Shown here: in pieces, positions 1 to 64,000 of the stretch | How the letters are laid out: each line of letters starts with the position of its first letter | How positions within the stretch are numbered: the stretch's first letter is position 1 | Origin: Planktothrix tepida | GTDB taxonomy: Bacteria > Cyanobacteriota > Cyanobacteriia > Cyanobacteriales > Microcoleaceae | Assembly (NCBI RefSeq): GCF_904830955.1 | Contig: NZ_LR882970.1 | DNA: 64,000 nucleotides | Reading direction: 5' to 3' (one strand) | The notes under the pieces: generated by a model | Seen by the model: only the letters and a program-made list of their open reading frames with translations | Databases searched by the model: none | What the model was told of the DNA's origin: nothing | Made by a program: the position numbers and the translations under genes

Positions 1-2
1 CC

Positions 3-458
3 GGTCAAGAGTTTTTACAAAAAATCAGCCAAACCGGGTTATTATCTTTAGTAATAATCTTGACAATCTATAATATTAATCTGCCTATTCCTTATATTTA
101 TAAAACCTTCCCTAGTTTTTTCAATAATGTGCATCAAGTGGTCTATGAATATTCTAAAAAAAATCCGGGTCAAGTTTATTTTCCTTGGCATCCCTTTTCA
201 GTTCTGATGGCAGAGCATCAATTATATCATATTGATTCTGGCCCTTTTGATCGCTATTTAGCTGGAGTTCCCATTAGTAAAGAGGAGTTTATGGCTTACC
301 TCCCAGAGAATTTTACCCAAATTGCTATCCCCGCTTGGGCAGATTTAAGAGGGGAATTTGGCAAATTTTATCTTCATTATTTACCCGATTTTACTCGAAG
401 AATTGAAGTACCAGAGTTATCCGGTTTTGTGGTTTATACGACAGAACAAAATTCTTAA
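3..458 (+). CDS. Hypothetical protein, probable C-terminal fragment of a gene that starts upstream of the window. The reading frame is open back to position 3, and the track ORF starts at a TTG at 60.
   Basis: There is no stop codon in this frame from the window start. The ORF-track protein begins at a TTG codon. No recognisable motif. Confidence 0.35.
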   Translation, partial: GQEFLQKISQTGLLSLVIILTIYNINLPIPYIYKTFPSFFNNVHQVVYEYSKKNPGQVYFPWHPFSVLMAEHQLYHIDSGPFDRYLAGVPISKEEFMAYLPENFTQIAIPAWADLRGEFGKFYLHYLPDFTRRIEVPELSGFVVYTTEQNS

Positions 459-523
459 ACTATACGAGGAAAAAACGCCGATTAGTTCAATGCTCAGATT
501 AACATTAAAATTTTGGAATCCTA

Positions 524-976
524 ATGGCAAAAAAATTTTTTAAATTTATAATTGGGGGAGGTTTAACAACCTGTTTTAATATCCTCTTAATTTTTCTGCT
601 AATTGATAGGTGGGGCTGGAATACTCCTGTGCTTCATAATTTAGCCAATGTAATTTCTATTGAACTCTCGGTTTTATTTAGTTTTTTTCTGTATCGTCTT
701 TGGATATGGACAGAGGGAAACTGGGAATTCAAAGAAATTTTCTTGAAGCAACTTCCTCTGTTTCATTTAGCAGCCGGAAGTGTGGTTATTGCTCGAATTG
801 TGTTTTTATTTCCCCTCTTAGACTATGGTAGTATTGATCCTAAAATTAATACATTAGCTGGAGGTTTATTTGGTGCAGTCCTCAACTATATTATGAATGA
901 TTTTTGGGTATTTAAAGGGGACAAGAATAATCAACAAGCAGAATTATTTGATTCTGAAGAAAGGGGGATTTCCTGA
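524..976 (+). CDS. GtrA-family small polytopic membrane protein (polysaccharide synthesis or flippase-like)
   Basis: 150 aa with four hydrophobic segments. The N-terminal KFFKFIIGGGLTT...LLIF pattern is typical of the GtrA family. It sits next to a GT2 gene. Confidence 0.7.
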   Translation: MAKKFFKFIIGGGLTTCFNILLIFLLIDRWGWNTPVLHNLANVISIELSVLFSFFLYRLWIWTEGNWEFKEIFLKQLPLFHLAAGSVVIARIVFLFPLLDYGSIDPKINTLAGGLFGAVLNYIMNDFWVFKGDKNNQQAELFDSEERGIS

Positions 977-1034
977 GAACTACAAGAGACTTTTAATCTT
1001 CGATAAAACCATCCTACAGAAATGTAGCATCTGA

Positions 1035-2195
1035 TTACATCGCCTTTTTATGTTCGACATTGAGAGAGTTTAGGGTAAAACCATGAGAGTCTTGGATTAA
1101 ATACAAGGGACGTTGTTTAACTTCCTCATAAACTCTTCCCAAATATTCTCCTATTATTCCTAATCCCATTAACTGGATACCGCCTAAAAATAGAACAACC
1201 ACCATTAAGGAGATATAACCGGGTACTGTAATTCCCTGAATCATTGTCAAAACAATTAAATAGGCCGCATACAAGAACGCCACAAACGATAAAATAAACC
1301 CAATATAAGTCCAAATATTCAGGGGAATTACACTAAAAGAGGTAATACCATCTAAGGCAAAATTCCAGAGTTTCCAGTAATTCCATTTGGTTTGTCCTTG
1401 ATAACGGGGTTGTCGGTCATAGAGAACAGAACAGTGTTTGAAACCCACCCAAGCAAATAAACCTTTCATAAAGCGAGTGCGTTCAGGCATCTTTTTTAAG
1501 GCTTCTACAACTCGGCGGTCTAATAAGCGAAAATCCCCTACATTCGCCGGAATATCCACCGGGCTTAACTGAGCAATGGTATAATAAAATCCTTTGGCTG
1601 TTAAGCGTTTTAGCCAGCTATCATCAATGCGAAATTGACGCTTGGCATCAACAATATCATAGCCTTCGCGCCACTTACTCACCAGTTGTTCAATCAGTTC
1701 TGGAGGGTCTTGAAGATCAGCATCAATGGGGATAACAGCTTTTCCTTGTGCGTGTTCAAGTCCTGCGGTTAAGGCAATTTCTTTGCCAAAATTCCGCGAT
1801 AAACTCACAATTTTGATAGCTGGATTTCGGGAGCGATTATCGATTAAACATTTAAGGGTATGGTCACTACTGCCATCATCAATACAGATAATTTCGTAGG
1901 TCATGTTTAACTGATTCAAAACCGAAGAGAGCCGCTCAAATAAGTGATCAAGATTCGGTTCTTCATTGTGACAAGGAATAACAATAGACAATTCAAGATC
2001 ATCTAACTGGGATTCCATTGAAGATTGAAGCAACTCTTCAGTTTCATGGGGTGATAGGATTGTTGGCTCCGCTATTAATTTTTCATCAACAGTAAGTACC
2101 ATTTTATGATCTCCTGGAGAAATTTCAGAGGGAAGACTAAGGGTTACTTGAGATTCTGTTGTCACAGTAGCGATTACTTCAATCGTGATCATCAC
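1035..2195 (-). CDS. Family-2 glycosyltransferase, polyprenyl-phosphate sugar transferase type (GtrB/DPM1/ArnC-like)
   Basis: Carries the IVIPCHNEE...DDGSSD GT2 signature and a DxD-like IDAD motif. Two C-terminal TM helices, as in GtrB/ArnC. A ~70-aa N-terminal extension is present. Confidence 0.8.
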   Translation of the reverse strand: MMITIEVIATVTTESQVTLSLPSEISPGDHKMVLTVDEKLIAEPTILSPHETEELLQSSMESQLDDLELSIVIPCHNEEPNLDHLFERLSSVLNQLNMTYEIICIDDGSSDHTLKCLIDNRSRNPAIKIVSLSRNFGKEIALTAGLEHAQGKAVIPIDADLQDPPELIEQLVSKWREGYDIVDAKRQFRIDDSWLKRLTAKGFYYTIAQLSPVDIPANVGDFRLLDRRVVEALKKMPERTRFMKGLFAWVGFKHCSVLYDRQPRYQGQTKWNYWKLWNFALDGITSFSVIPLNIWTYIGFILSFVAFLYAAYLIVLTMIQGITVPGYISLMVVVLFLGGIQLMGLGIIGEYLGRVYEEVKQRPLYLIQDSHGFTLNSLNVEHKKAM

Positions 2196-2326
2196 ATTCG
2201 TTCAAAATTAGGTTACACTTTTTAGGTACTTTGATTTTATCAAGCATATCATAGGACTTACACATTGACAAAAAAACTCGAATCTGATAATGATTAACAA
2301 TATTAAACATAAACACTTTAAAAATA

Positions 2327-4099
2327 ATGGGTAATCTATCTAGGATTTTTAATAATCAAGGGTTAAAAACTTTTTTTATCCTAGCTATTATTACGTTTAT
2401 AGCTCACTTTTGGAACTATAAAAATCTTGGTTTATATGAAGATGATTATTTTTTGATCGCTCAACCGATGTCCATGGATATCACCGAATTTGGTGATTTC
2501 ATGAAATGGCATATCCTAAATTTTAATGTTACAGAAGGTCGTCCGCTTCTTTATTTAATCGAGTTTTCTGTTGGATTTTTGGGACAGTTAATCGGTGATT
2601 TTCAATTTCTTTATTTGATCAATTATTTAGTTATTTTAATTAATAATATTTTGTGCTATATCTTTCTAAAGTCTCTTTGGAATAAACCGATTTTTATCAT
2701 CACTGGAACTCTAGCTTTTACTTTGTTTCCAGCCGATACAAATCATGCTTATTTAACCCATATTTCTCTTTATTCATCTTTAACCTTTTTATTACTAGCT
2801 TTTATCTGCTATTTTAACAACCAAAAAATATTATCCTATCTCCTGATTTTTTCCACTCTATTCTCTTATGAAACAGTGTTTCCACTTTTTCTGACTGCGC
2901 CATTGTTTAAAAATCAGTGGAATAAAAGTTTGCTCAAGGAAATTCTGAGAAATACATTAATTTTATCTACTATGTTAGTTCTAGTGTTTGTGGCGCGCAA
3001 GCTCACGGGTGAAGCTAGAATTAATCAGCTAGATTTTTTGACCTTAATTTTGACTCCCCTGCGTCAAATGGTGATTGGGCCTTTTGTAAGTTTGAGTCTG
3101 TTGATTTATCGTCCTGCTCAAACCTTGTTCAACATCAAAGACGAATTATTGATTTTTGTACCTTTATCATTTTTGGGCTTTATTTTACTATTATCAGGTT
3201 TAAATCAGGAACCGGATCAGGATACGTCTAATGATAATTCTATTTTGGTTTCACCTGTTAAAAACTTAACAATTTTGGGATTAACGCTGTTAATGTTATC
3301 CTATCCTTTATTTTTTACTCGTGCGGCGACTGAAATTAATGGACGAGGTTCGCGAGTTCACATGACAGCATCCATCGGTATTTCTATTCTGGTGGGTTTA
3401 TTGTGTTATCTCATCCTTAATCGAGCCCAGAACCATAATTTTACCAAAACTCTAGCTAATGCAAGTTTAGCTGTATTTTTCTCTTTATTAGTCGGATTCG
3501 GTTTAACGGTACAGCAGGAAAATCGAATTAGTTGGGAATATCAACGAGCATTTTGGACAGACGTGATTCACCTTTGTCCTGATATTACCCCAGATACTAT
3601 TATTTTAGTGGATGCTCCTCTGAATACAGGCAAACATTTACACTCCTTTATTCAGTGGGGTGTTCCGATGACCTTGAGACAAATTTATCAATTTCCTAAA
3701 AGTTGGGAACGTCTGGAGGAATTGCCAAAAACTGATGATCAACCCAGATGGTACTATTGGCGAAAATATACGTTGTATCCCAAAGTATATCGGTTAAATC
3801 CTAACTGGCAAGAGCAATTAGTTCATAACGGTAAATTGGATTTTAGTCCCACTAACAAAGCCTTTGAGTATTTCCTCCAATGGGAACCCCCCCGTCTGAT
3901 TGATAGCCGTAATATTATTTTATTACAAGAACATAACCATCAATTGTTCCGTAGAAGTGAACCTTTAAGGATGGGTGATCAAGTGTTGGAATTTAAACCC
4001 GTTTCTCAACCTACCCTTCAATCCTTTGAACCCGGAGCGCTGTATTATGACTTAATTAAACCCGACAATCAGGTTTCAATCGATTATTTCCACTCTTAA
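2327..4099 (+). CDS. Large polytopic membrane protein, possibly a GtrII/ArnT-like serotype-specific glycosyltransferase
   Basis: 590 aa with at least 10 predicted TM segments in the N-terminal two thirds and a soluble C-terminal domain. Context is next to the GtrA-like and GtrB-like genes. No specific motif recognised. Confidence 0.45.
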   Translation: MGNLSRIFNNQGLKTFFILAIITFIAHFWNYKNLGLYEDDYFLIAQPMSMDITEFGDFMKWHILNFNVTEGRPLLYLIEFSVGFLGQLIGDFQFLYLINYLVILINNILCYIFLKSLWNKPIFIITGTLAFTLFPADTNHAYLTHISLYSSLTFLLLAFICYFNNQKILSYLLIFSTLFSYETVFPLFLTAPLFKNQWNKSLLKEILRNTLILSTMLVLVFVARKLTGEARINQLDFLTLILTPLRQMVIGPFVSLSLLIYRPAQTLFNIKDELLIFVPLSFLGFILLLSGLNQEPDQDTSNDNSILVSPVKNLTILGLTLLMLSYPLFFTRAATEINGRGSRVHMTASIGISILVGLLCYLILNRAQNHNFTKTLANASLAVFFSLLVGFGLTVQQENRISWEYQRAFWTDVIHLCPDITPDTIILVDAPLNTGKHLHSFIQWGVPMTLRQIYQFPKSWERLEELPKTDDQPRWYYWRKYTLYPKVYRLNPNWQEQLVHNGKLDFSPTNKAFEYFLQWEPPRLIDSRNIILLQEHNHQLFRRSEPLRMGDQVLEFKPVSQPTLQSFEPGALYYDLIKPDNQVSIDYFHS

Positions 4100-4141
4100 A
4101 CCAACCTGAGTTTGACCGAGTGCAATTACCTTGGGAATTTT

Positions 4142-5176
4142 CTAAGCCGCTGGGTTCGGATAACGCCGATGAATGGCATCAATTTCTGTCAGAATAGTTT
4201 CATCTAATTCAACGGTAACACTAGCCAAGTTCTCTTGCAATTGTTCTATTTTTGTCGCTCCAACAATTGTACTGGTCACAAACCAGCGAGACCGAACATA
4301 AGCTAATGCAAGTTGTGCGGGTGTGATTCCGTTTTGTTGGGCTAAATCAGCATAACTTTGTGCTGCTGCGGCTATATTATTCTGATCATAACGGGAATAC
4401 ATTCCTCCAAATAAGTCCAAACGTGAATCTTTAGGAATTCCTGAAAGATATTTACCCGTTAAGAAACCAAACGCTAAGGGATTATACGCTAATAATCCCA
4501 CCTGATTAAACCGACAAGCTTCCGCCAGATGAATGTGAAAAATCCGATTCATCAAGCTAAACCCGTTTTGAATCGAAACAATTTTCGGTAAATTCAATTG
4601 TCGAGCTATATGACAAAATTCACAAACCCCCCAAGGCGTTTCATTACTGACCCCTAAATAACGAATTTTACCCGCTTGAATTAAATCCGCAAATACTTCT
4701 AACTGTTCGGTGATCGGTATAGTTTCCCGTTCCCGTTTTGGATCATAATCCCCATCACCAAACAAAGGAACATAGCGATCAGGCCAATGAATTTGATATA
4801 AGTCAATATAGTCCGTTTGTAACCGTCTTAAGCTCGATTCTACGGCTTCTGTTACATTCGCAGAGTCAATCCGATTTTGACCGTTTCTAATCCAAGTTAG
4901 CGGTGTTACTCCCGCTACTTTAGTGGCAATGATTAACGAGTCACGGCGCTGATGGATTAACCATTCTCCAATATATTCCTCGGTTATTCCCAGTTTTTCG
5001 GCTTTATTGGGAAAAGGATACGTTTCGGAAGTGTCAATAAAATTAACTCCCTGAGAAACTGCATAATCTAAAAGTTTTTCAGCTTCTTCACGGGTATTTT
5101 GTTGCCCATAGGTCATCGTTCCCAGACAGATTTCAGAGACCTGTAGGTCACTATCTCCTAATTTGTTGTACTTCAT
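4142..5176 (-). CDS. NADP(H)-dependent aldo/keto reductase (Tas-like)
   Basis: The N-terminal LGTMTYG motif and the overall AKR sequence pattern with IHWPD are present. 344 aa. Confidence 0.85.
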   Translation of the reverse strand: MKYNKLGDSDLQVSEICLGTMTYGQQNTREEAEKLLDYAVSQGVNFIDTSETYPFPNKAEKLGITEEYIGEWLIHQRRDSLIIATKVAGVTPLTWIRNGQNRIDSANVTEAVESSLRRLQTDYIDLYQIHWPDRYVPLFGDGDYDPKRERETIPITEQLEVFADLIQAGKIRYLGVSNETPWGVCEFCHIARQLNLPKIVSIQNGFSLMNRIFHIHLAEACRFNQVGLLAYNPLAFGFLTGKYLSGIPKDSRLDLFGGMYSRYDQNNIAAAAQSYADLAQQNGITPAQLALAYVRSRWFVTSTIVGATKIEQLQENLASVTVELDETILTEIDAIHRRYPNPAA

Positions 5177-5208
5177 TTTCGTTGATTCGAGTTTCTTGGA
5201 TTATACTG

Positions 5209-5967
5209 TTATTTGAGAACTCGATAGGGTCGTTCGGCTGTCCAATGGCGATCAGAAGATTGATAAATTCTCATATTTTCTAAACCCGCAGACTCGCTCA
5301 AATTAATGATTTCATCTAAGGTATAAGCTGCTTGTAAGGAGTCTCGAAATAATTTTTTCTGATGATCGTTACAATCTCCAGCATATTGTTCAACTAAATT
5401 ATTGAGTTCCGTTTCACTACAGGGACGAGTTAAATCCCTCAGAAATATTCCCCCCTGGGGTTTTAATACACGCTGAAGTTCTTGAAAAAATAGCAGAGGA
5501 TCTGACAAATGGTGAACAATACTATTAGAAATAATCATATCAAATTGATCATCGGGATAGGGTAACTGTTTGGCATCCACTTGCTCTAATTTAATTTGTT
5601 CCTGTAACCCCGCTTCCTCAATATTTTGATTGCCAATAAACAGCATATTGGCTGATAAATCAATTCCGGTAATTTGCCATTGCGATGCGTTATCCACGCC
5701 GCTGCGCGATCGCTGTTTTGCAATTATAATTGGAATCCGTGCTGTCCCCGTTCCTGCATCTAAAATTAATCCGGTTTCTGGCCCTAATTCGATGGCTAAT
5801 TCGGCAAATTCTTGATTAACTTGGGTAAAATCCATGGCATCATATTCCCTGGCTTCTTCCCAAGTATCCATGACTTCTACTTCTGGGATACGTTCCATAA
5901 CGGTAATTCCGATTAAGGTTAGTTCAGAAGTATTGTAGAAGTTCCGAACGCTAGAAAAGCAATGCAC
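5209..5967 (-). CDS. Class I SAM-dependent methyltransferase
   Basis: Motif I LDAGTGTARIPIIIA and a downstream acidic motif are present. 252 aa. Confidence 0.75.
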   Translation of the reverse strand: MHCFSSVRNFYNTSELTLIGITVMERIPEVEVMDTWEEAREYDAMDFTQVNQEFAELAIELGPETGLILDAGTGTARIPIIIAKQRSRSGVDNASQWQITGIDLSANMLFIGNQNIEEAGLQEQIKLEQVDAKQLPYPDDQFDMIISNSIVHHLSDPLLFFQELQRVLKPQGGIFLRDLTRPCSETELNNLVEQYAGDCNDHQKKLFRDSLQAAYTLDEIINLSESAGLENMRIYQSSDRHWTAERPYRVLK

Positions 5968-6322
5968 ATTATTACTCTTTTGTCAATATCCCCAATTGTT
6001 CCCCCATCCGTTGTCTAAAAAACTCGTGCATCCCTACGGCTAAATTCTGTCAGGGTTTCACCACTTTTTACGAGATTATCGGGGTTTGAGTATAGGGTTT
6101 TGAGGTTAAGTTATAATTCCCCAGATTTTCATTTTTTGATTATAGCCCAAACCCCCTAATTCCGTCAACTAATTGCAACCTGTTTGCAATAACCTCTTGA
6201 CAAAAATCCGGTTTTTTTCTCCAATTCTTTTGAAATTTAAAATCAACTCTCATAACCTATAGCTTTTCCTTATTAAAACTCGTTCTTGACACCAAACCTG
6301 GAGTAATACTTTAAAAAAGCTT

Positions 6323-6604
6323 ATGATTAAAAAATGTTTGAGTAAACTATCAATGATTATGAAAGCAATTGAAACGACAGCGACTATTAATGAAAGTGGG
6401 CAACTAACACTTGATCAATCATTAGGAACCACTAAACCACAGCGTGTTCGGGTTATTGTTTTAATTCCTGAAGATGACGAAGTTGATCCCAATGAAACGC
6501 CGACTGAAATTCTGATAGAAGGGATTCGTCAAGGTTTATACGAAGCATTAACGGGACAGACTATTCCGCTCTCAGAAATGTGGGAAGGTATTGATGCTGA
6601 GTGA
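6323..6604 (+). CDS. Putative type II antitoxin (AbrB/MazE-like fold). The true start may be an internal Met.
   Basis: Small ORF whose 3' end overlaps the toxin gene start by 14 nt. KAIETTATINESGQLTL resembles a swapped-hairpin antitoxin. Confidence 0.45.
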   Translation: MIKKCLSKLSMIMKAIETTATINESGQLTLDQSLGTTKPQRVRVIVLIPEDDEVDPNETPTEILIEGIRQGLYEALTGQTIPLSEMWEGIDAE

Positions 6605-6953
6605 ACCACCACCCATCCAAATCGCGCTTACTCCCCGCTTCAAAAGGGATCTTCGAGAACTTGCTAAACGCTATCGTTCAATTCGTACCGATCTTCAACC
6701 GTTAATCGAACAACTTCAAGCAGGTGAAATTCCTGGTGATAGAATTGCAGGTATTAAATATACCGTTTTTAAAGTTCGTCTTAAAAATAGTAATATCCAA
6801 AAAGGAAAAAGTGGGGGCTATCGAGTTATTTATTATCTGAAAACAAATCAAGCCATCATTCTTGCTACAATTTATTCCAAATCTGACGACTCAGATATTA
6901 GTCATAAAATCATTGAAGAGGTGATCACTCAATATGAGAACGAAATTGGTTAA
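6591..6953 (+). CDS. Type II toxin, RelE/ParE superfamily
   Basis: 120 aa. The KSGGYRVIYY...ILATIYSKSD motif is typical of RelE/ParE-fold toxins. It overlaps the upstream small ORF, a classic TA arrangement. Confidence 0.6.
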   Translation: MMLSEPPPIQIALTPRFKRDLRELAKRYRSIRTDLQPLIEQLQAGEIPGDRIAGIKYTVFKVRLKNSNIQKGKSGGYRVIYYLKTNQAIILATIYSKSDDSDISHKIIEEVITQYENEIG

Positions 6954-7045
6954 TTCAATGGGAATCTGTGGCTCCCTCGCCATCTTAGGACAAAAACTGC
7001 TATAATTGATTTAAACGAAGTCGTTATGAGTTTGAAATAAGAAGA

Positions 7046-8413
7046 ATGACAAACCCAACCGTTGAAAATCTTGTAATTATTGGTTCTGGGCCTGCTGGTT
7101 ATACAGCAGCAATTTATGCTGGACGGGCGAACTTGAAACCCGTTGTCTTTGAAGGCTATCAACTGGGGGGAGTTCCGGGGGGTCAGTTAATGACCACCAC
7201 AGAAGTTGAGAACTTTCCCGGTTTTCCCGAAGGCATTACCGGGCCGGAACTCATGGATAGGATGAAAGCCCAAGCCCAACGGTGGGGGGCGGAACTCTTT
7301 ACCGAGGATGTGATTTCCGTTGATTTGAGTCAACGTCCCTTTACCGTTAAATCAGAGGAGAGGGAACTCAAAACCCATGCCATTGTGATTGCGACGGGGG
7401 CGACGGCGAAACGCCTACATCTTCCCCATGAAGACCAATTTTGGAATGCAGGAATTTCCGCCTGTGCGATTTGTGATGGGGCGAGTCCGATTTTCAAAGG
7501 AGTCGAATTAGCGGTTATCGGGGGAGGAGATACCGCCGCCGAGGAAGCCGTTTATTTAACCAAATACGCCACCCACGTTCATTTATTAGTCAGACGCCAT
7601 GAACTGCGGGCGAGTAAAGCCATGCAGCAACGGGTTCTGACTCATCCTAAAATTACGATACATTGGAATACCGAAGCGGTGGATGTTTATGGCAATGATA
7701 AATTAGGTGGGATTAAAATTAAGAATAACCAAACCGGAGAACAACAGGATTTACCCGTACAGGGGTTATTTTATGCCATTGGTCATACTCCCAATACCCA
7801 AATTTTCCAAGGACAATTAGACCTAGATGAAGTGGGATATATTGTCACGAAACATGGCACTCCTGAAACCAGCGTTGAAGGGGTTTATGCCGTTGGGGAT
7901 GTTCAAGATCATGAGTTTCGTCAAGCCATTACAGCCGCCGGAAGTGGGTGTATGGGAGCGATGTTAGCAGAACGGTGGTTATCCATTCATGGGTTAGCGC
8001 AGGAAGTTCAACAAACAGAAACTTCTGAACTGGAAGCGGAAACTCCAACTTCAACCCAACCTCAAATTACCACTTCTGAAAATTTCGATATCCAAAATAC
8101 CCGCCATACGGGGGGTTATGCCTTGCGGAAACTTTACCATGATAGCGATCGCTTAATTATGGTAAAATATGCCTCACCCACCTGCGGGCCATGCCATGCC
8201 CTTAAACCCATTTTAGATAAAGTGGTTGGTGAATTTGAGGGTAAAATTCACTATGTCGAAATTGACATTGAAGAAGATCCAGAAATTGCCCAAAGTGCAG
8301 GGGTGGTTGGCACTCCAACGGTGCAGATGTTCAAAAATAAAGATTTAATTCAAGATCTCAAAGGCGTGAAACCCAAGAGCTTATATCGGGAATTAATTCA
8401 GAATAATTTGTAA
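7046..8413 (+). CDS. ntrC: NADPH-dependent thioredoxin reductase fused to a C-terminal thioredoxin domain (NTRC)
   Basis: Contains the [16 protein letters not shown] motif, the redox CAIC motif and a second GGGDTA NADPH motif. The C-terminal domain carries the thioredoxin WCGPC-type motif (SPTCGPCH). Confidence 0.9.
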
Positions 8414-8480
8414 GACTCAAAACCCGGTTTCTCAAGTAACATTCGTAGTAAGTCCTTTAGGACTCTTAACTCAACTGCGG

Positions 8481-8506
8481 AAAAGAAAGAAAGCCCTTCA
8501 GGGCTT
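8481..8506 (-). terminator. Putative intrinsic terminator downstream of yggT (hairpin aagccc-ttca-gggctt followed by a T-rich tract on the minus strand)
   Basis: GC-rich 6-bp stem at 8491-8506. The reverse complement is followed by TTCTTTCTTTT. Confidence 0.4.
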
Positions 8507-8525
8507 ACTACGTTTGGAGTTGGAA

Positions 8526-8816
8526 TTAAAATGCCATTTGCTGCATACTGCCTAATAAAGCAATAATAATTTGAGAGCCAAATTGGAGAGCAAAAATAGC
8601 AATAATGGCTGAAAAATCAATTCCTCCTAAAGGTGGAATAAAGGAACGGAAAAGATTGAGATAGGGGTCAGTTAACTGACTTAAAATTGAGAAGGGGGGA
8701 TCAAACCAGTTAATGGTCGGAAACCAGCTTAATAAAATCCTAATAAATAGGATTAACATATAAATGTTCAGGAACTGTGCCAGGGTGTTAGCGAGTAAGC
8801 TGAAAGGAAGTGCCAT
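8526..8816 (-). CDS. YggT/Ycf19 family membrane protein
   Basis: 96 aa. The YMLILFIRILLSWFP motif is characteristic of YggT. Confidence 0.8.
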   Translation of the reverse strand: MALPFSLLANTLAQFLNIYMLILFIRILLSWFPTINWFDPPFSILSQLTDPYLNLFRSFIPPLGGIDFSAIIAIFALQFGSQIIIALLGSMQQMAF

Positions 8817-8927
8817 AAAATTTATTTGATGTTTAACTCAATTTGACAAAATTTGAGATAAAGTTATGACCCTTAGTGTATCACATTTAAGAAAAGGGGT
8901 GAAAATCAAACGGGATAGCCCCATCGA

Positions 8928-9224
8928 TTAATCATAAGTTTCTGAGCTACTATTGCCATTGACATTGCCTAACTGTTGACGAACATCATCAATGGCTTGA
9001 TTGAGTTGAGCAATTTTATCCTCCAAACTCAAACGGGCGGTTTCGATATTTTCTCCCGCCAATTTAGCAGACTTCCCCGACTTTCCCGGTATTTCTGGCA
9101 AGGGTTCACCGCTTTCGGAATTGGTGATGCGAGAAGCGAGTACCACCCCTAATACCCCGCCCACAAACCCTCCTAGGGTTGCACCGAGGAAGAAGCCACT
9201 ACCAAAACCATCTCGATTACCCAT
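8928..9224 (-). CDS. Small hypothetical protein with a Gly-rich hydrophobic N-terminus
   Basis: 98-aa ORF with a single N-terminal hydrophobic segment. No recognisable domain. Confidence 0.4.
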   Translation of the reverse strand: MGNRDGFGSGFFLGATLGGFVGGVLGVVLASRITNSESGEPLPEIPGKSGKSAKLAGENIETARLSLEDKIAQLNQAIDDVRQQLGNVNGNSSSETYD

Positions 9225-9339
9225 AATTTAACCACTTTGTCACAATAGCTTGATTTTATAGTAGGGAACAGGCAACAGGGAACAGGCAACAGCCAGGAAA
9301 AAAGGGAGACACGCTTACTGTTGCGACAACAACCGCGAT

Positions 9340-10011
9340 CTATTCGGTGGGGAGACGGTCGAATGTGCCAAACGTTCGATCTCCTGCATCTCCCAAACCG
9401 GGTACAATAAAGCCCTGTTCATTGACTTCAGGATCAATAATAGCGGTATAGATTTGCAAACTGGGATAAGCTTGACTTAATTTTTGTAACGCTGGGGGGG
9501 CGGCGACAATGGAAATAACCCGAATCAATGCGGGTTCAAGATGACGCTGGGTGAGTTCTTCCATCACGGCCATGATTGTTCCCCCCGTTGCTAACATCGG
9601 TTCACTAATAATCACCCGCGTTTGAGGATCAAATTGGGCGGGTAATTTATTTAAATAGCAACTGGCTTCTAAGGTGTCTTCGTTGCGTACCATGCCAATA
9701 TGATAAACCGAAGATAAAGGCACAACGCTTTGAATTCCTTCCATTAACGCTAAACCAGCGCGTAAAATAGGAATCACAATCAGGGGAACTTCAGGATTAA
9801 CAAAGGTGGCACTACATTCGGTTAAGGGGGTTTGTACCGTTGTTTCCAGGGTTGGTAACCAGTCTCTGGCGGCTTCGTAGGTCAACCAACGTCCTAACTC
9901 CGTCATCGCCGTGCGAAATAAAGCCGGAGGAGTGGCCTGATCACGAGCAACTCCTAACCAATGTTTAATTAAAGGATGGGGGGGGACATAAATACGCAGT
10001 TGATTAGCCAT
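9340..10011 (-). CDS. upp: Uracil phosphoribosyltransferase
   Basis: The LRIYVPPHPLIKHWL N-terminus and the PRPP-binding region VISEPMLATGGT are present. Confidence 0.9.
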   Translation of the reverse strand: MANQLRIYVPPHPLIKHWLGVARDQATPPALFRTAMTELGRWLTYEAARDWLPTLETTVQTPLTECSATFVNPEVPLIVIPILRAGLALMEGIQSVVPLSSVYHIGMVRNEDTLEASCYLNKLPAQFDPQTRVIISEPMLATGGTIMAVMEELTQRHLEPALIRVISIVAAPPALQKLSQAYPSLQIYTAIIDPEVNEQGFIVPGLGDAGDRTFGTFDRLPTE

Positions 10012-10123
10012 AACAAAATCGTTAGAAAGTCTCCACTATCATCCCACACCATTGCCAGAGATGGGTTGACGGTTTTTAACCTTGAGCGATTAAAATATTA
10101 GTCTCTGTCTTCAGTGATCATTT

Positions 10124-11587
10124 ATGAAAGCAATCATGATTGTGGGAACTACTTCCCATGCTGGAAAATCCATGATGGTCACGGCCATTTGTCGAATTTT
10201 ACATCGTCGCGGTGTGCGGGTTGCTCCCTTTAAAGGGCAAAATATGGCTCTGAATTCCTATGTTTCTCCGGCCGGATCAGAAATGGGTTATGCTCAAGCG
10301 GTGCAAGCCTGGGCGGCGGGAGTGACTCCTTCTGTTTCTATGAATCCTATTTTATTAAAACCTCAAGGAAATATGACCTCTCAGGTAATTTTAAAAGGCA
10401 AACCTGTGGGAGTTGTACAAGCGAGTGATTATTATGAACACTATTTTGATCGGGGTTGGCAAACGATTACTGAATGTTTAGACTATTTAACCCAGGAATT
10501 TGATATTTTAGTTTGTGAAGGTGCTGGCAGTCCCGCCGAAATTAATCTCAAACATCGAGATTTAACGAATATGCGGGTGGCCAAATATTTGAATGCCAAA
10601 ACGTTATTAGTGGTTGATATTGATCGCGGGGGGGCCTTTGCTCATGTTGTGGGAACTTTGCAATTGTTAGACTCCGATGAACGGGCATTAATTAAAGGAA
10701 TTATTATTAATAAATTTAGAGGACAGCGATCGCTATTAGAATCGGGGATAAAATGGTTAGAGGAGTATACGGGAATTCCGGTTGTTGCGGTTATTCCTTG
10801 GATTGATCATCCCTTCCCCGCAGAAGATTCTTTAAGTTTATTAGATCGTCGTCCGAGTTCCTCCCAAGCGGAATTAACCATTGCCGTTATCCGATTTCCT
10901 CGCATTGCTAATTTTACAGATTTTGATCCCCTAGATGCTGAAACCAGCGTTAAAATTAAGTATGTGATGCCTTCTGACACTTTAGGACATCCCGATGCCG
11001 TCATTCTTCCAGGGTCTAAAACGACTATCTCTGACTTGCAAGTCTTAAAACAATCGGGAATGGCAAATCAAATTAAAAATTATGTTGAGGCGGGGGGTCA
11101 GGTCATGGGAATTTGTGGCGGTTATCAAATGTTAGGAAAAATTGTGTCAGATCCCTATGGTTTAGAAGGACAACAGGGGGATTATGAAGGTTTAGGATTA
11201 TTACCGACTAAAACCGTTATGTCCACTCAAAAAACCTCCCGTCAACGGTTGGTTTCATCCCATTATCCCCAAGAAGGTTTACCTGTTGAAGGATATGAAA
11301 TTCATCAAGGACGAACTCAATTGTTAGATTCTAACGATATTTCTCCTTTATTTAATGACCCGAATTTAGGATTTGTTAATCAGCAAAAATCGATTTGGGG
11401 TCATTATTTACATGGGGTTTTTGATAATGGCCCTTGGCGACGAACCTGGTTAAATCATCTACGAAAACCCAGAGGGTTAAATGCTTTACCCACTGGAATT
11501 GCTAATTATCGAGAACAGCGAGAATTGTTATTAGATTTATTAGCAGATACAGTAGATTCCTATTTAGATTTGAGATCGGTTTTATAG
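10124..11587 (+). CDS. cobQ: Cobyric acid synthase
   Basis: The N-terminal IMIVGTTSHAGKS P-loop is present. The C-terminal glutamine amidotransferase domain carries GICGGYQMLG. Confidence 0.9.
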   Translation: MKAIMIVGTTSHAGKSMMVTAICRILHRRGVRVAPFKGQNMALNSYVSPAGSEMGYAQAVQAWAAGVTPSVSMNPILLKPQGNMTSQVILKGKPVGVVQASDYYEHYFDRGWQTITECLDYLTQEFDILVCEGAGSPAEINLKHRDLTNMRVAKYLNAKTLLVVDIDRGGAFAHVVGTLQLLDSDERALIKGIIINKFRGQRSLLESGIKWLEEYTGIPVVAVIPWIDHPFPAEDSLSLLDRRPSSSQAELTIAVIRFPRIANFTDFDPLDAETSVKIKYVMPSDTLGHPDAVILPGSKTTISDLQVLKQSGMANQIKNYVEAGGQVMGICGGYQMLGKIVSDPYGLEGQQGDYEGLGLLPTKTVMSTQKTSRQRLVSSHYPQEGLPVEGYEIHQGRTQLLDSNDISPLFNDPNLGFVNQQKSIWGHYLHGVFDNGPWRRTWLNHLRKPRGLNALPTGIANYREQRELLLDLLADTVDSYLDLRSVL

Positions 11588-11611
11588 AAGTCAACCTCAA
11601 CAACAGTCAAC

Positions 11612-11845
11612 ATGAAAATCCATTTCTTACCCGATAAAGTTACCGTTGAAGCCCAACCTGGAGAACCTTTATTAGCCGTCGCCGAACGCGCCGGAGTTGT
11701 AATTCCCACTGGATGTTTAATGGGGTCTTGTCATGCTTGTGAAGTGGAACTAGACGAAGATAATTTTATCTGTGCTTGCATTTCTTCCGTTCCCTCTGGA
11801 AAAGCGGAAATCACCATTAATATTTATAGTGATCCTACTTGGTAA
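11612..11845 (+). CDS. Small 2Fe-2S ferredoxin-like protein
   Basis: 77 aa with Cys residues in a CxxGxCxxC-like arrangement (GCLMGSCHACE). It is probably co-transcribed with cobQ, 24 bp downstream. Confidence 0.55.
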   Translation: MKIHFLPDKVTVEAQPGEPLLAVAERAGVVIPTGCLMGSCHACEVELDEDNFICACISSVPSGKAEITINIYSDPTW

Positions 11846-11961
11846 ATGTTATAGCGCTACTTGAAGAGGGAAAAGTAAGAAGTGAAAGGGTTTCAGGTTT
11901 CACTCAATACTCCCATGCGTAGCACTATATAGCCAGAAATTTTGATAACAGAACAACCCGA

Positions 11962-11990
11962 TGAATAAAAATCAAGGGCTTGCGCCCTGG
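11962..11990 (-). terminator. Intrinsic terminator for the minus-strand tRNA-Leu
   Basis: Hairpin caagggc-ttgc-gccctgg at 11973-11990. On the minus strand it is followed by ATTTTTATT. Confidence 0.5.
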
Positions 11991-12022
11991 GATTTTCAGC
12001 CCAGCTTTTTAAAGCTGATTAA

Positions 12023-12104
12023 TGGGCGGAGAGAGACTCGAACTCTCACGACCGAAGCCGCCGCATTTTGAGTGCGGTGCGTCTACCAATTCCGCCACCC
12101 GCCC
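12023..12104 (-). tRNA. tRNA-Leu (anticodon CAA), type II with a long variable arm. No encoded CCA.
   Basis: The minus strand reads GGGCGGGTGGCGGAATTGGTAGACGC...CTCAAAA...GGTTCGAGTC...CCGCCCA. It has a 7-bp acceptor stem and a GTTCGAGTC T-loop. The anticodon loop CT-CAA-AA gives anticodon CAA. Confidence 0.85.
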
Positions 12105-12961
12105 TTGTTTGGGTTAGCTTCACTATTATAAACCATAAAGTTTCGTTTTAGCAAGTCCTGATAATTAGGACTACTCGACCAACGATCAATTTCTCTGGCT
12201 CGCAAGACCGGAAGGGGATGGGTTAACTGGGCAGTTTGAGCTTGCTGAAGGAGTTCTCCCAATTCTGTGCGACTAATTTGATCATACGTCCGGGCTTGGG
12301 CAACAAAGGCATCTAAATTCAGTTGCGAAGCTAAACTGGGAGAACCCCCCGACAGTTTCATCAACACCGACATTACGACTCTCGGATCTTGAGTTGCTAA
12401 TAGGGCTGCGCGATCGCAAGTAAACTCAGCACAACGCAACCATTCCATTAACTGCGCTTGTAACCCCTGAGCCAAAATTGTTCCCCAAGGAGACAATTGA
12501 TTCGCCGCTAAGACCACTAAATTCGCTAAGGTTAAATATACCCCATGTTCGCATTTTAAATGTCCTAACTCATGGGCAATTACCGCTTGAATTTCTTCCG
12601 AGGTTAATAACTCAATTAACGACGTATGAATGACAATAAACGGTTGTTTTCCCCGCATCGCAAAAGTATAAGCATTGGGAACCGGATGTTGGCGAATATA
12701 AAGTTGAGGCGGTTCTAAATCTAAAGTTTTGCAAGCCTCTAATAATAATTGATGAAGATCAGGTAATTGTTGATCACTAACTAAAATACTAGACGCAATA
12801 TTTTCTAAATAAAAAAACTGTTCCCCGACACCGCCTAAAATTTGCCGGACTAATAAATCTAAACCGGGCAATTGTTTCAAAGCATTGGTCGCTTGTAAAT
12901 CCAACGGATGACGGAAATGATCGGCTCGGAGTCCTATTAAAGGGGTCGTTGAAAACGTCAT
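12083..12961 (-). CDS. M48-family zinc metallopeptidase (HtpX-like)
   Basis: The HELGHLKCEH HExxH motif is present. 292 aa. The 3' end overlaps the tRNA-Leu 5' half by 22 nt. Confidence 0.75.
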   Translation of the reverse strand: MTFSTTPLIGLRADHFRHPLDLQATNALKQLPGLDLLVRQILGGVGEQFFYLENIASSILVSDQQLPDLHQLLLEACKTLDLEPPQLYIRQHPVPNAYTFAMRGKQPFIVIHTSLIELLTSEEIQAVIAHELGHLKCEHGVYLTLANLVVLAANQLSPWGTILAQGLQAQLMEWLRCAEFTCDRAALLATQDPRVVMSVLMKLSGGSPSLASQLNLDAFVAQARTYDQISRTELGELLQQAQTAQLTHPLPVLRAREIDRWSSSPNYQDLLKRNFMVYNSEANPNKGGWRNW

Positions 12962-13123
12962 AGCTACATACAGATTAAAGTCAAACTATAACAAATCTAA
13001 CGTCTGCCTGATCAAAATTGGGTGGGTTGTGAGTTGTAATTAACCCTAAAACGCACCCTAAACAACTCACAACAAACACTCCATTTTTGAGGTTAAGCGA
13101 CTGTCTGCTAACAGATCAGTTGC

Positions 13124-14497
13124 TTATTCCTTTTCTATTAGCGCATGATCAATACGCTGGAGTTTGGCTCCTAATTGTCGGAGTTTAGCTTCCAATTGTT
13201 CATAACCCCGATCCAAATGTTTTAACTCCTGAATGGTGGTTTCTCCCTCCGCCGCTAAAGCCGCTAGGACTAAAGCCGCAGAAGCGCGTAAGTCGGTTGC
13301 TGTTACAGGTGCGCCCGATAAAAACGGAACTCCTCGAACTAAGGCAGTCGTTCCCTTAACCCGAATATCTGCACCCATGCGGCTCAGTTCAGGAACATGA
13401 CCAAACCGATTTTCAAACACCGTTTCGCTGATCAAGCTATTGCCTTCACACAGCGTTAACAGAGCCATAAAGGGGGCTTGCATATCCGTAGGAAATCCCG
13501 GATAGGGTAGGGTTTCAATGTCCGTTGCCGTTAAATTCTCCACCGGGAGAATGCGTAAATGGTTTGACCCTTCCATCTGGATTTTGACCCCAATGGCTTT
13601 GAGTTTAGCCAGTACCGGAGTCAAATGTTCTGGAATAATGGGAGATAAACTAATTTCAGAGCGGGTGATGGCTCCTGCTATTAAAAAAGTTCCGGCTTCT
13701 ATTCGATCAGGAATAATCGAATAATCGGCTGAATGCAGACTAGGAACCCCAGAAATCACAATGGTTTTAGTTCCAGCCCCCTGAATTTTTGCTCCCATCG
13801 CACAACAGAAGTTGGCTAAATCGATGACTTCCGGTTCTTGGGCGGCATTTTCGAGAATGGTTTCTCCCTCGGCGAGGGTTGCTGCCATCATCAAAGTTTC
13901 CGTTGCTCCCACACTGGGATAATCCAGATAAATACGAGCACCTTTGAGTCGGGGGTTATATCCCTTAACATGAGCATGAACAATGCCATGATCAATATGA
14001 ACTTCAGCCCCTAAAGCTTGCAGTCCCCGAACATGAAGATCTACAGGTCTAGCTCCAATGGCACAACCTCCTGGTAAGGGAACTCTGGCTACCCCTAAAC
14101 GAGCGAGTATTGGCCCAATGGCAAAGAAACTAGCCCGGAGTTGGCTGACGAGTTCATAGGGAGCTTGTGACTCTGATAATTGACCCGCTTTAATATCGAG
14201 AACATCACCCTGACGGTCGATTTTAACCCCCAGCGCCGTGAGAATTTCACTCATGCGGTTGACATCAACCAAGGAGGGAACGTTACGAAGCCGACAATCT
14301 TCAGAACACAGCAATGCACCGGCCATTAAAACTAAAGCGGAATTTTTAGCCCCGCTAATCGAAACATGACCTTGTAGGGGTTGATTCCCCCAAATTTTTA
14401 GAATGGACTGGTTAGGATTGGACGCAGTAGCGAGATTTGATGAGCGTATAGCGAGTGTAATGGGCTTATCCTCCAAAAATGGGTTGTACGTTAACAT
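13124..14497 (-). CDS. murA: UDP-N-acetylglucosamine 1-carboxyvinyltransferase
   Basis: [31 protein letters not shown] and the active-site region around Cys (LPGGCAIG) are present. 457 aa. Confidence 0.9.
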
Positions 14498-14918
14498 TCG
14501 TTAATTTTTTGTTCTGATTCTACCGAAAAGATTCCAGATGTCTAGGGGTAAACAGTCATTAATTGGTAATCTATGACCCGGAATCACTCTGAGGGAGGGG
14601 TTTTATCGGAATATTAATCTTGGAATACCCAACTTAGAAATCATCAAGGATATTTAAAGATTGGGTTGTAAGTCCCCCCCTGAATTTTATACTCAGATTA
14701 GAAACTCCCAGCAAAATTTTCTGTATCAACTGATTGATCAGTTCCTCAACGATAGCCAAGCGGTTATATTACAAAACCCTTGATCCCCAGAGCGGAGTTC
14801 ATGAGCATAACAGATCAAAAGCAATTTCTAATGTAGGGTGGGAAACATTCACTTTATGATCCTCTAAATTAGAATACAACGGTTGAAAGATAGCGCACGT
14901 CAGACGAAGGAGAAATAA

Positions 14919-16010
14919 TTGATTATGCAAATTGGGATTCCGAAAGAAATTAAAGATCAGGAATTTCGGGTGGGATTGAGTCCCGGTAGTGTGCGAGTGT
15001 GCTGTGAACGAGGTCATCAAGTTTTTGTGGAAATGGGTGCAGGGAATGGCGCTGGGTTTACCGATGAGGATTATACACGAGCCGGAGCCATAATTGTTGA
15101 ATCTCCGGCTGATGCTTGGTGTCGGGAACTGGTGGTGAAAGTCAAAGAACCCTTACCCCCGGAATATGAGTTAATCCAGAAAGAACAACTCTTATTTACT
15201 TATTTACATTTAGCCGCAGATCGGGAACTAACCGAACAGTTAATTCATAAGGGTGTCCATGCCATCGCCTATGAAACCGTAGAACTTCCTGATGGTCGCT
15301 TGCCTTTACTAACTCCAATGAGTATTATCGCGGGACGGTTATCGATTCAGTTTGGGGCTCGTTTTTTAGAACGACAACAGGGAGGACGGGGGGTTTTATT
15401 AGGGGGAATTCCTGGGGTAAAAGCTGCCACTGTTGTGATTTTAGGGGGAGGTGTGGTTGGCACAGAAGCGGCTAGAATTGCCCTAGGGATGGGGGCTAAA
15501 GTGCAAATTTTAGATGTGAATGTGGAGCGATTAGCTTATTTAGAAACGGTGTTTGGATCGAGTGTGGAATTACTCTACAGTCATTTATCCCAAATTGAAG
15601 AAAGTGTTCCCCAAGCAGATTTATTAATTGGTGCGGTTTTAATCTTAGGAAAACGCGCCCCTAAATTAGTTTCTCGTGAGTTAGTTGCTCAAATGCGCCC
15701 CGGTTCTGTCATTGTGGATGTGGCAGTAGATCAAGGAGGGTGTATTGAAACCTTACGGCCTACGTCCCATAGCCATCCGACTTATATTGAAGAAAAGGTG
15801 GTACATTATGGCGTTCCTAATATGCCCGGTGCTGTGCCTTGGACAGCGACCCAAGCCTTGAATAATAGTACCTTACCTTATGTTCTTCAGTTAGCGGATC
15901 GGGGACTCAAAGCATTAGAATTGAACCCGGTTTTAGCCAAAGGTTTAAATGTGGAAAATCACCATTTAGTCCATCCGGCTGTTCGGGAAGTTTTTCCTGA
16001 TTTAGTTTAA
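14919..16010 (+). CDS. ald: Alanine dehydrogenase
   Basis: The IGIPKEIKDQEFRVGLSP N-terminus and the NAD-binding motif VVILGGGVVGTEAA are present. 363 aa. Confidence 0.9.
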   Translation: MIMQIGIPKEIKDQEFRVGLSPGSVRVCCERGHQVFVEMGAGNGAGFTDEDYTRAGAIIVESPADAWCRELVVKVKEPLPPEYELIQKEQLLFTYLHLAADRELTEQLIHKGVHAIAYETVELPDGRLPLLTPMSIIAGRLSIQFGARFLERQQGGRGVLLGGIPGVKAATVVILGGGVVGTEAARIALGMGAKVQILDVNVERLAYLETVFGSSVELLYSHLSQIEESVPQADLLIGAVLILGKRAPKLVSRELVAQMRPGSVIVDVAVDQGGCIETLRPTSHSHPTYIEEKVVHYGVPNMPGAVPWTATQALNNSTLPYVLQLADRGLKALELNPVLAKGLNVENHHLVHPAVREVFPDLV

Positions 16011-16056
16011 AGGAACAGCTTAACTGGGAATAGGGAATAGGGAATAAAAATTTGGA

Positions 16057-16974
16057 TTAACGGGAAATTCCGACTTGTTTTAAAACTGTTAGGGGGTGAT
16101 AGGATTTCAGCCATTGTAGTTGTTGGGAATTTCTGACTAATAATCCTCCCGCAAACCCTAAAGAATTAATTGAAATACCCTCAAACTCTTCTTGAGATCG
16201 AGGAACAATCATCATCCAATTTCGGGTGGCTAATAAATTATAAGCTCCTGATTGAAAGGGATGATCGTCAACGGATAAACCCACGGCTGATAATAATGCA
16301 AAATACAATTCTAGGGTAAAAATTGAGGCTTCTGATGGGGTATGAATCCAATTGGGATTAAAAGAGGCGATCGCATGAACAAATGGAAATTCGAGAATGA
16401 TGCCAATAGAATTTTTAAATTGTACAGAAGTGATCGCGGGTTCAATGGGAAGATTTAAGCCATCGGGAACTAAGGGGAAAGGAACTAATTGTAAATGTTT
16501 ATGCCGTTGACTTGCTCCCGCTAATTTACCCCCATTATAAAACATTAATCCATCAATTTCTGCTAAACCCATCCACATAGCTGCAAAATCGGCTTGAGTC
16601 AGCCAGGTTTCTTGTTCTTCAAATTCGCGGGTTACAATTAATAAATGATGCTCAACTACATTAAATTTATTCAGTAAACATAAATGAGTTTTCGATAAAT
16701 CAGCAACAAATAAATCTTTTTCATAAGGAAGAAAAGGGTTAAACTCTTTCCCGGATTTCTCTATTTTTTTTTGCTGTTTCTTCGCTTGTTCCTTACGCGC
16801 TAAGTTAGCTAAAATTCTGACTAAAAAGCGAATATCCCCCTCTTCAATAAAATCATAATCTGTTGCAATTGATTGAAGAGCACCACAGTTGAGAGCATAT
16901 TCAGTTTGAGTAATAATCCGTTGCCATAATGTACCTGTTGGCAAGACTGAGGTTGCTGCTGTCTCTGTTGTCAT
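16057..16974 (-). CDS. ATP adenylyltransferase / Ap4A phosphorylase-II family protein (HIT-like GalT branch)
   Basis: The HKHLQ sequence (HxHxQ nucleotidyl-transfer motif) lies in the C-terminal domain (QRHKHLQLVPFP). A lysine-rich linker is present. 305 aa. Confidence 0.6.
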   Translation of the reverse strand: MTTETAATSVLPTGTLWQRIITQTEYALNCGALQSIATDYDFIEEGDIRFLVRILANLARKEQAKKQQKKIEKSGKEFNPFLPYEKDLFVADLSKTHLCLLNKFNVVEHHLLIVTREFEEQETWLTQADFAAMWMGLAEIDGLMFYNGGKLAGASQRHKHLQLVPFPLVPDGLNLPIEPAITSVQFKNSIGIILEFPFVHAIASFNPNWIHTPSEASIFTLELYFALLSAVGLSVDDHPFQSGAYNLLATRNWMMIVPRSQEEFEGISINSLGFAGGLLVRNSQQLQWLKSYHPLTVLKQVGISR

Positions 16975-17190
16975 TTTAATCTAAATTGGAATTGAGGTCT
17001 TCTTCCTATCTTAAATTAATTCAGCACTTTATTATCAATAGGGAAAAGGGAACAGAGGGGATAGGAAAAAGTGATTAGCCACCCTAGCAAGTATTTGTAG
17101 TCAACATTGAAGGATGGAATCTCACCCCCTTCTTCCTATGAGTCGGGGGTTGAAGCAGAGATCAAACCCATCTAAAATTCCAATTTTGAG

Positions 17191-17946
17191 TTACCCACAA
17201 GAACGGGACACTTTAGTTTTTAATAACTCATCTAAACTGGGGTCTTGAATCTGAAGTGAGGAAGATTCCATCAGAGCATCTGACCATAACTGATGTTCCA
17301 CAAAATATTGAATCCGAGCTAAAGTAATTGCTTCTGCGGTTGCTTTTTGTTGATGCAGTTGCGTTTCTAATTGTTCTAAATCCTGCTGAATTTTCTGGTG
17401 TTGATGGGTTTCTATGACTTTAAAAGTTAAAGAGTCACGGGGAAAATCACTGATATCAGGATTAGAGATATCATAAAGTGATAATTGATAGGTTTCTCCG
17501 GGTTGAAGTGGTTCTCCCGTATAGGAAATACTTTGCTTAGAATCCGAAATATTTTGACTCCAAATTAAAGTCTCATTGTCATCAGAATGCAGTTCTACAT
17601 ATTTAATATCCCCTCGCCAAATAAAGGTAGGTTTGTCACTCCAAATTTCACTATCAACCTGATTATTATTAGGTTGGGTTAGAGGAACAATTGTACAAAT
17701 TTCATTTCCCCGTGAACCCCCAGGAGAATAGACAGGCGGTTCATGATTAGTCGTTGAAGAATCCTGATTAGCAAGCTGATACAATTCTTCCCAAGCAGGG
17801 GAAATCTTTTTAAATTCTGAAGGATGAAACGTGGGTTCACTCAAGGCGGGAGAGATAACCGAAAATCCCATTATGCTTACCAAGGTTGTGCATCTCCAAA
17901 GAGAACGCACAAAGTTGAACTTAGCCATAAAATTTCCTTTCCACAA
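17191..17946 (-). CDS. Secreted hypothetical protein (DUF928-like), last gene of the CHAT-CHASE2 operon
   Basis: It has an N-terminal signal peptide (VSIMGFSVISPALS). 251 aa. Its start overlaps the stop of the upstream CHAT-CHASE2 gene. The family assignment is from memory of cyanobacterial DUF928 proteins, not a computed match. Confidence 0.5.
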   Translation of the reverse strand: MWKGNFMAKFNFVRSLWRCTTLVSIMGFSVISPALSEPTFHPSEFKKISPAWEELYQLANQDSSTTNHEPPVYSPGGSRGNEICTIVPLTQPNNNQVDSEIWSDKPTFIWRGDIKYVELHSDDNETLIWSQNISDSKQSISYTGEPLQPGETYQLSLYDISNPDISDFPRDSLTFKVIETHQHQKIQQDLEQLETQLHQQKATAEAITLARIQYFVEHQLWSDALMESSSLQIQDPSLDELLKTKVSRSCG

Positions 17947-20428
17947 ATGTCAGAAAAATATACATCCAAAACATCAAGGCTGGTAACACCCAAGGAAGCA
18001 AAAGTTCGCCTGTAATATAAACCTGTACACTCACTAATCCATATATTCCTGTTAATCCCACAAACACCAGGATATACTTTATTTTTTGAGGACGAACTGT
18101 TGCTAAGGATAAGGTCGCTCCTTTTCCGAATAAAGCGGCAATTAAAATCAGCAAAAGGTCAGGAATGGGAATCACAAATCGTTGCTGAATAAAGTGATGA
18201 GTCATGTAAGCATGAACTTCACCTCCCGGTAAGACTTGGCGATAATTGCGTGGTGTTTCCTGAGAATACCAATAATTTAATGCCATAGGTAAAGGAAAAT
18301 TATCTTGACCTTCTGTTGCAATTCCGGCTTCACCATATCCCCCTGGTGCAATTAGAACGACAAAGGGAGTAGAAAGTTTCAAGGTAGACTCTGGAGACTC
18401 AAATAATTGCCAAGCGGGAAGACTTTGATAAACTTGTTTTGGGGGAATTGAAAAATCAATCAGGGGATGAAACCACCATTGCTTTAATAAATATGCCCAA
18501 TTTGTGATCGGTTGTAAACGTGCTTTTGATGAAAATAACCTTTGATAATCTGTTCCGGTATTATCAATTAAATAGGCTTTTAAATGGGATAGCCAATCAA
18601 CGGATGAGTCCAGTTGAGGGGCAGGGGTAGATTCTCGTTCTTGAAAGTTTAATTGATACGCTAAAGCCAATAAATAAGCGAAGGGTAAAGGTTGTTGTCG
18701 AGAGTCAGGAAGAGGCAGTAAGGTGGTATAGAGGGGAGGATAACCTAATATTCTTAAATCGCCTTGTAAGCTCCAATTAGGACTCGCTAATTCGGGTAAG
18801 GTTTCAAACCATCCTCCGGTGGGATTTTTACTCGTTCCAAATATTAACCAAGTTTGATGATTTTGAACTGCATTTTGTAAAGATTGGGATAAGATGGGAT
18901 CGTTTTGAGGTTGATGACGATCTAATAAATAATCAATGCCAATTACTTGCATATTGAGTTTAATTAAATGATTAATAATCTCAGCTAAATAACTTCGATC
19001 CATCGGTCTTGGATTAGAAATTTTAGCTTTTAGAATAGATTTTTCATCAATTAAAATTAGTAGAATTGGGGGAGAGGATTGAGTTGGAATTTGATGAGTT
19101 AAATTTCGATAAATTGCTTGAATCAAAATTCGTCGTTCTAATAAAAAATTTTGAATAGGCGTTTGCCAAGCGATAACGCATAAGGTTGTTAGGGCAAGGA
19201 GTTCTTTTTTTGTGGGGAACCATCGTTTTAATCGTTGTTTCCAACTGAAGGCTTGTAATTTAAACGGAGGAGCTTTGGGATGGCGGAATAAGGAAGGAAT
19301 TAAATAGGCACTGGGATAAGTTAAATGTTTTTCTAATTTGAGGAATTGACAAGCGGATAATAAGGCATCATGGACATCATAATATTCCGTTAAGCTCCGA
19401 ATAAACCGTAATAAAAATTCTTGAGCCACTTGATTATGGATAGGTTCTCGCATAATCGCCACTTGATTTAATCCTAAATCAATCAAGGTATTCGCTAAAC
19501 TTAAACCATTACAAGAATTAAATAAGGCAAATTGTAAGCCTCGTTGTTTTGCAACAGTTAAGGGTTGAATCAGTTCGGATAAGGACAACGAAACTGAGGG
19601 CGCAATCCCTAATTCTCCTCCGGTTAATTCCGTTTCATTACTATGACCAGCAAATAGTAAAATATCCCAACCTTTTTGATCTTGAATAGCTTTAACGACT
19701 GCAAGTTTAACCTCCATTACAGTTTGTTGAGGTTGCCAACCGACAAACTGAATTTCTGCAATTGGAGCGAGCGCTCGCACCGCTTCTTTATCAGCTTGAA
19801 AATTTAACCCCGTTTCATCTCCTAAAATCACTAATACCCTAACTTTATTGCGGGTTGGTCGATGTTCGGGAGTCGTTGTAACCTGACGAATATTAATTGG
19901 TTGACGAACAATTCTAATTTTTCCAGTCGCCGCAAATTCTGTACCAATTTCCCACGCTTCCCAAGGAAGTCGAGCCACATCTATCGGGTCAGTGGTGAGA
20001 AACACATCAATATCTAATCCAACGCCACGCGGTAAAGTTTCTAAATTCTGCTTTGATGTCGCTTTAGCCAGAGTTGCTCGAATTTCATATAATTCTTCAT
20101 GTCTTAACCAGCGATGAAATTCATATAATAATTTTGCTTCTGCTTGAACTAATTTAGCGTGCCAATCTGTTTGGCTTTGGGTAAGTTTTCCGGTCGCTTC
20201 CACTCGACCTCGCAGTGCTTTCTGATAAAAACTCAAATAAATATATTGCCACTCTTGATACAGTTGAGTTAATCGTTCAGGATAGGGAAGCGTGACTCCC
20301 AAATTTTGCCCTTCCCCCCAAGATAATTGAAATAAGCAAACCTGCTCAACTCGTTGAACTTTGAGATAAAAAGGGGAAACAATGGCATTCATATTTAGGT
20401 TTTGAATCTTAATTGAAACTAAATTCAA
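17921..20428 (-). CDS. CHAT (caspase-like) protease domain fused to a membrane-anchored CHASE2 extracytoplasmic sensor domain
   Basis: The caspase-type catalytic dyad is present as LLFAGHSN (His) and ALFNSCNG (Cys). Downstream there is one TM segment, a CHASE2-like block (ILLILIDEKS...DRSYLAEIINHL...VIGIDYLLD) and three C-terminal TM helices. Confidence 0.8.
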   Translation of the reverse strand: MNLVSIKIQNLNMNAIVSPFYLKVQRVEQVCLFQLSWGEGQNLGVTLPYPERLTQLYQEWQYIYLSFYQKALRGRVEATGKLTQSQTDWHAKLVQAEAKLLYEFHRWLRHEELYEIRATLAKATSKQNLETLPRGVGLDIDVFLTTDPIDVARLPWEAWEIGTEFAATGKIRIVRQPINIRQVTTTPEHRPTRNKVRVLVILGDETGLNFQADKEAVRALAPIAEIQFVGWQPQQTVMEVKLAVVKAIQDQKGWDILLFAGHSNETELTGGELGIAPSVSLSLSELIQPLTVAKQRGLQFALFNSCNGLSLANTLIDLGLNQVAIMREPIHNQVAQEFLLRFIRSLTEYYDVHDALLSACQFLKLEKHLTYPSAYLIPSLFRHPKAPPFKLQAFSWKQRLKRWFPTKKELLALTTLCVIAWQTPIQNFLLERRILIQAIYRNLTHQIPTQSSPPILLILIDEKSILKAKISNPRPMDRSYLAEIINHLIKLNMQVIGIDYLLDRHQPQNDPILSQSLQNAVQNHQTWLIFGTSKNPTGGWFETLPELASPNWSLQGDLRILGYPPLYTTLLPLPDSRQQPLPFAYLLALAYQLNFQERESTPAPQLDSSVDWLSHLKAYLIDNTGTDYQRLFSSKARLQPITNWAYLLKQWWFHPLIDFSIPPKQVYQSLPAWQLFESPESTLKLSTPFVVLIAPGGYGEAGIATEGQDNFPLPMALNYWYSQETPRNYRQVLPGGEVHAYMTHHFIQQRFVIPIPDLLLILIAALFGKGATLSLATVRPQKIKYILVFVGLTGIYGLVSVQVYITGELLLPWVLPALMFWMYIFLTFVERKFYG

Positions 20429-21779
20429 AAGGCGGTAATGTTTCTGTTATATCTTCCCTTAAACTCACCGTCACCACAAATTTTTCTTGACAGGTTCCGA
20501 CCACACGAGTAAATAAATAAGAACACTGATCTTCGCGATTTGAATCTTGTTCAACTAAAATTCCGGTGGCGTCACTGACTCGTAATTTCACACCCACTGG
20601 TAAATCCGTTCCTGTAGTTAAACCTAATATTAATAATAGCGTCCATTCGGGTTCAATTTCCCATTCTAACGGCCAAGTTAAAGCATATAACCGCAGAGAA
20701 CGTCCTCCTAAACCTAAATCTCGATAAGCACCTTTGGCTTGGGGAGAAATTTCGACCCCATTTTCTTGGAGTTGTTTGACTAAACTGGAAATTTCAGTTC
20801 CGTCACGCAAGGCGGTTTCTGGAGAAAAATCTGGAATAAAAACCCAGGATAAAGCTGTTGATATTATGTCTAATTCCTGGTTAAACCATCCCGCTAAATT
20901 TAGCGTCGGTTGTGTTAATAAATTGAATAAATCTGTTAAATAAGCAATAGGATTTTTATGGAATTGAGAAATCGGTTGTGCCGATAAAATGGCTTGGTTT
21001 TGTACTTCATAAATCCATCGCAGTAATTCAGGATAACTGAAAATAATCTTTCCCTGTTCCCAAGTTAAAATTTGCCACAATTCATGAAAACTACCAGGTT
21101 CTGAGGATTGCAGTTGAGAAAGTTTGCTAATTAATTCTTCTCGAATTTGAGATAATAGTATTGCAGGATTCTGAATTTCCGGTAAAGGAATTGCAGAAAC
21201 TTCTAAACAGCGTACAAATAATAAAAATTGATCGGGTTCTGTGTTAAACCAAGATAAGGGGACAGAATATGTCCAATCTGCTTTGGGTTCTAAATCAATC
21301 TGTGTTTTATGGGCTTGAAAATCTGAATAGGAAATAAACCCATAAATTGAAGTTGTTTCTAATTCTTCTTGAACCTCAATTAAAATATAATAATGAGCCC
21401 TATATTCCGGTAATTCAAATATAGCCCTAGGTAAAATAATAGTATCCGTCCTAGAATTTCCCAAGGCGACTAAGCAGATTTTAAATTGATTGACGGCTAA
21501 GTTACAAACGGCTTCAATAAAATAAGCTAATTCAGGTTTTTCTAAAGAAGGATGATCTAAATTGAAGACAAGTTCTGATGAACGCTGTTCTAACCAATTT
21601 TGAAACCCAAAGAAGGCTAGAGAATTGAGATAGGTTTGCCATTGTTTTCGATCATCGAGAATAGAACGACAATAATCTAAGGATTGATTAATTTGTTCAG
21701 AAGATAAGGGTAAGGCTTCAGGGTTAAGCGGTTCAAACTCAAACAAAACCTCTGATTCATCTAGGAAAGAAGTAAACAT
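20409..21779 (-). CDS. DUF1822-like hypothetical protein (a cyanobacteria-restricted family)
   Basis: 456 aa with no catalytic motif. It is translationally coupled to the CHAT-CHASE2 gene: its stop overlaps that gene's start. The family call is from memory of DUF1822 sequence character. Confidence 0.5.
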   Translation of the reverse strand: MFTSFLDESEVLFEFEPLNPEALPLSSEQINQSLDYCRSILDDRKQWQTYLNSLAFFGFQNWLEQRSSELVFNLDHPSLEKPELAYFIEAVCNLAVNQFKICLVALGNSRTDTIILPRAIFELPEYRAHYYILIEVQEELETTSIYGFISYSDFQAHKTQIDLEPKADWTYSVPLSWFNTEPDQFLLFVRCLEVSAIPLPEIQNPAILLSQIREELISKLSQLQSSEPGSFHELWQILTWEQGKIIFSYPELLRWIYEVQNQAILSAQPISQFHKNPIAYLTDLFNLLTQPTLNLAGWFNQELDIISTALSWVFIPDFSPETALRDGTEISSLVKQLQENGVEISPQAKGAYRDLGLGGRSLRLYALTWPLEWEIEPEWTLLLILGLTTGTDLPVGVKLRVSDATGILVEQDSNREDQCSYLFTRVVGTCQEKFVVTVSLREDITETLPPFEFSFN

Positions 21780-21781
21780 TA

Positions 21782-23269
21782 TTAATAGCTCCGTCGGGAA
21801 TTTTTAGATAATAAAGAAATCATGGAATGAATCAATTCTGGACTTTTTTCTCTTAAATCTAAATAGTAGCAAACGCCTTTAAAAAAGGGACTATTTAGGG
21901 GACGATTTTGAGCAATATAGGAATCAGATTCAGCTTGTTTAAACAAGGTTTCCAATTCTCCATCTAAGGCTAATTCAATTTGTTTTTCCCACTGTTCTAA
22001 CTCTTGGGAAAGATGCTCAGGTTTGGCATACTCTAAAATGCGATCGCGTAACTGAAATAATAAGTGATGTCTGACATCAGCGCGAAAGGCTTTAAGCTTT
22101 AATAAACGAGTTACTTGATACTGAGCTTTTAATCCTAATGTAGCTGCAATTTCGCTCATAGATTGACCCTGACAATGAAACAGATAAAGGGCGGTTAAAA
22201 ATTGTTCCGCTTTTTCTCCGTCTCGCTTTTGGCAAGTTGTTAACCAGGTTTCTAAAACTTGAGCAATACTGCTATGTAAACACATCAAAAACTGTTTTTC
22301 ATACCAGTTTAAAAACTCCTGTTTTTTGATTTGTTCCTCATCGTTTTCTAGGGGTTCAGGGCTAGGAATTTGTTCAATGATGGAATCAGAATCATCAACA
22401 AAAATTAAGGATTGGTTGGGTAACTTTCCTCCTCGAATATAGGTGCGATATTGGCGTAATAGAGTCGCTAGATTTTGTAATTTCAGGGCGACGGCTTTAG
22501 GAGAAATCCTCTGTTGAATTAAGGTTTCTAACCGTTGAGCAATTTGTTGATATTGTTGAGCCGTTGGCGGTTGACAGCGTTTTCTAGCTCCGGCTTGACG
22601 TTGTTGTAAACGTTGGCTACGGTAAACGCTATGGTAGCAAGCTAAAAGCTGTAATCGTTGTTCAACTTCCAGGGACGTTAATTGATAAAACTGGGTTAAA
22701 ATTTTTTCCAGTTGTTGAGGATGGGTATCATTTAAAATTGCCCAATCACTCACGAGATACACCCCATGCTCTAGTAAAAACTTATTGATTTCACTATTAA
22801 ATTTAACTCGTCGGTTTGTCCAAGTTGCTAAACTACTTTGCTGGGGATCAAAGGTTTGTAAAATTTCCCGTGCAAAGGATTGATAAGAAGTTTTTGTTTG
22901 TCCTAAATGGCGCTGACGATTAATTCCTTCTTCATCCAAAACAAAGGGGAATAAGTCTTGGCTTCTAAAACCATGATAGGTTCCAAATTGTTGAGCTAAC
23001 TGAAGACAAACCTGTTCAATTTCCCAAGAAATAAAGCATAAAAGACAACATTCTGCATTTTGGCTATTGATATTATTCCCTTGAGAATTGCCATCACGAA
23101 GCCATTGTACTAATTGCTTCTGAATGGGTACATCGGGAACATCCGCCTCTGCGAGGAATTCTGGAAAAGCCCTCTCAAAAAAGGCTTTGGCTGCTGCTAT
23201 TTCCGACCGTTTTTGTCGGCCAGAACTTTCGAGTTTAACCAGTGTCCAATACTTTGATGCTTTACTCAT
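21782..23269 (-). CDS. Hypothetical protein, lead gene of the CHAT operon, with a possible C-terminal HTH-like segment
   Basis: 495 aa. Its stop lies 2 nt upstream of the DUF1822-like start. The segment MSEIAATLGLKAQYQVTRLLKLK resembles a helix-turn-helix. Otherwise unrecognised. Confidence 0.5.
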   Translation of the reverse strand: MSKASKYWTLVKLESSGRQKRSEIAAAKAFFERAFPEFLAEADVPDVPIQKQLVQWLRDGNSQGNNINSQNAECCLLCFISWEIEQVCLQLAQQFGTYHGFRSQDLFPFVLDEEGINRQRHLGQTKTSYQSFAREILQTFDPQQSSLATWTNRRVKFNSEINKFLLEHGVYLVSDWAILNDTHPQQLEKILTQFYQLTSLEVEQRLQLLACYHSVYRSQRLQQRQAGARKRCQPPTAQQYQQIAQRLETLIQQRISPKAVALKLQNLATLLRQYRTYIRGGKLPNQSLIFVDDSDSIIEQIPSPEPLENDEEQIKKQEFLNWYEKQFLMCLHSSIAQVLETWLTTCQKRDGEKAEQFLTALYLFHCQGQSMSEIAATLGLKAQYQVTRLLKLKAFRADVRHHLLFQLRDRILEYAKPEHLSQELEQWEKQIELALDGELETLFKQAESDSYIAQNRPLNSPFFKGVCYYLDLREKSPELIHSMISLLSKNSRRSY

Positions 23270-23430
23270 GGATTAGGAACAGAGGAAGTCGGTGTCTTGT
23301 TGAATTCGGCTTATAAATCCCAAGCCACCAACAACTCCAACGAGTGATTTAGGACAGAGGGGCAAGGTGATCTCACCCCTCAAGTTTACCTATCTCTGAA
23401 GTGATTCAACTTATGCAAGCTCAAACAGAA

Positions 23431-24087
23431 TTAGAGCCCCAAAGAATTTGATATTTTAGGCGTTGGGGTGATTTTAGCTTTGGGTTTCCAATCATATTCC
23501 ATGTATTGAGCCGTTTTTAAAGCTTTGTCATCCCCTAAAAGTTTAGCAATAACATAAAGAGACACATCAATTCCCGCCGAAATTCCGGCCGCTGTGATAA
23601 TTTTGCCATTATCAACATATCGTTGATTGTCTACAATAGTAGTCTGGGGAGCAAGCGCTCTTAATTGCTCTAAGGCTAGATGATGAGTAGTCGCAACTAA
23701 CCCATCTAATAAACCAACTTTAGCTAACAGTAAAGCCCCCGTACAGACCGATACAATTAAATCAGCATAATGTCCTTTAGATTGAATCCAAGCTAAAATT
23801 TGAAGTTGATTCATCGCAGCCTTTGTGCCAATTCCACCCGGTATAAAAATTACATCAGGGACGGGACTATCTAATAAGGTGAAATCAGGATTAATACTTA
23901 AGCCATTATGGGATTGAAGAGAATTTAAGGTTTCTGCCACTAGATAAACATTAAAGGGTTTATCTTCGTTAATTTCTGAGGCAATAGAAAATACCTCATA
24001 GGGGCCAGCAAAATCCAGAATTTCAACGTCATTAAACATTAAAATAGCAATATTTTTTTGAGTCATTAGTTCAGTAATCCTAAACAA
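23431..24087 (-). CDS. DJ-1/PfpI family protein (class I glutamine amidotransferase-like)
   Basis: The nucleophile-elbow Cys sits in IVSVCTGALLLAKVGLL. 218 aa. N-terminus NIAILMFNDVEILDFAGPYEVF. Confidence 0.85.
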   Translation of the reverse strand: MFRITELMTQKNIAILMFNDVEILDFAGPYEVFSIASEINEDKPFNVYLVAETLNSLQSHNGLSINPDFTLLDSPVPDVIFIPGGIGTKAAMNQLQILAWIQSKGHYADLIVSVCTGALLLAKVGLLDGLVATTHHLALEQLRALAPQTTIVDNQRYVDNGKIITAAGISAGIDVSLYVIAKLLGDDKALKTAQYMEYDWKPKAKITPTPKISNSLGL

Positions 24088-24107
24088 AAAGGATAAGGGG
24101 TTAAAAT

Positions 24108-24482
24108 ATGGTAAAAAAGCGTTTTGGGTTTCAGAATCTTATTCTGGCTATTACAATCATTTTAGGGGTTACGCTGGGTTGGAATAGTTTGACCTTAGCA
24201 CAAGGTTCAGCCACTCAGCTTGAATATCGCATGAGTCGATTAGAAGCACAAGTGTCTCAACTGGCAGGACAGATTAATAGTTTGCGATATCAAAGCTCAG
24301 GAACAACAGTAATTCAGGTTGAACCAGATGCAACCAGTCCTCCGCCTCAACCGGAAAATCGTTTCCTTTCGGGTGATCCGATGTTTGATCGGTTAGCCAC
24401 CTTAGTCATAGAAACAAAACAAGATGTGCAACAACTTCAAAAACAAATCGCGGATTTAAAAGCGCGAATAGACACCCAATAA
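24108..24482 (+). CDS. Hypothetical exported coiled-coil protein
   Basis: It has an N-terminal signal/TM segment. Heptad-like LEAQVSQLAGQINSL and LQKQIADLKARI segments are present. Confidence 0.45.
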   Translation: MVKKRFGFQNLILAITIILGVTLGWNSLTLAQGSATQLEYRMSRLEAQVSQLAGQINSLRYQSSGTTVIQVEPDATSPPPQPENRFLSGDPMFDRLATLVIETKQDVQQLQKQIADLKARIDTQ

Positions 24483-24641
24483 TTAACGGTTAAACGGGTC
24501 GAGGAGATGTGACTGTAGCGGAATGTCAAATATCCTGAAATCATAGTGCTGCTCGATGATCTGAGAAGTTAAAATTTATTCTCCTCATCTTAGAAGATTG
24601 ATCAAGAGCAGCACAATCTTTAAAAGTGGATGATGTTAAAA

Positions 24642-24758
24642 CTATACAATGATGCCGAAATAGTAAGCGGCAACTAAAAAGTTAATCCCTAACAGAAGCA
24701 GTGCCCAAAACACACGAAAGGTATAAGGGCCACCGGATTTTTGAGTTTTGCTAGTCAT
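24642..24758 (-). CDS. Putative 38-aa single-TM micro-protein (MTSKTQKSGGPYTFRVFWALLLLGINFLVAAYYFGIIV)
   Basis: This short ORF is below the track cutoff. It has a polar N-terminus followed by one strongly hydrophobic helix, the typical shape of cyanobacterial photosynthetic or NDH small subunits. It has not been matched to a known one. Confidence 0.3.
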   Translation of the reverse strand: MTSKTQKSGGPYTFRVFWALLLLGINFLVAAYYFGIIV

Positions 24759-24967
24759 AGGTTTGGTTCCTAAAATACGTTGATTTTATTAAATCACAGA
24801 AGCAGACGGTTTCAACGAATCAAAGATCGGGCGTCGAAAAGCAGGAATTAATACTCAAACCTCAGTCCCGATTGTGATCTATTCACTAACTTATTTCGTT
24901 TTACATGATCCCCGCTTCTATTAAAAGTTATAACAGGAGTCTGGAGACAGAGGTGAACCATTAATCA

Positions 24968-25165
24968 TCCCCCCATCTCCCTTTCCCCTCATCTCCCCGT
25001 CCCCTTGTCCCCTCATCCCCCGTCCCCTTGTCCCCTTGTCCCCTTGTCCCCTTGTCCCCTTGTCCCCTTGTCCCCTTGTCCCCTTGTCCCCTTGTCCCCT
25101 TGTCCCCTCATCTCCCCGTCCCCCCGTCCCCTCATCTCCCCGTCCCATTCCCCTACTCCCCTGCA
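24968..25165. repeat. C-rich (plus strand) 8-bp microsatellite: about 10 perfect tandem copies of CCCCTTGT flanked by degenerate CCCCTCAT/CCCCGTCC units
   Basis: Seen directly at 25023-25107. It abuts the lipA stop codon at 25153-25155. Confidence 0.9.
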
Positions 25166-26082
25166 TGATAAGAACTACGAACTAACGGCCCAGAACGAAC
25201 TTGAGCAAAACCCATCTCCGTTGCGATCGCTCCTAAATGCTCAAATTCTTCCGGTGTCCAATATTTTTGGACGGGGAGATGCTCTAAAGACGGACGCATA
25301 TATTGACCGAGGGTAATGCGATCGCATCCCGCCCCGCGTAAATCTGTTAAAGTTTCAATAATTTCTGCTTCCGTTTCCCCGTGCCCTAACATTAAACCGG
25401 ATTTTGTAGGAATTCGAGGATCAAGCTGTTTCACAATTCTTAATACATCGAGCGATCGCTCATATTTTGCGCCCCGTCTGACAGGCGCTTGTAACCGTTG
25501 GACAGTTTCGACATTATGGTTATAACAGGCAGGTTGAGCTTTAACTACAGTGGCAATGCGTTGATATTGAAGGGCTTGGGGATTCCCCCCACCTTGCCCG
25601 CCCCAAAAGTCAGCCGTTAGAACTTCAATCTGAGTCTCTGGGGTGAGATGTCGGATGGCATCCATGGTCGCGACAAACCAGCCTGACCCCGCATCGGCTA
25701 AATCATCTCGCGCCACAGAGGTTAAAACCACATACCGTAACCCTAAAATTTGTACCGCTTCCGCTACCTTTTGGGGTTCTTCTGGATCAAGGGACATGGG
25801 TGCATGACCCTTATCCACCTGACAAAAAGCGCAGGAACGGGTACAAGTTGGCCCCATTAACAAAAATGTTGCGGTTTTCTGAGCATAACATTCCCCTCGA
25901 TTTGGACAACGACCTTCTTCACAAATGGTGTGAATTTGACGCTGTTTGATAATTCGTTGTACCGCAGAGAGTTCACTCGCTTTACCCAGGGGACGGCGTA
26001 ACCAATAAGGGAGCGGTTCAACAAAATTTTGAGACCGATTACGATAAGATTGTTCAGCAGAGGAATGGGGAGATGGGGACAT
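25153..26082 (-). CDS. lipA: Lipoyl synthase
   Basis: The radical-SAM CxxxCxxC motif is present as [11 protein letters not shown], along with the auxiliary cluster [12 protein letters not shown]. 309 aa. Confidence 0.9.
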
Positions 26083-26714
26083 ACTTTTACAGATGAGGAT
26101 AAAACATTTAACTCAAAAGTTTCCCGGCAAGAGTCAGGCTTTAGGCCGAATCTCTTCAGACTACTGGGGTCAAACCAGACCAAAGCCAGGTTATTTTACC
26201 CAGAAATGGGCTTGAAAGCCCGGTGCTTCTAGGACGGCTTTTTGAGGATTTATGATAAAATTGAAAAGTCTCAACAACAGCACCCTACCTAACATTTTTG
26301 GAGTTAGACTCTATGCTAACAGTATAAAAAAGAAGCGTACATTAAAGACGCTGAGGGTGGGTTGAAAAAAATGGGCAGCGATTCCCAAGGGACAAAAGCC
26401 AAAAAACTAAAGAAGTAGCTAAACCTGAAAAGTTAAAGCTTTTCCAATTAAGGCAACTCAAAACGTAACTTGGGTGTAAGATAACGCCCTGGTTCAATAT
26501 TCGAGTAAGTCTCTGGAGATATAGCCTTGGGAATATCAACTAAGTTAGGCTTGTTCTGATGTTCTGTAGAACAATGAAACGGTTTAAGTAGTGCTCGTGA
26601 GAGCCTAGTTGATTGTAAGGTTTGTCTGGGAAAGAGAAACCCTGAACAGCAATATTTTAGAATCTCCGTCTTGAAGTGCGGAGAAAACCTTAAGCATCAT
26701 TATGGGAGTCAGTC

Positions 26715-27293
26715 GTGGCAGGCCGGAAAATACTGGTAATTGACGATAGCAAAGTCATTCGGGTGCGAGTTCGAGAAATGTTACCCCCTGGTAACTTTGA
26801 GGTATTAGAAGCCAAAGATGGCAAAGAAGGTCTCGAATTTGTTCAGAGAGAACATCCTAATTTGATTATGTTGGATTTCCTCCTGCCTAAGTTAAGTGGC
26901 TGGGATGTTTTTAGGCAGATTCAAGCCGATGAAACCTTACGGCGAATTCCGCTTGTGCTGATGTCAGGGCGGAAGGAAGAAGTAACTGAAAAAATTTCAG
27001 AACCGTTTCAATATTTTGAGTTTATTGAAAAGCCGTTTGAAAAGAAACAACTGCTTGATGCCATTAAATCCGCGTTTCAGAAAGCGAATTTACCCCGTCA
27101 ACCGTTACCTAAGTCTGGGCCTGAGACTTCTCCCGTTCCTGACTCTGTTCCTACACCTGCTTCTGCTGCAAGTGGAGACGCAGCAGACATGGCAGCGATG
27201 AAGGCGGAAATGGCGAAGATGAAGGCAGAAATAGAGGCTCTGAAAAAACAAGTGTTACAAATCAAAACCTTTATTCAGAAGAAACTGAAATAG
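26715..27293 (+). CDS. Response regulator receiver (CheY-like REC) protein with a C-terminal Pro/Ala-rich linker and coiled coil
   Basis: KILVIDDS...LIMLDFLLPKLSGWDV matches the REC domain with its phospho-acceptor Asp. The C-terminus has the repeat MAAMKAEMAKMKAEIEALKKQ. Confidence 0.8.
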   Translation: MAGRKILVIDDSKVIRVRVREMLPPGNFEVLEAKDGKEGLEFVQREHPNLIMLDFLLPKLSGWDVFRQIQADETLRRIPLVLMSGRKEEVTEKISEPFQYFEFIEKPFEKKQLLDAIKSAFQKANLPRQPLPKSGPETSPVPDSVPTPASAASGDAADMAAMKAEMAKMKAEIEALKKQVLQIKTFIQKKLK

Positions 27294-27384
27294 GCTGTTG
27301 ACTGTTGACTGTTGACTGTTGGCTTGTTAATAGACAATAGACAACGGACAACGGACAACGGATAACAGATAACGGATAACGAAC
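27293..27384. repeat. STRR-type heptamer tandem repeats: CTGTTGA x4 (reverse complement of STRR3 CAACAGT) followed by GACAA(C/T)(A/G) x about 7
   Basis: Seen directly. They lie immediately upstream of the kinase gene start at 27385. Confidence 0.8.
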
Positions 27385-28410
27385 ATGATATTGGATGCTT
27401 CATTTTTAGCAGAGTTAAATGCCTCGATGGATTCGTTATGTGAACGAATGGATCGATTTTCTCAGGTGAAGGTTCTGGTGGTGGGGGATTTAACGTTAGA
27501 TGAATTTCTCACAGGTCAGGTAGAACGGTTATCGCGGGAAGCTCCGGTGTTAATTTTGCGTCATGAAAATACTCGCCAAATTCCTGGGGGAGGGGCAAAT
27601 GCTGTTTACAATTTGGCAAAATTAGGAGCATCGGTAAAAGTTGCCGGGTTTGTGGGAAAAGATGATCAAGGCATCGCTTTGTGTCGAATTTTTGAGCAGG
27701 CAGGAATTGATATTAGGGGAATTTTAATTGATCCTGACCGTCCAACGGTAACAAAAACTCGCATTTCCGGTCATGCCCGTCAATCCGTTACGCAACAAAT
27801 TGTTAGGGTAGATCGTAAATCTGATGAGTTACCCGATTTAGAATTACAGTTAAAATTAGCAGAATATATTCGGGAAAATATTGATACCGTTGATGCGGTG
27901 GTTTGTTCAGATTATGGGGATGGAGTTTTAACCCAAACGATCATTGAAGCGGCATTAAAAGCTCCTCTCACTATTGTAGATACTCAAAAAGATTTACATC
28001 GGTTTGCCGGGGCAACGTTATTTACTCCTAATCTTCCTGAAGCGGAAAAAGCCGTCGGATATTCTATTATAAATTCACAAACGTTACAACAAGCAGGACA
28101 AGATTTATTAACGTTAACTCAAGCCCAGGCGATGTTAATTACGCGGGGGGAAGAAGGCATGAGTTTATTTGAAAAAGGGCAACTTTTGCAGATTCCAGCC
28201 TTTAATCGCACCGATGTTTTTGATGTGACGGGTGCAGGGGATACGGTTGTTGCTGCATTAACGTTAGGTTTATGTACAGGTTCGTCCTTGTGGGAAGCTT
28301 CGGTTTTAGGAAATTTAGCCGCTAGTTTAGTCGTGCGTCAATTTGGTACGGCAACAACAACTATTGAGGAAATGAAAGAAGCTTTGCGATCGCTTTTAAA
28401 CTTAGAATAA
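27385..28410 (+). CDS. PfkB-family carbohydrate kinase, RfaE domain I / heptose-7-phosphate kinase-like
   Basis: The N-terminal VLVVGDLTLDEF...REAPV...GGGANAV motif is present. The C-terminal GAGDT motif is present as DVTGAGDTVVAAL. Confidence 0.8.
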   Translation: MILDASFLAELNASMDSLCERMDRFSQVKVLVVGDLTLDEFLTGQVERLSREAPVLILRHENTRQIPGGGANAVYNLAKLGASVKVAGFVGKDDQGIALCRIFEQAGIDIRGILIDPDRPTVTKTRISGHARQSVTQQIVRVDRKSDELPDLELQLKLAEYIRENIDTVDAVVCSDYGDGVLTQTIIEAALKAPLTIVDTQKDLHRFAGATLFTPNLPEAEKAVGYSIINSQTLQQAGQDLLTLTQAQAMLITRGEEGMSLFEKGQLLQIPAFNRTDVFDVTGAGDTVVAALTLGLCTGSSLWEASVLGNLAASLVVRQFGTATTTIEEMKEALRSLLNLE

Positions 28411-28412
28411 GA

Positions 28413-28548
28413 GGGAACAGGGAATAGGGGGACAAGGGGACAAGGGGATGAGGGGATGAGGGGATGAGGGGATGAGGGGATGAGGGGATGAGGGGATGAG
28501 GGGATGAGGGGATGAGGGGATGAGGGGAAGGGGAGATGGGGGAATGTT
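28413..28548. repeat. G-rich (plus strand) 8-bp microsatellite: GACAAGGG x2 then GATGAGGG x about 10
   Basis: Seen directly. It begins 3 nt after the kinase stop. Runs of four G separated by four nt satisfy the G-quadruplex consensus. Confidence 0.9.
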
Positions 28549-28643
28549 TAATGGTAGTTAAATTGTTAATACAGTATTGGATGGGAGAGGTAAATACTGG
28601 TTATTACCTATTTTTTATTAACACCCATAAAATTACTATTTAT

Positions 28644-28679
28644 TATTGCCTATTGCCTATTGCCTATTACCTATTGCCT
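28644..28679. repeat. Heptamer tandem repeat TATTGCC x5 (one variant copy)
   Basis: Seen directly. Confidence 0.7.
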
Positions 28680-28781
28680 CTCTAATTATTAATACCTAAT
28701 CAGTCTCTTTTCGGGGATTAGACTTGACAAATATTTATTTTAAGATAAAATCCTGATGAACCTCTATTTTTATGAACGCGA

Positions 28782-29480
28782 ATGTTAACCCAGGATAAGC
28801 CTTTAACAGAAACAGCATTTCTGGCTAAACTCAACGAAATTATTGAAACCCATCACTTACTCAAGCATCCCTTTTATCAAATGTGGAATGAAGGGAAATT
28901 GACATTAACGATGCTACAAGAGTATGCCCAAGAATATTATCTGCACGTTCATAACTTCCCCACCTATGTTAGTGCAACTCATGCAGCTTGTGATGATATC
29001 AACATTCGCAAAATGTTGTTAGAAAATTTAATTGAAGAAGAACGGGGTTCTGCCCATCACCCGGAATTGTGGTTACGGTTTGCAGAAGGATTAGGAGTTG
29101 AACGCAGTGAAGTTCTCAACCGGAAAACTTTAAGTAAAACCCAAGAATCTGTTCAGATTCTTAAAGAATTATCTCGCAGTGAAGAACCCGAAAAAGGGTT
29201 AGCTGCTTTGTACGCTTACGAATCTCAATTCCCTCAAGTTTCGACTACTAAAATTGCGGGACTAGAGGAATTTTATGGGATTAATGAAGAATCGGCTTTA
29301 TCCTTCTTTAAAGTTCATGAAAAAGCAGATGAAATCCACAGCCAAATGACTCGCAAAGCCTTGTTACAACTGTGTCAAACCGCAGAACAACAACAAGCAG
29401 CATTAGACGCGGCACAAACTGCTGTTGATGCGTTTAACTTGCTCTTAGATGGAGTGTATGAAGAGTATTGCCAAAATTAG
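28782..29480 (+). CDS. TenA/PqqC-like (CADD-type) haem-oxygenase-fold protein
   Basis: The HPFYQMWNEGKLTL...EYYLHV start and the EExxH-type metal ligands (IEEERGSAHH) are present. 232 aa. Confidence 0.65.
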   Translation: MLTQDKPLTETAFLAKLNEIIETHHLLKHPFYQMWNEGKLTLTMLQEYAQEYYLHVHNFPTYVSATHAACDDINIRKMLLENLIEEERGSAHHPELWLRFAEGLGVERSEVLNRKTLSKTQESVQILKELSRSEEPEKGLAALYAYESQFPQVSTTKIAGLEEFYGINEESALSFFKVHEKADEIHSQMTRKALLQLCQTAEQQQAALDAAQTAVDAFNLLLDGVYEEYCQN

Positions 29481-29568
29481 AATGTAGGCGAAATCCCGGT
29501 TGATTTTTCTTAAAAATTCAGTAGAGGCGTTCACAATAACGTCTCTACTGTGAGCTAATCAAGAGAAC

Positions 29569-29979
29569 TTAAATCGCCTCAACGATTCCATTAGTGCCAA
29601 TACTAATACTTTTATGGCCTGCACCGCCAGAGTAAATATTGACGGTGAGTTCATTTTTTTCGGCATCATAACTGCCTTTAAAGCCCAGAGGAGTCCCATC
29701 CTGGGTATAAATTAAAATGTTGACTCCCCCCGTTTTTACCTGTGAGAATGGCATAGCCGTTGATTGTCCACTGGCTAAAACTTTCGAGGAATTTTGGCTT
29801 AAACCATACTGAATTGGTTTTCCCGCTTCATTGATGAGTCGAACGGTAAACTTTTGATCCGTTTTAACTCGAAATCCTGTATAAACTTGGGCAAAACTGG
29901 GACTAGGGAAAAGTATTGTTGGAGTAGCGAAACCTACTGTCGCAACTAAAGCAACCGTTGTTAGAATTTTGAGTTTCAT
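29569..29979 (-). CDS. Small secreted hypothetical protein
   Basis: A signal peptide MKLKILTTVALVATVGFATP is present. 136 aa. Confidence 0.45.
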   Translation of the reverse strand: MKLKILTTVALVATVGFATPTILFPSPSFAQVYTGFRVKTDQKFTVRLINEAGKPIQYGLSQNSSKVLASGQSTAMPFSQVKTGGVNILIYTQDGTPLGFKGSYDAEKNELTVNIYSGGAGHKSISIGTNGIVEAI

Positions 29980-30212
29980 AGGTTTTATGGAATTAAAGTA
30001 GAATCAGTGTGTCAATCATTCTAATCTATATTTTTGAGGTTCACACTTTAATTTTTTACCTGAGAAACAAATAACTTTTCTGGCTGATGTCAAATCAAAA
30101 TTTTAGATTTTCTCAACATTTAATGATTGACTTTTTTACTGTTAGTTTTATAAAATTTTAGATTGATTAAAACGGTTGACTGTTAGCTGTTGACTGCTCA
30201 TGTAGCACTATT

Positions 30213-30326
30213 CTTCCCCTCATCTCCCCATCTTCCCATCTTCCCATCTTCCCATCTCCCCTTGTCCCCCCATCCCCCTGTCCCCCTGTCCCCTACTCCC
30301 CACACCCCACTATCCCTTGTCCCCCA
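30213..30326. repeat. C-rich (plus strand) 8-bp microsatellite: TTCCCATC x4 followed by CCCCTTGT-family and CCCCCTGT units
   Basis: Seen directly. It overlaps the last ~30 nt of the minus-strand gene 30293..31228. Confidence 0.85.
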
Positions 30327-31228
30327 GTGGCGCAGACTTGTTCTGCCATTCCCAGGGCGACGGCATCAAATACAGGTGCGGCCCATTGTCGTCCCGCTTC
30401 AATAGACCCGGCTCGTTGAATAATTTCTGCGGCTTGAGCGACTTCAATAATGGCAATTTTAGGATTATATTCGGCGGCTCGTTCAATCATGGGATGCCAT
30501 GCTAAGGAATGACCCTCACGGTTATTTTGACCTCCCCGCACTCTTGGCCCAATATTGACTAAACGTTGTTGTTGATAAAAGGGTGCTAAACGGTTTTGAA
30601 TGCGATATTCCCACCACAAATCACGGGGATGAAGTCCCGTTACTAACATTTGCGCTCCTGGATGAGGGTTAGCTGCATTAGGAATATTAGCATCGGCACT
30701 TAAAACCACCGTTTGTACAGAAGAATTTCCCTTATGAACTCCCGCAATAAAATGTTCTAAAGCTTGAAATCCATCAATCGTTTCTCCATACATAGAAATG
30801 GTCGGAGTTAATACATAAAACTCTAACGCTTCTAAGCGTCGTTTCATTTCTTCAACGGTGATAGAATTCCACACTCGACCGACAGAAACACCATTCACAC
30901 TTGCCCCAGATTGTAGTCCATTCCGGGTATATTGCATCGGTAAAATAGCAATGGGTTTATTGGTATTAATCCGAATCGGAGCAACATCGGCATGAGTCCA
31001 ATTTTCCCCCGTATAATTGTAGCGAACTCGATAAATCCCTTGTCCGGCTTCATATTGATATGACCGACCATCTTCTAAAATAGCAACGGTTTCTGTGGGG
31101 TTGGAATTTCGACATTGAACAATAGAAGTTGGGGAGTTTGTTGGACAGGAGTTTAGAGTTTGGGCTGTAACCGGGTAGGAAAAACCTAATATTAGGGAGG
31201 TTAGACTGAGTGCAATCTGGGTTTTCAT
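30293..31228 (-). CDS. Secreted hypothetical protein
   Basis: A signal peptide is present. 311 aa. It lies downstream of the ABC-3 permease. No ZnuA-type His-rich or DPHxW motifs, so it is not a typical metal-binding lipoprotein. Confidence 0.5.
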   Translation of the reverse strand: MKTQIALSLTSLILGFSYPVTAQTLNSCPTNSPTSIVQCRNSNPTETVAILEDGRSYQYEAGQGIYRVRYNYTGENWTHADVAPIRINTNKPIAILPMQYTRNGLQSGASVNGVSVGRVWNSITVEEMKRRLEALEFYVLTPTISMYGETIDGFQALEHFIAGVHKGNSSVQTVVLSADANIPNAANPHPGAQMLVTGLHPRDLWWEYRIQNRLAPFYQQQRLVNIGPRVRGGQNNREGHSLAWHPMIERAAEYNPKIAIIEVAQAAEIIQRAGSIEAGRQWAAPVFDAVALGMAEQVCATGGQGIVGCGE

Positions 31229-31332
31229 GGAGAATTGACACGTTAATTGAGAAAGCTGTTAAAGCTTCAACAAAGAACTGTAGCATAAATCAGGAAAACT
31301 GAACAAACCCCAAAATTTTTTTTGGCAAAGTG

Positions 31333-32187
31333 TCAAACCTCAACAACTTGTTTAATGAAAGTTTTGAAGCTTAAAGTCAGTAAATAAGCGAAACCTGCGA
31401 CTAAAATAATGGTTGCACCCGATGTTAAGTTAAAAAAGTAAGAAATTCCTAAACCGAGGGTGGTGAAAATCATTCCTAAACTACTGGATAATACCATCAT
31501 TTGTTTTAAATCCTTCACAAATTGTCCTGAAATCGCAGCCGGAATAGTTAACAGGGCAATCACCAAAATTAAACCGACCACTTTCATCACCATGACAACG
31601 GTTAAGGCAATGGCAACAATTAACATTAAATACAGTTGATCAACGGGTACATTTCGAGTTTCGGCAAAAACAGGGTCAAAGGAAATGGCAACTAACTCTT
31701 TATAAAAGAGGATGACCATAACTCCAATTAGAATATCTAATCCCAGCATTAGAATTAAATCGGATTGAGGAACAGTAAGAATACTGCCAAATAAATAACT
31801 CATCAAATCAACTTTATAACCGGGCGTTAAATCAATTAAAATAATGCCAATTGCCATTCCAATCGCCCACATCACCCCAATAATGGTATCGGCTCTTTGT
31901 TGAGTTTTTCGATAGACTAACCCCATTCCTAATGCAGAAAAAACAGAAAATGCGATCGCTCCAAAAACAGGATTAAATTGAAAAAAATAACCCATGCCAA
32001 TACCCCCGTATGCTGCGTGAGCAATTCCGCCACTGATAAATACAATTCGATTGACAACAATAAATGTTCCCATCATGCCACAAGCGATACTCACTAAGAG
32101 TCCGGCTATTAAGGCATTTCGCATAAATTCAAATTGAAATAATTTAATTAATTCTGTTATCATTTTTTGTTCTTGATCAGAATTCAA
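31333..32187 (-). CDS. Metal (Zn/Mn) ABC transporter permease, ABC-3 family (ZnuB/MntB-like)
   Basis: There are 8 or more TM helices. FMRNALIAGLLVSIACGMMGTFIVVNRIVFISGGIAHAAYGGIG is typical of ABC-3 permeases. Confidence 0.85.
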   Translation of the reverse strand: MNSDQEQKMITELIKLFQFEFMRNALIAGLLVSIACGMMGTFIVVNRIVFISGGIAHAAYGGIGMGYFFQFNPVFGAIAFSVFSALGMGLVYRKTQQRADTIIGVMWAIGMAIGIILIDLTPGYKVDLMSYLFGSILTVPQSDLILMLGLDILIGVMVILFYKELVAISFDPVFAETRNVPVDQLYLMLIVAIALTVVMVMKVVGLILVIALLTIPAAISGQFVKDLKQMMVLSSSLGMIFTTLGLGISYFFNLTSGATIILVAGFAYLLTLSFKTFIKQVVEV

Positions 32188-32463
32188 TCGTTTTATTCTA
32201 TAATTTTTTAGGGTGTTTTTTATTTTCTATTTCTAATTTTCTATTTTTTATCTCCTCTTTTAATCACTAATTTACCATAATCAGTCCTGAATCCAAGGGG
32301 GTCTACAGATACCTGAAAAGCAGGATTTTTCAAAAAAGAGGGTGTTATATGAAGCCAGATTAGCCTTGTGTAAAGATTAGGTAAAAGTGCTTGCATCAGG
32401 CAATTAGATGAAATAATCTAAACACTAAGGATTTGCATTAATTGACACCCTAATGTTGCTGCT

Positions 32464-33039
32464 ATGTTCAGATTACCAGACTCTAACCTTAACTCCCGTT
32501 TAGCCTTTTTCCCGGTCGGATCTGCTGAAACAACATCCTCAGAGATTGCTTTTTTTGCTGCCGATGTTCCCAATTTACCTATCCTCCTCAATGGTTTAAT
32601 GCCGGGGGTTGAAGCGATTATTCTTGAGGCAAATGGCACAGAATTGCAACAAATCGCTGATATCCTGAAAACAAAGCAATATCGCGCAGTCCATATTTTT
32701 TCTCACGGTAAAGCGGGAGAAATGGGATTAGGGAAAACAACCCTCACCCAAGATAACATCTATAATGATGCCTCAATTATTCGAGAATGGAAACAAGGTC
32801 TAACTCCCCGGTCTGAGATTTTATTGTATGGATCTAATATTGCCAAGTCTTCTAATGTTTTGATTACGATACTATCGGAACTTACAGAAGCTAATATTAC
32901 CGTCTCAAACAATTTTAATACAAATTCGTCTTTAGAGGGAGATTTGGGCTTAAAAGTCCATACTGAAAGCATCAAACCCCCCCTGGCAATCCAACTGTTT
33001 GCGTTTCAATCCCCCCTTTTACCATTATCAATTGCCTAA
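32464..33039 (+). CDS. Hypothetical protein (DUF4347-like N-terminal-domain protein, stand-alone)
   Basis: 191 aa. Its pattern resembles the N-terminal domain found on large cyanobacterial cadherin/RTX-like proteins. No catalytic motif. Confidence 0.35.
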   Translation: MFRLPDSNLNSRLAFFPVGSAETTSSEIAFFAADVPNLPILLNGLMPGVEAIILEANGTELQQIADILKTKQYRAVHIFSHGKAGEMGLGKTTLTQDNIYNDASIIREWKQGLTPRSEILLYGSNIAKSSNVLITILSELTEANITVSNNFNTNSSLEGDLGLKVHTESIKPPLAIQLFAFQSPLLPLSIA

Positions 33040-33075
33040 AAAAACAGGCTACTGATAAAATTGTGGCTAAATTTA

Positions 33076-34086
33076 TTAAAATAAAGCCCCAATAGAACGC
33101 CCCATATTTTCCAGTTTCATCGCTTCTATTGCTGCGGTTGGTTCATAACCACAGTGAACCATACAATCTGCACATTTGGGATTTCCACTCGATTTTCCGT
33201 ATTTTGTCCAGTCGGTTTTTTCCAATAATTCTTGATAACTGGAATAATACCCTTCATTTAATAAATAACAGGGTTTTTGCCATCCTAAAACACTGTAACT
33301 TGGGCTTCCCCAAGGGGTACAATCATAATCTTCTTCTCCGATCAGAAAATCGAGGAATAAGGGATTATGATTAAAATTCCATTTCTTTTTCCCTAATTTA
33401 TAGGGAGATAAAATTTCACGAAATAAGGCTTTGGTTTGTTCTCGTTTGAGGAAATGGTCTTGATCCGGTGCCCATTCATAACTATAACCGGGAGAAATCA
33501 TCATTCCATCCACACCCAAAGTTTCCAGAAAATCAAAGAATTTCTGCATTTCCTGGGGGTTAGTTCCTTCAAATACCGTTGTATTGGTTGTGACTCTAAA
33601 TCCTTTTGATTTTGCGGTTTTAATCGCTTGAACTGCAATATCAAACACGCCTTCTCGGTCTACACATTGATCATGATGTTCTTTTAATCCATCTAAATGC
33701 ACACTAAAGGTTAAATAGGGAGAGGGTTTAAATTTATCTAAACTTTTTTCCAATAAAATTCCATTGGTACACAAATAAATAAATTTTTTGCGGGCGACTA
33801 ACCCAGCTACAATTTCATCAATTTGCGGATGTAATAAAGGTTCACCCCCAGGGATAGAGACCACAGGAGCACCACATTCTTCAACGGCTTTAAAACAATC
33901 TTCCGGCGTTAAATTTTGCTTGAGAATTTCTTTCGGATGTTGAATCTTTCCGCACCCAGAACAAGCTAAATTACACCGAAATAACGGTTCTAACATTAAC
34001 ACCAGGGGAAATTTTTTCCGCCCCATTAACCGTTGCATGAATAAATATTTACCAACGGCGATCGCTTGTTCAATTTGAATAGCCAT
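33076..34086 (-). CDS. hpnH: Hopanoid-biosynthesis-associated radical SAM protein (adenosylhopane synthase-like)
   Basis: The N-terminal [29 protein letters not shown] segment contains CxxxCxxC. 336 aa. Confidence 0.75.
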
Positions 34087-34107
34087 TTTTCTCCTCTCAC
34101 CTGAAAC

Positions 34108-35082
34108 TTATTGTGATAACATAAACCAATTAACGGCATCTTTCAAGGCAGTTTTAATCGAAGATTGAGGTAAACCCAATTCTTGAACCGCTTTTGAGGC
34201 ATTATAATACATCGATTGTCGGGACATTCTCACGCCATCTAAGGGGATAGAAGGGGTTTTCCCTAGCCGTGATAAAATCATTTCATCGACCCAGGCAACG
34301 CTTAAGGGAAGCCAAATCGGGATAGTTTTTTGAGGGGCGGGTAAACCTGTAATTTCTGATAATAAGTCTAAAAATTCTTTTAAGGTTAAATTTTGATGAC
34401 CTAAAATATAACGTTCTCCCGTTTTTCCTTTTTCTAAAGCGAGAAAATGACCTTGGGCGACATCTCGGACATCAATAAAATTTAATCCGGTATTCACATA
34501 GGCGGGCATTTTTCGGTTCAGGAAGCGTAATATTAACTCCCCTGTGGGTGTAGGTTTAATATCCCAAGGCCCAATAGGGGTACTGGGATTAACAATCACA
34601 ATATCTTGACCTAATTTTACCGCATGATGGGCTTCTTGTTCTGCCCAATATTTAGATTTTTTATAATATCCGACTAAATTCTCAACGGGACTTTGATAGG
34701 TTTCATCCACCACAACGCCGGGTTTTACCCCAATAGCAGCAACGGAACTGGTATAAATCGTGCGTTCAATTCCCACTTGTCTGGCGGCGGCTAAAATATT
34801 ACGAGTTCCGAAAATATTATAGCGTTCTAATAAGGATTTATCCTTCTGCCATAAAGAATAATGGGCAGCACAATGGAATAAAACTTGACAGCCTTTTAAA
34901 GATTGAGATAAATTAGAATTTGTTAAATTTCCTTCAACAATTTCAACATCTAAATTCTTTAAGTTTTCTAAATTACTATTAGGACGAACTAACGCTCGAA
35001 CCGCATAGTTATTGTTTAATAATAGTCGAACTAAATTCGCTCCAATAAATCCCGTCCCACCGGTTACAAAAGCTTTGATCAT
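34108..35082 (-). CDS. hpnA: NAD-dependent epimerase/dehydratase (hopanoid-associated HpnA-like)
   Basis: The Rossmann motif VTGGTGFIGANLV and a YxxxK motif (YYKKSK) are present. It is immediately downstream of hpnH. Confidence 0.65.
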   Translation of the reverse strand: MIKAFVTGGTGFIGANLVRLLLNNNYAVRALVRPNSNLENLKNLDVEIVEGNLTNSNLSQSLKGCQVLFHCAAHYSLWQKDKSLLERYNIFGTRNILAAARQVGIERTIYTSSVAAIGVKPGVVVDETYQSPVENLVGYYKKSKYWAEQEAHHAVKLGQDIVIVNPSTPIGPWDIKPTPTGELILRFLNRKMPAYVNTGLNFIDVRDVAQGHFLALEKGKTGERYILGHQNLTLKEFLDLLSEITGLPAPQKTIPIWLPLSVAWVDEMILSRLGKTPSIPLDGVRMSRQSMYYNASKAVQELGLPQSSIKTALKDAVNWFMLSQ

Positions 35083-35133
35083 GAGGGTTGCTTTGAGAAA
35101 AAAAGAAGGAGGCGTGAACGCCTCACAACGATT

Positions 35134-36009
35134 TTAACGACGTCTTCTAGCCCCAGAGGAAGAACGACTGCGGGAACCACTGCCAAAACTAGGTTTGCGT
35201 TGTTGGGTTGAGCCTTTATTGGGGGACTGACGTAAATCTGTTGCGCCAACACCCGAACCCGTTGAACGGCTGGAATTGGGGGAAGTCCGACGATTTACGG
35301 AGGAATTCGGACTGGAGTTGCGGATATTTCCGGTGGTGCGTAAGGTTGTACGATTTTTCACCGCCGCTGGGGGACTATTATAACGAGTCCGATAGTCGTT
35401 CACCGCTTGGTTATAGCTAGAACCATACCCTCCATATCCGATTAAAGGGCCTCCCGATACATACACCGGAGGGACATAATAACGGGGGGCAAATAATGTA
35501 TTAGCGATGGCACTTCCAGCAAAAGAGGCGGCAAAAGGTGTCCAGAAACTCGATTCTTGGCGGACAACAATGGTTTGGGGTTGACCTGTGGCGGGGTCAG
35601 GCTGGGTTTCAGTGACGTTATGAACGTATTCAATCCGAAAATCGGGCGTTAAATAAAAAACGGGTTGACCGTTATTAATATCTAAGTTGCTTTTTTCTCC
35701 GGCTTTGATTTGTTCATCCGTTAACTGTGCCATCTGTAAATTGGAGGTTTGATAGGTGGCAGATTTACCCGCAGGAGTATTCAATAACATCAGGGTATAG
35801 GTTCCATCCACATCATTATATTGAGCTTGTTGAACGGGATATTTACCCTCTTTAACTTGATTGGTTGGAGCCGATACAACCGGAGTTGATTGTTGAACCC
35901 TAGATGAAGTTGTTGAAGACCCACAGGCAACTGTTGTCCAACAAAAGGTGAGTGAAATGAACAGAATTAAAAGCTTTTTCCACATAAACCAATTAACTTT
36001 TGTGAACAT
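35134..36009 (-). CDS. Hypothetical lipoprotein with a Ser/Arg-rich basic C-terminal tail
   Basis: A signal peptide with a lipobox-like TTVAC is present. The C-terminal ~80 aa are low-complexity S/R/N-rich. Confidence 0.45.
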   Translation of the reverse strand: MFTKVNWFMWKKLLILFISLTFCWTTVACGSSTTSSRVQQSTPVVSAPTNQVKEGKYPVQQAQYNDVDGTYTLMLLNTPAGKSATYQTSNLQMAQLTDEQIKAGEKSNLDINNGQPVFYLTPDFRIEYVHNVTETQPDPATGQPQTIVVRQESSFWTPFAASFAGSAIANTLFAPRYYVPPVYVSGGPLIGYGGYGSSYNQAVNDYRTRYNSPPAAVKNRTTLRTTGNIRNSSPNSSVNRRTSPNSSRSTGSGVGATDLRQSPNKGSTQQRKPSFGSGSRSRSSSGARRRR

Positions 36010-36086
36010 TGACTTGCTCCAACATTAAACCAAAAATCGGTTGAGTTAGATAAACTTGTTGAAAGCAGGAAAACCGATGCTATTCC

Positions 36087-36689
36087 TTAAAGCGGAATCA
36101 GTTCCGGGAAATTCTGCAATAATTGATCATTGGTTAACTCATCTCCTAAACGAGCCGGAGAAAAATGAATTTGAATTCCTCTGAGTCTGCCTTGATAGTG
36201 AAGATTAATTAATGCTTTTAACCCTCGATTCATCGCCTCCATACTCGCTAAATCTGTTTCTAAATCGGGAACTTCTCCTTCACTAACTATTGTAATCATT
36301 ACCACTAAATTGTGGGTGATGGGTAAGGACAGAGGTTGATTTTCATACATCGGTTGAGATAAGTCAGGTTCGCTCAAATACCGTTGGCCAGAGTCGGTGA
36401 ACAGTTCGTTAAAGTAATCTGCGGCTTCTCCTTCGTTCCAAACTACATCCCCTTCATTCGATCCTGACTGCCAATAGGTATCATACTGAAGTAGACTTTG
36501 GCAAACTTGGACTAATGCTTCTCCGGCCACCTCCAAGTCTCCCTCGGCTTCAATGACGTTTCTGGCGGCTTGGTTGAGTACCCCTAATAGTGGCGCCACC
36601 TCATCACCGCCTAAATGCAGAAACAAACGACTGACCACAAACCGGGTTTTTCCTATCATGCGATTAAAGCGATCGCCTAAAGGAGCCAT
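36087..36689 (-). CDS. Hypothetical acidic protein
   Basis: 200-aa ORF with good coding character. No recognisable domain. Confidence 0.4.
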   Translation of the reverse strand: MAPLGDRFNRMIGKTRFVVSRLFLHLGGDEVAPLLGVLNQAARNVIEAEGDLEVAGEALVQVCQSLLQYDTYWQSGSNEGDVVWNEGEAADYFNELFTDSGQRYLSEPDLSQPMYENQPLSLPITHNLVVMITIVSEGEVPDLETDLASMEAMNRGLKALINLHYQGRLRGIQIHFSPARLGDELTNDQLLQNFPELIPL

Positions 36690-36806
36690 AATTGGATCAC
36701 TCCCAAATCATTATTACTATTTAATTAGCATATCGTTTTAGGCTATCCTGTTGTCAGCCATCCGTTCTTGATTTTAGGGTGGTAATGTTCTCTGATATTA
36801 ATTCTT

Positions 36807-38231
36807 ATGAACTCAACGCCTTCTGCAACGGTTTCTCCTCCAGAAAAGCTCAGTTTATCTACAAAATTAGCCTTTGGTGCGGGAGATTTAGGCCCTGCAA
36901 TTACGGCAAATATTTCTGTATTTTTTGTTTTGGTTTTTCTGACTAATGTTGCGGGTTTACCTGCGGGATTAGCTGGAAGTGTGTTAATGGTAGGAAAAAT
37001 TTGGGATGCTATTAATGATCCCATTGTAGGGGTTTTAAGCGATCGCACGGTTCATCCTTGGGGAAGACGTTATCCTTGGATGGTTTTTGGTGCAATTCCC
37101 TTTGGAATTTTATTTTTTTTACAGTGGATCGTTCCTAGTAATAATAACTCGGTTTTGTTTTGGTATTATGTGATTATTGGGATTTTATTTAATACGGCTT
37201 ATACTGCTGTTAATTTACCTTATACCGCTTTAACCCCTGAATTAACCAAGGACTATAACGAACGAACCAGTTTAAATAGTTTTCGCTTCGCGTTTTCGAT
37301 TGGGGGTAGTATTTTTTCTTTAATTTTAGCACAAATTATTTTTGGCTTTTTTCCCAATGCCCCTTATCAACGCTATTTAATTTTAGGAGCGGTTTGTGGT
37401 TTTTTATCTGTTCTCCCACTTTTTTGGTGTTTTTTAGGAACCCGTAAACAAGTTTTCTCTCGACAAGTTGGAGAAACGATTGAGGATAATTCCGAAAGTC
37501 TTCCTATTGCTGAACAAATTAAAGTTGCTCTCAGTAATCGACCTTTTTTATTAGTGATTGGAATTTATCTCTGTTCCTGGTTAGGCGTTCAATTGACGGC
37601 TTCTATTTTGCCTTATTTTGTCGTCAATTGGATGAAACTTCCTGAAACCACTTTTCCCCAGGTTGCCATTGCTGTTCAAGGAACGGCTTTAGTAATGTTA
37701 TTTGTTTGGAATTTAGTGAGTCAACGCTATGGAAAAAAAGCCGTTTATTTTATGGGGATGGGATTATGGATTGTTACTCAAGCAGGTTTATTTTTCCTGC
37801 AACCGGGACAAACTACGTTAATGTATATTCTAGCAATTTTAGCCGGATGTGGTGTGGCAACAGCCTATTTAGTTCCTTGGTCAATGATTCCTGATGTGAT
37901 TGATTTAGATGAATTAAATACCGGACAAAGACGAGAAGGGGTTTTTTATTCGTTTATGGTGTTATTGCAAAAAATTGGATTAGCCATTGGGTTATTTTTA
38001 GTCGGACAAGCCTTAGATTTTGCCGGATTTATTTCCAGTATTCCGGGTCAAATTCCCCCCATTCAACCAGACTCTGCTCTGTTAGCCATTCGCTTTGCTA
38101 TTGGCCCGTTACCGACAATTATCTTAATTATTGGGATGATTTTTACTTTTTTATATCCGATTACAAAAGAAGTTCACGCCGATATTTTACTCCAACTCAG
38201 CGAAAGAAAACGCAACGAAACTCTGGATTAA
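36807..38231 (+). CDS. MFS transporter, glycoside-pentoside-hexuronide:cation symporter-like
   Basis: 12 predicted TM segments. A GPH-type N-terminal pattern (KLAFGAGDLG) and a conserved Asp/Arg motif are present. 474 aa. Confidence 0.8.
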   Translation: MNSTPSATVSPPEKLSLSTKLAFGAGDLGPAITANISVFFVLVFLTNVAGLPAGLAGSVLMVGKIWDAINDPIVGVLSDRTVHPWGRRYPWMVFGAIPFGILFFLQWIVPSNNNSVLFWYYVIIGILFNTAYTAVNLPYTALTPELTKDYNERTSLNSFRFAFSIGGSIFSLILAQIIFGFFPNAPYQRYLILGAVCGFLSVLPLFWCFLGTRKQVFSRQVGETIEDNSESLPIAEQIKVALSNRPFLLVIGIYLCSWLGVQLTASILPYFVVNWMKLPETTFPQVAIAVQGTALVMLFVWNLVSQRYGKKAVYFMGMGLWIVTQAGLFFLQPGQTTLMYILAILAGCGVATAYLVPWSMIPDVIDLDELNTGQRREGVFYSFMVLLQKIGLAIGLFLVGQALDFAGFISSIPGQIPPIQPDSALLAIRFAIGPLPTIILIIGMIFTFLYPITKEVHADILLQLSERKRNETLD

Positions 38232-38364
38232 AATTGCGTAGGAATATGTACTTAAAATCTCTATCTCATCCCTGAGATTGAAAGGAGATTTTTGTTTTCC
38301 ATTTATTGGATAATGTGGTAATATAGTAAACAAATAATATTAATACCGCCATTGAGTTCCCACA

Positions 38365-38760
38365 ATGACAAATTCCACTTTAAAATCCATGCAACCGACT
38401 TCAAGCTGCGACTATTTACAATTATCTCCCGCCGCCTTAGCGTTGATGGCAGACTTTTTTAAAGTGTTATCGGAAGTCAGTCGTTTACAAATTGTTTGTT
38501 GTTTAAAATCCGGGGCTAAAAATGTGACCCAAATTATTGAAGCAACGGGATTAGGACAGGCGAATGTTTCTAAACATTTAAAAGTTTTAGCTCAAGCTGG
38601 AATTGTTACCCGGACTCAACAAGGCGTGAGCGTTTATTATGAAATTACCAATCCCTTTTTATTTGAAGTGTGCGATTTAGTCTGTGAATCTTTAGTGGCT
38701 CAAATGCATCAGCAAAATCAACAGTTAGAACAACTACGGGCTTTGAAAACTGCTGTTTAG
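38365..38760 (+). CDS. ArsR/SmtB-family metalloregulatory transcriptional repressor
   Basis: A winged HTH is present (NVTQIIEATGLGQANVSKHLKVLAQAGIV). A CC pair sits in the alpha-3 region (QIVCCLK), as in SmtB-like metal sensors. Confidence 0.8.
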   Translation: MTNSTLKSMQPTSSCDYLQLSPAALALMADFFKVLSEVSRLQIVCCLKSGAKNVTQIIEATGLGQANVSKHLKVLAQAGIVTRTQQGVSVYYEITNPFLFEVCDLVCESLVAQMHQQNQQLEQLRALKTAV

Positions 38761-38777
38761 TTGTTCTTTTATCCCTC

Positions 38778-39539
38778 ATGGTACTTGATATTATTATGAA
38801 TGTCGATGAATTTCTCCGAAGATATGCAGCGGCGGAACGTAATTTTCCTGAGATTGACTTATCTTCTGTTGATTTACAAGAAGCCAATTTAGTGAACTTA
38901 AACCTCACCAGAGCTAACTTAAGTTATTCGGATTTACGAGAAGCGAGATTAGGAAAAGCTAACCTGTCTAAAGCCAATCTTGTCCAGGCTAACTTAAGTG
39001 AAACTATTCTCTGGGGGGCTGATTTAACTGAAGCCAATTTATATCAAGCTCAGTTACGAGAAGCCGATTTAACTGGGGCGAAACTTTTTAAGGCATCCTT
39101 AAAACAAGCCCAACTCATGAAAGCGTGTTTATCGGGATGTGATTTAAGAAATGTCAATCTTTTCCAAGCAATTCTTTTTGAAGCTAATTTTCGCCCCAAT
39201 CATAATCAACAAACGGATTTAAGTTATGCGATTTTAGCGGAAGCCGATTTAAGTTATGCCAATTTTAGTGGGGCGATTTTACATCAAGCTAACTTGGAAA
39301 AAGCCAAGCTCTGTCACTCTATTTTTGGGGTTTCGGGTTTAGGGCTTTTAAGCTCTGAACAAAGTTATCATACCAACCTCAGCGAAGTCAATTTAAAAGG
39401 GGCTGATTTAAGTTATGCGGATTTAAGTGGGGCTAATCTATGCAATGCTGATTTGCGAGGTGCTGATTTAACTCGCACCATTTTAACGGATGCTAATCTC
39501 AATGGGGTGATTATGCCAGATGGTAGTATTCATGATTAA
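38778..39539 (+). CDS. Pentapeptide-repeat protein
   Basis: Tandem A(D/N)LxxA(N/D)L pentapeptide repeats run through the sequence. Confidence 0.85.
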   Translation: MVLDIIMNVDEFLRRYAAAERNFPEIDLSSVDLQEANLVNLNLTRANLSYSDLREARLGKANLSKANLVQANLSETILWGADLTEANLYQAQLREADLTGAKLFKASLKQAQLMKACLSGCDLRNVNLFQAILFEANFRPNHNQQTDLSYAILAEADLSYANFSGAILHQANLEKAKLCHSIFGVSGLGLLSSEQSYHTNLSEVNLKGADLSYADLSGANLCNADLRGADLTRTILTDANLNGVIMPDGSIHD

Positions 39540-39698
39540 GGATTCTGTAGAAACGGGGCTTTGAACAAGATAAAATTGATGAAAAAACCCAGTTTCTCTC
39601 GGAATTAATATTTAGTTTAGGAGTGTAGTTCCATAGGATTATCCTTAATCTTCTACACCCCAAACCTGCTCTAAATCCCAGGTTTTGAGAATCGCAAC

Positions 39699-40775
39699 TT
39701 AATGCACTTCTCCCCGTAATGCTTCAGCATCAATGGGTTTGGTAATATAAATTCTGAATAAATTCCATAACGTTGAACAGTTAGAGGGTAATTTTAATAA
39801 GAATTTAACCCATTTCGGTTTGTTGCTGGCATCAATTTTTTGGTTGTTGGCATTGTTCTCGGAACATTTTTCGAGGCGGCGGAAAAAGTCGGGATGTTCT
39901 GTATCTAAAACCTCTGGAAATGCTCTTAACGAAGTTTCATTGGTTTTGCGAACAACATGACGATTATATTCCTTTGCATCTAATCCCAAGGTATCATAAA
40001 AGTCTGCCCGTTCATCAACCGTTAAGGTATGGGTAGCAAAGACCGTTAACAGGAAAAATCTAGCCCATAATCTTCCTTGCCAACTTTGCCACATTTGCGG
40101 TTGAGAACGCAATAAAACCTTAAAGAAATCTCCATGTCGGTTTTCATCCTGACACCAACTTTCAAAATAACGGAATAAGGGATAATATTGATGTTCGGGA
40201 TGGGCTTCTAAATGGCGGAACACTGTAATATAACGCCAATATCCAATTTTTTCCGATAAATAAACCGCGTAAATAATCCACTCCGGTTTAAAGAAGGTAT
40301 AAGTCCGGTGTTTGGTTAAATACCCTAAATCCAAAGATAAATTAAAATCCGACATGGCTTTATTAATAAATCCCGCATGACGCGCTTCATCTCTAGCCAA
40401 TAAAGTAAAGGCTTCAGATAACAAGGGATTTCGAGTTTTGAGTTGACGAGATAACTCTTTAAATAATAAAAATCCAGAAAATTCCGAAGTACAAGACCGT
40501 TCTAAAAAGTCCACAAATGCCAAGCGTGTTCTCTCATCAATTTGTTCCCAACTTTGTTCAAATTCTTCATCCCGAACAAAATGATGACGGTTATAGTCCG
40601 ACCGTAACTCCTCTAAAACTGCTGAAAATTCCTCCTCATAGGCCGATAAGTCTAGGTTCGCCATCGCGTCAAAGTCTGTGGTGTAGAAGCGAGGCGTCAG
40701 CAATGTCTCTTGAACCGGATTTTTAATACCGGGGCGCAGTTCTTGAGTTCCGGGGTTTTGGACAGTATTCACCAT
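39699..40775 (-). CDS. acsF: Mg-protoporphyrin IX monomethyl ester oxidative cyclase (AcsF/ChlA)
   Basis: The LLTPRFYTTDFD N-terminus and the di-iron ExxH motifs (EARHAGF, ENRHGDF) are present. 358 aa. Confidence 0.9.
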   Translation of the reverse strand: MVNTVQNPGTQELRPGIKNPVQETLLTPRFYTTDFDAMANLDLSAYEEEFSAVLEELRSDYNRHHFVRDEEFEQSWEQIDERTRLAFVDFLERSCTSEFSGFLLFKELSRQLKTRNPLLSEAFTLLARDEARHAGFINKAMSDFNLSLDLGYLTKHRTYTFFKPEWIIYAVYLSEKIGYWRYITVFRHLEAHPEHQYYPLFRYFESWCQDENRHGDFFKVLLRSQPQMWQSWQGRLWARFFLLTVFATHTLTVDERADFYDTLGLDAKEYNRHVVRKTNETSLRAFPEVLDTEHPDFFRRLEKCSENNANNQKIDASNKPKWVKFLLKLPSNCSTLWNLFRIYITKPIDAEALRGEVH

Positions 40776-40860
40776 CGCTGCGAGTCCTTAAATATTACTG
40801 ATTAGTTATTAAACTATATGACTCCGGTTTTGTCTAGTACCCGTTGTCATTTTTTTTGCC

Positions 40861-40908
40861 TGTAAAGAATTGTAAAGAATATATAACCAATCAGTGATAT
40901 AGTGATAT
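40861..40908. promoter_or_regulatory. Two perfect tandem direct repeats (TGTAAAGAAT x2; AGTGATAT x2) in the divergent acsF / heme-oxygenase promoter region. They are candidate regulator-binding sites.
   Basis: Seen directly at 40861-40880 and 40893-40908. They lie about 90-140 bp from both divergent start codons. Confidence 0.35.
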
Positions 40909-41003
40909 GCTCATTCGAGTGGTGAAGACAAAACCTTGTTTTCCTCTGTTGGGAATGGGTTAAGTCTTCAGAGAAGTTTCATCTTAAATTCATTGATAAA
41001 ACC

Positions 41004-41651
41004 ATGACAAACTTAGCTGAAAAACTCAAACTCGGAACCCAACAATCTCATAGCAATGCGGAACATACCGGATTTATGAAAAACTTTTTATCAGGGGGTG
41101 TCAGTCGAGATTCTTTTTGCCAACTGTTAAGTAATTTATACTTTGTTTATAGTCAATTAGAATCGGAATTGCAATGCCATCAAACCCATCCGATTATTAG
41201 CAAAATTTATTGTCCAGAACTGAATCGCAAAGCCAATTTAGAAAAAGACTTAACCTTTTATTATGGAGAACATTGGCCGGATAATATCACCCCTTCTCCA
41301 GCCGCACAAGCTTATGTTTCCCGACTGCGTGAACTTTCTGCCACCGAACCCGTTTTATTAATTGCTCATGCTTATACTCGCTACATGGGTGATTTATCTG
41401 GGGGGCAAAGCTTAAAGAAAATTGCCCAATCCATCTTTCATTTAGAAGAACATCAAGGTATTTGTTTCTATGAATTTGATGAAATTCCTGATGTGAATGA
41501 ATTTAAAAATCAATATCGTCAAAAATTAAATGAATTAATCCTGAGTGAAGACCTGCAAGATGAAATTGTTGCAGAAGCCAATAATGCCTTTACCCTCAAT
41601 ATTGCCATGTTGAAAGATTTAGGAGAAACCCAAACTCCAGTCACCGTTTAA
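41004..41651 (+). CDS. Heme oxygenase
   Basis: LKLGTQQSHSNAEHTGFMKNFL contains the proximal His. 215 aa. Confidence 0.85.
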   Translation: MTNLAEKLKLGTQQSHSNAEHTGFMKNFLSGGVSRDSFCQLLSNLYFVYSQLESELQCHQTHPIISKIYCPELNRKANLEKDLTFYYGEHWPDNITPSPAAQAYVSRLRELSATEPVLLIAHAYTRYMGDLSGGQSLKKIAQSIFHLEEHQGICFYEFDEIPDVNEFKNQYRQKLNELILSEDLQDEIVAEANNAFTLNIAMLKDLGETQTPVTV

Positions 41652-41701
41652 TTCAATTTTTCTATTATCTGCAATTACAACTGATTTAGGAGATTCTATC
41701 A

Positions 41702-43087
41702 ATGGTTTTTTCGGTAGCGAATGTGGCGTTTGATTTTGATTTAATTCAAAAATATGATAATGCGGTTCCTCGTTATACCAGCTATCCCCCAGCAACGGAA
41801 TTAAAAGATGGATTTACTTCCTTAGATTGGGAATTTGCCATTACTGAATCCAATCAACGTCAATCGCCCTTATCGCTCTATTTTCATATTCCCTTCTGCC
41901 AAAGTGCCTGTTATTTCTGCGGCTGTAATGTGATTGTTTCTAATAATAAAGATGCAGCTAGAAGCTATATCGATTATTTATCCAGAGAAATTGATTTTAC
42001 CTCCCAGTTTATTGATACTCGTCGCCCGGTCACACAACTACACTGGGGCGGAGGTACACCCAATTACTTATCCTTAGAACAGGTTGATTCCTTATGGGCA
42101 ACCATTAATAAACAGTTCACTTTTGCAGATAAAGCCGAAATCTCCATTGAAATTAATCCTCGATATGTGGATAGAAATTATATCTTTTTCTTGAAAGAAA
42201 TGGGGTTTAATCGGATTAGTTTTGGGATTCAAGATTTTAATCCTGAAGTTCAAGAAGCCGTCAATCGAGTTCAACCCGAAGCTCTGCTCTTTAATGTTAT
42301 GGACTGGATTAAAGAAGCCGGGTTTGAAAGTGTGAATGTAGACTTAATTTATGGTTTACCTTATCAAACAGTACATACCTTCAAAGAAACGATTCAAAAA
42401 ACCCTTGCTCTCGATCCAGATCGCATTGCAATTTTTAACTTTGCTTATGTTCCCTGGATGAAACCTGTACAGAAAAATATTCCCCAAGCGGCCTTACCCC
42501 AACCCCATGAAAAGTTAGAAATTTGGCAAATGTCTATCCAAGAATTAACCGATAAAGGCTATGTTTTTATTGGCATGGATCACTTTGCTAAACCCAATGA
42601 TGAATTAGCGATCGCTCAACAAAATTCAGCCTTAAAACGGAATTTCCAAGGCTATACAACTCAACCAGAAGCCGAACTCTATGGATTTGGGTTAACTTCC
42701 ATTAGTATGTTAGAAGATACCTATGCTCAAAACCATAAGCGATTAAAAGAGTATTATCAAGCCATTGATCAAGGAATTTTACCCGTTAGCAAAGGGTTTA
42801 AATTAAGCCGAGATGACGTTCTGAGACGAGATGTAATTATGCAAATTATGTCTAATTTCTACTTAGATAAATCTCAAATCGAATCTAAATATCACCTCGA
42901 TTTTGATACCTACTTTGCCGAAGAATTAATCGAGATGCGCCCCTTAATTGCGGATGGGTTAGTTCAATCCAATTATGATTCAATTGTGGTGACAAACTTA
43001 GGCAGACTCTTGGTCAGAAATATTGCCTTTTTATTTGATACCCATACTCCCGCCCAACAGCAACAAAGATTATCCAGGGCGATTTAA
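41702..43087 (+). CDS. hemN: Oxygen-independent coproporphyrinogen III oxidase (radical SAM)
   Basis: The LYFHIPFCQSACYFCGCN CxxxCxxC motif plus the extra Cys is present. 461 aa. Confidence 0.9.
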   Translation: MVFSVANVAFDFDLIQKYDNAVPRYTSYPPATELKDGFTSLDWEFAITESNQRQSPLSLYFHIPFCQSACYFCGCNVIVSNNKDAARSYIDYLSREIDFTSQFIDTRRPVTQLHWGGGTPNYLSLEQVDSLWATINKQFTFADKAEISIEINPRYVDRNYIFFLKEMGFNRISFGIQDFNPEVQEAVNRVQPEALLFNVMDWIKEAGFESVNVDLIYGLPYQTVHTFKETIQKTLALDPDRIAIFNFAYVPWMKPVQKNIPQAALPQPHEKLEIWQMSIQELTDKGYVFIGMDHFAKPNDELAIAQQNSALKRNFQGYTTQPEAELYGFGLTSISMLEDTYAQNHKRLKEYYQAIDQGILPVSKGFKLSRDDVLRRDVIMQIMSNFYLDKSQIESKYHLDFDTYFAEELIEMRPLIADGLVQSNYDSIVVTNLGRLLVRNIAFLFDTHTPAQQQQRLSRAI

Positions 43088-43156
43088 TTGCCAGATTGTC
43101 CAGAATCCGGTAAGGTGGGTTATGCCCACCTTTATTTTTAGGTTGTCATTGGATCT

Positions 43157-43714
43157 ATGACTTATTTTTGGTTTAAATCCTTTCATATCATCGGAATGGT
43201 TGTCTGGTTTGCGGGTTTATTTTACCTGGTGAGATTATTTGTTTATCATGCTGAAGCGGAAGAAAAACCGGAGCCCGCCCGCAGCATTTTAAAAGAACAA
43301 TATGAATTGATGGAAAAACGCCTTTATGGAATTATTACAACCCCTGGAATGGTGGTGACGGTGGTAATGGCGATCGCACTTTTAATTACAGAGCCCAGTC
43401 TTTTAAAAGATATGTGGTTGCATCTAAAGTTAGGATTAGTTGCCGTTTTAGTCGCCTATCATTTTTATTGTGGTCGAATCATGCGACAATTAGCCACTCA
43501 TAAAATTATGTTCACCAGTCAACAATTCCGCAGTTTAAATGAAGTTCCAACTGTACTTTTATTAGTGATTGTGTTGTTAGCTGTCTTCAAAAATAGTTTA
43601 CCCCTGAACACCGCAGTCGCTGTCACTGGCAGTTTTATTTTAGGGATGATTATTTTCTTTCAACTCTATGCTATACATCGACAAAAAAACAGTCAGCAAG
43701 CTATGAGTCAGTAA
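43157..43714 (+). CDS. hemJ: Protoporphyrinogen IX oxidase HemJ (CopD-like membrane protein)
   Basis: The N-terminal FKSFHIIGMVVWFAGLFYL contains the conserved His. Four or five TM helices. It resembles the slr1790 family. Confidence 0.75.
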   Translation: MTYFWFKSFHIIGMVVWFAGLFYLVRLFVYHAEAEEKPEPARSILKEQYELMEKRLYGIITTPGMVVTVVMAIALLITEPSLLKDMWLHLKLGLVAVLVAYHFYCGRIMRQLATHKIMFTSQQFRSLNEVPTVLLLVIVLLAVFKNSLPLNTAVAVTGSFILGMIIFFQLYAIHRQKNSQQAMSQ

Positions 43715-43736
43715 GGGAATATTAACAGACTATTGA

Positions 43737-43775
43737 ACAGGGAACAGGGAACAGGGAACAGGGAACAGTAATGGG
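43737..43775. repeat. Heptamer tandem repeat GAACAGG x5
   Basis: Seen directly. Related copies occur at 9244-9283 and, as the reverse complement, at 58150-58190. Confidence 0.7.
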
Positions 43776-43811
43776 TAGCGTTATAACAGGAAATTCAATT
43801 TTAACCTCATC

Positions 43812-43837
43812 AAAAAAAAGCTGGGCTTTACCCAGCT
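43812..43837 (-). terminator. Intrinsic terminator (agctggg-cttta-cccagct hairpin followed by a T8 run on the minus strand) downstream of the ATPase gene. It may also serve hemJ bidirectionally.
   Basis: A perfect 7-bp stem at 43819-43837. An A8 run at 43812-43819 on the plus strand gives U8 on the minus strand. Confidence 0.6.
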
Positions 43838-43870
43838 AAAATCTGTTAAATCTGTTTAAGTTTAATGTCT

Positions 43871-45229
43871 CTAAATGCCTAATCCAAACTCCTTAGCTTC
43901 CGTCAATATCGGGTTAATATCATACCAAAAATGTTGAGCATGATTATATTCAAAAACCCATAAACTTCTGATTAGGGTTTGATATTCAATTTGACCACTC
44001 AACTTTTTAGTCGCTGCTACTTGGCGTAACATTTGCCATTCTTCAGCTTCAATGGCTAAGGTTAATTGATGACGACGTTGTAGAATTACCTCTTCTAAGG
44101 ATTCTCTTGTTAAAGGGGGATCTTCTTTTTGTAAACAGCTATATAACAAAATTAATAAACTCCGAACATGACCGCCACTAATGGTACAAAGACGATCTAA
44201 GGTTTCAGGACTATCAAAAATTGTATCAATTAAAGCTGGATAATCTTTCGCAGCCAGACCTGGAAATGCTCTTGCCATTACCATTTGTCTTAACAATTCA
44301 ATTCCCTCTTGACAAGGTGCGCCATCTTCAAATTTTACCGTCACCATCGGTAAGGTTTTTGGGTCATTCCCAAAACGATTCATCAGTTGTCCTAAATCAT
44401 TAGAAAAAATCAAACCTAAAGGAATGGTATAAACTACATGACAATTGAGTTTATTGAGTTGTTCACCGCGATCAATAAATAAATATTCGGGTTGAAATCT
44501 TCCCGTACTATTGGGGCTATAACTAATCCGATCTAAATTATCAATAATCACCACTAAACCTTGTTTTCCCATCTGTTTTAATTGTTGGATGGAAGGTTCC
44601 AATAATTCTTTATTGATAGCCTCTAAAATATTATTGGTTCGGGGTTCTAAATATTGACGTAATAAAGACCGTAAATCTCGACTATCTTTCGTCTTAGCCG
44701 TAATATTTCCAATCCCTGTAGAGAGGGAAAATTCTCCTTCTGTGTTAGCAGCCAATGTTCCCAGACCGGGGACGTTAATATCTGCTTTTAAGTCAATTTC
44801 TGTATTTAAAACATTAATGACTCCACTTAATAAACTTTTAAATCCTTTCGGTTGTAATTTAATTTTCAAGCTTTCAATACTTTCACTCACTTGACGAGCG
44901 ATCGCTAATAAAATATCGGTAATATCCACATCCCCCATATCTAAATCTTTACTCGATTCAAAATAAACGACATGGAATCCTTCTTTTTGGAGTTGAGCTT
45001 TCAACCTCAATAATTCCGTTGATTTCCCTGAACCTACTGGCCCGGTAAACAGTTGGCAGGTGGGGCGATCAGGGGATAACCGCGTAATTGTTCGTGCAAT
45101 TTGTTCCATGCACTTACCGCCTCGTGCTGGAGAAAAATCAATATAATATTTTTGATCTTCTGGACGTTCAACATCGAGGGTTTCAGCCGGATTAGAAGCT
45201 TTAAAAAAGCGAGATAAATCAAGTTCCAT
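43871..45229 (-). CDS. P-loop ATPase (AAA_16/Arch_ATPase-like)
   Basis: Walker A LFTGPVGSGKSTELL and Walker B GLVVIIDNLD are present. 452 aa. Confidence 0.6.
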   Translation of the reverse strand: MELDLSRFFKASNPAETLDVERPEDQKYYIDFSPARGGKCMEQIARTITRLSPDRPTCQLFTGPVGSGKSTELLRLKAQLQKEGFHVVYFESSKDLDMGDVDITDILLAIARQVSESIESLKIKLQPKGFKSLLSGVINVLNTEIDLKADINVPGLGTLAANTEGEFSLSTGIGNITAKTKDSRDLRSLLRQYLEPRTNNILEAINKELLEPSIQQLKQMGKQGLVVIIDNLDRISYSPNSTGRFQPEYLFIDRGEQLNKLNCHVVYTIPLGLIFSNDLGQLMNRFGNDPKTLPMVTVKFEDGAPCQEGIELLRQMVMARAFPGLAAKDYPALIDTIFDSPETLDRLCTISGGHVRSLLILLYSCLQKEDPPLTRESLEEVILQRRHQLTLAIEAEEWQMLRQVAATKKLSGQIEYQTLIRSLWVFEYNHAQHFWYDINPILTEAKEFGLGI

Positions 45230-45353
45230 TGTTTTCCCTGAGTGATACAGTTAACAGACAATTTTAAATTCCCGATCATCCTTCTTCAAGGAGGGGACTT
45301 TTCTCTTTCTTTCGGAAGATATCCTCCCAATTCCGTACTAAGATTCACTTGAG

Positions 45354-46436
45354 TTAGTGGGCTAACCACCAGCCAAAACTCAAGCCCAGACCGGAGGTAA
45401 TCGCTAAAATTAAAAAGGTGTAAAATCCATTGTAGGACGCAAGTAATTTTTCTCCGGCAACCATTTGCGCCACCGTCCCTGCAACCACAGCGATCGCACC
45501 CCAAGCCGCAATAATCACCTCTGGCTGCATTCGTTGGATCACCCGCATCATCGCTTGTTTCCCGGCGCCGATCCAAGCTCCGATCCATCCTCCTAAGACT
45601 AATCCCAATAAACTTCCGGTTCCCAGTTTCGCCCTAGACCGAAAAATCGCATCTAAAATAATTCCTAACATTAATCCCATTATGGAGCCAAAACCCCCAC
45701 CCACCAAAGAACTTAACCAGTCTCCCTTTTTCGTTCCGGCGATTAACCCAGCAATTGCCGCAATTCCCATGATTGTCAAGAGCCCAATTACCCCTTTAGC
45801 AGGGCTTTCTGAGCCTGCCATCGCCCCTAATCCCAAGCCCACGCCTCCCCAGACTAGGGCGGTAATCATCCCCCCAGCTTCGTTTCCTAACACCCATCCG
45901 GCGATCGCTCCGGCAAAGATTAAGGCCATTAACCAAGGTTGACCGGACTCAGAATCTTCACTCGCCGCGATCGTAACCATGAGCCAACCCACGCTGAGAA
46001 AGACCCAAACCCAGGAAGGAATCTTCAATGTGGTTAAAATCCAGGCAATGATGGCATAGCTGAGAAAGACCCCGGTTAACCAACCCATTGGTAGAGGTGG
46101 GGAAGTTGGGGGCACTTCGACAGGCTTAGTGACCACAGGGGGAGTTGGGGGTACTTCGACAGGCTCAGTAACCACAGGGGGAGTTGGGAGGGTAGGGTAG
46201 GGGCTACTTAAATCTGTTTTTAAGGTTTCGTAGGCGTGGCTAATTTCTTTAAATTTGGCTTCCGCTTCCGCTTGTAAGATAGAATTCTGGGGATAGCGAT
46301 CGGGATGCCAAATCAACGCCTGATGGCGATAGGCTTGTCTGACCTCCTCTAAGGACGCCCCCGGTTCTAGGTTTAAAATTTTGTAGTATTTTTCGATCTC
46401 CACGTTTGAAATCTGTTGATCTTCTTTTATTTTCAC
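45354..46436 (-). CDS. J-domain protein with a Pro-rich tandem-repeat linker and a C-terminal Gly-zipper multi-TM domain
   Basis: The J domain YYKILNLEPGASLEEVRQAYRHQALIWHPDR carries HPD. The repeated PPVVT(E/K)PVEVPPT unit occurs twice. The C-terminal half is hydrophobic and G/A-rich. Confidence 0.7.
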   Translation of the reverse strand: MKIKEDQQISNVEIEKYYKILNLEPGASLEEVRQAYRHQALIWHPDRYPQNSILQAEAEAKFKEISHAYETLKTDLSSPYPTLPTPPVVTEPVEVPPTPPVVTKPVEVPPTSPPLPMGWLTGVFLSYAIIAWILTTLKIPSWVWVFLSVGWLMVTIAASEDSESGQPWLMALIFAGAIAGWVLGNEAGGMITALVWGGVGLGLGAMAGSESPAKGVIGLLTIMGIAAIAGLIAGTKKGDWLSSLVGGGFGSIMGLMLGIILDAIFRSRAKLGTGSLLGLVLGGWIGAWIGAGKQAMMRVIQRMQPEVIIAAWGAIAVVAGTVAQMVAGEKLLASYNGFYTFLILAITSGLGLSFGWWLAH

Positions 46437-46496
46437 CTACAGAGGCAGAAGGCAGATCGTTAGAATAAAGATTGTATTGCGCTTGGATTAAAAACG

Positions 46497-49382
46497 GTGT
46501 TGGAACATCCCCTATTACTTTTGGTTGATGGTCATTCGTTGGCATTTCGTTCCTATTTTGCCTTTGGGAAAAGTCGCCAAGGAGGGTTACGCACGTCAAC
46601 GGGTATTCCGACCAGTGTTTGTTTTGGGTTTTTGAAGTCATTATTAGACGTTATGGCAAGTCAAAAGCCGGATTATTTAGCGATCGCTTTTGATTTAGGA
46701 GTTCCTACGTTTCGTCATGAAGCGGATGAAAATTACAAAGCGGATCGCTCTGAAACGCCTCAAGATTTTATTGAAGATGTGCAGAATTTACAAGCGTTAT
46801 TACAAGCGTTTGATTTAAGCATTGTTACGGCTCCGGGTTATGAAGCGGATGATGTTTTAGGAACCTTAGCCAACCGGGGAAGCCGGGAAGGATATCGAGT
46901 TAAAGTTTTATCGGGAGATCAGGATTTATTTCAATTAATTGATCTTGAAAAACAGATTAGTATTTTACATTTAGAACCGGGCAAAGGTAGTGTTCCTACA
47001 GAGTTTTTAGCTCAACAAGTTTATGATAAATTACAGATTTATCCTCATCAGGTGATTGATTATAAGGCATTATGTGGCGATAAATCCGATAATATTCCAG
47101 GGGTGAAAGGCATTGGGAAAACTACGGCTGTTAAATTATTAGGAGAATATGGTTCCTTAGAAAATATCTATGCTCATCTTGAGGATATTAAAGGCGCAAC
47201 TCGCCAAAAATTAGAGGAAGGAAAAGCCGATGCGGATCATTCTCAAACCTTAGCGCGAATTATTCAGGATGTACCTTTAGAGGTTGGTTTAGAAAATTTT
47301 AAATTACAAGGGTTTGATGTCGCTAAAATTCAACCTATTTTAGAGAAATTAGCCTTTCAAACATTTTTAGGAAAAATCAATCAAATTCAACAGCAATTTA
47401 AAGGAATAATTCAAACAGAAGTTACAGAAAATCCGGTTACTGTTGGGGACGATATCGATTTTTGGACACCGGAAGAAACCACAGCTTACCAAGAGCAAAA
47501 ACGGTTAAATAGTCCTGTGTCTAACATTAAAGTGCGTTTAATTCAAACTTCAGACGCTTTAGAAGAGTTAGTTGATATTTTAAAACAGCATACTGATGTT
47601 AACTATCCCGTTGCTTGGGATACGGAAACCACCTCTTTAGAATTCCTAAAAGCGGAATTAGTTGGAATAGGATGTTGTTGGGGAACAGAAGCAACCGATG
47701 TGGCTTATATTCCGTTAAATCATACTCAAGGAACAAATTTAGATAAAGTCCAAACGTTAGATCTTTTACGTCCGATTTTAGAAAGTGATCGCTATCCTAA
47801 AACGTTTCAAAATGCTAAATATGATCGGTCAATTTTTAGATCTCAGGGCATTAATTTACAAGGTGTTGTCTTTGATCCAATGTTAGCCGATTATATTTTA
47901 AACCCGGAAGCTAATCATAATTTAATTGATTTAAGTCTCAGACATTTAGGATCTGAATTAATCGCTCCTAGTTATGATGAATTAGTTCCTAAAGGGAAAA
48001 CTATTGCAGATATTAATATTAATCAAGTCGCTGAATATTGCGGAATGCAGGTTTATGTCACTTTTCAATTAGTAGAAAGCATCAAAGCCAAATTGATAGA
48101 TAAGCCTCATCTGATGAAACTTCTAACCGATGTTGAACAACCTTTAGAAGTTGTTTTAGCCGATATGGAATATTGGGGAGTAAATCTCGATATTGAATAT
48201 TTGCAAACTTTGGCAGAGCAACTCGATAAACAGTTAGAAATTATTGAAAATCAAGCTTATGAACTAGCTGGAGAAAAATTTAATTTAGGTTCTCCTAAAC
48301 AACTTAGCCAACTGTTATTTGAAAAATTAGAATTAAATACCAAAAAAACGCGCCAAACAAAAACAGGCTATTCAACGGATGTCAATGTTTTAGAAAAATT
48401 ACAAGGAGATCATCCTATTATTGATGTTATATTAGAATATCGAACTTTAGCGAAACTGAAGTCAACTTATGTGGATGCGTTACCCACAATGGTTGATGCT
48501 AAACAACGCATTCATACCAGTTTTAACCAAACCGTTACCGCAACAGGACGGTTATCTTCTTCTAATCCTAATTTACAGAATATTCCGATTAAAACTGAAT
48601 TTTCTCGAAAAATTAGAAAAGCCTTTACAACGGAACCCAACTGGTTATTAGTATCAGCCGACTATTCCCAAATTGAACTCAGAATTTTAGCTCATTTAAG
48701 TCAAGAACCTATTTTATTAGACGCTTATCAAAATAATCAAGATGTTCATACCGTGACCGCTAAATTATTATTTGAAAAAGACACCGTAACATCCGATGAA
48801 CGACGGTTAGGGAAAACCATTAATTTTGGTGTAATCTATGGAATGGGAGCCCAACGATTTGCACGGGAAGCAAAGGTGAGTAGTGCAGAAGGTAAGCAAT
48901 TTATTGAACGATTTAACCAACGCTATTCCCAGGTTTTTGCTTATTTAGAAACGGTTAAAAGACAAGCAATTGCTCAAGGGTATGTCGAAACTATATTAGC
49001 AAGAAGACGGTATTTTGATTTTCAAGGAAGCAGCTTAAACAATTTAAAAGGAGTTGATATTAATTCCATTGATTTAAGCCAATTAGGAAAAAAAATGGGT
49101 CAAAATGATGCCCAACTATTAAGAGCCGCTGCTAACGCTCCTATTCAAGGTTCCAGTGCTGATATTATTAAAATGGCAATGGTACAAGTGCATCAACTAT
49201 TAACTCAATATCAATCTCGATTAGTATTACAAGTTCATGATGAATTAGTCTTTGAAATTCCTGAGACGGAATGGGAAGAACTTCAACCCAAAATTAAAAC
49301 TATTATGGAACAAGTGCTTCCTTTAAGTGTTCCTTTAGTTGTAGATATTCACGCTGGACAAAATTGGATGGAAGCGAAATAA
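46497..49382 (+). CDS. polA: DNA polymerase I
   Basis: A 5'-3' exonuclease N-terminus is present (LLLVDGHSLAFRSYFA). The 3'-5' exonuclease domain and the polymerase motifs are present: motif A DYSQIELR, motif B RRxxKxxNFGxxYG as RRLGKTINFGVIYG, and motif C QVHDELVFE. 961 aa. Confidence 0.95.
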   Translation: MLEHPLLLLVDGHSLAFRSYFAFGKSRQGGLRTSTGIPTSVCFGFLKSLLDVMASQKPDYLAIAFDLGVPTFRHEADENYKADRSETPQDFIEDVQNLQALLQAFDLSIVTAPGYEADDVLGTLANRGSREGYRVKVLSGDQDLFQLIDLEKQISILHLEPGKGSVPTEFLAQQVYDKLQIYPHQVIDYKALCGDKSDNIPGVKGIGKTTAVKLLGEYGSLENIYAHLEDIKGATRQKLEEGKADADHSQTLARIIQDVPLEVGLENFKLQGFDVAKIQPILEKLAFQTFLGKINQIQQQFKGIIQTEVTENPVTVGDDIDFWTPEETTAYQEQKRLNSPVSNIKVRLIQTSDALEELVDILKQHTDVNYPVAWDTETTSLEFLKAELVGIGCCWGTEATDVAYIPLNHTQGTNLDKVQTLDLLRPILESDRYPKTFQNAKYDRSIFRSQGINLQGVVFDPMLADYILNPEANHNLIDLSLRHLGSELIAPSYDELVPKGKTIADININQVAEYCGMQVYVTFQLVESIKAKLIDKPHLMKLLTDVEQPLEVVLADMEYWGVNLDIEYLQTLAEQLDKQLEIIENQAYELAGEKFNLGSPKQLSQLLFEKLELNTKKTRQTKTGYSTDVNVLEKLQGDHPIIDVILEYRTLAKLKSTYVDALPTMVDAKQRIHTSFNQTVTATGRLSSSNPNLQNIPIKTEFSRKIRKAFTTEPNWLLVSADYSQIELRILAHLSQEPILLDAYQNNQDVHTVTAKLLFEKDTVTSDERRLGKTINFGVIYGMGAQRFAREAKVSSAEGKQFIERFNQRYSQVFAYLETVKRQAIAQGYVETILARRRYFDFQGSSLNNLKGVDINSIDLSQLGKKMGQNDAQLLRAAANAPIQGSSADIIKMAMVQVHQLLTQYQSRLVLQVHDELVFEIPETEWEELQPKIKTIMEQVLPLSVPLVVDIHAGQNWMEAK

Positions 49383-49406
49383 TGATTTTCTATAAAGCAG
49401 CCTAGA

Positions 49407-50948
49407 TCAAGTAGATTTTGTATTAATTATTCGAGATCTATAGCTATCAAAAAGTTCATCAATTTTTTGGGGGTCAGATACAAGTGTTCCCCGTTCATCT
49501 CGAAAGGTGCGATCGCGATCGCCCTTAAAAGAAAGCCAATTAAAACTTGTTGTAACAGCAAATTTTCCATCAGATATGAGGATTTTTGCGTGGGTATCTC
49601 CAAGACGTTTAAGGATAAAATTACCTTGGTACTGATTTGCTAATTTTTCAAGATTTTTCTCAGCTTGAATATCAGATTTTGAATTTTTATCATCGTTTTC
49701 TCCTAAACCGTACCCAATCAAAACTTGTACTCCCCGTTTGAGAAGATTTTCAAACTGTTGAATAAACTTTTTATCCACAGAACTTGCTCGAATCCAAGGA
49801 GAGATAATCATTAAACGTTTTTGACTCTCTTTAAGTGCTTGTTCGAGGATAGGACGGTGTTCGTACATTTCTAGCCATCGCATCGGAACTGAAGCTAGAA
49901 TAGAATCAAGTTGAGCTTGAAGTTCTTTTATTTGCTGTTGTGCTTCTTGAAGCTTTTGATCAAGAATGAGTTTTTCCTGATCATCTTCAGTTTGTTCAAG
50001 AGTATTTTGAGTTGTTTGTATTTTTTCTTCTATTTGAGCTTGAGCAGCAAAAACTTTTTCCTTAATCGCTTCAATTTCTTGTAAAGGAGCTTGAGCAACA
50101 AATTCATATCCTAAAACTGCTTCAGCTAACTTTCGGGGTGCGCTCTCTTTTAGGTTTTCTAATATCTGAAGTTTTTTGATTCCATTAGTACGATCAAAAA
50201 TTTCTTCATGATCATTAGAAATAACATCATCAATCGCAAAAGATACCTGAATATTATCACTATCTTTTGCCTTATAAATCAGCATCAAAGCGGGTTGAAA
50301 AAATATCGACCTGCGCTCAATAGCTTTCAAGGCTAAAAGGTCTCGCTCTTGCTTAACTCTGGCTTTGCTGGCTCCGTCAATCTGGCGAATAATTTTGTCT
50401 ACATCTTTGAGTTTAAGATCGGAAATTTCTGGTGACTTTTTTGGAAAGGGATCAATTTCTATAATGTCTTGATTACGCAAGTCTTTTTGCTTAAGTAAAC
50501 GTGACTCTAACTTTCCGTACCAACGAGGATACCGTAAAAGTCCATCAAAATTGATATCAAATGTTCGCTCTTCTGGAACAATAATTTTAGCCTCGCGGAG
50601 TGTTCCTTCACCTTTTTTCGTCAACTTCCAAACCTGTATCTGAGAGCCATCAGGAGCTATGAGGTCTATATCCTCACTCATCCTTAAATTGATCATTGCA
50701 TCCCTGACAATAGGCAATTCAATGCCAAGAAATCCAGCAATATCCGTTTCAGAGGATAAACCAGCATTAATCGATTTCAAGACATATTCTTCTATTGGTG
50801 GAATTGGTTTATGCAGTTGAGTTAGAGCTTGAACAGTAATTTTATAAACAGGTAAACCGACTTGTTTACAACTCACTAAATCGAAGCCTGTACGATTATT
50901 GTAGCGACGCAGTTCTTCTGGAGAAAAATCGAGATTTTCTAACTTCAT
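49407..50948 (-). CDS. Single-HKD phospholipase-D-family nuclease (MkoB-like), with a ~330-aa N-terminal region and a central coiled coil
   Basis: The C-terminal HKD motif is present as GDTHAKILISDGKFAVTTSFNWLS (HxK(x)4D followed by S/N). The coiled-coil segment spans EKIQTTQNTLEQTEDDQEKLILDQKLQEAQQQIKELQAQL. Confidence 0.7.
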   Translation of the reverse strand: MKLENLDFSPEELRRYNNRTGFDLVSCKQVGLPVYKITVQALTQLHKPIPPIEEYVLKSINAGLSSETDIAGFLGIELPIVRDAMINLRMSEDIDLIAPDGSQIQVWKLTKKGEGTLREAKIIVPEERTFDINFDGLLRYPRWYGKLESRLLKQKDLRNQDIIEIDPFPKKSPEISDLKLKDVDKIIRQIDGASKARVKQERDLLALKAIERRSIFFQPALMLIYKAKDSDNIQVSFAIDDVISNDHEEIFDRTNGIKKLQILENLKESAPRKLAEAVLGYEFVAQAPLQEIEAIKEKVFAAQAQIEEKIQTTQNTLEQTEDDQEKLILDQKLQEAQQQIKELQAQLDSILASVPMRWLEMYEHRPILEQALKESQKRLMIISPWIRASSVDKKFIQQFENLLKRGVQVLIGYGLGENDDKNSKSDIQAEKNLEKLANQYQGNFILKRLGDTHAKILISDGKFAVTTSFNWLSFKGDRDRTFRDERGTLVSDPQKIDELFDSYRSRIINTKST

Positions 50949-50958
50949 ATTTATTTAA

Positions 50959-51321
50959 CTAAATCTCTATTTCGGGTAATAGGTTCATTAATTTAGCAAC
51001 TACTTCAATTAGGACTTCTGGAGGCATTTTACAAGCAAACTCTGCTTGCCTTGCTTGCCAATCAAAGGATTTAATTTGATCGGCTAAAACAACTCCTGAT
51101 ACTGCCAATCCTTCTGGAATTGCTACTTCAAAAGGATAACCTTTTACTCGGCTAGTAATTGGACAGACTAAAGCTAGTCCAACTCGGCGATTATATGTTG
51201 TTTTTGAGATAACAATAGCTGGACGACGACCTGCCTGTTCCCTCCCTAATTGCGGAATAAAGTCAATCCAAATGATATCACCTTGACGGGGAATATACAA
51301 CTGAGGATTATCAGAATTCAT
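50959..51321 (-). CDS. mazF: MazF/PemK-family type II toxin (mRNA interferase)
   Basis: The 120-aa sequence PRQGDIIWIDFIPQLGREQAGRRPAIVIS...LALVCPITS matches the conserved MazF/PemK core. Confidence 0.8.
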   Translation of the reverse strand: MNSDNPQLYIPRQGDIIWIDFIPQLGREQAGRRPAIVISKTTYNRRVGLALVCPITSRVKGYPFEVAIPEGLAVSGVVLADQIKSFDWQARQAEFACKMPPEVLIEVVAKLMNLLPEIEI

Positions 51322-51327
51322 ATATTA

Positions 51328-51537
51328 TTATAACCCAATTTCACTATGAATGCTATCAGGTTTGATTGCTTCTAATAATTGCTTCAATTGACTCTCTCTT
51401 TGAATTAAACAAGGTAATTTAGCAGCAATAATTTCAATTGCTAAATATTCTATTGATTCTTCTTTTATTTCGGCTAGCAAAGAGAGTTGCTCAAAAAGCG
51501 TTTCCGAAATTTCTAATGTTATTTTGTGGTCTTTCAT
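51328..51537 (-). CDS. Putative cognate antitoxin (MazE-like) for the downstream MazF
   Basis: 69-aa acidic protein whose stop lies 6 nt upstream of the MazF start. Confidence 0.5.
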   Translation of the reverse strand: MKDHKITLEISETLFEQLSLLAEIKEESIEYLAIEIIAAKLPCLIQRESQLKQLLEAIKPDSIHSEIGL

Positions 51538-51619
51538 TGAACACCTGCTTATTTCGTAATCTACCAGTTGTAAAATGAGTAATATACAGACTATTTACCC
51601 GATAAAGGCTATACAGGAA

Positions 51620-54600
51620 TTATAACCCAGGCTCAGTTAAATCGCAATTTTCACGGTGACATTCAATATACTCTAAAACTCGGTGTAATGGATTCTCCTG
51701 TGAAGTTCGACAGAAATGGTGATCTCCCACAATTACTAAACCCACTTTACCTCTGGATAAAGCCACATTTAATCGTTCTGCATCACGCAGAAAACCCACT
51801 TTACCTTGTTTGTTAGAACGAGTTACAGAATACACGGCAATATCAGCTTCACGTCCTTGGAACGCATCTACTGTATTACACTCAACTGTTAATGCTTGCC
51901 AATTGTTTAATTCTGAATTAAGCCTACGATTAAGTAATTTTAGCTGTGCTGCATACCCGGTTAAAACAGCCACACTATATTTTTTTTCAGCTTTTACTGC
52001 TGTCTGATTTAGCTGTTTGAGAAACTCAACAATGACGTTTACTTCACAGGGATTGTTAAAGCTAGAATTTACAGACTGTTCATGAGAATTTTTAAGTTTA
52101 CTTGTTGTTAACCAAGTAACGGTTTTTGGTAATATTTTAGCCAGGTCTTTATCGATATCTGTCCTGGCACTTTTGAGTTGACCTTCATAAAAGCATTCAC
52201 TAACTAAATTGCCAATTGGTGCAACCATCCGATGTTGAATCGTTAACATCTTGCGACACCCATCTGGGAGTGTTCTAAGCAGTCGATCAAATAGAGTTTC
52301 TCGAATATCATCTTGAGTCAGTTCGTATTCGTCTAAAAAGTCAGAATTTCTGCTAACTTCATCTTTAAAGGGTGGCAGTTGTTTAGGGTCACCAACCAAT
52401 ATCCAGCGATGAGATCGCGCCATTGGGACTAATACTTCTGTCGCCGTAGCTTTTGAAGCTTCATCAACAATACACAGGTCAAATTCTATGTCTTGAATCT
52501 CTCTAGGAATTCCGATACAAGTCCCAGCTATTACTTGCGATCGCTTAATTAAAGGTATATTGAATTTGTCATTTCGACCAAACTGCTCAAACCATTCTGT
52601 TTGAATTTTTAGCAAGTTTTGTAGCATTTTTGAATCTGAATTATTTTGATCAATGAGTTGATTAATCTGTTCTTGTATCTCCTCAACCGATAATCTCAAA
52701 AGTTGATTGATACTACTTCTAGTTAATTCTTTTAACCGCTTGGCTTTTTCTTTCTGTTGCTGTCGCGCTTCTTTTAACTGCTGACGTAGAATGTTAATTT
52801 CCACTTCAATACTTTGACATTCCTCTAGCTTATCTTTGGGAATATGAGTTTCTAACAATGAATCTGGATTTTCTATGTCGTAATTTATTGCTAGAATTTC
52901 ATCTAAATCCTGTTTCCAGGCATTAACTTCTTCCCTGAAAGTTTCAATTTTTATTCCCAGATTTCTCATTTCTTGAAATAGTGTGGCTATTTCACTGTTA
53001 TGCCCAGAAATACCTCGTTGTGCTGACCAATTATCAATAAATTCCTGTCCTTTAGCGATCGCCGACTCTCTCCATTGTTCCATTTGTTCTTCCAGTAACA
53101 GAGAATGAACATTTTCTGATACCCTTTCATGGTTGCCAATTCGCAACAATTTCAAGTTAGGATCTTTCACTTTAATTCGTTCTAATGCGTTATCTAGTGC
53201 AACATGAGTTTGTGAACTCAGCAAAATTCTAGTCTCAGGTTTTTGATTAAGAATTTGCAGAACAACTTCTGTAATAAATGTTGTTTTTCCTGTCCCTGGT
53301 GGCCCTTGAACAATTAGAAAATCTTCTGTAGAAAGTGCAGCTTTGACAACTTGTTCCTGTGATTCATTCAGAGATTGAATAAACTGCACATCCACTTCTA
53401 AATCAGGAATACGAACTTCTTGGGGATTGACAAGTAATTGGCGAATATCTGAACGGACTCCCCTATCAAATCTAATTGCATCTAGGGCATTTTTTTGTCG
53501 ATTTAGGGAAACCTCAGCAGCACGAGTATCAAAACGTAATTCTCCAGATTGTGGGAGTCTTTCTGATTCTCCATATTTAATATAAAGAGTCAATTTGTCA
53601 CCGATAACTTGCTCAACATCTCCCTCCAAGATGATCGATTCTTTGGCATTTTTCACATAGCGTGGTTGTCCACCTAGATCATCTTCTGGAAGTTCTGATA
53701 ATTCAAAGGTAACGCGATTTCCATGATGAGTAAAGTCTTTGTATTTAATCGGTTTCTCTCTATTTTTTTCCCAATCACCCTTCGCTCTAAGAATATCCCA
53801 CCAAACTTGAAATATTCGTTGCTTTTCTTTCTCATCTTCCTGTTCTTTTAAGTTATCTTCATGCTCTATAACTGCATCCTCTAAATCCCGAATTACATCT
53901 TCTGCTTCATATAAATTCCGTGGCTTTCCAAATCTGAACTCGTAGGGAAGAATCCAAGAACGTTCTCGACGTTGTTCTAATTGCCAGTAAGAAGTAGACC
54001 AAGCATTCAAAATAACTAGGTGCTGTCGTTGGTTTTGATCTATCTTTATATGATATCGATAGGAAATACCATAAATTTCGTAGTGATCTTCACGGGACGC
54101 AGCATCGTTGGTGTCGTCCTTAAATTTAAAGGGACGAATGCCACAACCAGATTCATTATTGATATCTTCAAGGATAAGATTCTTGATCTCAACTTCTGAA
54201 GAAATCTTCAATTCATTCCTAAGTCGTTCTAAGCACCTTGGTGTAAGCTCAATAAAGCAAGGACGTTTTTTAATTTCTCCTGTTTTTGTCTTTCTTTGAA
54301 TAGCATTAATTTCAGCTAACAATACATCTGCATTATGCTGACGCTCTGCGGGGTCTAAGGAAACAGCACGCTCGATTACTTCTACGATTTCAGAGGGTGC
54401 ATTAAACGCTTTTAGAGCGGTGGAAATATTATTATGTTCTGTTAGTTCAATATTAGTTAAACACTTCAAAACCAATACACCAAAACTGAAAACATCGCGG
54501 GTGTAAGTATAGGAACCATCATCAAATTCTGGCGGCGTGAATGTACGCGATACAAAGTCTTTGAGTGTAATATTGGGTTCCAAATATCTTTTAAGCTTAG

Positions 54601-55072
54601 ATATGCCAAAGTCAGCAAGTTTGAGTTTACCGTCAATTCCTACTAAAATATTGCTAGGTTTAATATCCCGGTGTATAATTCCGCGATTATGGGAAAATGC
54701 TAAAGCTTCCAATGTGGGTAAGGCTATTGCTTTCCAGAATGAATCCCAATCTTCCGGGGGAGATTCTTTTAAAAGTGTTGTTAAATCTTTCTCCATCCAC
54801 TCCAGAACCAGAAAATAATTCCCCGTAGTTTCATCCTTTCCAGAATCAAGGAGTTCCACAATTCTAGGGTGTTTTAACTCTTGGAGAGCTAGGGTTTCAC
54901 GTCTGAAGGATTCGGCTAGAAAATCTGCTTCAATTTGTCCATTTTTGAATTCTTTTACCGCAACTAGCCGTTCTTCTTGGTTGTAGTCTCTTGCGCGGTA
55001 GACATCTGCCATTCCACCTGATCGTGGGTTGGGGGATAGAGCATAGCGATCGTTGATGAAGCGAGGTGGCAT
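51620..55072 (-). CDS. Ser/Thr protein kinase fused to a Upf1/DNA2-like SF1 helicase (COG1112-type), MkoA-like
   Basis: The kinase motifs are the VAVKEF lysine, HRDIKPSN catalytic loop, DFG (LADFGISK) and a TPPEF APE-like motif. The helicase motifs are GPPGTGKT, DEAS (CIVDEASKAT), QHRM and VDAFQGREADIAV. 1150 aa. Confidence 0.8.
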   Translation of the reverse strand: MPPRFINDRYALSPNPRSGGMADVYRARDYNQEERLVAVKEFKNGQIEADFLAESFRRETLALQELKHPRIVELLDSGKDETTGNYFLVLEWMEKDLTTLLKESPPEDWDSFWKAIALPTLEALAFSHNRGIIHRDIKPSNILVGIDGKLKLADFGISKLKRYLEPNITLKDFVSRTFTPPEFDDGSYTYTRDVFSFGVLVLKCLTNIELTEHNNISTALKAFNAPSEIVEVIERAVSLDPAERQHNADVLLAEINAIQRKTKTGEIKKRPCFIELTPRCLERLRNELKISSEVEIKNLILEDINNESGCGIRPFKFKDDTNDAASREDHYEIYGISYRYHIKIDQNQRQHLVILNAWSTSYWQLEQRRERSWILPYEFRFGKPRNLYEAEDVIRDLEDAVIEHEDNLKEQEDEKEKQRIFQVWWDILRAKGDWEKNREKPIKYKDFTHHGNRVTFELSELPEDDLGGQPRYVKNAKESIILEGDVEQVIGDKLTLYIKYGESERLPQSGELRFDTRAAEVSLNRQKNALDAIRFDRGVRSDIRQLLVNPQEVRIPDLEVDVQFIQSLNESQEQVVKAALSTEDFLIVQGPPGTGKTTFITEVVLQILNQKPETRILLSSQTHVALDNALERIKVKDPNLKLLRIGNHERVSENVHSLLLEEQMEQWRESAIAKGQEFIDNWSAQRGISGHNSEIATLFQEMRNLGIKIETFREEVNAWKQDLDEILAINYDIENPDSLLETHIPKDKLEECQSIEVEINILRQQLKEARQQQKEKAKRLKELTRSSINQLLRLSVEEIQEQINQLIDQNNSDSKMLQNLLKIQTEWFEQFGRNDKFNIPLIKRSQVIAGTCIGIPREIQDIEFDLCIVDEASKATATEVLVPMARSHRWILVGDPKQLPPFKDEVSRNSDFLDEYELTQDDIRETLFDRLLRTLPDGCRKMLTIQHRMVAPIGNLVSECFYEGQLKSARTDIDKDLAKILPKTVTWLTTSKLKNSHEQSVNSSFNNPCEVNVIVEFLKQLNQTAVKAEKKYSVAVLTGYAAQLKLLNRRLNSELNNWQALTVECNTVDAFQGREADIAVYSVTRSNKQGKVGFLRDAERLNVALSRGKVGLVIVGDHHFCRTSQENPLHRVLEYIECHRENCDLTEPGL

Positions 55073-55210
55073 AACTTAGCTATCAATAGAAGACATTTGT
55101 TTATTTATAACACAAATTACATTTTTAAGTCATCAAGCCTTTCTACTGTTAATCATCCGAAATCCTCAAGGATGCGGTGGTAGATTTAGAGTAATCCCTG
55201 AATCAATCAG

Positions 55211-55606
55211 TTGAAAATGAAACGATCTCAAAAACCTTGGCAAATTGCTTGTTTTCTCTATTTTTTGTTGTTATTATTAATTGTAATTACAGCAGATCTA
55301 GGAAATTTACCCTATAGTTTATTAGAACAAATTCCCTATTATGATGTCTATGGACACTTTATTTTATATGGAATTGCCTCTTTTTTAACTCATTTAGCCT
55401 GGGGAGGAAAAAAGATTATCATTTATCCCCTATTTTTTCCCCTAGGGCCATTTGTTTTTGCCCTAGTCACTATCGCAGAAGAAATGATGCAAACTCTTTT
55501 TCCCAGTCGTACCTTTAGTTTACTCGATTTAAGCTCAAGTTTAATTGGGATTATTCTATTTTATTATTTAGCAGAATTATGGATTTTTTATCATAAAAAA
55601 AACTGA
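55211..55606 (+). CDS. VanZ-like family membrane protein
   Basis: 131 aa with four TM segments and a VanZ-like hydrophobic pattern. Confidence 0.55.
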   Translation: MKMKRSQKPWQIACFLYFLLLLLIVITADLGNLPYSLLEQIPYYDVYGHFILYGIASFLTHLAWGGKKIIIYPLFFPLGPFVFALVTIAEEMMQTLFPSRTFSLLDLSSSLIGIILFYYLAELWIFYHKKN

Positions 55607-55709
55607 GGGAATAAAATTACCCTTGCTTATTTAACTCAATTATGAGAAAATTCAAAACATCCCAAACGGGGAATTGAGTTTTGTTAAAATAGCATAATCC
55701 CTTAACCGC

Positions 55710-58100
55710 ATGACCCATTCTAGCCCTATTAACAATATTCCTGAGTCTACTTGGAGTCGTCCCATTGGTTTAGGGTGGGAAAAACCTTATACCGTTCGCT
55801 ACGCCAGTAATTTAGATGATGGCCCTTGGCACGGAATGCCGTTAGGGGGGTTGGGTGCAGGTTGCATTGGACGGTCTTCACGGGGAGATTTTAACCTTTG
55901 GCATTTGGACGGGGGAGAACATATTTTTAGAAATCTTCCCGCTTGTCAATTTAGTATTTTTGAAGAAATCAACGGTCAAAAAAAAGCTTACGCTTTATCA
56001 ACAGAACCGCCAGAAGATGGGAGTTTAGCGGCGTGGAATTGGTATCCTAATCCTAAAAATTATCCTGAACAAACAGGAACCTATCATGCGTTATATCCTC
56101 GCAGTTGGTTTGTTTATGAAAATGTATTTTCAGCACAATTAACTTGTGAACAATTTTCTCCAGTTTGGGCAAAAAATTATCAAGAAAGTAGTTATCCTAT
56201 TGCAATTTTTGAATGGATAGCTCACAACCCAACGGATGAACCGATTACCTTAAGTATATTATTAACGTGGGAAAATACGATTGGATGGTTTACCAATAGT
56301 TTAGCGAGTCCTGAAGTCAAAGTCAGAGATGATGGCAGTCCGGTTTATGAATATCAACCCCGATGGGGAAATAGTGCCGGAAGTGTTAATCGATTAGTTG
56401 AAGATTTTCATCGTATTGGCTGTTTAATGACTCGTCTAAGTACCCATGAAGAGGTGCGGGAAGGGGAAGGACAAATGGCAATTGCCACCATTATAAATCC
56501 TGCGGTTGAAGTGTATTATCAAACCCGTTGGAACCCGACTGGAACTGGACAAGATATTTGGGAATATTTTGCTGAAGATGGCACATTATTAGATCAAGAA
56601 AGTGAACATCCGGCCAAAGAAGATGAACGACTTGCAGTTGCTTTAGCAGTTAAATTTACAATTCGACCGGGAAAAACTCGCAAAATTCCATTTTATTTAG
56701 CCTGGGATTTACCTATTACTGAATTTGCATCAGGAATTAATTATTATCGTCGTTATACTGATTTTTTTGGTCGGAATGGTCACAATGCTTGGTCAATGAT
56801 TCGCACAGCGATGAAGCATTCTGATACTTGGCGAGAACAGATTGAACTGTGGCAAAACCCAATTTTACAACGTCAAGATTTACCCAATTGGTTTAAAATG
56901 GCACTCTTTAATGAGCTATATTTACTCACGGATGGAGGTGCACTTTGGACTGCGGCAGATGAACGTGATCCAGTCGGTCAATTTGCCGTTTTAGAATGTT
57001 TAGATTATCGCTGGTATGAAAGTTTAGATGTGCGATTATATGGGTCATTTTCTTTATTAATGTTATGGCCAGAGTTAGAAAAATCAATATTAATCGCCTA
57101 TTCCCGTGCGATTTCTCAAGGCGATAATACTCCGCGAATTATTGGTTATAATCAAGCCTCTGCGATTCGGAAAGCTGTCGGTGCAACCCCCCATGATTTA
57201 GGAGCACCGAATGAACATCCTTGGGAAAAAACCAATTACACCAGTTATCAAGATTGTAACCTCTGGAAGGATTTACCTTGTGATTTTATTTTGCAAGTTT
57301 ATCGAGATTTTCGATTAACGGGGGGAACAGATTACGAGTTCTTAAAAGATTGTTGGTCAGCAATGGTTGAAACCCTCAATTATCTGAAAACCTTTGATTT
57401 AGATCAAGATTCAATTCCTGAAAATAGTGGCGCACCCGACCAAACCTTTGATGATTGGAGATTACAGGGAATTAGTGCCTATTGCGGGGGGTTATGGTTA
57501 GCGGCATTAGAGGCAATGATTGCGATGGGTAAGGTATTAGAAAAGGAAACTGTTACCCCGTCTCCTCAAAGCGTTCTTCCGACCTATCAAACTTGGTTAG
57601 AAACGGCTAAACCTTTGTATCAAAAAACCCTTTGGAATGGTCAATATTATCGTTTGGATAGTGGTAGTGGTTCTGATGTAGTCATGGCGGATCAATTATG
57701 TGGTCAATTTTATGCTAGATTATTAGAATTACCTGATATTGTTCCTACTGATTGTACAATTTCGGCTTTAAAAACCGTTTATGATTCCTGCTTTAAAAAG
57801 TTTCATAATGGACAATTTGGTGCAGCTAATGGTGTTAGACCGAGTGGAGAAGCGGTTAATCCTCAAGATACTCACCCCTTAGAAGTTTGGACAGGAATTA
57901 ATTTTGGGTTGGCGGCGTTTTTCATGCAAATGGGAATGAAAGCGGAAGCGTTAGAATTAACGGAAGTTGTGGTTAAACAAATCTATGAAAATGGTCTACA
58001 ATTTCGGACTTCCGAAGCCATTACAGCCGTTGGCACATTTCGCGCCAGTCATTATTTAAGAGCGATGGCAATTTGGGCAATTTATTATCAATACTTGTAA
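55710..58100 (+). CDS. Glycoside hydrolase family 116, non-lysosomal glucosylceramidase (GBA2)-like
   Basis: The N-terminal beta-sandwich (GMPLGGLGAGCIGRSSRGDFNLWHL) and the C-terminal (alpha/alpha)6 catalytic domain are present. 796 aa. Confidence 0.8.
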   Translation: MTHSSPINNIPESTWSRPIGLGWEKPYTVRYASNLDDGPWHGMPLGGLGAGCIGRSSRGDFNLWHLDGGEHIFRNLPACQFSIFEEINGQKKAYALSTEPPEDGSLAAWNWYPNPKNYPEQTGTYHALYPRSWFVYENVFSAQLTCEQFSPVWAKNYQESSYPIAIFEWIAHNPTDEPITLSILLTWENTIGWFTNSLASPEVKVRDDGSPVYEYQPRWGNSAGSVNRLVEDFHRIGCLMTRLSTHEEVREGEGQMAIATIINPAVEVYYQTRWNPTGTGQDIWEYFAEDGTLLDQESEHPAKEDERLAVALAVKFTIRPGKTRKIPFYLAWDLPITEFASGINYYRRYTDFFGRNGHNAWSMIRTAMKHSDTWREQIELWQNPILQRQDLPNWFKMALFNELYLLTDGGALWTAADERDPVGQFAVLECLDYRWYESLDVRLYGSFSLLMLWPELEKSILIAYSRAISQGDNTPRIIGYNQASAIRKAVGATPHDLGAPNEHPWEKTNYTSYQDCNLWKDLPCDFILQVYRDFRLTGGTDYEFLKDCWSAMVETLNYLKTFDLDQDSIPENSGAPDQTFDDWRLQGISAYCGGLWLAALEAMIAMGKVLEKETVTPSPQSVLPTYQTWLETAKPLYQKTLWNGQYYRLDSGSGSDVVMADQLCGQFYARLLELPDIVPTDCTISALKTVYDSCFKKFHNGQFGAANGVRPSGEAVNPQDTHPLEVWTGINFGLAAFFMQMGMKAEALELTEVVVKQIYENGLQFRTSEAITAVGTFRASHYLRAMAIWAIYYQYL

Positions 58101-58149
58101 CCCCAAAGACACGAAGACACGAACCAGGATAATTCAAGTGAAGTCTTTT

Positions 58150-58190
58150 CCTCCCTGTTCCCTGTTCCCTGCTCCCTGTTCCCTGCTCTA
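58150..58190. repeat. Heptamer tandem repeat CCCTGTT/CCCTGCT x5 (reverse complement of the GAACAGG family)
   Basis: Seen directly. Confidence 0.6.
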
Positions 58191-58194
58191 AAAT

Positions 58195-59991
58195 ATGGTA
58201 GGTTATAAAAGACGTTTTGATGCTCACAACTTGAAACAAAAACAACCTTCTAGCTATCAGGAATTAATTCCTTATATTCGCACCCAAGGACAAACCATTG
58301 CTAAAGCATTAGTTTGTACCCTTGCCTTTACCGTATTCTGGCCGTTATTAGCGTGGTTAGCGGGGCAAATGGCGGGGTATATTGGGGCTGGAAATGTCTC
58401 CGCCATTTCTCAATTAGCCGGAGTGGCGGCGGTGGTTTTTCTAGTGCGGGGAACGGTACAATATGGTCAAGATACCTTGATGGCAAAAGCTGCCTTAACG
58501 ATTTCTTTGGAATTAAGAAAACAAGTTTATCGTCATTTACAACGGCTGAATATTGGCTATTTTGAAACCGCTAAAACCGGGGATCTCGCCTATCGCCTCA
58601 CGGAAGATATTGACCGCATTGGCGAAGTAATTAATAAATTTTTCCATCAATTTGTTCCCTGTATTTTGCAGTTAATTGTAGTTTTGGGATATATGATTTA
58701 TCTCAACTGGCAATTAACCCTCGCTACGTTAATTATTGCCCCGTTTATGGCAGTATTAATTGGTTGGTTTGGCGAAAAATTATTAACCTTTACTCGCCAT
58801 AGCCAAAACCGAGTTTCTAATTTAGCAGCGTTATTAACAGAAGTGTTTGGAGGAATTCGGTTAGTCCAAGCGTTTGCGGCGGAAGAATATGAAATTAATC
58901 GCTTTAGTTTAGAAGCCGAACAAAATCGCAAAGCCAAATATTTAGCCGAACAAGTTAAGGCGTTACAATTTGTGGTGGTTGGCTTTTTAGAAGCCATGAG
59001 TGTAATTTTATTATTCTTTTTAGGAGGATGGCAAATCTCCCAAGGGAATTTAACGGGAAGTGGGTTTATTAGTTATATTGCGGCGGTGGCGTTATTAATA
59101 GATCCCATCTCTTTAACTACGAGTAATTATAGTGATTTTAAACAAGGTCAAGCTTCTTGCGATCGCATTTTTGAACTGTTAGCCGTGCAGCCAACGGTTC
59201 TTGAAAAACCTAATGCTTTTATTTTACCCCATGTGACCGGGAAAGTCGAATATTATAACGTTAATTTTACTTATCCTAAAACGGATTTTTCTCAAAGTCA
59301 AGATCACAATAAACCGGTTTTACAGAATCTCAATTTATGTGTTAAACCGGGGGAAATGGTGGCTTTAGTGGGGCCGTCGGGGGCTGGAAAAACAACATTA
59401 GTGAGTTTATTACCCCGATTTTATGATCGCCAGTCAGGAACTATTAAAATTGATGATATTGATATTCAAGATGTCACCTTAAAAAGTCTCCGGCGACAAA
59501 TTGGGATTGTTCCCCAAGATATTACCTTATTTTCAGGAACCATTGCTCAAAATATTGCCTTTGGTCAAGCTTATTATGAATTAAAAGATATCGAAGAAGC
59601 TGCAAAAATTGCCAATGCTGATTCGTTTATTATGCAGTTTCCGAATGGCTATCAAACGATTGTTGGAGAACGAGGAGTAAATTTATCCGGGGGACAACGA
59701 CAACGAATTGCCATTGCTAGGGCTGTTTTATTAAATCCCAGAATCTTAATTTTAGATGAAGCCACATCAGCCTTAGATTCAGAATCAGAAGCCTTAGTTC
59801 AAGAAGCTTTAGAACGATTAATGCAGAATCGAACCGTTTTTATTATTGCTCATCGTTTGGCAACGGTTAGACGTGCTACTCGAATTTTAGTCTTAGAACA
59901 AGGTCAAATTGTGGAATCAGGAACCCATCAAGAGCTATTAGAAAAAGGTGAACGTTATGCTTTATTTTATGCTCAACAATTTGATTCATAA
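58195..59991 (+). CDS. ABC exporter, fused permease and ATPase (MsbA-like)
   Basis: A six-TM N-terminal domain is present. Walker A GPSGAGKTT, the signature LSGGQRQR and Walker B ILILDEATSALD are present. 598 aa. Confidence 0.9.
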   Translation: MVGYKRRFDAHNLKQKQPSSYQELIPYIRTQGQTIAKALVCTLAFTVFWPLLAWLAGQMAGYIGAGNVSAISQLAGVAAVVFLVRGTVQYGQDTLMAKAALTISLELRKQVYRHLQRLNIGYFETAKTGDLAYRLTEDIDRIGEVINKFFHQFVPCILQLIVVLGYMIYLNWQLTLATLIIAPFMAVLIGWFGEKLLTFTRHSQNRVSNLAALLTEVFGGIRLVQAFAAEEYEINRFSLEAEQNRKAKYLAEQVKALQFVVVGFLEAMSVILLFFLGGWQISQGNLTGSGFISYIAAVALLIDPISLTTSNYSDFKQGQASCDRIFELLAVQPTVLEKPNAFILPHVTGKVEYYNVNFTYPKTDFSQSQDHNKPVLQNLNLCVKPGEMVALVGPSGAGKTTLVSLLPRFYDRQSGTIKIDDIDIQDVTLKSLRRQIGIVPQDITLFSGTIAQNIAFGQAYYELKDIEEAAKIANADSFIMQFPNGYQTIVGERGVNLSGGQRQRIAIARAVLLNPRILILDEATSALDSESEALVQEALERLMQNRTVFIIAHRLATVRRATRILVLEQGQIVESGTHQELLEKGERYALFYAQQFDS

Positions 59992-60354
59992 ACTAAACCT
60001 TTAAACTGCAATCCTTGAGATTAAAACAAGTTTTTAACCTCTTGTTAACCCCTAATCCCCTATTTTTATCTGTTTTGAGCAAAAATTCTATCTTGAGATA
60101 GAGGATAAATTACCAAATATTTTTCAATCTAGTGATATCCTTTCCAATCTTTCCGCCTAGGACAGTTAAATTTTCTGTCCTTTGTTATCTTATTAGGGAA
60201 ACCAGGGTTTTATCGATTAAGTTTCAGGAGTCAATCTTTAACAAAAAGTTTCAAGTTGTGGTTTTTTCAAAAGAGCCAGCTTTTAAACTGTCCATGTTGA
60301 GTTGTCAAACCTGTTGATCTCAGCTAACTTAAATTCAAGTCAATTATTTTAATT

Positions 60355-60555
60355 ATGCTGCAAGAACGCCCGATAATTTCCCCTTTATATCGCCAATCTC
60401 AACAAAGACGGCAGCGCCTTGAAAAAATAGAACAAATATTAATTGACATTCATCAACGCTTAAATACCATGACTGATGAGAACCGCAAGCTCATAGAAAC
60501 CCTAGAATTTAATTCTCGAATTGATTGGATTCAAAAAAAGTTAGGTCAATTATGA
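60355..60555 (+). CDS. Small hypothetical coiled-coil protein
   Basis: 66-aa ORF. Weak evidence only. Confidence 0.25.
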   Translation: MLQERPIISPLYRQSQQRRQRLEKIEQILIDIHQRLNTMTDENRKLIETLEFNSRIDWIQKKLGQL

Positions 60556-60607
60556 GTTCGTTAAAAATTTCTTCTGCTATAAGTGAAAGCTGTTCTAAAA
60601 TTGACCC

Positions 60608-61063
60608 ATGAGGACAGTCCTCATGCAACAGCAGATAGGGGTTAAAAAGCAGGAGGCCGAAATGGGATTAAACCCTTCGCCAGATGATTCAACGTTTAAT
60701 GCTCAAGTGCAAAAATTGCATCGACTCACCGTTTACACCCGATGGTTAGTCATTGGAATTTTGTGGATTACCGTAGCGCCTTTAAGTATGTGGGCGTTGC
60801 GCGGAGAAATTGCCCTTTGGCAAAACCATTTTACTTGGTCGGCGGTTCGTTATGGTTTAGCTTATAATCGTTTTGCCGCTTTGGGGTTGGGGTTGTGTAT
60901 AGGTCTGACAACAGCAACGTTAGTCTGGCATAGTCGCAACATTTTATTCGGGGTTTCTCCCGCCTATCAACACCGTTTAGAACAGCAAGTCTTTAAAATT
61001 CTGAAACAGGGGCCAACTCATCCCTTTTGGAAGTGGATTAGTTCAACCCAGGATGACCCCTAG
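60608..61063 (+). CDS. Hypothetical membrane protein (2-3 TM)
   Basis: 151 aa with hydrophobic segments WLVIGILWITVAPLSMWAL and ALGLGLCIGLTTATLVW. Confidence 0.4.
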   Translation: MRTVLMQQQIGVKKQEAEMGLNPSPDDSTFNAQVQKLHRLTVYTRWLVIGILWITVAPLSMWALRGEIALWQNHFTWSAVRYGLAYNRFAALGLGLCIGLTTATLVWHSRNILFGVSPAYQHRLEQQVFKILKQGPTHPFWKWISSTQDDP

Positions 61064-61089
61064 TTGCTACTCTCAAAATAGTTGATGTT

Positions 61090-61647
61090 TTATTCTCTAG
61101 CTCGAAGATTTTGAACTAACCAATTAAATTTAGCTTGAGCTAAAACTAAAAATTCTTTGGTCTGTTCACTAAATTCTTCAGGTTCTAGTACATCTATTTC
61201 ATATTCTGTCAGATCATCATAACCTAAACGTCGAATTGTGCCTCGCATCCGACTGGCTAAACATAGGGATAAACCATGATAAAATCGGGCAGCAAATTTA
61301 GAATCATGGTGAAGTTTGCTATTGAGATCAAAACGAGAAATAGCTAAAACTTGAGTGGTTTCTAAGGCTTTAACCGTTGCTAAAGGTGGGCGACTATCGA
61401 TAAAAGAAATTTCTCCAACGACTTCCCCTGTCGTAATTTGGGCTAATTCTCGATCTTCTTTCGATCCTATCACCACCGTTAACAATCCACTCAATACAAA
61501 ATAAAGGGCATTAATGGGGCGTCCTTCATAAATTAACCGTTCGCCTGGGGGCAGTTTTTCTATTTTTGCTTTATTGATAATCCAGCTTAGATCATCATCG
61601 CTGAGTCCGCCTAAAAGAAAAAGTGCTTTTTCTGTTTTGTGAGTCAT
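61090..61647 (-). CDS. Cyclic-nucleotide-binding domain protein (cNMP-binding only, no HTH)
   Basis: The GEVVGEISFIDSRPPLATVKA phosphate-binding-cassette-like motif is present. 185 aa. Confidence 0.7.
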   Translation of the reverse strand: MTHKTEKALFLLGGLSDDDLSWIINKAKIEKLPPGERLIYEGRPINALYFVLSGLLTVVIGSKEDRELAQITTGEVVGEISFIDSRPPLATVKALETTQVLAISRFDLNSKLHHDSKFAARFYHGLSLCLASRMRGTIRRLGYDDLTEYEIDVLEPEEFSEQTKEFLVLAQAKFNWLVQNLRARE

Positions 61648-61771
61648 CTTTTAATCATCATCCTAGGAGTAATTAAGAAAAAAATGTTGAATTTAACCTT
61701 GAGGATATAATTTTATCCGATTGCAAAAAATAGGAAAATAATAAACTCTAAAAAAACGGATAAATAAAATG

Positions 61772-62377
61772 TTATGAATGAGAGTTTATACGGTTCACAA
61801 ATTCCATGAGATGTTCATGAAACTTAGGAGTTGCTTTCATGTAACAAGCATGACCGGCTTGTTCTAAAATTACAATTTGTACATTGGGCATGAATTGTTG
61901 AAGTAACTTTGCGTGATCCAATGGAACAATTCTATCATTACTTCCCCAGATGGCTAAGGTTGGCAGTGAAATTCTTTGCAAATGTTCTACCATCTGAGGG
62001 ATACCCACGGGAGCAACAGCGACAAATCCTCCTAAGCGGTCTGAATGTTGAGCGATAAAGGGTAAGCTATAATTCCCACTCATCGAAGGAGAGACTAACA
62101 CGCACCCTGATAAGTTCAGATGATCAATGAGCTCTAATAAAAGCTCAACTCGATTTCCGCTAAAGGATTGAGATTTGCCATATCCAGGGAGATCCACAGC
62201 AATAGCATGATATTGGTTTTGACCCATCAATTCTAGGGTTCCAATCTCTTGCCAAGTCTTCGCTTTAAAGCTGGCTCCATGAAGGAATAAAACCGATGGA
62301 TTTTGAGAGTTTCCTACTTCTAAGAAATGAATTTTTGCTTCTTTAATTTGGATAAAATTTGATAAAACTTTAGTCAT
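61772..62377 (-). CDS. Alpha/beta-hydrolase fold protein
   Basis: The HGASF oxyanion region, the nucleophile elbow VSPSMSG (GxSxG-like) and a C-terminal His (AGHACY) are present. 201 aa. Confidence 0.75.
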   Translation of the reverse strand: MTKVLSNFIQIKEAKIHFLEVGNSQNPSVLFLHGASFKAKTWQEIGTLELMGQNQYHAIAVDLPGYGKSQSFSGNRVELLLELIDHLNLSGCVLVSPSMSGNYSLPFIAQHSDRLGGFVAVAPVGIPQMVEHLQRISLPTLAIWGSNDRIVPLDHAKLLQQFMPNVQIVILEQAGHACYMKATPKFHEHLMEFVNRINSHS

Positions 62378-62522
62378 TTTTTATCACAAATAGTTTGAAT
62401 TTGGTTTAACTTGAAATTCAGTAGCTCTTCTATTATAATCAGAAAATGCAACTCAGCCTAAATTTTAATAAAATTGTTAAAAATGAGTTGTTTTTCCTTC
62501 TTGCTGTCTTAACTCACGACCC

Positions 62523-64000
62523 ATGAAAATCGGTGATTCCTCAGAGCAATCCTCAACCTCTAATCCCCTAGAGGGTAAACCCTTGCCCCCCATTCCTCTA
62601 TTTACCATGTTTCGGTTAGGTTTGTATCAAATGGGGTTAGGAATTATGTCTTTACTAACCCTGGGTGTGATTAACCGAATTATGATTGATGAGTTAAAAG
62701 TTCCGGCGTTAATTGCAGCAGGGGCGATCGCAATGCACCAATTTGTTGCTCCTGCTAGGGTGTGGTTTGGTCAGATGTCCGATACCAAACCGTTATGGGG
62801 ATATCATCGCAGTAGCTATGTATGGATTGGGTTAATTTTATTTACCAGTGCTTCATTTTTAGCGATACAAGTGGTTTGGCAATTAGGGGCTAGTATTCAA
62901 GCCAATGGATTTAATGGAATCGCTTATTTATGGGCTGGTTTATTAGCGTTTATTTTTGCCGGATATGGTTTAGCATTAAGTGCGAGTTCCACTCCCTTTA
63001 CTGCCCTTTTATTTGATGTTTCCGATGAAGATAATCGCTCTAAATTAATTAGTATTGTTTGGTCAATGTTAATGGTGGGAATTGTCATTGGAGCCATTAT
63101 CAGTTCTAAAATTCTTCATCGTCCTGAACTGTGTGGGGCTGCGATTTTGACCGAGAACCCCATAGCAACAACCACAAATTTACCTGAATTACAAGCCTCT
63201 GTTACTCCGTTATTTATCATTGTACCGTTAATGGTGATCGGATTATCCGTGATTGCAACCATCGGTATTGAACGTCGGTTTTCTCGTTACCAATTTCGCT
63301 CTACTGTTGTGGAACGTGAAGATCAAATTACTTTAAATCGCGCCCTCAAAATTTTAACCGCTAGTCCCCAAACGGGATTATTTTTTACCTTTTTGTTGGT
63401 GATGACGATTAGCTTATTTATGCAGGATGCGGTTTTAGAGCCCTATGGGGGTGAAGTTTTTGGAATGTGTGTGTCTGAAACTACAAAATTAAATGCGTTT
63501 TTTGGAACAGGAACCTTAATAGGCATTGCTTCAACGGGATTTTTAATGGTTCCTCGTCTCGGTAAAAAAAATACAGTTAAAATTGGTTGTGTCGGAGTTT
63601 CAATTTGTTTAATATTCTTCATTATAGCAGGGTTTACCGCTAACCCTGTCTTTTTAAAAGGGTCATTATTAGGCTTTGGTTTATGTTCAGGAATTCTAAC
63701 GGCGGGAGCGATTAATTTAATGTTAGATTTAACCTTAGCTGAAACAGCCGGAACTTTTATTGGAGCTTGGGGTTTAGCTCAAGCAATGGCGCGAGGATTA
63801 GCAACGGTTTTAGGGGGTGCGGTTTTAGATTTAGGACGGGCGATCTTTCAGGTTCCTGTTTTAGCTTATGGAACGGTTTTTACAGTTCAAGCCATCGGAA
63901 TGATGCTGGCAATTATCTTATTAAATCGGGTAAATGTGCGAGAATTTAGCGAAAATACAAAACGAGCGATCGCTAATGTATTAGAACAGGAATTAGATTA
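62523..64000 (+). CDS. BCD/PucC-family MFS transporter (partial; continues past the window end)
   Basis: ATG at 62523 with no stop in this frame to 63998. It has many TM helices. The N-terminal FRLGLYQMGLGIMSLLTLGVINRIM is typical of BCD/PucC-family transporters. Confidence 0.6.
   Translation, partial: MKIGDSSEQSSTSNPLEGKPLPPIPLFTMFRLGLYQMGLGIMSLLTLGVINRIMIDELKVPALIAAGAIAMHQFVAPARVWFGQMSDTKPLWGYHRSSYVWIGLILFTSASFLAIQVVWQLGASIQANGFNGIAYLWAGLLAFIFAGYGLALSASSTPFTALLFDVSDEDNRSKLISIVWSMLMVGIVIGAIISSKILHRPELCGAAILTENPIATTTNLPELQASVTPLFIIVPLMVIGLSVIATIGIERRFSRYQFRSTVVEREDQITLNRALKILTASPQTGLFFTFLLVMTISLFMQDAVLEPYGGEVFGMCVSETTKLNAFFGTGTLIGIASTGFLMVPRLGKKNTVKIGCVGVSICLIFFIIAGFTANPVFLKGSLLGFGLCSGILTAGAINLMLDLTLAETAGTFIGAWGLAQAMARGLATVLGGAVLDLGRAIFQVPVLAYGTVFTVQAIGMMLAIILLNRVNVREFSENTKRAIANVLEQELD

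Follow-up and report, generated by a model that had tools for sequence, protein, structure and literature searches.

A conserved four-gene locus of Planktothrix in which a CHASE2 sensor fused to a caspase-like CHAT protease probably controls a DNA-binding regulator

What does a caspase-like protease do when it is built into a membrane sensor and encoded among three other tightly packed genes in a filamentous cyanobacterium? The locus that raises this question lies in a 64,000-nucleotide stretch of DNA (the window) from a Planktothrix host with 97% identity to P. mougeotii, and comprises a four-gene operon that is real and widely conserved in filamentous cyanobacteria. An earlier sequence-only reading viewed it as a proteolytic switch with possible roles in cell death, differentiation or defence, an interpretation that is partly supported as a whole. 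The answer developed here is that this sensor-protease fusion probably governs a DNA-binding regulator, the product of the first gene.

The four minus-strand open reading frames (ORFs) were recovered with coordinates identical to those originally reported, and are designated g1 to g4 in operon order:

21782-23269, minus strand: g1, ORF of 495 aa
20409-21779, minus strand: g2, ORF of 456 aa, DUF1822
17921-20428, minus strand: g3, longest ORF, 835 aa
17191-17946, minus strand: g4, longest ORF, 251 aa

Though the 2-nt spacing of g1 and g2 is confirmed, the overlaps of 20 and 26 nt claimed for the following junctions do not stand, as they arose because the longest TTG-initiated ORFs were taken. 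Specifically, g3 starts at Met13 in homologues (36 aligned), an ATG at 20392 that yields an 823-aa protein and leaves a 16-nt gap behind the DUF1822 stop codon, while g4 starts at Met7, an ATG at 17928 that yields a 245-aa protein, is preceded by AGGAAA and creates an 8-nt overlap with g3 (ATGGCTAA). Scans for an operon promoter and terminator returned matches at chance level only. The locus is flanked by housekeeping genes, and a GGGGTGAGAT motif on both flanks was considered as a pair of mobile-element ends and rejected because extended similarity around the motifs is absent.

Comparison of 160 related loci (80 genome loci anchored on g1 and 80 metagenome loci anchored on g3) establishes that the four genes are syntenic across many cyanobacteria and that their adjacency is no chance juxtaposition: the same-strand order repeats in dozens of independent genomes and metagenome contigs, far beyond chance, and start/stop overlaps at gene junctions are conserved. 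The proposed operon is thus real and recurrent, but it is not one indivisible unit; rather, the locus consists of two tight pairs, g1-g2 and g3-g4, which in many but not all cases are joined on one strand. Firstly, g2 lies immediately downstream of g1 in 77 of the 80 genome loci, with overlapping start and stop codons at 46 of 108 junctions. Secondly, g4 nearly always accompanies g3, and the two are translationally coupled, g4 being found directly downstream in 54 of 58 g3-anchored metagenome loci and overlapping at 66 of 79 junctions, most commonly by 8 nt as in Planktothrix. Between the pairs the association is looser. Among 58 g2-containing loci (those with g3, or with 4 kb or more of sequence past g2), 27 have g3 on the same strand no further than 10 kb away, and in 13 of these it starts less than 200 nt past g2. 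Of the g1-anchored loci that extend far enough, about half lack g3-g4 within 10 kb; therefore, the two pairs can be encoded apart. Viewed from g3, g2 adjoins upstream in 36 of 57 metagenome loci and lies close by in five others, and g1 occurs in 33 of 46. No junction is looser than that of g2 and g3 (overlap in 10 of 62, a distance of more than 100 nt in 25 of 62), and TPR, TPR-CHAT and C14 genes can intervene there. Wherever both pairs are present, they nevertheless share a strand and keep a fixed order, even in cyanobacteria that are only distantly related.

In species-representative genomes, 262 such loci were found, almost all in filamentous or otherwise multicellular cyanobacteria, and hosts of related loci include bloom-forming Planktothrix, Trichodesmium relatives and Nostocales. 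Identity is about 67% in another Planktothrix, which has the DJ-1 and Ap4A-phosphorylase flanks in common with the present locus, 50-53% in Limnoraphis, Capilliphycus and Lyngbya, and 44-49% in Nostoc, Aliinostoc, Calothrix and Scytonema. Inheritance looks vertical in that identity drops with taxonomic distance; together with the shared flanks, this pattern is in keeping with a regulatory system that is resident. Additional secreted TPR-CHAT and C14 caspase genes are frequent in related loci; the window contains no accessory genes of the TPR-CHAT, small-TPR or C14 type.

A computational catalogue of 'EACC2-caspase' systems, including a CHASE2 form, was published by Kaur, Iyer, Burroughs and Aravind (2021, eLife 10:e70394), and its supplement (PMC8195603) lists this gene order for Fischerella, with the first gene entered as '??'. 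The Planktothrix locus is best explained as a copy of that system with a CHASE2 sensor: g3 has the same succession of N-module (a candidate EACC2), caspase/CHAT, CHASE2 and transmembrane (TM) helices, and the neighbours are the same, DUF1822 upstream and a 'TM+beta_rich+TPRs' protein downstream. Whereas EACC2-caspase loci carry an optional TPR-caspase gene, Planktothrix has the minimal four-gene form without TPR-CHAT. The earlier statement that no function is known for any of the genes is true experimentally, as literature searches on DUF1822, DUF928 or CHAT+CHASE2 found no experimental papers, but the neighbourhood had been catalogued computationally in 2021; because Kaur et al. already list it, the novelty implied by that statement was overstated. 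The present contribution is a refinement, not a discovery, and adds the two-module architecture, the fusions that link g1 to CHAT, the conservation of translational coupling, and a model of the DUF1822 structure.

For the central protein, g3, there are about 1444 homologues, most of which bear the annotation 'CHASE2 domain-containing protein'; none of its sequence relatives has a solved structure. Its features are as follows:

17921-20392, minus strand: g3 from the revised start, 823 aa, with EACC2-like N-domain, CHAT, TM1, CHASE2 and three TM helices
20054-20392, minus strand: conserved N-terminal module of about 113 aa ahead of the protease, candidate EACC2
19352-19975, minus strand: CHAT protease domain (Pfam PF12770)
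19643-19645 and 19511-19513, minus strand: codons, verified, of catalytic His262 and Cys306
18128-19183, minus strand: CHASE2 extracytoplasmic sensor (Pfam PF05226), with TM1 at its start
17948-18178, minus strand: three C-terminal TM helices (Kyte-Doolittle peaks 1.86-2.07)

Of the family names originally attached to the locus, DUF1822, CHASE2 and CHAT pass their Pfam cutoffs and DUF928 does not. The CHASE2 match is strong (E = 7.6e-16; 58.9 bits against a cutoff of 26.3), and the CHAT match, which passes narrowly (24.8 bits against 24), is supported by the precomputed annotation of most of 120 homologues. Additionally, the caspase His/Cys dyad is kept, as had been claimed: FAGH(262)SNE and FNSC(306) are invariant in 37 homologues. 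The module ahead of the protease precedes CHAT in all g3 homologues aligned and contains, in the same number of homologues, the invariant residues L22, C31, F33, W37, Q41, Y57, W60, Y64, R73, G74, W89, E97, W107 and R117. No Pfam or NCBIfam model matched it, and it is put forward as a candidate EACC2 because the architecture of g3 matches the string 'EACC2+CASPASE+CHASE2+TM+TM' in the supplement of Kaur et al. As predicted from the sequence, the N-terminal ~395 residues (N-module and CHAT) are cytoplasmic and CHASE2 is periplasmic, a topology which, with a signal peptide on the partner protein, would fit the suggested signal-activated proteolytic switch.

That partner is g4, a secreted protein by prediction:

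17191-17928, minus strand: g4 from the revised start, 245 aa, secreted DUF928-like; signal peptide at 17839-17928

The predicted signal peptide ends ...SPALS. Against DUF928 (PF06051), g4 scores 21.2-21.4 bits, below the cutoff of 26, though 22 of 52 syntenic g4 orthologues match the model at E <= 1e-3 (best E = 1.6e-7); 'DUF928-like' is therefore a fair label, and g4 appears to be a divergent branch of the family. Its central stretch has weak similarity to Ig-like domains (three orthologues match Ig_Rha78A_N in Pfam), its profile weakly matches a rhamnosidase chain, and C78 and C244 are nearly invariant. The region towards the C-terminus was labelled 'TPRs' by Kaur et al. (eLife e70394), and sequence searches returned no useful relative with a solved structure. 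A role as periplasmic co-sensor is proposed.

The DUF1822 assignment of g2 is secure (E = 1.6e-54), with the model matched by all 44 of 44 aligned homologues. The protein is strongly acidic (63 D+E against 29 K+R), and its AF2 model (pLDDT 82, pTM 0.79) is of mixed alpha/beta type with the following domains:

21180-21536, minus strand: N-terminal alpha/beta domain, about residues 82-200, with a conserved Gly-Ser turn and an acidic cluster
20439-20735, minus strand: C-terminal beta-sandwich, about residues 349-447

In comparisons of predicted structure the model resembles PD-(D/E)XK nucleases, and Planktothrix g2 departs from two conserved acidic positions (T111, E122). Kaur et al. described DUF1822 as a 'TPR protein' containing TRADD-N (eLife e70394), a domain with an RRM-like fold and a 'uS' motif in the beta2-beta3 turn, and their supplement (PMC8195603) labels such proteins 'TRADD-N+TPRs'. 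The structural model disagrees with that description, as it combines an alpha/beta part with nuclease-like matches and a beta-sandwich and has no TPR solenoid; a search for TRADD-N in DUF1822 was likewise negative by both Pfam and hhalign. Sequence searches yielded no useful g2 relatives with solved structures, and g2 bears no likeness to known anti-sigma folds. It is proposed to be the adaptor or latch that holds g1.

In the case of g1, the earlier designation of the 495-aa protein as unknown is correct insofar as no Pfam or NCBIfam model matches it, and yet it is likely the output module of the system, a predicted regulator with a helix-turn-helix (HTH):

22049-22195, minus strand: sigma region-4.2-like HTH of g1 (TALYLFHCQGQSMSEIAATLGLKAQYQVTRLLKLKAFRADVR...), residues 359-407

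The protein is predicted to be all-helical and cytoplasmic (AF2 model, pLDDT 81). It has about 1000 homologues, every one annotated 'hypothetical', and an exhaustive search (the best 150 matches listed individually) places it in a family of ~681 clusters at 50% identity; what is '??' in the EACC2-caspase supplement is thus, here, a sizeable family with a sigma-4-like HTH. Residues of the HTH are invariant or nearly so in 40 homologues and align in register with residues 144-191 of E. coli RpoE (hhalign P = 0.0084; controls 0.04-0.85), and a weak colinear match to positions 83-103 of the sigma profile is found upstream of it (P = 0.014). The profile is a shallow one of six annotated E. coli sigma factors, used because ~2 Mb of related loci contained no cyanobacterial ECF sigma factors and only one group-1/2 sigma factor. 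Some of the 40 family members weakly match other Pfam HTH models (HTH_40 in 8, HTH_18 in 5, HTH_23 in 2), and sigma factors make up four of the top 16 Foldseek matches to the g1 model, none significant. None of the 40 members matches any of the Sigma70 models in Pfam, region 2 and region 4 included, at E <= 5, and a search of the PDB with the g1 profile yields no sigma chain at E <= 10. The case for g1 as a sigma factor is graded weak; for the ECF-type sigma neighbour that characterizes EACC2-caspase systems, g1 is the only candidate here.

Protein fusions connect g1 to the remainder of the system. Two proteins (P0444, P0459) join g1 to DUF1822, one (P0489) places the g1 module behind a CHAT protease and an adaptor in the order CHAT+TRADD-like_N+g1, and others join g1 to AAA_35, with TRADD-like_N (P0406) or without it (P0361). 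The single-chain CHAT+TRADD-like_N+g1 protein indicates a functional partnership between the g1 module and a CHAT protease.

These observations can be assembled into a pathway which, in our estimation, has an even chance of being correct, and in which a cue acting on g4 and CHASE2 would switch on the CHAT protease, release g1 from DUF1822 and change transcription. Firstly, g4 and the CHASE2 ectodomain would form a joint receptor for an extracytoplasmic cue. Secondly, a transmembrane signal would turn on the cytoplasmic CHAT domain, possibly with self-processing around the N-terminal EACC2-like module. The protease would then cleave or remodel the acidic DUF1822 protein that keeps g1 inactive, and the freed g1, by means of its sigma region-4.2-type HTH, could bind DNA and/or RNA polymerase to reprogram transcription. 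The logic would be that of a caspase-gated version of the regulated proteolysis that frees ECF sigma factors, acting as a one-way, cue-triggered switch in a multicellular bacterium. Similarly, Kaur et al. (eLife e70394) proposed a course from stimulus through autopeptidase activation to an ECF-type sigma factor as the final step.

Systems with parts of this logic have been characterized elsewhere, and components of two of them, Csx30 and CalpT, are cited in a 2025 preprint (Evans et al., PMC12642450). In the type III-E CRISPR 'Craspase', gRAMP and TPR-CHAT (Csx29) cleave Csx30, a protein with a link to an RpoE-type sigma factor; there, as proposed here, a sensor switches on a CHAT protease and cleavage of a partner is coupled to a sigma-type output. 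The Craspase sensor is, however, a cytoplasmic RNA-guided CRISPR effector, whereas the Planktothrix sensor is a predicted periplasmic CHASE2 domain in the protease's own polypeptide, and a CRISPR context is absent. In CalpL-CalpT-CalpS, an ECF sigma factor is set free when a Lon protease, activated by cOA4, cleaves its anti-sigma factor, and in the classical regulated proteolysis of sigmaE/RseA/DegS-RseP (rpoE-rseABC locus in E. coli) the signal is extracytoplasmic and involves a periplasmic partner, RseB, as is proposed for g3-g4. Both share with the proposed pathway the sequence of signal, latch proteolysis and release of a sigma-type regulator, but their proteases are of the Lon, S1 or S2P class in place of a caspase-like CHAT, and g1 differs in being ~2.5 times the length of an ECF sigma factor and in failing the Sigma70 HMMs.

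The system is widespread, and in it a CHASE2 sensor, a caspase-like protease and a probable regulator of transcription are linked. Once found, its cue and substrate would show for the first time what a CHASE2/DUF928 pair binds or does, would test caspase-type proteolysis as a control of gene expression or cell death in multicellular bacteria, and would shed light on the evolutionary connection that has been claimed for TRADD-N/caspase modules of bacteria and the apoptosis signalling of animals.

An alternative, judged rather unlikely, is that the locus encodes a latent death effector, such that CHAT activation frees a toxic product and a cell of the filament dies, whether to limit phage in abortive infection or as programmed cell death. 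With the same reserve, the effector could be the EACC2-like N-module of g3, as the EACC1 analogy suggests, or else the nuclease-like domain of DUF1822. EACC1, a small constant module paired, as in g3, with a caspase-like protease carrying variable sensors, has been shown experimentally to be a pore-forming toxin freed by its caspase-like partner, and nucleases that are activated by cleavage recur as a design (Evans et al., 2025 preprint, PMC12642450). EACC1 is, on the other hand, a separate small protein of other sequence, whereas EACC2 is an N-terminal fusion to the protease, and the latter name reflects an analogy of organisation with no known homology (Kaur et al., eLife e70394). The same authors group EACC2-caspase systems with the apoptosis and immunity systems of multicellular bacteria (eLife e70394); the fusion of g1 to STAND-type AAA_35 NTPases, typical of conflict systems, and the frequency of extra secreted TPR-CHAT and C14 caspase genes in related loci point in the same direction. 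Against this stand the substitutions at the two conserved acidic positions of Planktothrix g2, the housekeeping flanks conserved within the genus and an identity pattern that looks vertical, not patchy. Most known anti-phage sensors detect cytoplasmic phage components, and the sensor here would face the periplasm. A defence role, which the sequence-only reading had entertained, lacks positive support, given these flanks and the result that none of the four proteins matches PADLOC-DB v2 at E <= 0.1 (the only listed match, E = 0.2, is noise).

A bolder version of the preferred pathway, which we consider improbable, would be 'death-receptor-like' and distributed over four polypeptides. The DUF928-like co-receptor and CHASE2 would sense a neighbouring-cell or envelope signal, and the tethered protease would cleave a dual-purpose DUF1822 protein, freeing g1 as an oversized and very divergent sigma-like factor and perhaps unmasking a PD-(D/E)XK-type nuclease, so that the cell would choose between transcriptional adaptation and death. 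Kaur et al. (eLife e70394) likened EACC2-caspase systems to metazoan TNFR1-TRADD-caspase-8/NF-kB signalling, with which the Planktothrix system would share a similar course of events through an outside cue, a membrane receptor, a TRADD-N-type adaptor, a caspase and a transcription/death decision. The likeness is an analogy only, as the Planktothrix system is without Death-fold domains and TRADD-N was not recovered in DUF1822. If true, DUF1822 would be a new protease-gated effector/adaptor fold and g1 an unrecognised sigma-like branch restricted to multicellular cyanobacteria.

It is more doubtful still that the two pairs are independent, with g3-g4 an envelope sensor-protease acting on some other substrate, g1-g2 unrelated to it and their adjacency meaningless. 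The looseness of the g2-g3 junction, the genes that can separate the pairs, the 31 g1-g2 loci in which 4 kb or more of sequence follows and g3 is missing, and the about 28% of g3 loci with room that have no g2 in reach are all consistent with such independence. Yet joint pairs invariably keep one strand and one order in distant lineages, adjacency occurs in 63-72% of g3-anchored loci, far above chance, and a single-chain CHAT+TRADD-like_N+g1 protein exists. Moreover, an association of DUF1822 and sigma genes with EACC2-caspase genes was reported independently by Kaur et al. (eLife e70394).

Finally, the suggestion that g3 is a HetF paralogue controlling cell division or differentiation is very unlikely, since, although both are CHAT proteins of filamentous cyanobacteria with a His/Cys dyad and a weak local HetF match covers the CHAT region (E = 0.0024), orthology is rejected at 16.2 bits against the equivalog cutoff of 1200 (NCBIfam NF045509), the architecture of N-module, CHASE2 and TM helices and the set of partners belong to this system and are not known for HetF, and the host biology differs. 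Planktothrix is a non-heterocyst-forming genus, and this, with the score of g3, therefore reduces the cell-fate analogy to the shared CHAT fold.

Open reading frame (ORF) calling reproduced exactly the four consecutive minus-strand genes that a sequence-only reading of the window had described, designated g1 to g4 in operon order:

Genes of the operon
21782-23269, minus strand: g1 ORF, encoding a 495-aa protein
20409-21779, minus strand: g2 ORF, the DUF1822 gene
17921-20428, minus strand: g3 longest ORF, the CHAT-CHASE2 gene
17191-17946, minus strand: g4 longest ORF, the DUF928-like secreted-protein gene

Pfam searches bore out three of the proposed domains above cutoff, namely DUF1822 on g2 (E = 1.6e-54), CHASE2 on g3 (58.9 bits against a cutoff of 26.3) and CHAT on g3 (24.8 bits against a cutoff of 24), and placed g1 in no family. 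Although borderline, the CHAT assignment is secure because this annotation is precomputed on most of the best 120 g3 homologues and because the caspase-type motifs FAGH(262)SNE and FNSC(306), whose codons were verified in the window, do not vary among 37 aligned homologues; the CHAT protein thus retains the claimed His/Cys dyad. The DUF928-like label is upheld less directly: the window protein, at 21.2 bits, falls under the cutoff of 26, but 22 of 52 g4 orthologues from syntenic loci match DUF928 independently (best E = 1.6e-7), and g4 appears on these grounds to be a divergent branch of that family. Homologues also correct the start codons. Specifically, g3 homologues start at Met13 of the longest ORF (ATG at 20392), so g3 encodes 823 aa and begins 16 nt past the DUF1822 stop, and g4 orthologues start at MAKF... 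(ATG at 17928), giving 245 aa. Of the spacings originally proposed, the 2 nt between g1 and g2 stands (TAA-TA-ATG), whereas with homologue-supported starts -20 nt becomes +16 nt and -26 nt becomes an 8-nt g3-g4 overlap, ATGGCTAA, preceded by AGGAAA.

Conservation of the neighbourhood was assessed in 80 g1-anchored loci from species-representative genomes and 80 g3-anchored metagenome loci, and the genes proved syntenic across many cyanobacteria. Complete clusters are also carried by Nostoc or Aliinostoc, for example at loci L036 and L059. Among the g1-anchored loci, DUF1822 directly follows g1 in 77 of 80, g2 being undetected within the sequence fetched in the other 3. In 27 of these loci g3 lies within 10 kb, on the same strand every time, and in 13 of the 27 it starts less than 200 nt past g2; in 31 loci with at least 4 kb beyond g2, g3 was not found. 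Where g3 is the anchor, g4 is directly downstream in 54 of the 58 loci with room, DUF1822 adjoins g3 upstream in 36 of 57 and is nearby in 5 more, and 33 of 46 loci include g1. ORFs of g3 and g4 overlap in 66 of 79 loci, most commonly by the -8 nt seen in the window, and those of g1 and g2 in 46 of 108, while g2 and g3 overlap in just 10 of 62 and lie more than 100 nt apart in 25. Together, the synteny counts and junction overlaps assign coupling to the pairs and not to the whole operon: translational coupling is, as read from gene layout, a conserved property of g1-g2 and of g3-g4, joined by a link that is frequent but looser. The earlier claim of a translationally coupled four-gene operon accordingly survives for each pair.

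Some genomes hold two g1 loci (L040 and L044 in one Allocoleopsis MAG, L053 and L074 in one Microcoleus MAG, and L032/L062 and L035/L071 in further genomes), meaning that the system occurs in paralogous copies, and these may explain g1-g2 pairs that have no adjacent g3-g4. Pairs of g1-g2 of the typical cyanobacterial kind (46-49% identity) were also observed in MAGs labelled Actinomycetota (L026), Acetobacteraceae (L064) and Candidatus Sericytochromatia (L020), probably representing binning contamination rather than true occurrence beyond cyanobacteria.

Where the two pairs are separated, three kinds of gene recur between them: one encodes small TPR proteins (~320-400 aa, cytoplasmic-looking, often two in tandem), another large TPR-CHAT proteins bearing a signal peptide, and the third a Peptidase_C14 caspase that carries a TAT signal. 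Additional CHAT genes were counted in 14/59 and 15/29 long loci (24-52%). Small TPR genes are the commonest genes downstream of g1-g2 pairs without g3 (18 of 31 loci), and in one locus without g1-g2 such a gene immediately precedes g3; their products may be a further component or an alternative partner.

Small TPR genes in relatives (locus: coordinates)
L006: 14955-15929
L042: 13144-14298
L054: 11697-12905
L081: 2760-3845

TPR-CHAT or Peptidase_C14 genes between or beside the pairs (locus: coordinates)
L073: 13338-17882
L067: 13477-16011
L072: 14373-17438
L129: 4930-7926
L094: 1033-4623
L072: 17513-19678

The exported proteases suggest an optional periplasmic protease layer that would act upstream of the CHASE2 sensor. 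Small TPR, TPR-CHAT and Peptidase_C14 accessory genes are all absent from the window, which therefore holds a minimal form of the system.

The g3 protein is composed, in order, of a conserved N-terminal module of ~113 aa, CHAT, a moderately hydrophobic first transmembrane helix (TM1), CHASE2, and three strong C-terminal transmembrane helices, a layout that places the CHAT protease in the cytoplasm and CHASE2 outside it; no sequence relative of g3 with a solved structure was found. The signal peptide of g4 ends in ...SPALS, and two cysteines of the protein are nearly invariant. The central stretch of g4 is weakly Ig-like, in that 3 orthologues match Pfam Ig_Rha78A_N and a rhamnosidase chain is a weak match to the profile of the family.

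The g2 protein is very acidic (63 D+E against 29 K+R). In its AlphaFold model (pLDDT 82, pTM 0.79), an alpha/beta domain at the N-terminus is followed by a helical middle part and, at the C-terminus, by an eight-strand beta-sandwich that resembles Ig-like and leukocidin-type domains in model comparisons; the fold is not that of a TPR solenoid. Across the DUF1822 family, conservation is seen at a Gly-Ser turn (G107-S108) and at an acidic cluster formed by D111, D122, E125, E135, Q137, E138, E139 and E141. The model contradicts the published description of a 'TPR protein' and raises a nuclease-like alternative. The TRADD-N assignment of Kaur et al. was not reproduced, either by Pfam TRADD-like_N in 44 DUF1822 members or by hhalign (P = 0.19); the conserved Gly-Ser turn does fit their 'uS' hallmark.

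Members of the g1 family, which spans about 681 clusters at 50% identity, are all annotated 'hypothetical', and the predicted structure of g1 (pLDDT 81) is all-helical after a small beta-hairpin. Sigma factors make up 4 of its top 16 Foldseek matches, none significant: one is a model of B. subtilis SigD (E = 0.07, probability 0.82), and the remainder are sigmaA chains within three holoenzyme structures. Profiles were built from E. coli RpoE, FecI, FliA, RpoH, RpoS and RpoD and one cyanobacterial sigma factor. In hhalign comparisons, g1 residues 359-407 (LFHCQGQSMSEIAATLGLKAQYQVTRLLKLKAFR) align in exact register with region 4.2 of RpoE (P = 0.0084), and a second, weak colinear match lies further upstream (sigma-profile positions 83-103, P = 0.014); three control families gave P = 0.04-0.85 and the positive control, ECF against groups 1-3, 1.4e-7. 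Weak HTH_40, HTH_18 and HTH_23 matches occur in 8, 5 and 2 of 40 g1 members, respectively. Sigma70 Pfam models matched none of these 40 at E <= 5, and the family profile found no sigma chain in the PDB. We read a sigma-4-type HTH in g1 as likely, and a complete RNA polymerase-binding sigma factor as a candidate identity.

Natural fusions bear on how these proteins work together. Among the g1 matches listed, P0444 and P0459 join g1 and DUF1822 in a single chain; P0489 combines a CHAT domain bearing its own His/Cys motifs, TRADD-like_N (PF20694) and a g1 module including the HTH; P0406 combines an AAA_35 (STAND-type) NTPase, TRADD-like_N and a g1 module; and P0361 joins AAA_35 to a g1 module. 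These fusions indicate that g1 and DUF1822 act together, and that the g1 module sits downstream of an adaptor combined with either a protease or an NTPase. Since P0361 and P0406 carry AAA_35, the g1 module appears to be reused as the output of both NTPase- and protease-based systems. In the operon, the three functions of P0489 (protease, adaptor, g1) would each be carried by a protein of its own, and a membrane sensor joins them.

Domain content, topology, the intact dyad, gene coupling and fusions form the established basis for the mechanism we favour, to which we give an even chance of being correct. The CHASE2 domain would sense an outside cue jointly with the DUF928-like protein in the periplasm, which would switch on the cytoplasmic CHAT protease; the protease would cleave or remodel DUF1822, the putative holder of g1, and freed g1 would alter transcription. 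The main rival, which we regard as possible but clearly less probable, is a death-effector design in which either g3, through its N-terminal module, or DUF1822, through its nuclease-like domain, would supply the toxic product. That two independent modules are adjacent by chance is unlikely. A HetF-like developmental role for the CHAT protein is very improbable, given a score of 16 bits against the HetF cutoff of 1200 and a non-heterocystous host; the sequence-only interpretation is supported in part, its operon confirmed with corrected starts and its HetF analogy disfavoured.

The system has been described computationally, and the window holds a further instance: as the EACC2-caspase system, this order of genes, the DUF928-like one among them, already appears in the supplement of Kaur et al. 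(2021, eLife e70394), who propose stimulus-induced autopeptidase activation with a TRADD-N protein and/or sigma factor as the last step. EACC1, the namesake of EACC2, is a pore-forming toxin freed by a partner caspase-like protease (2025 preprint, PMC12642450), and the same preprint cites Csx30 and CalpT as precedents in which a CHAT or Lon protease is connected to sigma/anti-sigma control. Literature searches turned up no experimental study of DUF1822, of DUF928 or of any CHAT-CHASE2 protein. Added here are synteny statistics for two modules, the conserved -8 overlap at g3-g4, definition of the g1 family with its likely sigma-4-like HTH, the Rosetta-stone fusions, and a DUF1822 model at odds with a 'TPR protein' that would allow a nuclease-like alternative.

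The g3 protein is 97% identical to one from Planktothrix mougeotii, and in a Planktothrix MAG locus (L011) all four genes are flanked, as in the window, by DJ-1/PfpI on the upstream side and by Ap4A phosphorylase downstream. Housekeeping functions account for the other neighbours in the window (alanine dehydrogenase, EPSP synthase, a radical-SAM enzyme and a response regulator), the only RNA gene is a tRNA-Leu, and PADLOC defence models matched none of the four proteins. Because g1 identity drops with taxonomic distance, from ~67% in another Planktothrix through 50-53% in Limnoraphis, Capilliphycus and Lyngbya to 44-49% in Nostoc, Aliinostoc, Calothrix and Scytonema, the system looks vertically inherited and resident rather than a mobile island. 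The operon and its immediate flanks (16500-24500) have a G+C of 0.34-0.40 against 0.42-0.51 in surrounding genes; flanks in common with another Planktothrix would argue against recent acquisition.

An exact 10-mer, GGGGTGAGAT, occurs at 17119-17128 (minus), 23370-23379 (minus) and 25640-25649 (plus), intergenic on both operon sides within hairpin-like sequence, the third copy lying 2.3 kb beyond. With one mismatch it has 7 matches against 2.8 expected, a number reached in 2 of 100 shuffles. Mobile-element ends were ruled out, as the aligned flanks are similar only in the core; the 10-mer may be a short motif tied to regulation or to terminators, or its recurrence may be coincidence. Divergent from the DJ-1 gene adjoining the operon is a 124-aa ORF (24108-24482, plus) with a probable signal-anchored coiled-coil product; its Pfam matches are weak and to coiled-coil families only, and it is not kept beside the system in other loci. 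Finally, a pentapeptide-repeat protein is encoded at 38811-39584 (plus), about 17 kb away, and in Limnoraphis, Lyngbya and Capilliphycus (L001-L003, L007, L024, L049) a pentapeptide-repeat gene directly follows DUF1822; the 33-37% identity between the window protein and these may simply be due to the repeats.

Follow-up and report, generated by a model that had tools for sequence, protein, structure and literature searches.

A predicted transmembrane CHAT protease with a CHASE2 sensor in a four-gene operon of Planktothrix tepida

Introduction

Prokaryotic proteases of the CHAT and caspase-like kind are just beginning to be understood, for the most part in the setting of CRISPR and CBASS immunity. 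For the sensor domain CHASE2 we know of no ligand that has been accepted since the domain was defined in 2003. Canonical CHASE2 receptors, set out by Zhulin et al. in 2003, are said to be adenylate and diguanylate cyclases and histidine and Ser/Thr kinases. They carry a cassette of one transmembrane (TM) helix, an ectodomain of ~300 aa and three more TM helices; their output domain, a nucleotide cyclase or a kinase, follows TM4.

An arrangement in which this 1TM-CHASE2-3TM cassette stands behind a caspase-like protease has already been described (Asplund-Samuelsson et al. 2012, PMC3501461). The metacaspase-CHASE2 protein of Trichodesmium erythraeum (Jiang et al. 2010, PMC2853523; PMC3501461) has the same inverted layout, with a cytoplasmic protease and an extracellular CHASE2 domain, and its topology was argued in the same way. 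Proteins with a constant EACC2 module, a caspase and a variable C-terminus, which can be CHASE2, were described in silico by Kaur, Iyer, Burroughs & Aravind (2021, eLife, PMC8195603); the sections of that paper used here place DUF1822 and ECF sigma genes next to them. Under the two names CHASE2 and CHAT, our literature search returned no paper on the domain pairing, and it returned no experimental study of any member of the CHAT-CHASE2 family.

Other CHAT proteins are connected with sensors or sigma factors. In the type III-E Craspase, the sensor-switched CHAT protease Csx29 (TPR-CHAT) cuts Csx30, the partner that holds an ECF-type sigma factor (CASP-sigma/RpoE); the sensor is the cytoplasmic, RNA-guided Cas7-11. 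DdvA from Myxococcus xanthus is a membrane TPR-CHAT anti-sigma factor, which is coupled genetically and physically to the ECF sigma factor DdvS. Its CHAT domain is periplasmic and has an incomplete dyad; contact with the sigma factor is made in the cytoplasm, by a zinc-binding anti-sigma domain. In SAVED-CHAT (type III-B/CBASS; Steens et al.) the CHAT domain is activated by ligand-induced oligomerisation of the fused sensor, which lies before CHAT and binds cyclic oligoadenylate; the protein is soluble. Here we compare these systems with a locus from Planktothrix tepida.

Results

In the window, which is the whole 64,000-nucleotide stretch analyzed, CHAT-CHASE2 is the third gene of a tight four-gene operon. 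The genes are, in order of transcription:

21782-23269, minus strand: divergent sigma-70-family-like protein, 495 aa, first gene of the operon (structural comparison)
20409-21779, minus strand: DUF1822 protein, 456 aa (Pfam DUF1822, 185.9 bits)
17921-20392, minus strand: predicted CHAT-CHASE2 receptor-protease, 823 aa from the ATG (open reading frame, Pfam, homologue alignment, AF2)
17191-17928, minus strand: DUF928-like protein, 245 aa from the ATG (sub-threshold Pfam match, signal-peptide-like segment)

The DUF1822 gene starts 2 nt past the end of the sigma-like gene, and the start of the DUF928-like gene overlaps the CHAT-CHASE2 stop by 8 nt. The CHAT-CHASE2 open reading frame was confirmed at 17921-20428 on the minus strand, where it encodes 835 aa and is open to a TTG at 20428. 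The alignment with homologues begins at Met13, and the corresponding ATG at 20392 lies 16 nt past the DUF1822 stop; for these reasons the coding sequence is most likely the shorter one of 823 aa.

The protein has more than 1,400 homologues, and the closest is an annotated protein from Planktothrix mougeotii with 97% identity. Nearly all of the members recovered are from filamentous cyanobacteria, including Trichodesmium (P0045), and single genomes such as that of Capilliphycus contain several paralogues. When the N-terminal 388 aa were used as a query, 1,781 representatives were found at E ≤ 1e-10 and 284 at E ≤ 1e-30; the best 150 matches were almost all fused to CHASE2.

Pfam matches and the AF2 model establish the identity and the order of the domains, with CHAT ahead of CHASE2 as the initial annotation had proposed:

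20048-20392, minus strand: N-terminal alpha+beta domain with three beta-strands and then three helices (AF2, conserved residues, literature)
19277-20017, minus strand: CHAT caspase-fold protease domain (Pfam, Foldseek, invariant dyad)
19142-19204, minus strand: predicted TM1, within a long continuous helix from CHAT to CHASE2 (AF2, family hydropathy, conservation)
18167-19096, minus strand: CHASE2 ectodomain of ~310 aa, predicted periplasmic (Pfam, AF2, topology argument)
17942-18160, minus strand: predicted C-terminal TM2-TM4 and a short cytoplasmic tail (hydropathy, AF2, loop charges)

The layout, which had been singled out as inverted, is thus real and well conserved; yet it is not unusual in its family, is common in filamentous cyanobacteria and has already been published and annotated. 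The protein as a whole is predicted to be a transmembrane one-component receptor-protease, built from the alpha+beta domain, CHAT and the TM1-CHASE2-3TM cassette.

In the AF2 model (pLDDT 81.2) the N-terminal domain covers approximately residues 1-115, counted from the ATG, with strands in 6-36 and helices in 39-113 and with pLDDT values mostly near 90. Its conserved residues in an alignment of 125 sequences are W48, Y52, Y56, W95 and L96. This alignment was made with MAFFT from the query and 124 cluster representatives, which are 38-58% identical to the query.

The Pfam match to CHAT (PF12770; residues 152-359) is borderline, since its 24.8 bits barely exceed the cut-off of 24 (E-value 1.8e-5); most homologues also carry a precomputed PF12770 match. 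The weak sequence score is backed by structural matches. A Foldseek search with the AF2 model, a structure prediction that the initial annotation had suggested, confirmed a caspase-like fold. The best match was SAVED-CHAT (8tl0, E 4.5e-9), and Csx29 (7zoq, 8eex and 7y9x; E 7.3e-9) was among the top matches. Separase (E 1.9e-8), DdvA (8rot and 8rw5; E 1.8e-5) and caspase-9 (E 6.4e-5) were also found. The only NCBIfam match in the protein was to the HetF equivalog (NF045509) over the CHAT region, with an E-value of 0.0024 and 16.2 bits, far below the cut-off of 1200.

The catalytic motifs named at the outset are LLFAGHSN at residues 257-264, with His262 (codon 19643-19645, minus strand), and ALFNSCNG at 301-308, with Cys306 (codon 19511-19513, minus strand). 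In the model the histidine comes after the strand at 244-248 and the cysteine ends the strand at 288-295 (strands numbered from the ATG). Neither residue varies among 47 close homologues. In the larger alignment both are invariant in 125/125 sequences, as are the flanking G-H-S and F-N-S-C-x-G; this invariance argues that the protease has been under selection to remain active. CHAT is the best conserved segment of the protein (mean column identity 0.59 over the 125 sequences) and is followed by a conserved YPSAYLIPSLFRHP segment.

CHASE2 was detected by Pfam (PF05226) at residues 416-767, where its score of 58.9 bits exceeds the cut-off of 26.3. The ectodomain is modeled as an alpha/beta domain with pLDDT values mostly of 80-95. 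Between CHAT and TM1 lies a linker of ~22 residues that is rich in K and R, and the AF2 helix that contains TM1 runs uninterrupted from residue 395 to 432 (from the ATG). The hydropathy of TM1 is weak in the Planktothrix protein (KD19 about 1.17), whereas the family-averaged peak is clear at 1.57. The conservation of this helix region is second only to that of CHAT (mean column identity 0.56), and R421, Q425 and R429 are invariant; TM1 is probably the signaling helix. TM2-TM4, modeled as helices at 745-765, 770-795 and 802-817, are strongly hydrophobic with KD peaks of 2.07, 1.86 and 1.88. No hydrophobic segment was found ahead of residue ~400.

Family hydropathy and the positive-inside distribution of charges, together with the AF2 model, predict a topology with the N-terminus inside, four TM helices and CHASE2 outside. 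Averaged over the family, K+R residues number 3.4 ahead of TM1; the TM2-3 and TM3-4 loops have 2.3 and 0.09, and the C-terminal tail has 1.9. An arrangement in which TM1 does not span the membrane and CHASE2 is cytoplasmic was rejected; it would place the K/R-rich TM2-3 loop and the C-terminal tail outside and the uncharged TM3-4 loop inside. The layout of one plus three TM helices around an external CHASE2 therefore stands as a prediction, and neither a cytoplasmic CHASE2 nor a variable dyad was found. One part of the original interpretation has to be revised. The signal had been supposed to travel back to an N-terminal protease, but since both termini are cytoplasmic in a protein with four TM helices it need not do so; it would leave the ectodomain via TM1 rather than TM4.

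The operon context, which like the N-terminal domain is absent from the initial annotation, gives the best indication of function. In 32 of 51 loci CHAT-CHASE2 directly follows the sigma-like and DUF1822 genes, and in 38 of 54 related loci the next gene downstream is a DUF928 homologue. Structural comparison of the 495-aa protein shows a resemblance to sigma-2 and to a sigma-4-like HTH, which gives moderate support to its identity as a sigma factor; by analogy, it is probably the transcriptional output of the operon. The protein has no match to a Sigma70 Pfam model or to NCBIfam, and one of 20 relatives touches Sigma70_r4_2 with an E-value of 0.055. A full-length profile compared with the PDB retrieved only a DeoR HTH and a spurious coiled-coil-like match. 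When the putative sigma-2 and sigma-4 regions were searched as separate sub-profiles, no PDB sigma factor was reached.

The DUF1822 protein is a candidate adaptor, anti-sigma factor or protease substrate. Its profile found no relative in the PDB, and DUF1822 is scarcely mentioned in the literature searched. The DUF928-like protein scores 21.2 bits with Pfam DUF928, under the cut-off of 26, and has an apparent signal-peptide-like segment at its N-terminus (MAKFNFVRSLWRCTTLVSIMGFSVISPALS/EP); it is a candidate periplasmic partner of CHASE2. A scan of the operon for promoters and terminators gave no more sites than shuffled sequence did.

Discussion

The Planktothrix protein shares its cassette with the canonical CHASE2 receptors, but its output domain is a protease and lies before TM1. 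It resembles the Trichodesmium erythraeum metacaspase-CHASE2 protein by description; the latter is detected as Peptidase_C14 (metacaspase p20), the former as CHAT. With the EACC2-caspase proteins, as Kaur et al. 2021 present them, it has in common the order of its parts: an alpha+beta domain at the N-terminus, then caspase/CHAT, and at the C-terminus CHASE2 flanked by TM helices. To judge from the published description, its N-terminal domain may correspond to the constant EACC2 module. The neighborhood agrees as well: DUF1822 and a sigma-like gene are directly upstream, and there is no adjacent TRADD-N gene, which matches the 'independent' subtype in these sections. The 495-aa sigma-like protein, however, is far larger than a typical ECF sigma factor and lacks a sigma Pfam match, and the conserved downstream DUF928 gene is a feature of the Planktothrix family that the sections of Kaur et al. 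cited here do not mention.

On balance we lean towards a model in which the operon encodes a receptor-protease pathway that leads from an envelope cue to a sigma-like factor. A periplasmic or envelope cue would bind the CHASE2 ectodomain, possibly with or via DUF928. From there the conserved TM1 helix would relay the change, as a shift in oligomeric state or conformation, to CHAT next to the membrane. Active CHAT would then cut a specific cytoplasmic target; DUF1822, the protease's own linker and an inhibitory stretch within the 495-aa sigma-like factor are the likeliest candidates. The sigma-like factor, once freed, would redirect transcription. The model is based on the domains and their fold, the invariant dyad, the predicted N-in topology, the tight spacing and conserved linkage of the genes and the structural resemblance to sigma factors. 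It is also based on precedents in which a protease releases a sigma factor (Craspase-Csx30-CASP-sigma, CalpL-CalpT-CalpS, PCaspase-PCc-sigma and DdvA-DdvS), and the same system-level proposal was reached independently in the cited sections of Kaur et al. 2021 (PMC8195603). For ligand sensing, activation route, substrate and sigma output we infer from analogy and gene neighborhood. The model is weakened by incomplete linkage (CHAT-CHASE2 occurs without the sigma-like and DUF1822 genes in 19 of 51 loci) and by the weak hydrophobicity of TM1 in the Planktothrix protein.

The precedents differ from the operon in where sensor and protease are placed. The sensor of Craspase is cytoplasmic, whereas the one in Planktothrix is a transmembrane CHASE2 protein. 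In contrast to DdvA, CHAT is predicted to be cytoplasmic, its dyad is complete and invariant, and the periplasmic part is CHASE2. Oligomerisation, which the initial annotation had offered as a way of activating the protease, is plausible given the filaments of SAVED-CHAT and the dimers of caspases. SAVED-CHAT provides the precedent for this idea, although it is unlike a membrane protein with the sensor behind CHAT.

Among the competing explanations, the protein could be an effector of conflict or programmed cell death: CHASE2 would respond to a damaged envelope, the attachment of phage or a signal of kin or non-kin, CHAT would degrade many proteins, and the result would be growth arrest or death of a cell within the filament, with the sigma-like factor as a secondary amplifier. 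Kaur et al. 2021 (PMC8195603) place EACC2-caspase systems among those conflict systems of multicellular prokaryotes that resemble apoptosis and immunity. Two structural neighbors, SAVED-CHAT and Csx29, are proteases of immune systems; the literature discusses the caspase-like proteases of filamentous cyanobacteria in the context of programmed cell death, and the several paralogues per genome also fit. PADLOC, however, matched none of the four operon proteins, and in the window the operon is surrounded by housekeeping genes (murA-like, alanine dehydrogenase-like, Ap4A phosphorylase and DJ-1) and not by a defence island. The conserved pairing with a sigma-like gene points to a transcriptional rather than a purely lethal outcome, and we regard an effector of this kind as unlikely. 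Alternatively, on a stimulus CHAT might cleave the linker that joins it to the membrane helix, either in cis or, within a dimer, in trans, and free a soluble EACC2-CHAT module to the cytoplasm, which would amount to an inverted form of regulated intramembrane proteolysis. The K/R-rich linker could offer a site, 'autopeptidase activation' via the constant caspase domain is proposed in the cited sections of Kaur et al. 2021 (PMC8195603), and self-cleavage in trans has likewise been proposed for DdvA. No conserved cleavage motif was found, however, and we consider this process, which is compatible with the receptor-protease model and not exclusive of it, to be rather improbable.

A HetF-like protease of development or division, with division or differentiation proteins as targets that have nothing to do with the sigma-like neighbor, is suggested by the single NCBIfam match and by the recovery of the family almost entirely from filamentous cyanobacteria. 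The conserved operon linkage with the sigma-like and DUF1822 genes argues instead for a dedicated signaling module, which makes a HetF-like role very unlikely. A HetF orthologue was rejected on the 16 bits of that match, and HetF has, to our knowledge, no CHASE2 domain. Lastly, CHAT might be an inactive scaffold that signals without proteolysis, for which the borderline Pfam score and the incomplete active site of the CHAT domain in DdvA could be taken as arguments. This was rejected on the invariance of His262, Cys306 and their flanking motifs in all 125 sequences, and its probability appears minute.

A more specific form of the receptor-protease model is possible, if doubtful. The operon would be a self-contained transmembrane pathway, in which CHASE2 and a secreted DUF928 co-sensor gate the caspase-like protease through TM1, and the substrate would be either DUF1822, in the role of an anti-sigma factor, or a segment by which the large divergent sigma factor inhibits itself. 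If so, it would represent a caspase-driven, membrane-coupled activation of sigma in multicellular cyanobacteria, which would be of a kind new to experiment, and its transcriptional read-out could help to find the ligand of CHASE2. In any case, CHASE2 is linked in a widespread cyanobacterial module to a CHAT protease that appears to be active, and in most genomes also to a sigma-like factor. With one operon and a predicted transcriptional read-out the module is tractable, and it could serve to ask what CHASE2 senses. A second question for it is whether filamentous cyanobacteria that form blooms, such as Planktothrix, control gene expression by caspase-like proteolysis.

The two pairs of genes are separable, since each is also found apart from the other. 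In Okeania and Capilliphycus the sigma-like/DUF1822 pair occurs at loci without CHAT-CHASE2, where it adjoins a subtilisin-like protease.

The CHAT-CHASE2 gene and the fold of its product

The minus-strand open reading frame at 17921..20428 is a real gene. Homologue alignments begin at Met13 and none starts upstream of it; furthermore, the ATG at 20392 lies 16 nt past the DUF1822 stop codon, whereas a start at the TTG of the mechanical ORF would give a 20-nt overlap with the end of the DUF1822 gene (20392-20428 region). For these reasons the true coding sequence is most likely 17921..20392, which gives 823 rather than 835 residues. Among the matches listed, the closest database protein is from Planktothrix mougeotii (97% identity), where it goes under the name 'CHASE2 domain-containing protein'. 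Four genes are packed tightly together on this strand; a sigma-like gene (21782-23269) comes first, and CHAT-CHASE2 is the third.

Features of the operon
21779..20409 (-), gene 2, DUF1822 (Pfam, 185.9 bits)
17921..20428 (-), mechanical ORF of gene 3, 835 aa, from TTG
17921..20392 (-), gene 3, CHAT-CHASE2 (Pfam)
19643-19645 (-), codon of His262 in LLFAGHSN (residues 257-264)
19511-19513 (-), codon of Cys306 in ALFNSCNG (residues 301-308)
17928..17191 (-), gene 4, DUF928-like (Pfam, 21.2 bits, under the cut-off of 26)

The initial annotation had placed CHAT N-terminal to CHASE2. This order is borne out by Pfam, with CHAT at residues 152-359 (24.8 bits against a cut-off of 24, borderline) and CHASE2 at residues 416-767 (58.9 bits against 26.3), and by an AlphaFold2 model constructed from 47 sequences (mean pLDDT 81.2).

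Segments of the AlphaFold2 model, counted from the ATG
6-36 and 39-113, N-terminal alpha+beta domain, three strands and then three helices
128-370, alpha/beta CHAT domain
395-432, long continuous helix with TM1
443-742, alpha/beta CHASE2 domain
745-765, 770-795 and 802-817, three terminal TM helices

The borderline Pfam score of CHAT is backed up by Foldseek searches against the PDB, in which this part of the model matched SAVED-CHAT (E 4.5e-9) and also Csx29/Craspase, separases, the transmembrane anti-sigma factor DdvA and caspase-9.

Topology and conservation

Family properties were analyzed in 125 sequences, i.e. the query and 124 representatives of 50%-identity clusters (38-58% identical to the query). 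The model, the family hydropathy and the K+R counts all predict the topology suggested at the outset: one TM helix, an outward CHASE2 and three C-terminal TM helices. TM1 is weakly hydrophobic in the query (19-residue Kyte-Doolittle ~1.17); the family average reaches up to 1.57. Mean K+R is 3.4 immediately ahead of TM1; the loop between TM2 and TM3 has 2.3, that between TM3 and TM4 has 0.09, and the C-tail has 1.9. This pattern, together with the hydropathy, fits a cytoplasmic N-terminus and a CHASE2 domain outside the cell rather than in the cytoplasm. A TM1 that does not span the membrane is contradicted by the same K+R distribution and hydropathy. Neither the query nor the family hydropathy has a hydrophobic segment before residue ~400; hence there would be nothing to export the first ~395 residues.

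The His/Cys dyad named in the initial annotation is present. Neither residue varies among 47 close homologues or among the 125 aligned sequences, and in the latter the flanking F-x-G-H-S-x-E and F-N-S-C-x-G residues are likewise invariant. This argues against a pseudo-protease, which is disfavoured. Mean column identity is highest in CHAT (0.59), followed by the TM1 helix region (0.56), TM2-4 (0.42) and the CHASE2 ectodomain (0.38). The first reading of the sequence is correct.

Gene neighbourhood

The DUF928-like protein has a signal-peptide-like N-terminus, and there is an 8-nt overlap between its start and the end of CHAT-CHASE2. Its gene (17191-17928) scores below threshold; it occupies the position of the DUF928-like genes found directly downstream in 38/54 related loci with enough flanking DNA. 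Upstream, 32 of the 51 loci with enough flanking DNA carry the sigma-like and DUF1822 genes as direct neighbours. CHASE2-DUF928 pairing is also kept where these two genes are missing. The sigma-like family has 998 homologues at E <= 1e-5, called 'hypothetical protein' in nearly all source records that give a name. Its C78, C88, C232 and C366 are invariant and C75 and C467 nearly so (42 sequences); such cysteines might serve in metal or redox sensing.

In loci L002-L026 (e.g. L012 8001-10502, L021 7980-10445) the CHAT-CHASE2 proteins from other genera that come closest to the query, with 51-61% identity in Okeania, Dapis and Coleofasciculus, are stand-alone, whereas remoter ones (36-51%) retain the four-gene operon. 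Several genomes, e.g. Capilliphycus, carry at least two paralogous copies. The closest sigma-like homologues of Okeania and Capilliphycus occur without CHAT-CHASE2, in loci ordered Peptidase_S8+PPC (subtilisin), sigma-like, DUF1822:

L065 6210-10917
L066 2530-10842
L067 654-5526

In Okeania a 968-aa TPR-CHAT protein is encoded just upstream of such a locus. Different proteases may thus serve the sigma-like/DUF1822 pair in different genomes. The link of CHAT-CHASE2 to this pair is not obligatory. Given the stand-alone genes and the loci without CHAT-CHASE2, the sigma-like/DUF1822 and CHAT-CHASE2/DUF928 pairs are separable modules, which form one operon in Planktothrix and many other genera.

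All but one of the 64 related loci come from cyanobacteria. The remaining one, L064, is a contig of 332 nt that bears the label of a Marinobacter MAG and encodes a 49-residue fragment with 67% identity to the CHAT region; most likely it reflects contamination during binning and not a proteobacterial homologue.

Abundance and earlier descriptions

More than 1,444 proteins match the query at E <= 1e-5; among the 120 matches listed, most have 804-892 aa and both Pfam domains. The N-terminal 388 residues alone retrieved 2,020 cluster representatives (1,781 at E <= 1e-10, 284 at E <= 1e-30), which points to a much larger family with a common N-terminal module. Some full-length homologues (P0021, P0029, P0110) are named 'histidine kinase' in public records; their precomputed Pfam domains are only CHASE2, alone or with CHAT, so the name seems to have been taken over from canonical CHASE2 receptors.

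A Trichodesmium metacaspase with CHASE2 was listed by Jiang et al. 2010 (PMC2853523). The same inverted layout and topological reasoning appear in Asplund-Samuelsson et al. 2012 (PMC3501461): the metacaspase is N-terminal and CHASE2 C-terminal, with one TM helix before CHASE2 and three after it; the receptor faces outwards, and the protease is free in the cytoplasm. Kaur et al. 2021 (PMC8195603) include TM-flanked CHASE2 in the variable C-terminus of EACC2-caspases and propose stimulus-induced autopeptidase activation feeding into a sigma factor. Every feature of the operon fits the systems described there except EACC2 identity, which was checked only as the presence of an alpha+beta domain. 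Domain architecture and gene neighbourhood are therefore annotated, widespread and already published. Our literature search found no experimental work on any CHAT-CHASE2 family member.

Proposed mechanism and alternatives

Most likely, signalling runs from CHASE2 through TM1 and CHAT to the sigma-like protein. CHASE2 would sense an envelope or extracellular cue, perhaps together with secreted DUF928. Since four TM helices are predicted, both termini should be cytoplasmic; the signal would exit via TM1, which is directly continuous with CHAT through a ~22-residue K/R-rich linker. The protease could then be activated by oligomerisation, in the manner of SAVED-CHAT filaments or caspase dimers, or by a Craspase-like conformational switch, and would cut DUF1822, the sigma-like protein or itself and so release transcriptional activity. 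That a protease can free a sigma factor has precedents in Csx29-Csx30-CASP-sigma, CalpL-CalpT-CalpS, PCaspase-PCc-sigma and DdvA-DdvS.

Autoproteolytic release of the soluble module is a rival explanation. A broad-specificity cell-death or defence protease is another; no PADLOC model matches the operon proteins and housekeeping genes flank the operon, which makes a defence island less likely. A developmental role like that of HetF is disfavoured, as the HetF model scores 16 bits against a cut-off of 1200.

Repeats elsewhere in the window

Two octamer arrays resemble the short tandem repeats of cyanobacteria. Over the first lies an 81-aa 'ORF' with RGDEGT/RGQGDKGT repeats, which is no more than translated array.

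24965-25146, octamer tandem array, GTCCCCTT x ~14 inside a 24-nt-period array
24921-25166 (-), 81-aa 'ORF'
28435-28543, octamer tandem array, AGGGGATG x ~14
46099-46188, 39-nt tandem repeat, 2.3 copies, 92% matches, within or beside the ORF 45354-46436 (-)

Follow-up and report, generated by a model that had tools for sequence, protein, structure and literature searches.

In Planktothrix tepida, a MazF-type toxin gene and a small antitoxin gene lie between the two genes of a type I Mokosh defence system. This arrangement raises the question whether the toxin-antitoxin (TA) pair is a third component of the defence system or an autonomous element that has entered its operon. The locus is contained in a window of 64,000 nt, by which we mean the whole stretch of contig NZ_LR882970.1 (assembly GCF_904830955.1) that was analysed. 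The sequence-only reading of this DNA had put forward both possibilities and had seen no description of the arrangement. The latter is in line with our full-text literature search, in which no report of this arrangement was found.

The four genes and their products

The open reading frame (ORF) listing of the window contained four co-oriented minus-strand ORFs in the order MkoA, 69-aa antitoxin, MazF and MkoB, with gaps of 82, 6 and 10 nt (Table 1). The stop codon of the convergent polA gene is located at 49382, 24 nt from that of mkoB. The genes, gaps and polA distance given by the sequence-only reading were correct to the base. GC content was even over the cassette and its flanks (about 0.33-0.40). 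The flanking genes encode PolA, a DnaJ-domain membrane protein, a VanZ-like protein, GH116 and an ABC transporter; since none of these is a defence gene, the idea of a large defence island around the locus was rejected.

Table 1 Features of the Mokosh locus in the window
Feature	Position	Strand	Description
mkoA	51620..55072	-	1150 aa; N-terminal Ser/Thr kinase and C-terminal Upf1-like SF1 helicase
Antitoxin gene	51328..51537	-	69 aa; RHH-like N-terminus and shortened MazE-type MazF-binding tail (predicted)
mazF	50959..51321	-	120 aa; MazF/PemK endoribonuclease toxin
mkoB	49407..50948	-	513 aa; PLD-family nuclease, one HKD motif; effector of type I Mokosh
TA cassette leader, 82 nt	51538..51619	-	Left edge of the insertion
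10-nt spacer TTAAATAAAT	50949..50958	-	Between mazF stop and mkoB start; right border of the insertion
Promoter-like site (TTGCGA, 17 nt, TATAAT)	51619..51647	-	Overlaps the stop codon of mkoA; putative internal promoter of the TA pair and mkoB
Divergent intergenic region, 138 nt	55073..55210		mkoA start to the VanZ-like gene; presumed operon promoter site

Type I Mokosh is defined by a helicase gene that also bears a Ser/Thr kinase (STK) domain, together with a separate PLD nuclease gene; in validated systems the ATP-binding site of the helicase is required for defence, and the helicase and PLD activities suffice (Millman et al. 2022, bioRxiv 10.1101/2022.05.11.491447). The outer genes of our locus form a genuine pair of this type, as the sequence-only reading had suggested. 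MkoA matched the PADLOC profile MkoA PDLC03920 (E=1.1e-270) with residues 4-1145 aligned to positions 5-1107 of 1112. It carries a Pkinase domain (Pfam, E=4e-35, residues 18-233) within the same gene as a COG1112/Upf1-like SF1 RNA helicase (AAA_11, E=1.5e-45; AAA_12, E=3.6e-46); a match to the NCBIfam IGHMBP2-family helicase (E=1e-80) fell under the cut-off of that model. The motifs HRDIKPSN at 134 and DFG at 154 were found, and the ATP-binding site of the helicase is intact (GPPGTGKT at 590, DEAS at 870). MkoB, encoded by a separate gene, matched PADLOC MkoB PDLC03922 (E=1.7e-89) and Pfam PLDc_2, contains one HKD motif (HAKILISD, residues 453-460) and is 100% identical to a protein of Planktothrix tepida PCC 9214. 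The two genes have the same orientation and are separated by 671 nt, in which no terminator was predicted. Against Planktothrix orthologues (L081 and L091), dN/dS was 0.19-0.27 for mkoA, and against L081 it was 0.27 for mkoB, suggesting that both genes have been under purifying selection after the insertion. By these sequence features, the Mokosh pair of the locus belongs to type I and looks functional.

The product of the third gene matched Pfam PemK_toxin (E=1.2e-26), solved MazF structures (E=2e-35) and NCBIfam NF007386 "endoribonuclease MazF" (125.9 bits, passing the equivalog cut-off of 120). It shares 48% identity with E. coli MazF; its R33 and T56 align to the conserved R29 and T52, residues that we take to have functional roles in the E. 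coli toxin. The dN/dS of mazF was 0.04-0.35, and values were below 1 for all four genes of the locus. Directly before the toxin gene, in the same orientation, comes the small antitoxin gene, so that mkoA and mkoB enclose a complete type II TA module, which bears out another point of the sequence-only reading.

The antitoxin was harder to classify. As a single sequence it matched no Pfam, NCBIfam or PADLOC antitoxin model; a Csn2 match (E=0.002) was rejected as spurious, and PDB sequence matches, all to designed armadillo repeat proteins, were treated as noise. A word-index homologue search returned only Planktothrix proteins, and the family surfaced only in an exhaustive profile search, which recovered 24 representatives among 1.84 billion proteins. 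Every member of identifiable source in this small family was cyanobacterial. Positions 48-78 of the family profile match residues 52-82 of E. coli MazE (1ub4_C, 1mvf_D; E=7e-6), indicating homology of the C-terminal segment with the MazE tail that binds MazF. In the Planktothrix antitoxins the tail ends at the residue aligned to the conserved aromatic residue of the family, so that the last ~9 residues are missing.

No AbrB/SpoVT-type or Pfam antitoxin domain was found in the antitoxin by Pfam or family-profile searches, and the family profile gave weak matches to RHH_7, Arc, RHH_1 and ParD. An AF2 model built from a deeper alignment (pLDDT 88) has an extended segment at residues 1-11 and helices at 12-25 and 29-57, giving a strand-helix-helix topology. 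Its top Foldseek neighbours were nearly all RHH proteins, with no single significant match; they included CopA(SO) (prob 0.93, TM 0.81, best E 0.43) and chain 6a6x_D (TM 0.61/0.74, rmsd 2.4 Å). A two-helix hairpin model from a shallow, Planktothrix-only alignment had been confident yet misleading, had found no significant match in a fold search, and was superseded by the model above. The name MazE given by the sequence-only reading thus holds for the C-terminal tail but not for the N-terminus; the 69-aa protein is not a canonical MazE, and the models and profiles suggest an RHH-like head on a shortened MazE-type tail. Members of the antitoxin family are paired with MazF wherever both genes were readable; two metagenome loci (L106, L108) had antitoxin-like matches and no MazF match.

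The module resembles E. coli MazEF (chpA) in its toxin, in the antitoxin gene immediately upstream and in the antitoxin tail. However, it differs in having an RHH-like domain where E. coli MazE has an AbrB/SpoVT swapped hairpin, and the Planktothrix antitoxins lack the end of the tail. The M. tuberculosis MazE9-MazF9 module (PDB 6a6x) likewise pairs an RHH DNA-binding domain with a MazF toxin, but sequence similarity between the N-terminal domains is undetectable. The locus defines a small antitoxin family in which an RHH-like head is combined with an E. coli-type MazE tail.

Gene order across Mokosh loci and within Planktothrix

None of 60 scored type I Mokosh loci had a gene between mkoA and mkoB. 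In 34 of them the two genes share a 4-nt overlap (ATGA), and the largest spacing was <=255 nt. In the window, the 671-nt TA cassette takes the place of this overlap: the junction reads ...gagcctgggttATAA[cassette]ATGAagtta..., versus ...gagcctaacttATGAgttca... in relatives. The locus thus resembles type I Mokosh as described (Millman et al. 2022) in its two genes, their intact motifs and full-length profile matches, and differs from it in that mkoA and mkoB are not contiguous. The TA pair was absent from the great majority of 80 genome Mokosh loci, including the closest TA-less relative (L082, MkoB 83% identical), whose mko genes overlap. In two loci (L033 and L038) the TA genes have decayed beside a Mokosh pair. 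Across homologous loci, the TA and Mokosh genes showed neither the co-occurrence nor the co-retention of a three-component system.

Within Planktothrix, the same gene layout was found in the same slot between polA and the VanZ-like gene in locus L081, with 90.6% nt identity overall (95-97% for the TA genes, 89-93% for the mko genes). In one Planktothrix pair, MazF was 99% identical and the Mokosh proteins 86-90%. Loci L090 and L091 share layout and slot; mkoA of L090 is interrupted by 3.1 kb with two transposase-like ORFs, and in L091 the mkoB homology stops at residue 251, an apparent truncation. In P. agardhii the slot holds the TA pair alone, between the 3' ends of mkoA (13 nt) and mkoB (~45 nt); in the mkoB remnant tblastn found MkoB residues 500-507. 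The P. agardhii antitoxin was indexed in 613 blocks of the searched collection. The insertion is not recent, since it is common to the genus, and probably predates the sampled Planktothrix species. Comparison of these loci showed that the TA pair outlasts Mokosh in Planktothrix, the erosion of mkoA and mkoB by deletions and insertion sequence (IS) insertions apparently halting at the TA borders.

The slot offers a natural series of TA "addiction" against defence-gene turnover, with four states in one genus: intact mkoA-TA-mkoB, IS-disrupted mkoA, truncated mkoB, and the TA pair alone with 13-nt and 45-nt mko scars. In this series the TA pair preserves itself and not its neighbours.

The cassette probably carries regulatory sequence of its own. 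The promoter-like site upstream of the antitoxin gene has 10 of 12 consensus matches; promoter and terminator scans returned no more sites in the region than in shuffled sequence, so the case for a TA promoter leans on conservation. The TATAAT box does not vary among the five Planktothrix copies, including that of P. agardhii, where mkoA is gone, homology begins just 13 nt upstream of the former mkoA stop, and nothing co-oriented lies upstream of the TA pair. The leader is well conserved among the Planktothrix copies (the aligned region containing it averages 90% column identity) and is kept together with the TA pair in P. agardhii. The conserved -10 box and leader therefore make up a candidate promoter of the cassette itself. 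Leader homology was also sought in other copies for fixing the cassette borders, and nothing beyond ~25 nt before the ATG could be aligned in Hormoscilla-type or free-standing copies. At the other border, the spacer TTAAATAAAT is identical in L081 and is kept in P. agardhii, where it joins straight to the mkoB remnant. The scan predicted no terminator or promoter-like site between mazF and mkoB, so mkoB is likely also under the TA promoter. The operon promoter is presumed, from gene layout alone, to lie in the divergent region, in which a consensus scan found no minus-strand promoter-like site. The search for a target-site duplication gave only ambiguous AT-rich similarity (TTATAA, AATATGA). 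The sequence-only reading had named a recent independent insertion with its own promoter and terminator as evidence against its proposal; half of this was found, in that the candidate -10 box and leader are conserved, but the insertion is genus-wide and no terminator was predicted.

The toxin-antitoxin family outside Planktothrix

Loci of Nostoc, Coleofasciculaceae and metagenomes contain the same TA family alone, with no Mokosh nearby. Mokosh was found near none of 80 metagenome loci recovered with a query keyed on the MazE-type tail; such a query yields mostly ordinary MazE loci and cannot recover the tail-less Planktothrix type, so that these loci served as a background set only. In Hormoscilla-type genomes a sister TA lineage is likewise found next to type I Mokosh, there downstream of mkoB. 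The Planktothrix and Hormoscilla-type pairs form one clade (NJ bootstrap 82, 94, 99), and all members of this clade with visible context adjoin a type I Mokosh system or its relic. In Hormoscilla SP5CHS1 (L095-L097) gene calling split mkoA into three ORFs and mkoB into two, next to an intact TA pair. Upstream of mkoA, a Hormoscilla-like locus (L093) also carries genes for a ParE-type toxin and a PIN-domain protein, consistent with an islet of selfish or defence modules. In a Solirubrobacterales genome, too, a PemK-family TA pair was found near mkoB, at a distance of about 200 nt.

The Planktothrix Mokosh proteins are 58-62% identical to those of Hormoscilla, versus 75-83% to those of TA-less Microcoleus. 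The two Mokosh lineages are thus not mutual closest relatives, and one capture common to both would imply either many losses or a transfer. We read the Hormoscilla-type adjacency as co-travel in a small mobile defence/TA islet and not as biochemical integration. Random placement of a TA pair in a 6-Mb genome would rarely put it next to Mokosh, so some selective or mechanistic link between the two is possible, and the sister lineage provides a concrete, testable hint of non-random linkage.

Probable independent insertion and its rivals

We consider it probable that the locus is a Mokosh operon into which an autonomous TA element inserted, at the ATGA overlap, in an ancestor of the sampled Planktothrix, and that the two systems work independently. 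The cassette would comprise the 82-nt leader with its own -10 box, the RHH/MazE-tail antitoxin, MazF and the 10-nt spacer, and would have entered exactly at the 4-nt overlap that normally couples mkoA to mkoB. By analogy with the published system, the helicase/kinase MkoA would be the sensor, responding to phage RNA or to replication intermediates, with the PLD nuclease MkoB as the effector. E. coli MazEF has been implicated in plasmid addiction and in phage exclusion. By analogy with MazEF, the antitoxin tail is expected to bind MazF, and the antitoxin probably represses its own promoter through the RHH domain; upon loss of the antitoxin, MazF would cut RNA and arrest growth. The cassette would therefore be difficult to lose and might provide an additional layer of abortive infection, and transcription of mkoB from the TA promoter would likely be a side effect. 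The locus comparisons showed that Mokosh elsewhere does without the TA pair and the TA pair without Mokosh, the TA pair guarding only itself. Of the two possibilities raised by the sequence-only reading, the 60-locus gene-order comparison and the Planktothrix series favoured insertion into a defence operon, and the three-component variant was not supported, given the lack of any insert in the 60 loci, free-standing relatives of the TA pair, and its persistence after Mokosh loss. Our verdict is that both parts are known, autonomous systems in a genus-wide arrangement not reported before.

An integrated three-part defence, in which the MazF pair would serve the Planktothrix Mokosh lineage as a functional accessory, seems unlikely. 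MazF could then serve as a second RNA-cleaving effector or as a fail-safe firing when a phage blocks Mokosh; the MkoA kinase/helicase might act on the antitoxin and free MazF, or a stress-responsive TA promoter might switch mkoB. The tight embedding, with mazF 10 nt from mkoB and no terminator predicted, speaks for such a function, as do the retention of the arrangement across Planktothrix species with MazF more conserved (99%) than the Mokosh proteins (86-90%), the sister TA lineage attached to Mokosh in Hormoscilla-type genomes, and the third, PemK-family pair beside mkoB in Solirubrobacterales. There is also precedent in the prr locus, where the PrrC anticodon nuclease is embedded in the EcoprrI type Ic restriction-modification operon; PrrC has no antitoxin of its own and is kept latent by the restriction proteins themselves. 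Both loci hold an RNA-cleaving toxin gene within the operon of another nucleic-acid-targeting defence system, but our MazF has a cognate antitoxin and comparative data separate the two systems. A MazF-like module has further been recruited into type II Gabija (PMC13069673). However, embedded genes were absent from all 60 scored Mokosh loci, and the TA pair is missing from the nearest Mokosh relatives. The TA family in turn occurs without Mokosh, and the pair survives intact beside Mokosh genes that are fragmented, truncated or disrupted by IS elements, and also where they have been deleted; in L033 and L038, conversely, the TA pair has itself degraded beside a Mokosh pair. In addition, its position differs between the Planktothrix and Hormoscilla-type lineages, and validated Mokosh requires the helicase and PLD activities only.

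It is very unlikely that the Mokosh genes of the window are already dead, with a selfish TA pair as the sole active element and no role in defence. Mokosh has been lost within Planktothrix through IS insertion, truncation and deletion, and the insertion broke the mkoA/mkoB translational coupling present in most homologues; yet both mko ORFs of the window are full length with all catalytic motifs intact, their profile matches run end to end, and their dN/dS values indicate purifying selection since the insertion.

We regard as rather improbable a dedicated partnership of this MazF/RHH-MazE clade with type I Mokosh in Oscillatoriales-type cyanobacteria. If it were true, MkoA, on sensing phage RNA, might inactivate the short-tailed antitoxin and free MazF as a second, RNA-level effector, or the autoregulated TA promoter might switch the MkoB nuclease in response to infection; either route would be a new type of cross-wired defence/TA circuit. 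To our knowledge, phage defence in bloom-forming Planktothrix has received little experimental study, which makes a cassette that can be tested with and without its TA pair useful. Chromosomal TA pairs have been described as autonomous elements without conserved neighbourhoods that seldom cluster with defence systems (Belot et al. 2026, PMC13617665). The Planktothrix pair resembles these in persisting while linked genes erode, but differs in that its clade adjoins one defence system in two cyanobacterial lineages.

Genes of the composite locus

The four minus-strand reading frames delimited by the sequence-only reading were recovered at exactly the same coordinates in an ORF listing, with intergenic gaps of 82, 6 and 10 nt from mkoA through the antitoxin gene and mazF to mkoB, and with 24 nt between the stops of mkoB and the convergent polA. 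Base composition was even over the cassette and its flanks, and the MkoB sequence was matched at 100% identity in Planktothrix tepida PCC 9214.

Coordinates of features in the window and in comparison loci
Sequence	Feature	Position	Strand	Product or content
Window	mkoA	51620-55072	-	1150 aa
Window	antitoxin ORF	51328-51537	-	69 aa
Window	mazF ORF	50959-51321	-	120 aa
Window	mkoB	49407-50948	-	513 aa
Window	polA	46497-49382	convergent with mkoB	
Window	DnaJ-domain gene	45354-46436	-	membrane protein with proline-rich repeat PPVVT[EK]PVEVPPT
Window	P-loop ATPase gene	43871-45229	-	452 aa; two genes past polA
L090	insertion at window position 54017/54018	4404-7519	ORFs opposite to mkoA	two transposase-like ORFs, 411 aa and 500 aa
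L090	antitoxin gene	10001-10210		homologue of window 51328-51537
L084	DNA in place of mkoA	9596-9898		~300 nt, unrelated
L082	genes beside Mokosh	1-6319		DEAD helicase, Helicase_C/MZB, then VWA, PP2C and kinase-TPR genes
L093	genes directly upstream of mkoA	775-1978		PIN-domain gene, then 89-aa ORF and ParE-type toxin gene
L064	PemK-family pair	11552-12147	-	85-aa ORF and 114-aa PemK homologue
L038	tandem array	12200-12460		~21-nt unit catgtgaagcatgacctgtgg

Type I Mokosh is defined in published work by a helicase gene that also bears an STK domain and a separate PLD nuclease gene, and its defence requires both the helicase ATP site and the PLD active site. The assignment of the outer genes to this pair was borne out by profile searches and motifs that fit the definition. 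MkoA matched the PADLOC MkoA profile end to end (E=1.1e-270), contained the Pfam domains Pkinase, AAA_11 and AAA_12, and carried the kinase (HRDIKPSN, DFG) and helicase (GPPGTGKT, DEAS) motifs required for activity; MkoB matched the PADLOC MkoB profile (E=1.7e-89) and Pfam PLDc_2, with one PLD nuclease motif (HAKILISD). The dN/dS ratio was below 1 for all four genes in Planktothrix comparisons, so that the toxin-antitoxin (TA) pair is under purifying selection and the Mokosh system in the window looks functional.

The 120-aa protein matched Pfam PemK_toxin, scored 125.9 bits against the NCBIfam MazF equivalog cut-off of 120, and aligned full-length to solved MazF structures (E=2e-35). It was 48% identical to E. 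coli MazF, and the positions aligned to R29 and T52 were conserved. The proposed MazE/MazF pair thus held for the toxin, whereas the antitoxin is not a canonical AbrB-type MazE and only its tail is MazE-like. As a single sequence, the 69-aa protein had no match in Pfam, NCBIfam, PADLOC or PDB searches. An exhaustive profile search of 1.84 billion proteins gave a family of 24 representatives, mostly 77-94 aa; in Hormoscilla, Nostoc and Coleofasciculaceae, its members are encoded directly 5' of closely related mazF genes. Over its last 31 positions, the family profile shows homology to the tail by which E. coli MazE binds MazF (PDB 1UB4, 1MVF; E=7e-6). The Planktothrix antitoxins end ~9 residues short of the family tail. 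The N-terminus gave weak but consistent ribbon-helix-helix (RHH) profile matches (RHH_7, Arc, RHH_1, ParD). An AF2 model from a 20-sequence alignment (pLDDT 88) had residues 1-11 extended and helices at 12-25 and 29-57, and its nearest solved structures were almost all RHH proteins, including CopA(SO), TacA, AtaR and M. tuberculosis MazE9 (best match: prob 0.93, TM 0.81, rmsd 1.6 Å; all E-values at least 0.43). The tail homology and these RHH-type matches indicate that the antitoxin probably joins an RHH head to a MazE-type tail; RHH-type MazE antitoxins are already known (e.g., 6a6x).

Beyond polA, the P-loop ATPase showed weak matches to PADLOC candidate families (PDC-S20, E=1e-6; mad8, E=1.5e-4), and its homologue in the Planktothrix locus L090 showed weak KAP/nSTAND NTPase matches; a solitary STAND-like defence gene is one possible identity. 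In the neighbouring DnaJ-domain gene, GC content climbs locally to 0.52-0.53 against a background of ~0.36.

The mkoA/mkoB junction in other genomes

Homologues of all four proteins were located in 80 genome loci encoding MkoB relatives (32-83% identity; the genome collection has 270 Mokosh loci, of which these are the best 80), and the mkoA/mkoB junction was scorable in 60. The two genes overlap by 4 nt (ATGA) in 34 of these 60 loci, the widest gap is 255 nt, and no gene lies within the gap in any of them. The window cassette is positioned exactly at this overlap: the junction reads ...gagcctaacttATGAgttcagaagaa... in relatives and ...gagcctgggttATAA[82 nt, antitoxin, mazF, 10 nt]ATGAagttagaaaat... 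in the window. The overlap in relatives, including the closest TA-less one among the best 80 of 270 (L082, 83% MkoB identity), argues that the TA cassette was inserted into an ancestrally coupled mkoA-mkoB operon, and most type I Mokosh lineages manage without it.

In eight comparison loci (L001, L006, L009, L010, L011, L023, L038 and L041), non-coding filler of 74-255 nt takes the place of the ATGA overlap, with palindromic stretches in the filler of L001. The junction evidently tolerates small insertions.

States of the locus within Planktothrix

The slot between the VanZ-like gene and polA can be traced through Planktothrix in five states. All four genes are intact in the window, and L081 has the same four at 90.6% nucleotide identity, with 95-97% in the TA pair (MazF 99% at the amino acid level) versus 89-93% in the mko genes. 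Strain FACHB-1365 (L091) retains intact mkoA, antitoxin and mazF genes, and its mkoB homology ends at residue 251, followed by unrelated AT-rich DNA to the contig end. L090, which carries the label P. pseudagardhii, shares 98% identity with the window, and its mkoA is broken by 3.1 kb of inserted DNA. Finally, in the six P. agardhii genomes examined, all complete or nearly so, the slot holds only the antitoxin gene and mazF; the index of the collection has this antitoxin sequence in 613 blocks. By blastn, P. agardhii homology to the window begins 13 nt before the former mkoA stop, spans the leader, the TA pair and the 10-nt spacer, and then jumps directly to the 3'-terminal ~45 nt of mkoB, continuing into polA; tblastn recovered MkoB residues 500-507 in the slot. 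Given these mkoA and mkoB remnants on either side, the TA-only state arose from the composite through two deletions ending at the TA borders.

Some smaller differences were also observed. The unrelated DNA in the P. agardhii locus L084 includes a MITE-like feature, a long and imperfect palindrome (GTAGGGGTTTGGTCTCCAAACCC...GGGTTTAGAGACTAAACCCCTAC), and the P. agardhii leader has a 7-nt insertion (TAATCTT). The antitoxin gene of L090 differs from that of the window at 10 of 210 nt, compared with 8 of 1542 nt in the adjoining mkoB, and resembles the FACHB-1365/P. agardhii type, which points to a short recombined patch at the antitoxin gene.

A consensus scan placed a promoter-like site (TTGCGA, 17 nt, TATAAT) across the mkoA stop; over the region, such sites were no more numerous than in shuffled sequence. 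Conservation of the TATAAT box and of the 82-nt leader nevertheless extends to every Planktothrix copy, even that of P. agardhii, in which no co-oriented gene precedes them, and the TA pair very probably has its own promoter. A TA element with both promoter and terminator had been envisaged; the conserved box and leader speak for the former, but no terminator-like site was predicted on the coding strand among the four genes. Since mkoB also starts 10 nt past mazF, we infer that it would be transcribed by read-through from the mkoA promoter and also from the TA promoter.

Relatives of the TA pair and reading of the locus

The closest non-Planktothrix MazF proteins with readable context (75-78% identity) are from Hormoscilla and Hormoscilla-like genomes, where the order is mkoA-mkoB-antitoxin-mazF and the TA pair lies ~260 nt downstream of mkoB. 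In Hormoscilla SP5CHS1 (L095-L097), the gene calls split mkoA into three ORFs and mkoB into two beside an intact TA pair. Frameshifts in several of the comparison genomes, which are MAGs or long-read assemblies, may be errors. The reverse pattern occurs in L038 (Hormoscilla sp. GUM202), with an in-frame stop in the antitoxin gene and mazF cut off after residue 57, and L033 has the same truncated mazF match; the tandem array of L038 starts shortly after this truncated gene. In Nostoc and Coleofasciculaceae (72-73% MazF identity), the same TA family stands alone amid unrelated genes, and none of 80 metagenome loci had a Mokosh pair near a MazE-tail antitoxin.

The locus is best supported as two autonomous systems, Mokosh and TA. 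A self-contained MazF cassette would have entered a type I Mokosh operon at the gene overlap before the sampled Planktothrix species diverged, and it would retain itself in place because its loss would free a stable RNase. It gives its neighbours no protection, the genes around it being disrupted or deleted, in agreement with a recent study describing chromosomal TAs as selfish elements whose neighbourhoods are not conserved (PMC13617665). Of the two possibilities raised by the sequence-only reading, a TA element inserted into a defence operon is favoured by the cassette's position at the ATGA overlap, the 60 gene-free junctions and the occurrence of the TA alone elsewhere, while a three-component Mokosh is contradicted by its main test, as the components are not retained together.

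A functional link between Mokosh and the TA pair appears unlikely but retains some probability from one observation: members of a single TA clade adjoin type I Mokosh in two lineages, and the Mokosh genes of these lineages are not mutual closest relatives. In neighbour-joining trees, the Planktothrix and Hormoscilla-type pairs form one clade with free-standing pairs outside (bootstrap: MazF 82, antitoxin 94, concatenated 99; distance-based trees of short proteins from 14 taxa), and the Planktothrix Mokosh genes are 58-62% identical to those of Hormoscilla versus 75-83% to those of TA-less Microcoleus. TA-like genes flank Mokosh on both sides in the Hormoscilla-like locus L093, with the PIN-domain and ParE-type genes upstream of mkoA and the MazF pair downstream of mkoB, which favours a small islet accumulating selfish modules over specific biochemical coupling. 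A separate, independent case of a PemK-family TA adjoining type I Mokosh is a Solirubrobacterales MAG (L064), where ~200 nt separate mkoB from the convergent, opposite-strand pair downstream of it, and the 85-aa ORF is RHH-like by eye.

Type I Mokosh and MazF TA pairs are each known kinds, and MazF-like modules within other defence systems have already been described. The view that a TA inside Mokosh had not been described before was sustained by full-text searches (Mokosh + MazF; Mokosh + cyanobacteria + toxin-antitoxin), which gave reviews and surveys and no description of a Mokosh operon with an embedded TA. The main value of the locus is a natural series in which the TA outlives the surrounding defence genes; it is also a testable hint of Mokosh-TA linkage.

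Plasmid-borne type I Mokosh relatives (70-71% MkoB identity) were found in Nostoc linckia NIES-25 (L018, plasmid3) and Anabaena azotica SJ-1 (L022), in keeping with a horizontal spread of the cassette between cyanobacteria. The surroundings of Mokosh in L082 look like a defence island, in contrast to the housekeeping surroundings in Planktothrix.

Follow-up and report, generated by a model that had tools for sequence, protein, structure and literature searches.

Chromosomal toxin–antitoxin (TA) loci can act as anti-deletion or addiction modules that stabilize, for example, superintegrons and genomic islands. RNase toxins also occur inside other loci, as the anticodon nuclease PrrC is embedded in the EcoprrI restriction–modification locus. 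Endoribonuclease back-up effectors are likewise embedded in BREX loci (PMC12839542). With MazF toxins, RHH/CopG antitoxins form an established class of partners, and W73 of the Escherichia coli antitoxin MazE fills the main pocket on MazF (PMC3879964). Type I Mokosh consists of MkoA, which combines a Ser/Thr kinase with a COG1112/Upf1-like helicase, and the PLD nuclease MkoB (Millman et al., bioRxiv 10.1101/2022.05.11.491447), and a MOV10L1/PLD6 piRNA analogy has been drawn for this system (bioRxiv 10.1101/2022.12.12.520048). In the literature that we searched, no link of Mokosh with MazEF or other TA modules was found.

Here, we analyzed a stretch of 64,000 nucleotides from Planktothrix tepida PCC 9214 (the window), in which a small gene and mazF separate mkoA from mkoB of a type I Mokosh system. 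We consider it likely that this pair is an intact and autonomous type II MazEF operon at the mkoA–mkoB junction, whose most likely role is that of a selfish, addictive module.

The toxin–antitoxin pair at the mkoA–mkoB junction

All four genes lie on the minus strand. The product of mkoA (51620..55072; 1150 aa, Ser/Thr kinase and Upf1-like SF1 helicase) matches the PADLOC profile PDLC03920 over its full length (residues 4–1145, E = 1.1e-270), contains the Pfam domains Pkinase (4e-35), AAA_11 (1.5e-45), and AAA_12 (3.6e-46), and has the motifs HRDIKPSN, DFG, and GPPGTGKT. The PLD-family nuclease encoded by mkoB (49407..50948; 513 aa, 100% identical to PCC9214_02654) matches PADLOC profile PDLC03922 (E = 1.7e-89) and PLDc_2 (6.1e-9), and its HxKxxxxD motif, HAKILISD, is invariant in the homologue alignment. 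The genes that flank the pair fit the type I definition and are predicted to form a complete system, and the PADLOC and Pfam matches agree with a preliminary description of this DNA that had called them MkoA-like and MkoB-like.

Between them lie the gene of a mazE-like antitoxin (51328..51537; 69 aa, 100% identical to PCC9214_02656) and mazF (50959..51321; 120 aa). According to the ORF map, which bears out all coordinates previously given for these two ORFs, the mkoA stop codon is followed by 82 nt, mazE, 6 nt, mazF, 10 nt, and the ATG of mkoB. Next to the block lie polA (46497–49382, plus strand) at one end and, at the other, a 131-aa ORF with a GH116 glycosidase gene. Beyond polA, two minus-strand genes (43871–46436) encode a KAP/STAND-type NTPase of 452 aa and a DnaJ-domain protein of 360 aa, and at the position of these genes P. 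agardhii has an AAA_16 protein, a PPC-domain protein, a DNA methylase, and a Uma2 nuclease. As the contents beyond polA differ between P. tepida and P. agardhii, the polA neighborhood looks variable and defense-island-like.

The mazF product covers the full Pfam profile PF02452 (PemK_toxin) with E = 1.2e-26 and 93.5 bits (cut-off 23.1), and it also exceeds the cut-off of the NCBIfam equivalog model for endoribonuclease MazF, NF007386 (125.9 bits, cut-off 120). The closest solved structures are the MazF 7d28_A (E = 1.7e-35) and E. coli MazF (E = 2.8e-27). In HMMER alignments with 3nfc_A and 5ck9_A, E28, R33, and T56 align to E24, R29, and T52 of E. coli MazF, of which R29 and T52 are the catalytic residues. 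With Pfam and NCBIfam scores above the cut-offs and the catalytic Arg and Thr kept, the earlier identification of the 120-aa protein as MazF holds. A word-index search gave at least 7886 homologues at E ≤ 1e-20 among the best 8000 candidates, many of them with 60–80% identity, and the window's MazF is, as far as its sequence tells, a mainstream member of the family. A small antitoxin gene is located directly upstream with only the 6-nt spacer and is conserved together with MazF. Within Planktothrix, the dN/dS values of mazF range from 0.04 to 0.35, with 0.35 for P. tepida versus P. agardhii.

For comparison, we surveyed Mokosh loci in species-representative genomes, using the best 80 of 270 MkoB relatives, which came from cyanobacteria, Streptomyces, Acidobacteriota, Solirubrobacterales, Bradyrhizobium, and others, with Planktothrix itself not among them. 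The gap from the mkoA stop to the mkoB start was measured at the 69 loci at which both gene ends could be placed. Its median is −4 nt, it is zero or negative at 55 of the 69 loci, and its maximum is 250 nt, as compared to 671 nt in P. tepida, where it is filled by the TA operon. A further gene would not fit between mkoA and mkoB at any of these 69 other Mokosh I loci, and the larger gaps (74–250 nt) contained no TA similarity as a scar of a former insert, but short hairpin or MITE-like repeats instead. In six-frame translations of the 80 loci, HMM matches to MazF or the antitoxin family were found within ±10 kb at four (three from Hormoscilla, one from Solirubrobacterales), and none of these matches lies between mkoA and mkoB. 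The nesting of the pair inside Mokosh is therefore real and rare, and the preliminary description rightly singled out this position as the unusual part. Within this sample (the best 80 of 270 relatives), the pair does not form a conserved part of Mokosh.

The Solirubrobacterales match, in a metagenome-assembled genome (L071:11555-11968), is a distant MazF (31% identity, HMM E = 7.9e-10) on the opposite strand, about 230 nt from the mkoB end, and represents an unrelated adjacency. Type I Mokosh systems close to that of the window (MkoB 70–71% identical) are plasmid-borne in the heterocystous cyanobacteria Nostoc linckia NIES-25 (plasmid3) and Anabaena azotica SJ-1, which shows that the system is mobile in the phylum.

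Fate of the pair in Planktothrix and its relatives

In the sister species P. agardhii (loci L001–L006), the syntenic slot between the GH116 gene with a 132-aa ORF and polA holds the antitoxin and MazF only; the antitoxin cluster of this species is recorded on 272 contigs. DNA homologous to the window is restricted to 51632..50945, with the junction 'TTAAATAAAT|TTGATAGCTATAGATCGCGGTTTAACTCTTAA'. After the 10-nt spacer 3' of mazF, the P. agardhii sequence continues with 'TTTGATAGCTATAGATCGCGGTTTAACTCTTAA', which encodes FDSYRSRFNS* and matches the conserved MkoB C-terminus DELFDSYRSRF. The counterpart of this remnant in the window is formed by the 3'-terminal codons of mkoB (FDSYRSR..., 49407..49452, minus strand). 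From its start codon to about codon 499, mkoB is cleanly deleted in P. agardhii, with the last ~10 codons left, and mkoA is replaced by ~304 bp, with only its last ~12 nt remaining. As the 3' remnant of mkoB proves a deletion and not a later insertion, the four-gene arrangement is ancestral in the genus. An ancestral TA-only state to which Mokosh was added later was also considered and is ruled out by the conserved last mkoB codons. P. agardhii has thus lost both mko genes and kept the pair under purifying selection.

The filler in place of mkoA (L001:7596-7898, replacing window 51633-55216) is rich in inverted repeats and contains a hairpin with 24-nt arms of 92% complementarity, followed by a T-run. 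It is identical in eight of eight P. agardhii-type loci and looks like a MITE or a terminator-type element.

All four genes are kept in a second Planktothrix lineage (L096 and L097; MkoB 91% identical), with dN/dS values of 0.27 for mkoA and 0.28 for mkoB. In P. pseudagardhii (LR882967.1, L007:2403-5520), mkoA is broken after about codon 355 by a 3.1-kb insert that carries, on the opposite strand, two transposase-like ORFs of 411 aa and 500 aa, and the pair is intact; the rest of the locus is 98–99.7% identical to the window.

Synonymous divergence between P. tepida and P. agardhii is only 0.07 for mazF (50959-51321 versus L001:8220-8582) and 0.32 for mazE, as compared to 0.58–0.65 for polA and GH116. 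The mazE of P. pseudagardhii (L007:8001-8210) is a mosaic allele, which carries agardhii-type substitutions in its first ~25 codons (MNSHKV...ADL) between flanks that are ~99.8% P. tepida-like. Together, the low synonymous divergence of mazF and this mosaic mazE suggest that Planktothrix species exchanged the TA block by recombination after their divergence.

Outside Planktothrix, the closest MazF proteins (75–80% identity) are found in Hormoscilla and on the metagenome scaffold L088, and they also lie beside Mokosh genes. There, the order is mkoA-mkoB-mazE-mazF-glmM, with the pair directly downstream of mkoB. In a neighbor-joining tree, the Planktothrix and Hormoscilla-type MazF proteins are sister clades in 36 of 50 bootstraps. 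The closest relatives of MkoA and MkoB, from Microcoleus (79–83% identity, among the best 80 of 270), are without the pair, and the same TA family is represented by stand-alone pairs in Nostoc, in Aerosakkonema, and on a metagenome scaffold. Two histories could explain this: an old Mokosh linkage with many losses, or movement of the pair from one Mokosh locus to another.

The pair and the Mokosh genes next to it show decay in Hormoscilla (L040:11947-12207, L045:11632-12163, and L047:9989-11478), for which assembly errors are a possible cause. MazF ends after ~57–80 residues in two of these loci, L045 has a split antitoxin gene, and in L047 mkoB is distributed over three ORFs. On the scaffold L088, genes for a DUF4325 protein, a PIN protein, and an 89-aa/ParE pair lie directly upstream of mkoA (393-1978), and this Mokosh system therefore sits in a TA-like gene cluster.

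As the pair is absent from the 69 other Mokosh I loci measured, as its TA family occurs alone elsewhere, and as it is kept in P. agardhii without Mokosh, it is probably not a Mokosh component. That the pair is instead an integrated accessory of this Mokosh lineage, which would serve as a back-up abortive-infection RNase or guard when a phage blocks Mokosh or shuts it off, or would feed cleaved RNA to the helicase and the PLD nuclease, appears rather unlikely to us, although several observations speak for it. Both MazF sub-clades, sisters in 72% of the bootstraps, are linked to Mokosh, in two gene orders and two neighborhoods; this repeated linkage is the main support for a functional link, and it exceeds what pure hitchhiking readily predicts, which counts against autonomy. 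The genes are tightly packed (82, 6, and 10 nt) with no terminator found before mkoB, and mkoA and mkoB are under purifying selection with the insert present. There are also parallels in PrrC within the EcoprrI locus and in the embedded back-up endoribonucleases of BREX loci (PMC12839542), and anti-phage activity has been reported for MazEF. However, the pair is missing from the 69 other Mokosh I loci, including those of the closely related Microcoleus, it persists under constraint without Mokosh in P. agardhii, and the toxin is truncated in two of the three Hormoscilla loci.

As a Mokosh system that works during MazF activity might avoid the site cut by E. coli MazF, we also examined the frequency of ACA, which is the E. 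coli site and may not be the target of the window's MazF. Relative to synonymous shuffles, ACA is not depleted in mkoA (z = −0.1) or mkoB (z = −1.4), the same as in polA and GH116, which likewise argues, though weakly, against an accessory role. In a more explicit version, the MazEF lineage would already have been associated with Mokosh when the Planktothrix and Hormoscilla TA clades diverged, with MazF as a back-up abortive-infection RNase that is released once Mokosh is disabled or silenced by a phage, or as the initiating RNA cutter for the helicase and the PLD nuclease. The latter would echo the MOV10L1/PLD6 piRNA analogy. We regard this version as unlikely and favor the autonomous MazEF operon. 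If the repeated linkage is nevertheless functional, no accessory module of Mokosh would have been described before this pair.

The leader of the pair and the expression of mkoB

The leader and candidate promoter of the mazE–mazF pair (51538..51647, minus strand) were recognized by a consensus scan and by the conservation of the leader. A promoter-like sigma-70 site, TTGCGA-17-TATAAT, is located at 51647..51619, with a −10 box that overlaps the stop codon of mkoA. The leader has a length of 82 nt, and AGGTG is found 6 nt before the mazE ATG. From the −10 box on, the sequence hardly varies among four Planktothrix lineages, one of them P. agardhii, which has no mkoA. In the latter species, conservation does not extend to the −35 part of the candidate promoter. 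A search with 6-nt seeds found no repeat-type operator in the 82-nt leader, and no terminator-like site was found on the minus strand from mkoA to mkoB.

From the consensus match and the conservation, we infer that the pair has its own promoter, with read-through into mkoB. The anatomy of the locus suggests that mkoB is probably transcribed together with the pair, either from the TA promoter or by transcription passing through it, and that the usual translational coupling of mkoA and mkoB is broken by the nesting. The broken coupling offers a handle on the control of Mokosh stoichiometry and expression.

Such an arrangement could also mean that the antitoxin, which has a predicted RHH domain (see below), was co-opted mainly as a transcriptional regulator of mkoB. 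This would place the PLD nuclease under TA-type autoregulation and leave the toxin as a passenger, which we hold to be very improbable. It would suit the mkoB start only 10 nt after mazF with no terminator-like site between, the strong conservation of the leader, and the established repression of their own operons by RHH antitoxins (PMC3879964), but leader and pair are equally conserved in P. agardhii without mkoB, MazF has kept its catalytic residues and a low dN/dS, and the Hormoscilla pair lies downstream of mkoB.

The antitoxin and the place of the pair among known systems

With a pI of 4.74 and 13 D+E versus 7 K+R residues, the 69-aa protein is small and acidic, as the preliminary description had stated. 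It has no Pfam or NCBIfam match and no PADLOC match of any weight; a PADLOC match to 'Csn2' (E = 0.0021) over a helical stretch was dismissed as spurious. Word-index searches with the 69-aa protein gave matches in Planktothrix only. Using HMMER, we found 24 family members at E ≤ 1e-3, mostly of 77–80 aa, among 1.84 billion representatives, which shows that the antitoxin family is small. Family genes precede the nearest MazF homologues in Hormoscilla, Nostoc, Aerosakkonema, and metagenome contigs, with 43–58% identity, and the same family is found 5' of MazF at L047, L088, L090, L092, L094, and nine metagenome loci. The dN/dS values of mazE are 0.22–0.25 in comparisons with P. agardhii (0.22), another Planktothrix lineage, and Hormoscilla. 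This conservation 5' of MazF homologues across cyanobacterial genera, together with the low dN/dS, shows that the 69-aa ORF is a real gene; a lack of conservation beside MazF homologues, which had been named as a finding that would speak against the pair, is not what we observed.

Searches with tblastn found no copies of the antitoxin in 72,556 plasmids or in 50,697 phage records. Orphan antitoxins with a full MazE-type tail and no MazF downstream are present at L103:6977-7237, L108:~7000-7237, L107, and L109–L111, and the reading frame of the L108 orphan is fused behind an upstream ORF.

The structure prediction that had been proposed for the 69-aa protein yielded, with high model confidence, an RHH fold of one strand and helices. 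The predicted N-terminal β-strand followed by two helices is the arrangement of an RHH domain, and the structural matches of the model are RHH proteins, the best being MazE from a MazEF complex. RHH profiles gave sub-threshold matches with other family members (RHH_7 with 5 of 23, best E = 0.0043; RHH_1 with 3; Arc with 2; ParD with 1) and none with the window protein. The AbrB/SpoVT-type swapped-hairpin β-barrel that forms the N-domain of E. coli MazE was not recognizable, as there is no AbrB or MazE Pfam match and the model is RHH-like.

The C-terminal part of the family has a different affinity. Positions 45–78 of the family profile align to residues 52–85 of E. coli MazE (1ub4_C, E = 6.4e-4), and the tail of 7d2n_E, the MazE partner of the best-matching MazF, is matched with E = 0.024. 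By eye, the family tail aligns with the E. coli MazE tail 'VTPETLHGEVDFGEPVGREIW'. At the family level, an E. coli-type toxin-binding tail is therefore present, of which the window protein has the first two-thirds only. The Planktothrix antitoxin ends with L69 at the position of W73 of E. coli MazE and is devoid of the 9–11 further residues found in every other family member. Its neutralization of the toxin may thus differ from the model. In summary, the 69-aa protein is predicted to consist of an RHH N-domain (about residues 5–45), a helical linker, and a MazE-type tail ending '...IKPDSIHSEIGL', and it would join a DNA-binding with a toxin-binding function, as judged by homology.

The preliminary view that the partner does not obviously resemble AbrB/MazE or RHH antitoxins, and that the pairing may be non-canonical, is not supported, because the model has an RHH fold, the tail is of the E. 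coli MazE type, and RHH antitoxins with MazF are already an established class. A novel partner with a new mode of MazF control can hardly be correct, as the missing weighty Pfam, NCBIfam, and PADLOC matches of the window protein and the mere 24 matches of its family are outweighed by the confident RHH model with MazE as best structural match, the homologous tail, and the sub-threshold RHH matches of other members.

By homology, the autonomous MazEF operon would work as follows. The antitoxin would dimerize via its RHH N-domain and repress its own promoter at the mkoA 3' end, while its C-terminal tail would occupy and block the RNA-binding groove of the MazF dimer. When antitoxin synthesis stops, due to a stress- or phage-induced transcription shut-off or due to loss of the locus, the labile antitoxin would be lost, and the freed MazF would cut single-stranded RNA and cause growth arrest. 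The module would thereby resist its own deletion, and it may travel with the defense locus or may have been captured by it. Any abortive-infection activity would belong to the pair itself.

The antitoxins described here form a small unannotated family of about two dozen 50%-identity clusters that is missed by Pfam and NCBIfam models, and the predicted combination of an RHH domain with an E. coli-type MazE tail is a clean example of antitoxin domain shuffling. Planktothrix provides a natural experiment in which a TA module outlives the surrounding defense system, and this bears on the debate as to whether TA modules in defense islands are defenders, stabilizers, or hitchhikers.

In comparison to E. 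coli MazEF (ChpA, PDB 1ub4), the toxin belongs to the same family at the equivalog level with its catalytic residues kept, the order of antitoxin and toxin is the same, and the tail of the antitoxin family aligns with MazE residues 52–85, but the Planktothrix antitoxin stops at the W73 equivalent, and the rest of the tail is missing. MazEF-mt9 of Mycobacterium tuberculosis (PDB 6a6x) also has an RHH/CopG MazE, but the identity is only 20%, and the tail of the window's antitoxin is of the E. coli MazE type. The window's toxin is also nearer to E. coli- and Deinococcus-type MazF (E = 1e-27 to 1e-35) than to M. tuberculosis MazF9 (~1e-6).

The Mokosh genes around the pair resemble published type I systems in that both are full length, have intact motifs, and have the published domain content. 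They differ in that these genes usually overlap or abut, whereas a 671-nt TA operon separates them here, and in that the TA pair lies outside the system definition.

With PrrC/EcoprrI and the BREX effectors, the locus shares an RNase toxin that is nested in a nucleic-acid-targeting defense operon and is likely co-transcribed with it. Those toxins, however, recur at many loci or are kept silent by the host system, whereas the window's toxin has a dedicated antitoxin, is nested in this way in a single genus only, and, with its partner, persists where the host system has been lost. As addiction modules would predict, P. agardhii lost the DNA on both sides, with deletions that end only a few nucleotides from the intact pair. 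Unlike an anti-deletion module for its surroundings, the pair did not protect its neighbors from deletion, and addiction is a candidate role here. Nested toxic or back-up modules in defense loci are a known theme, and the MazEF system itself is ordinary.
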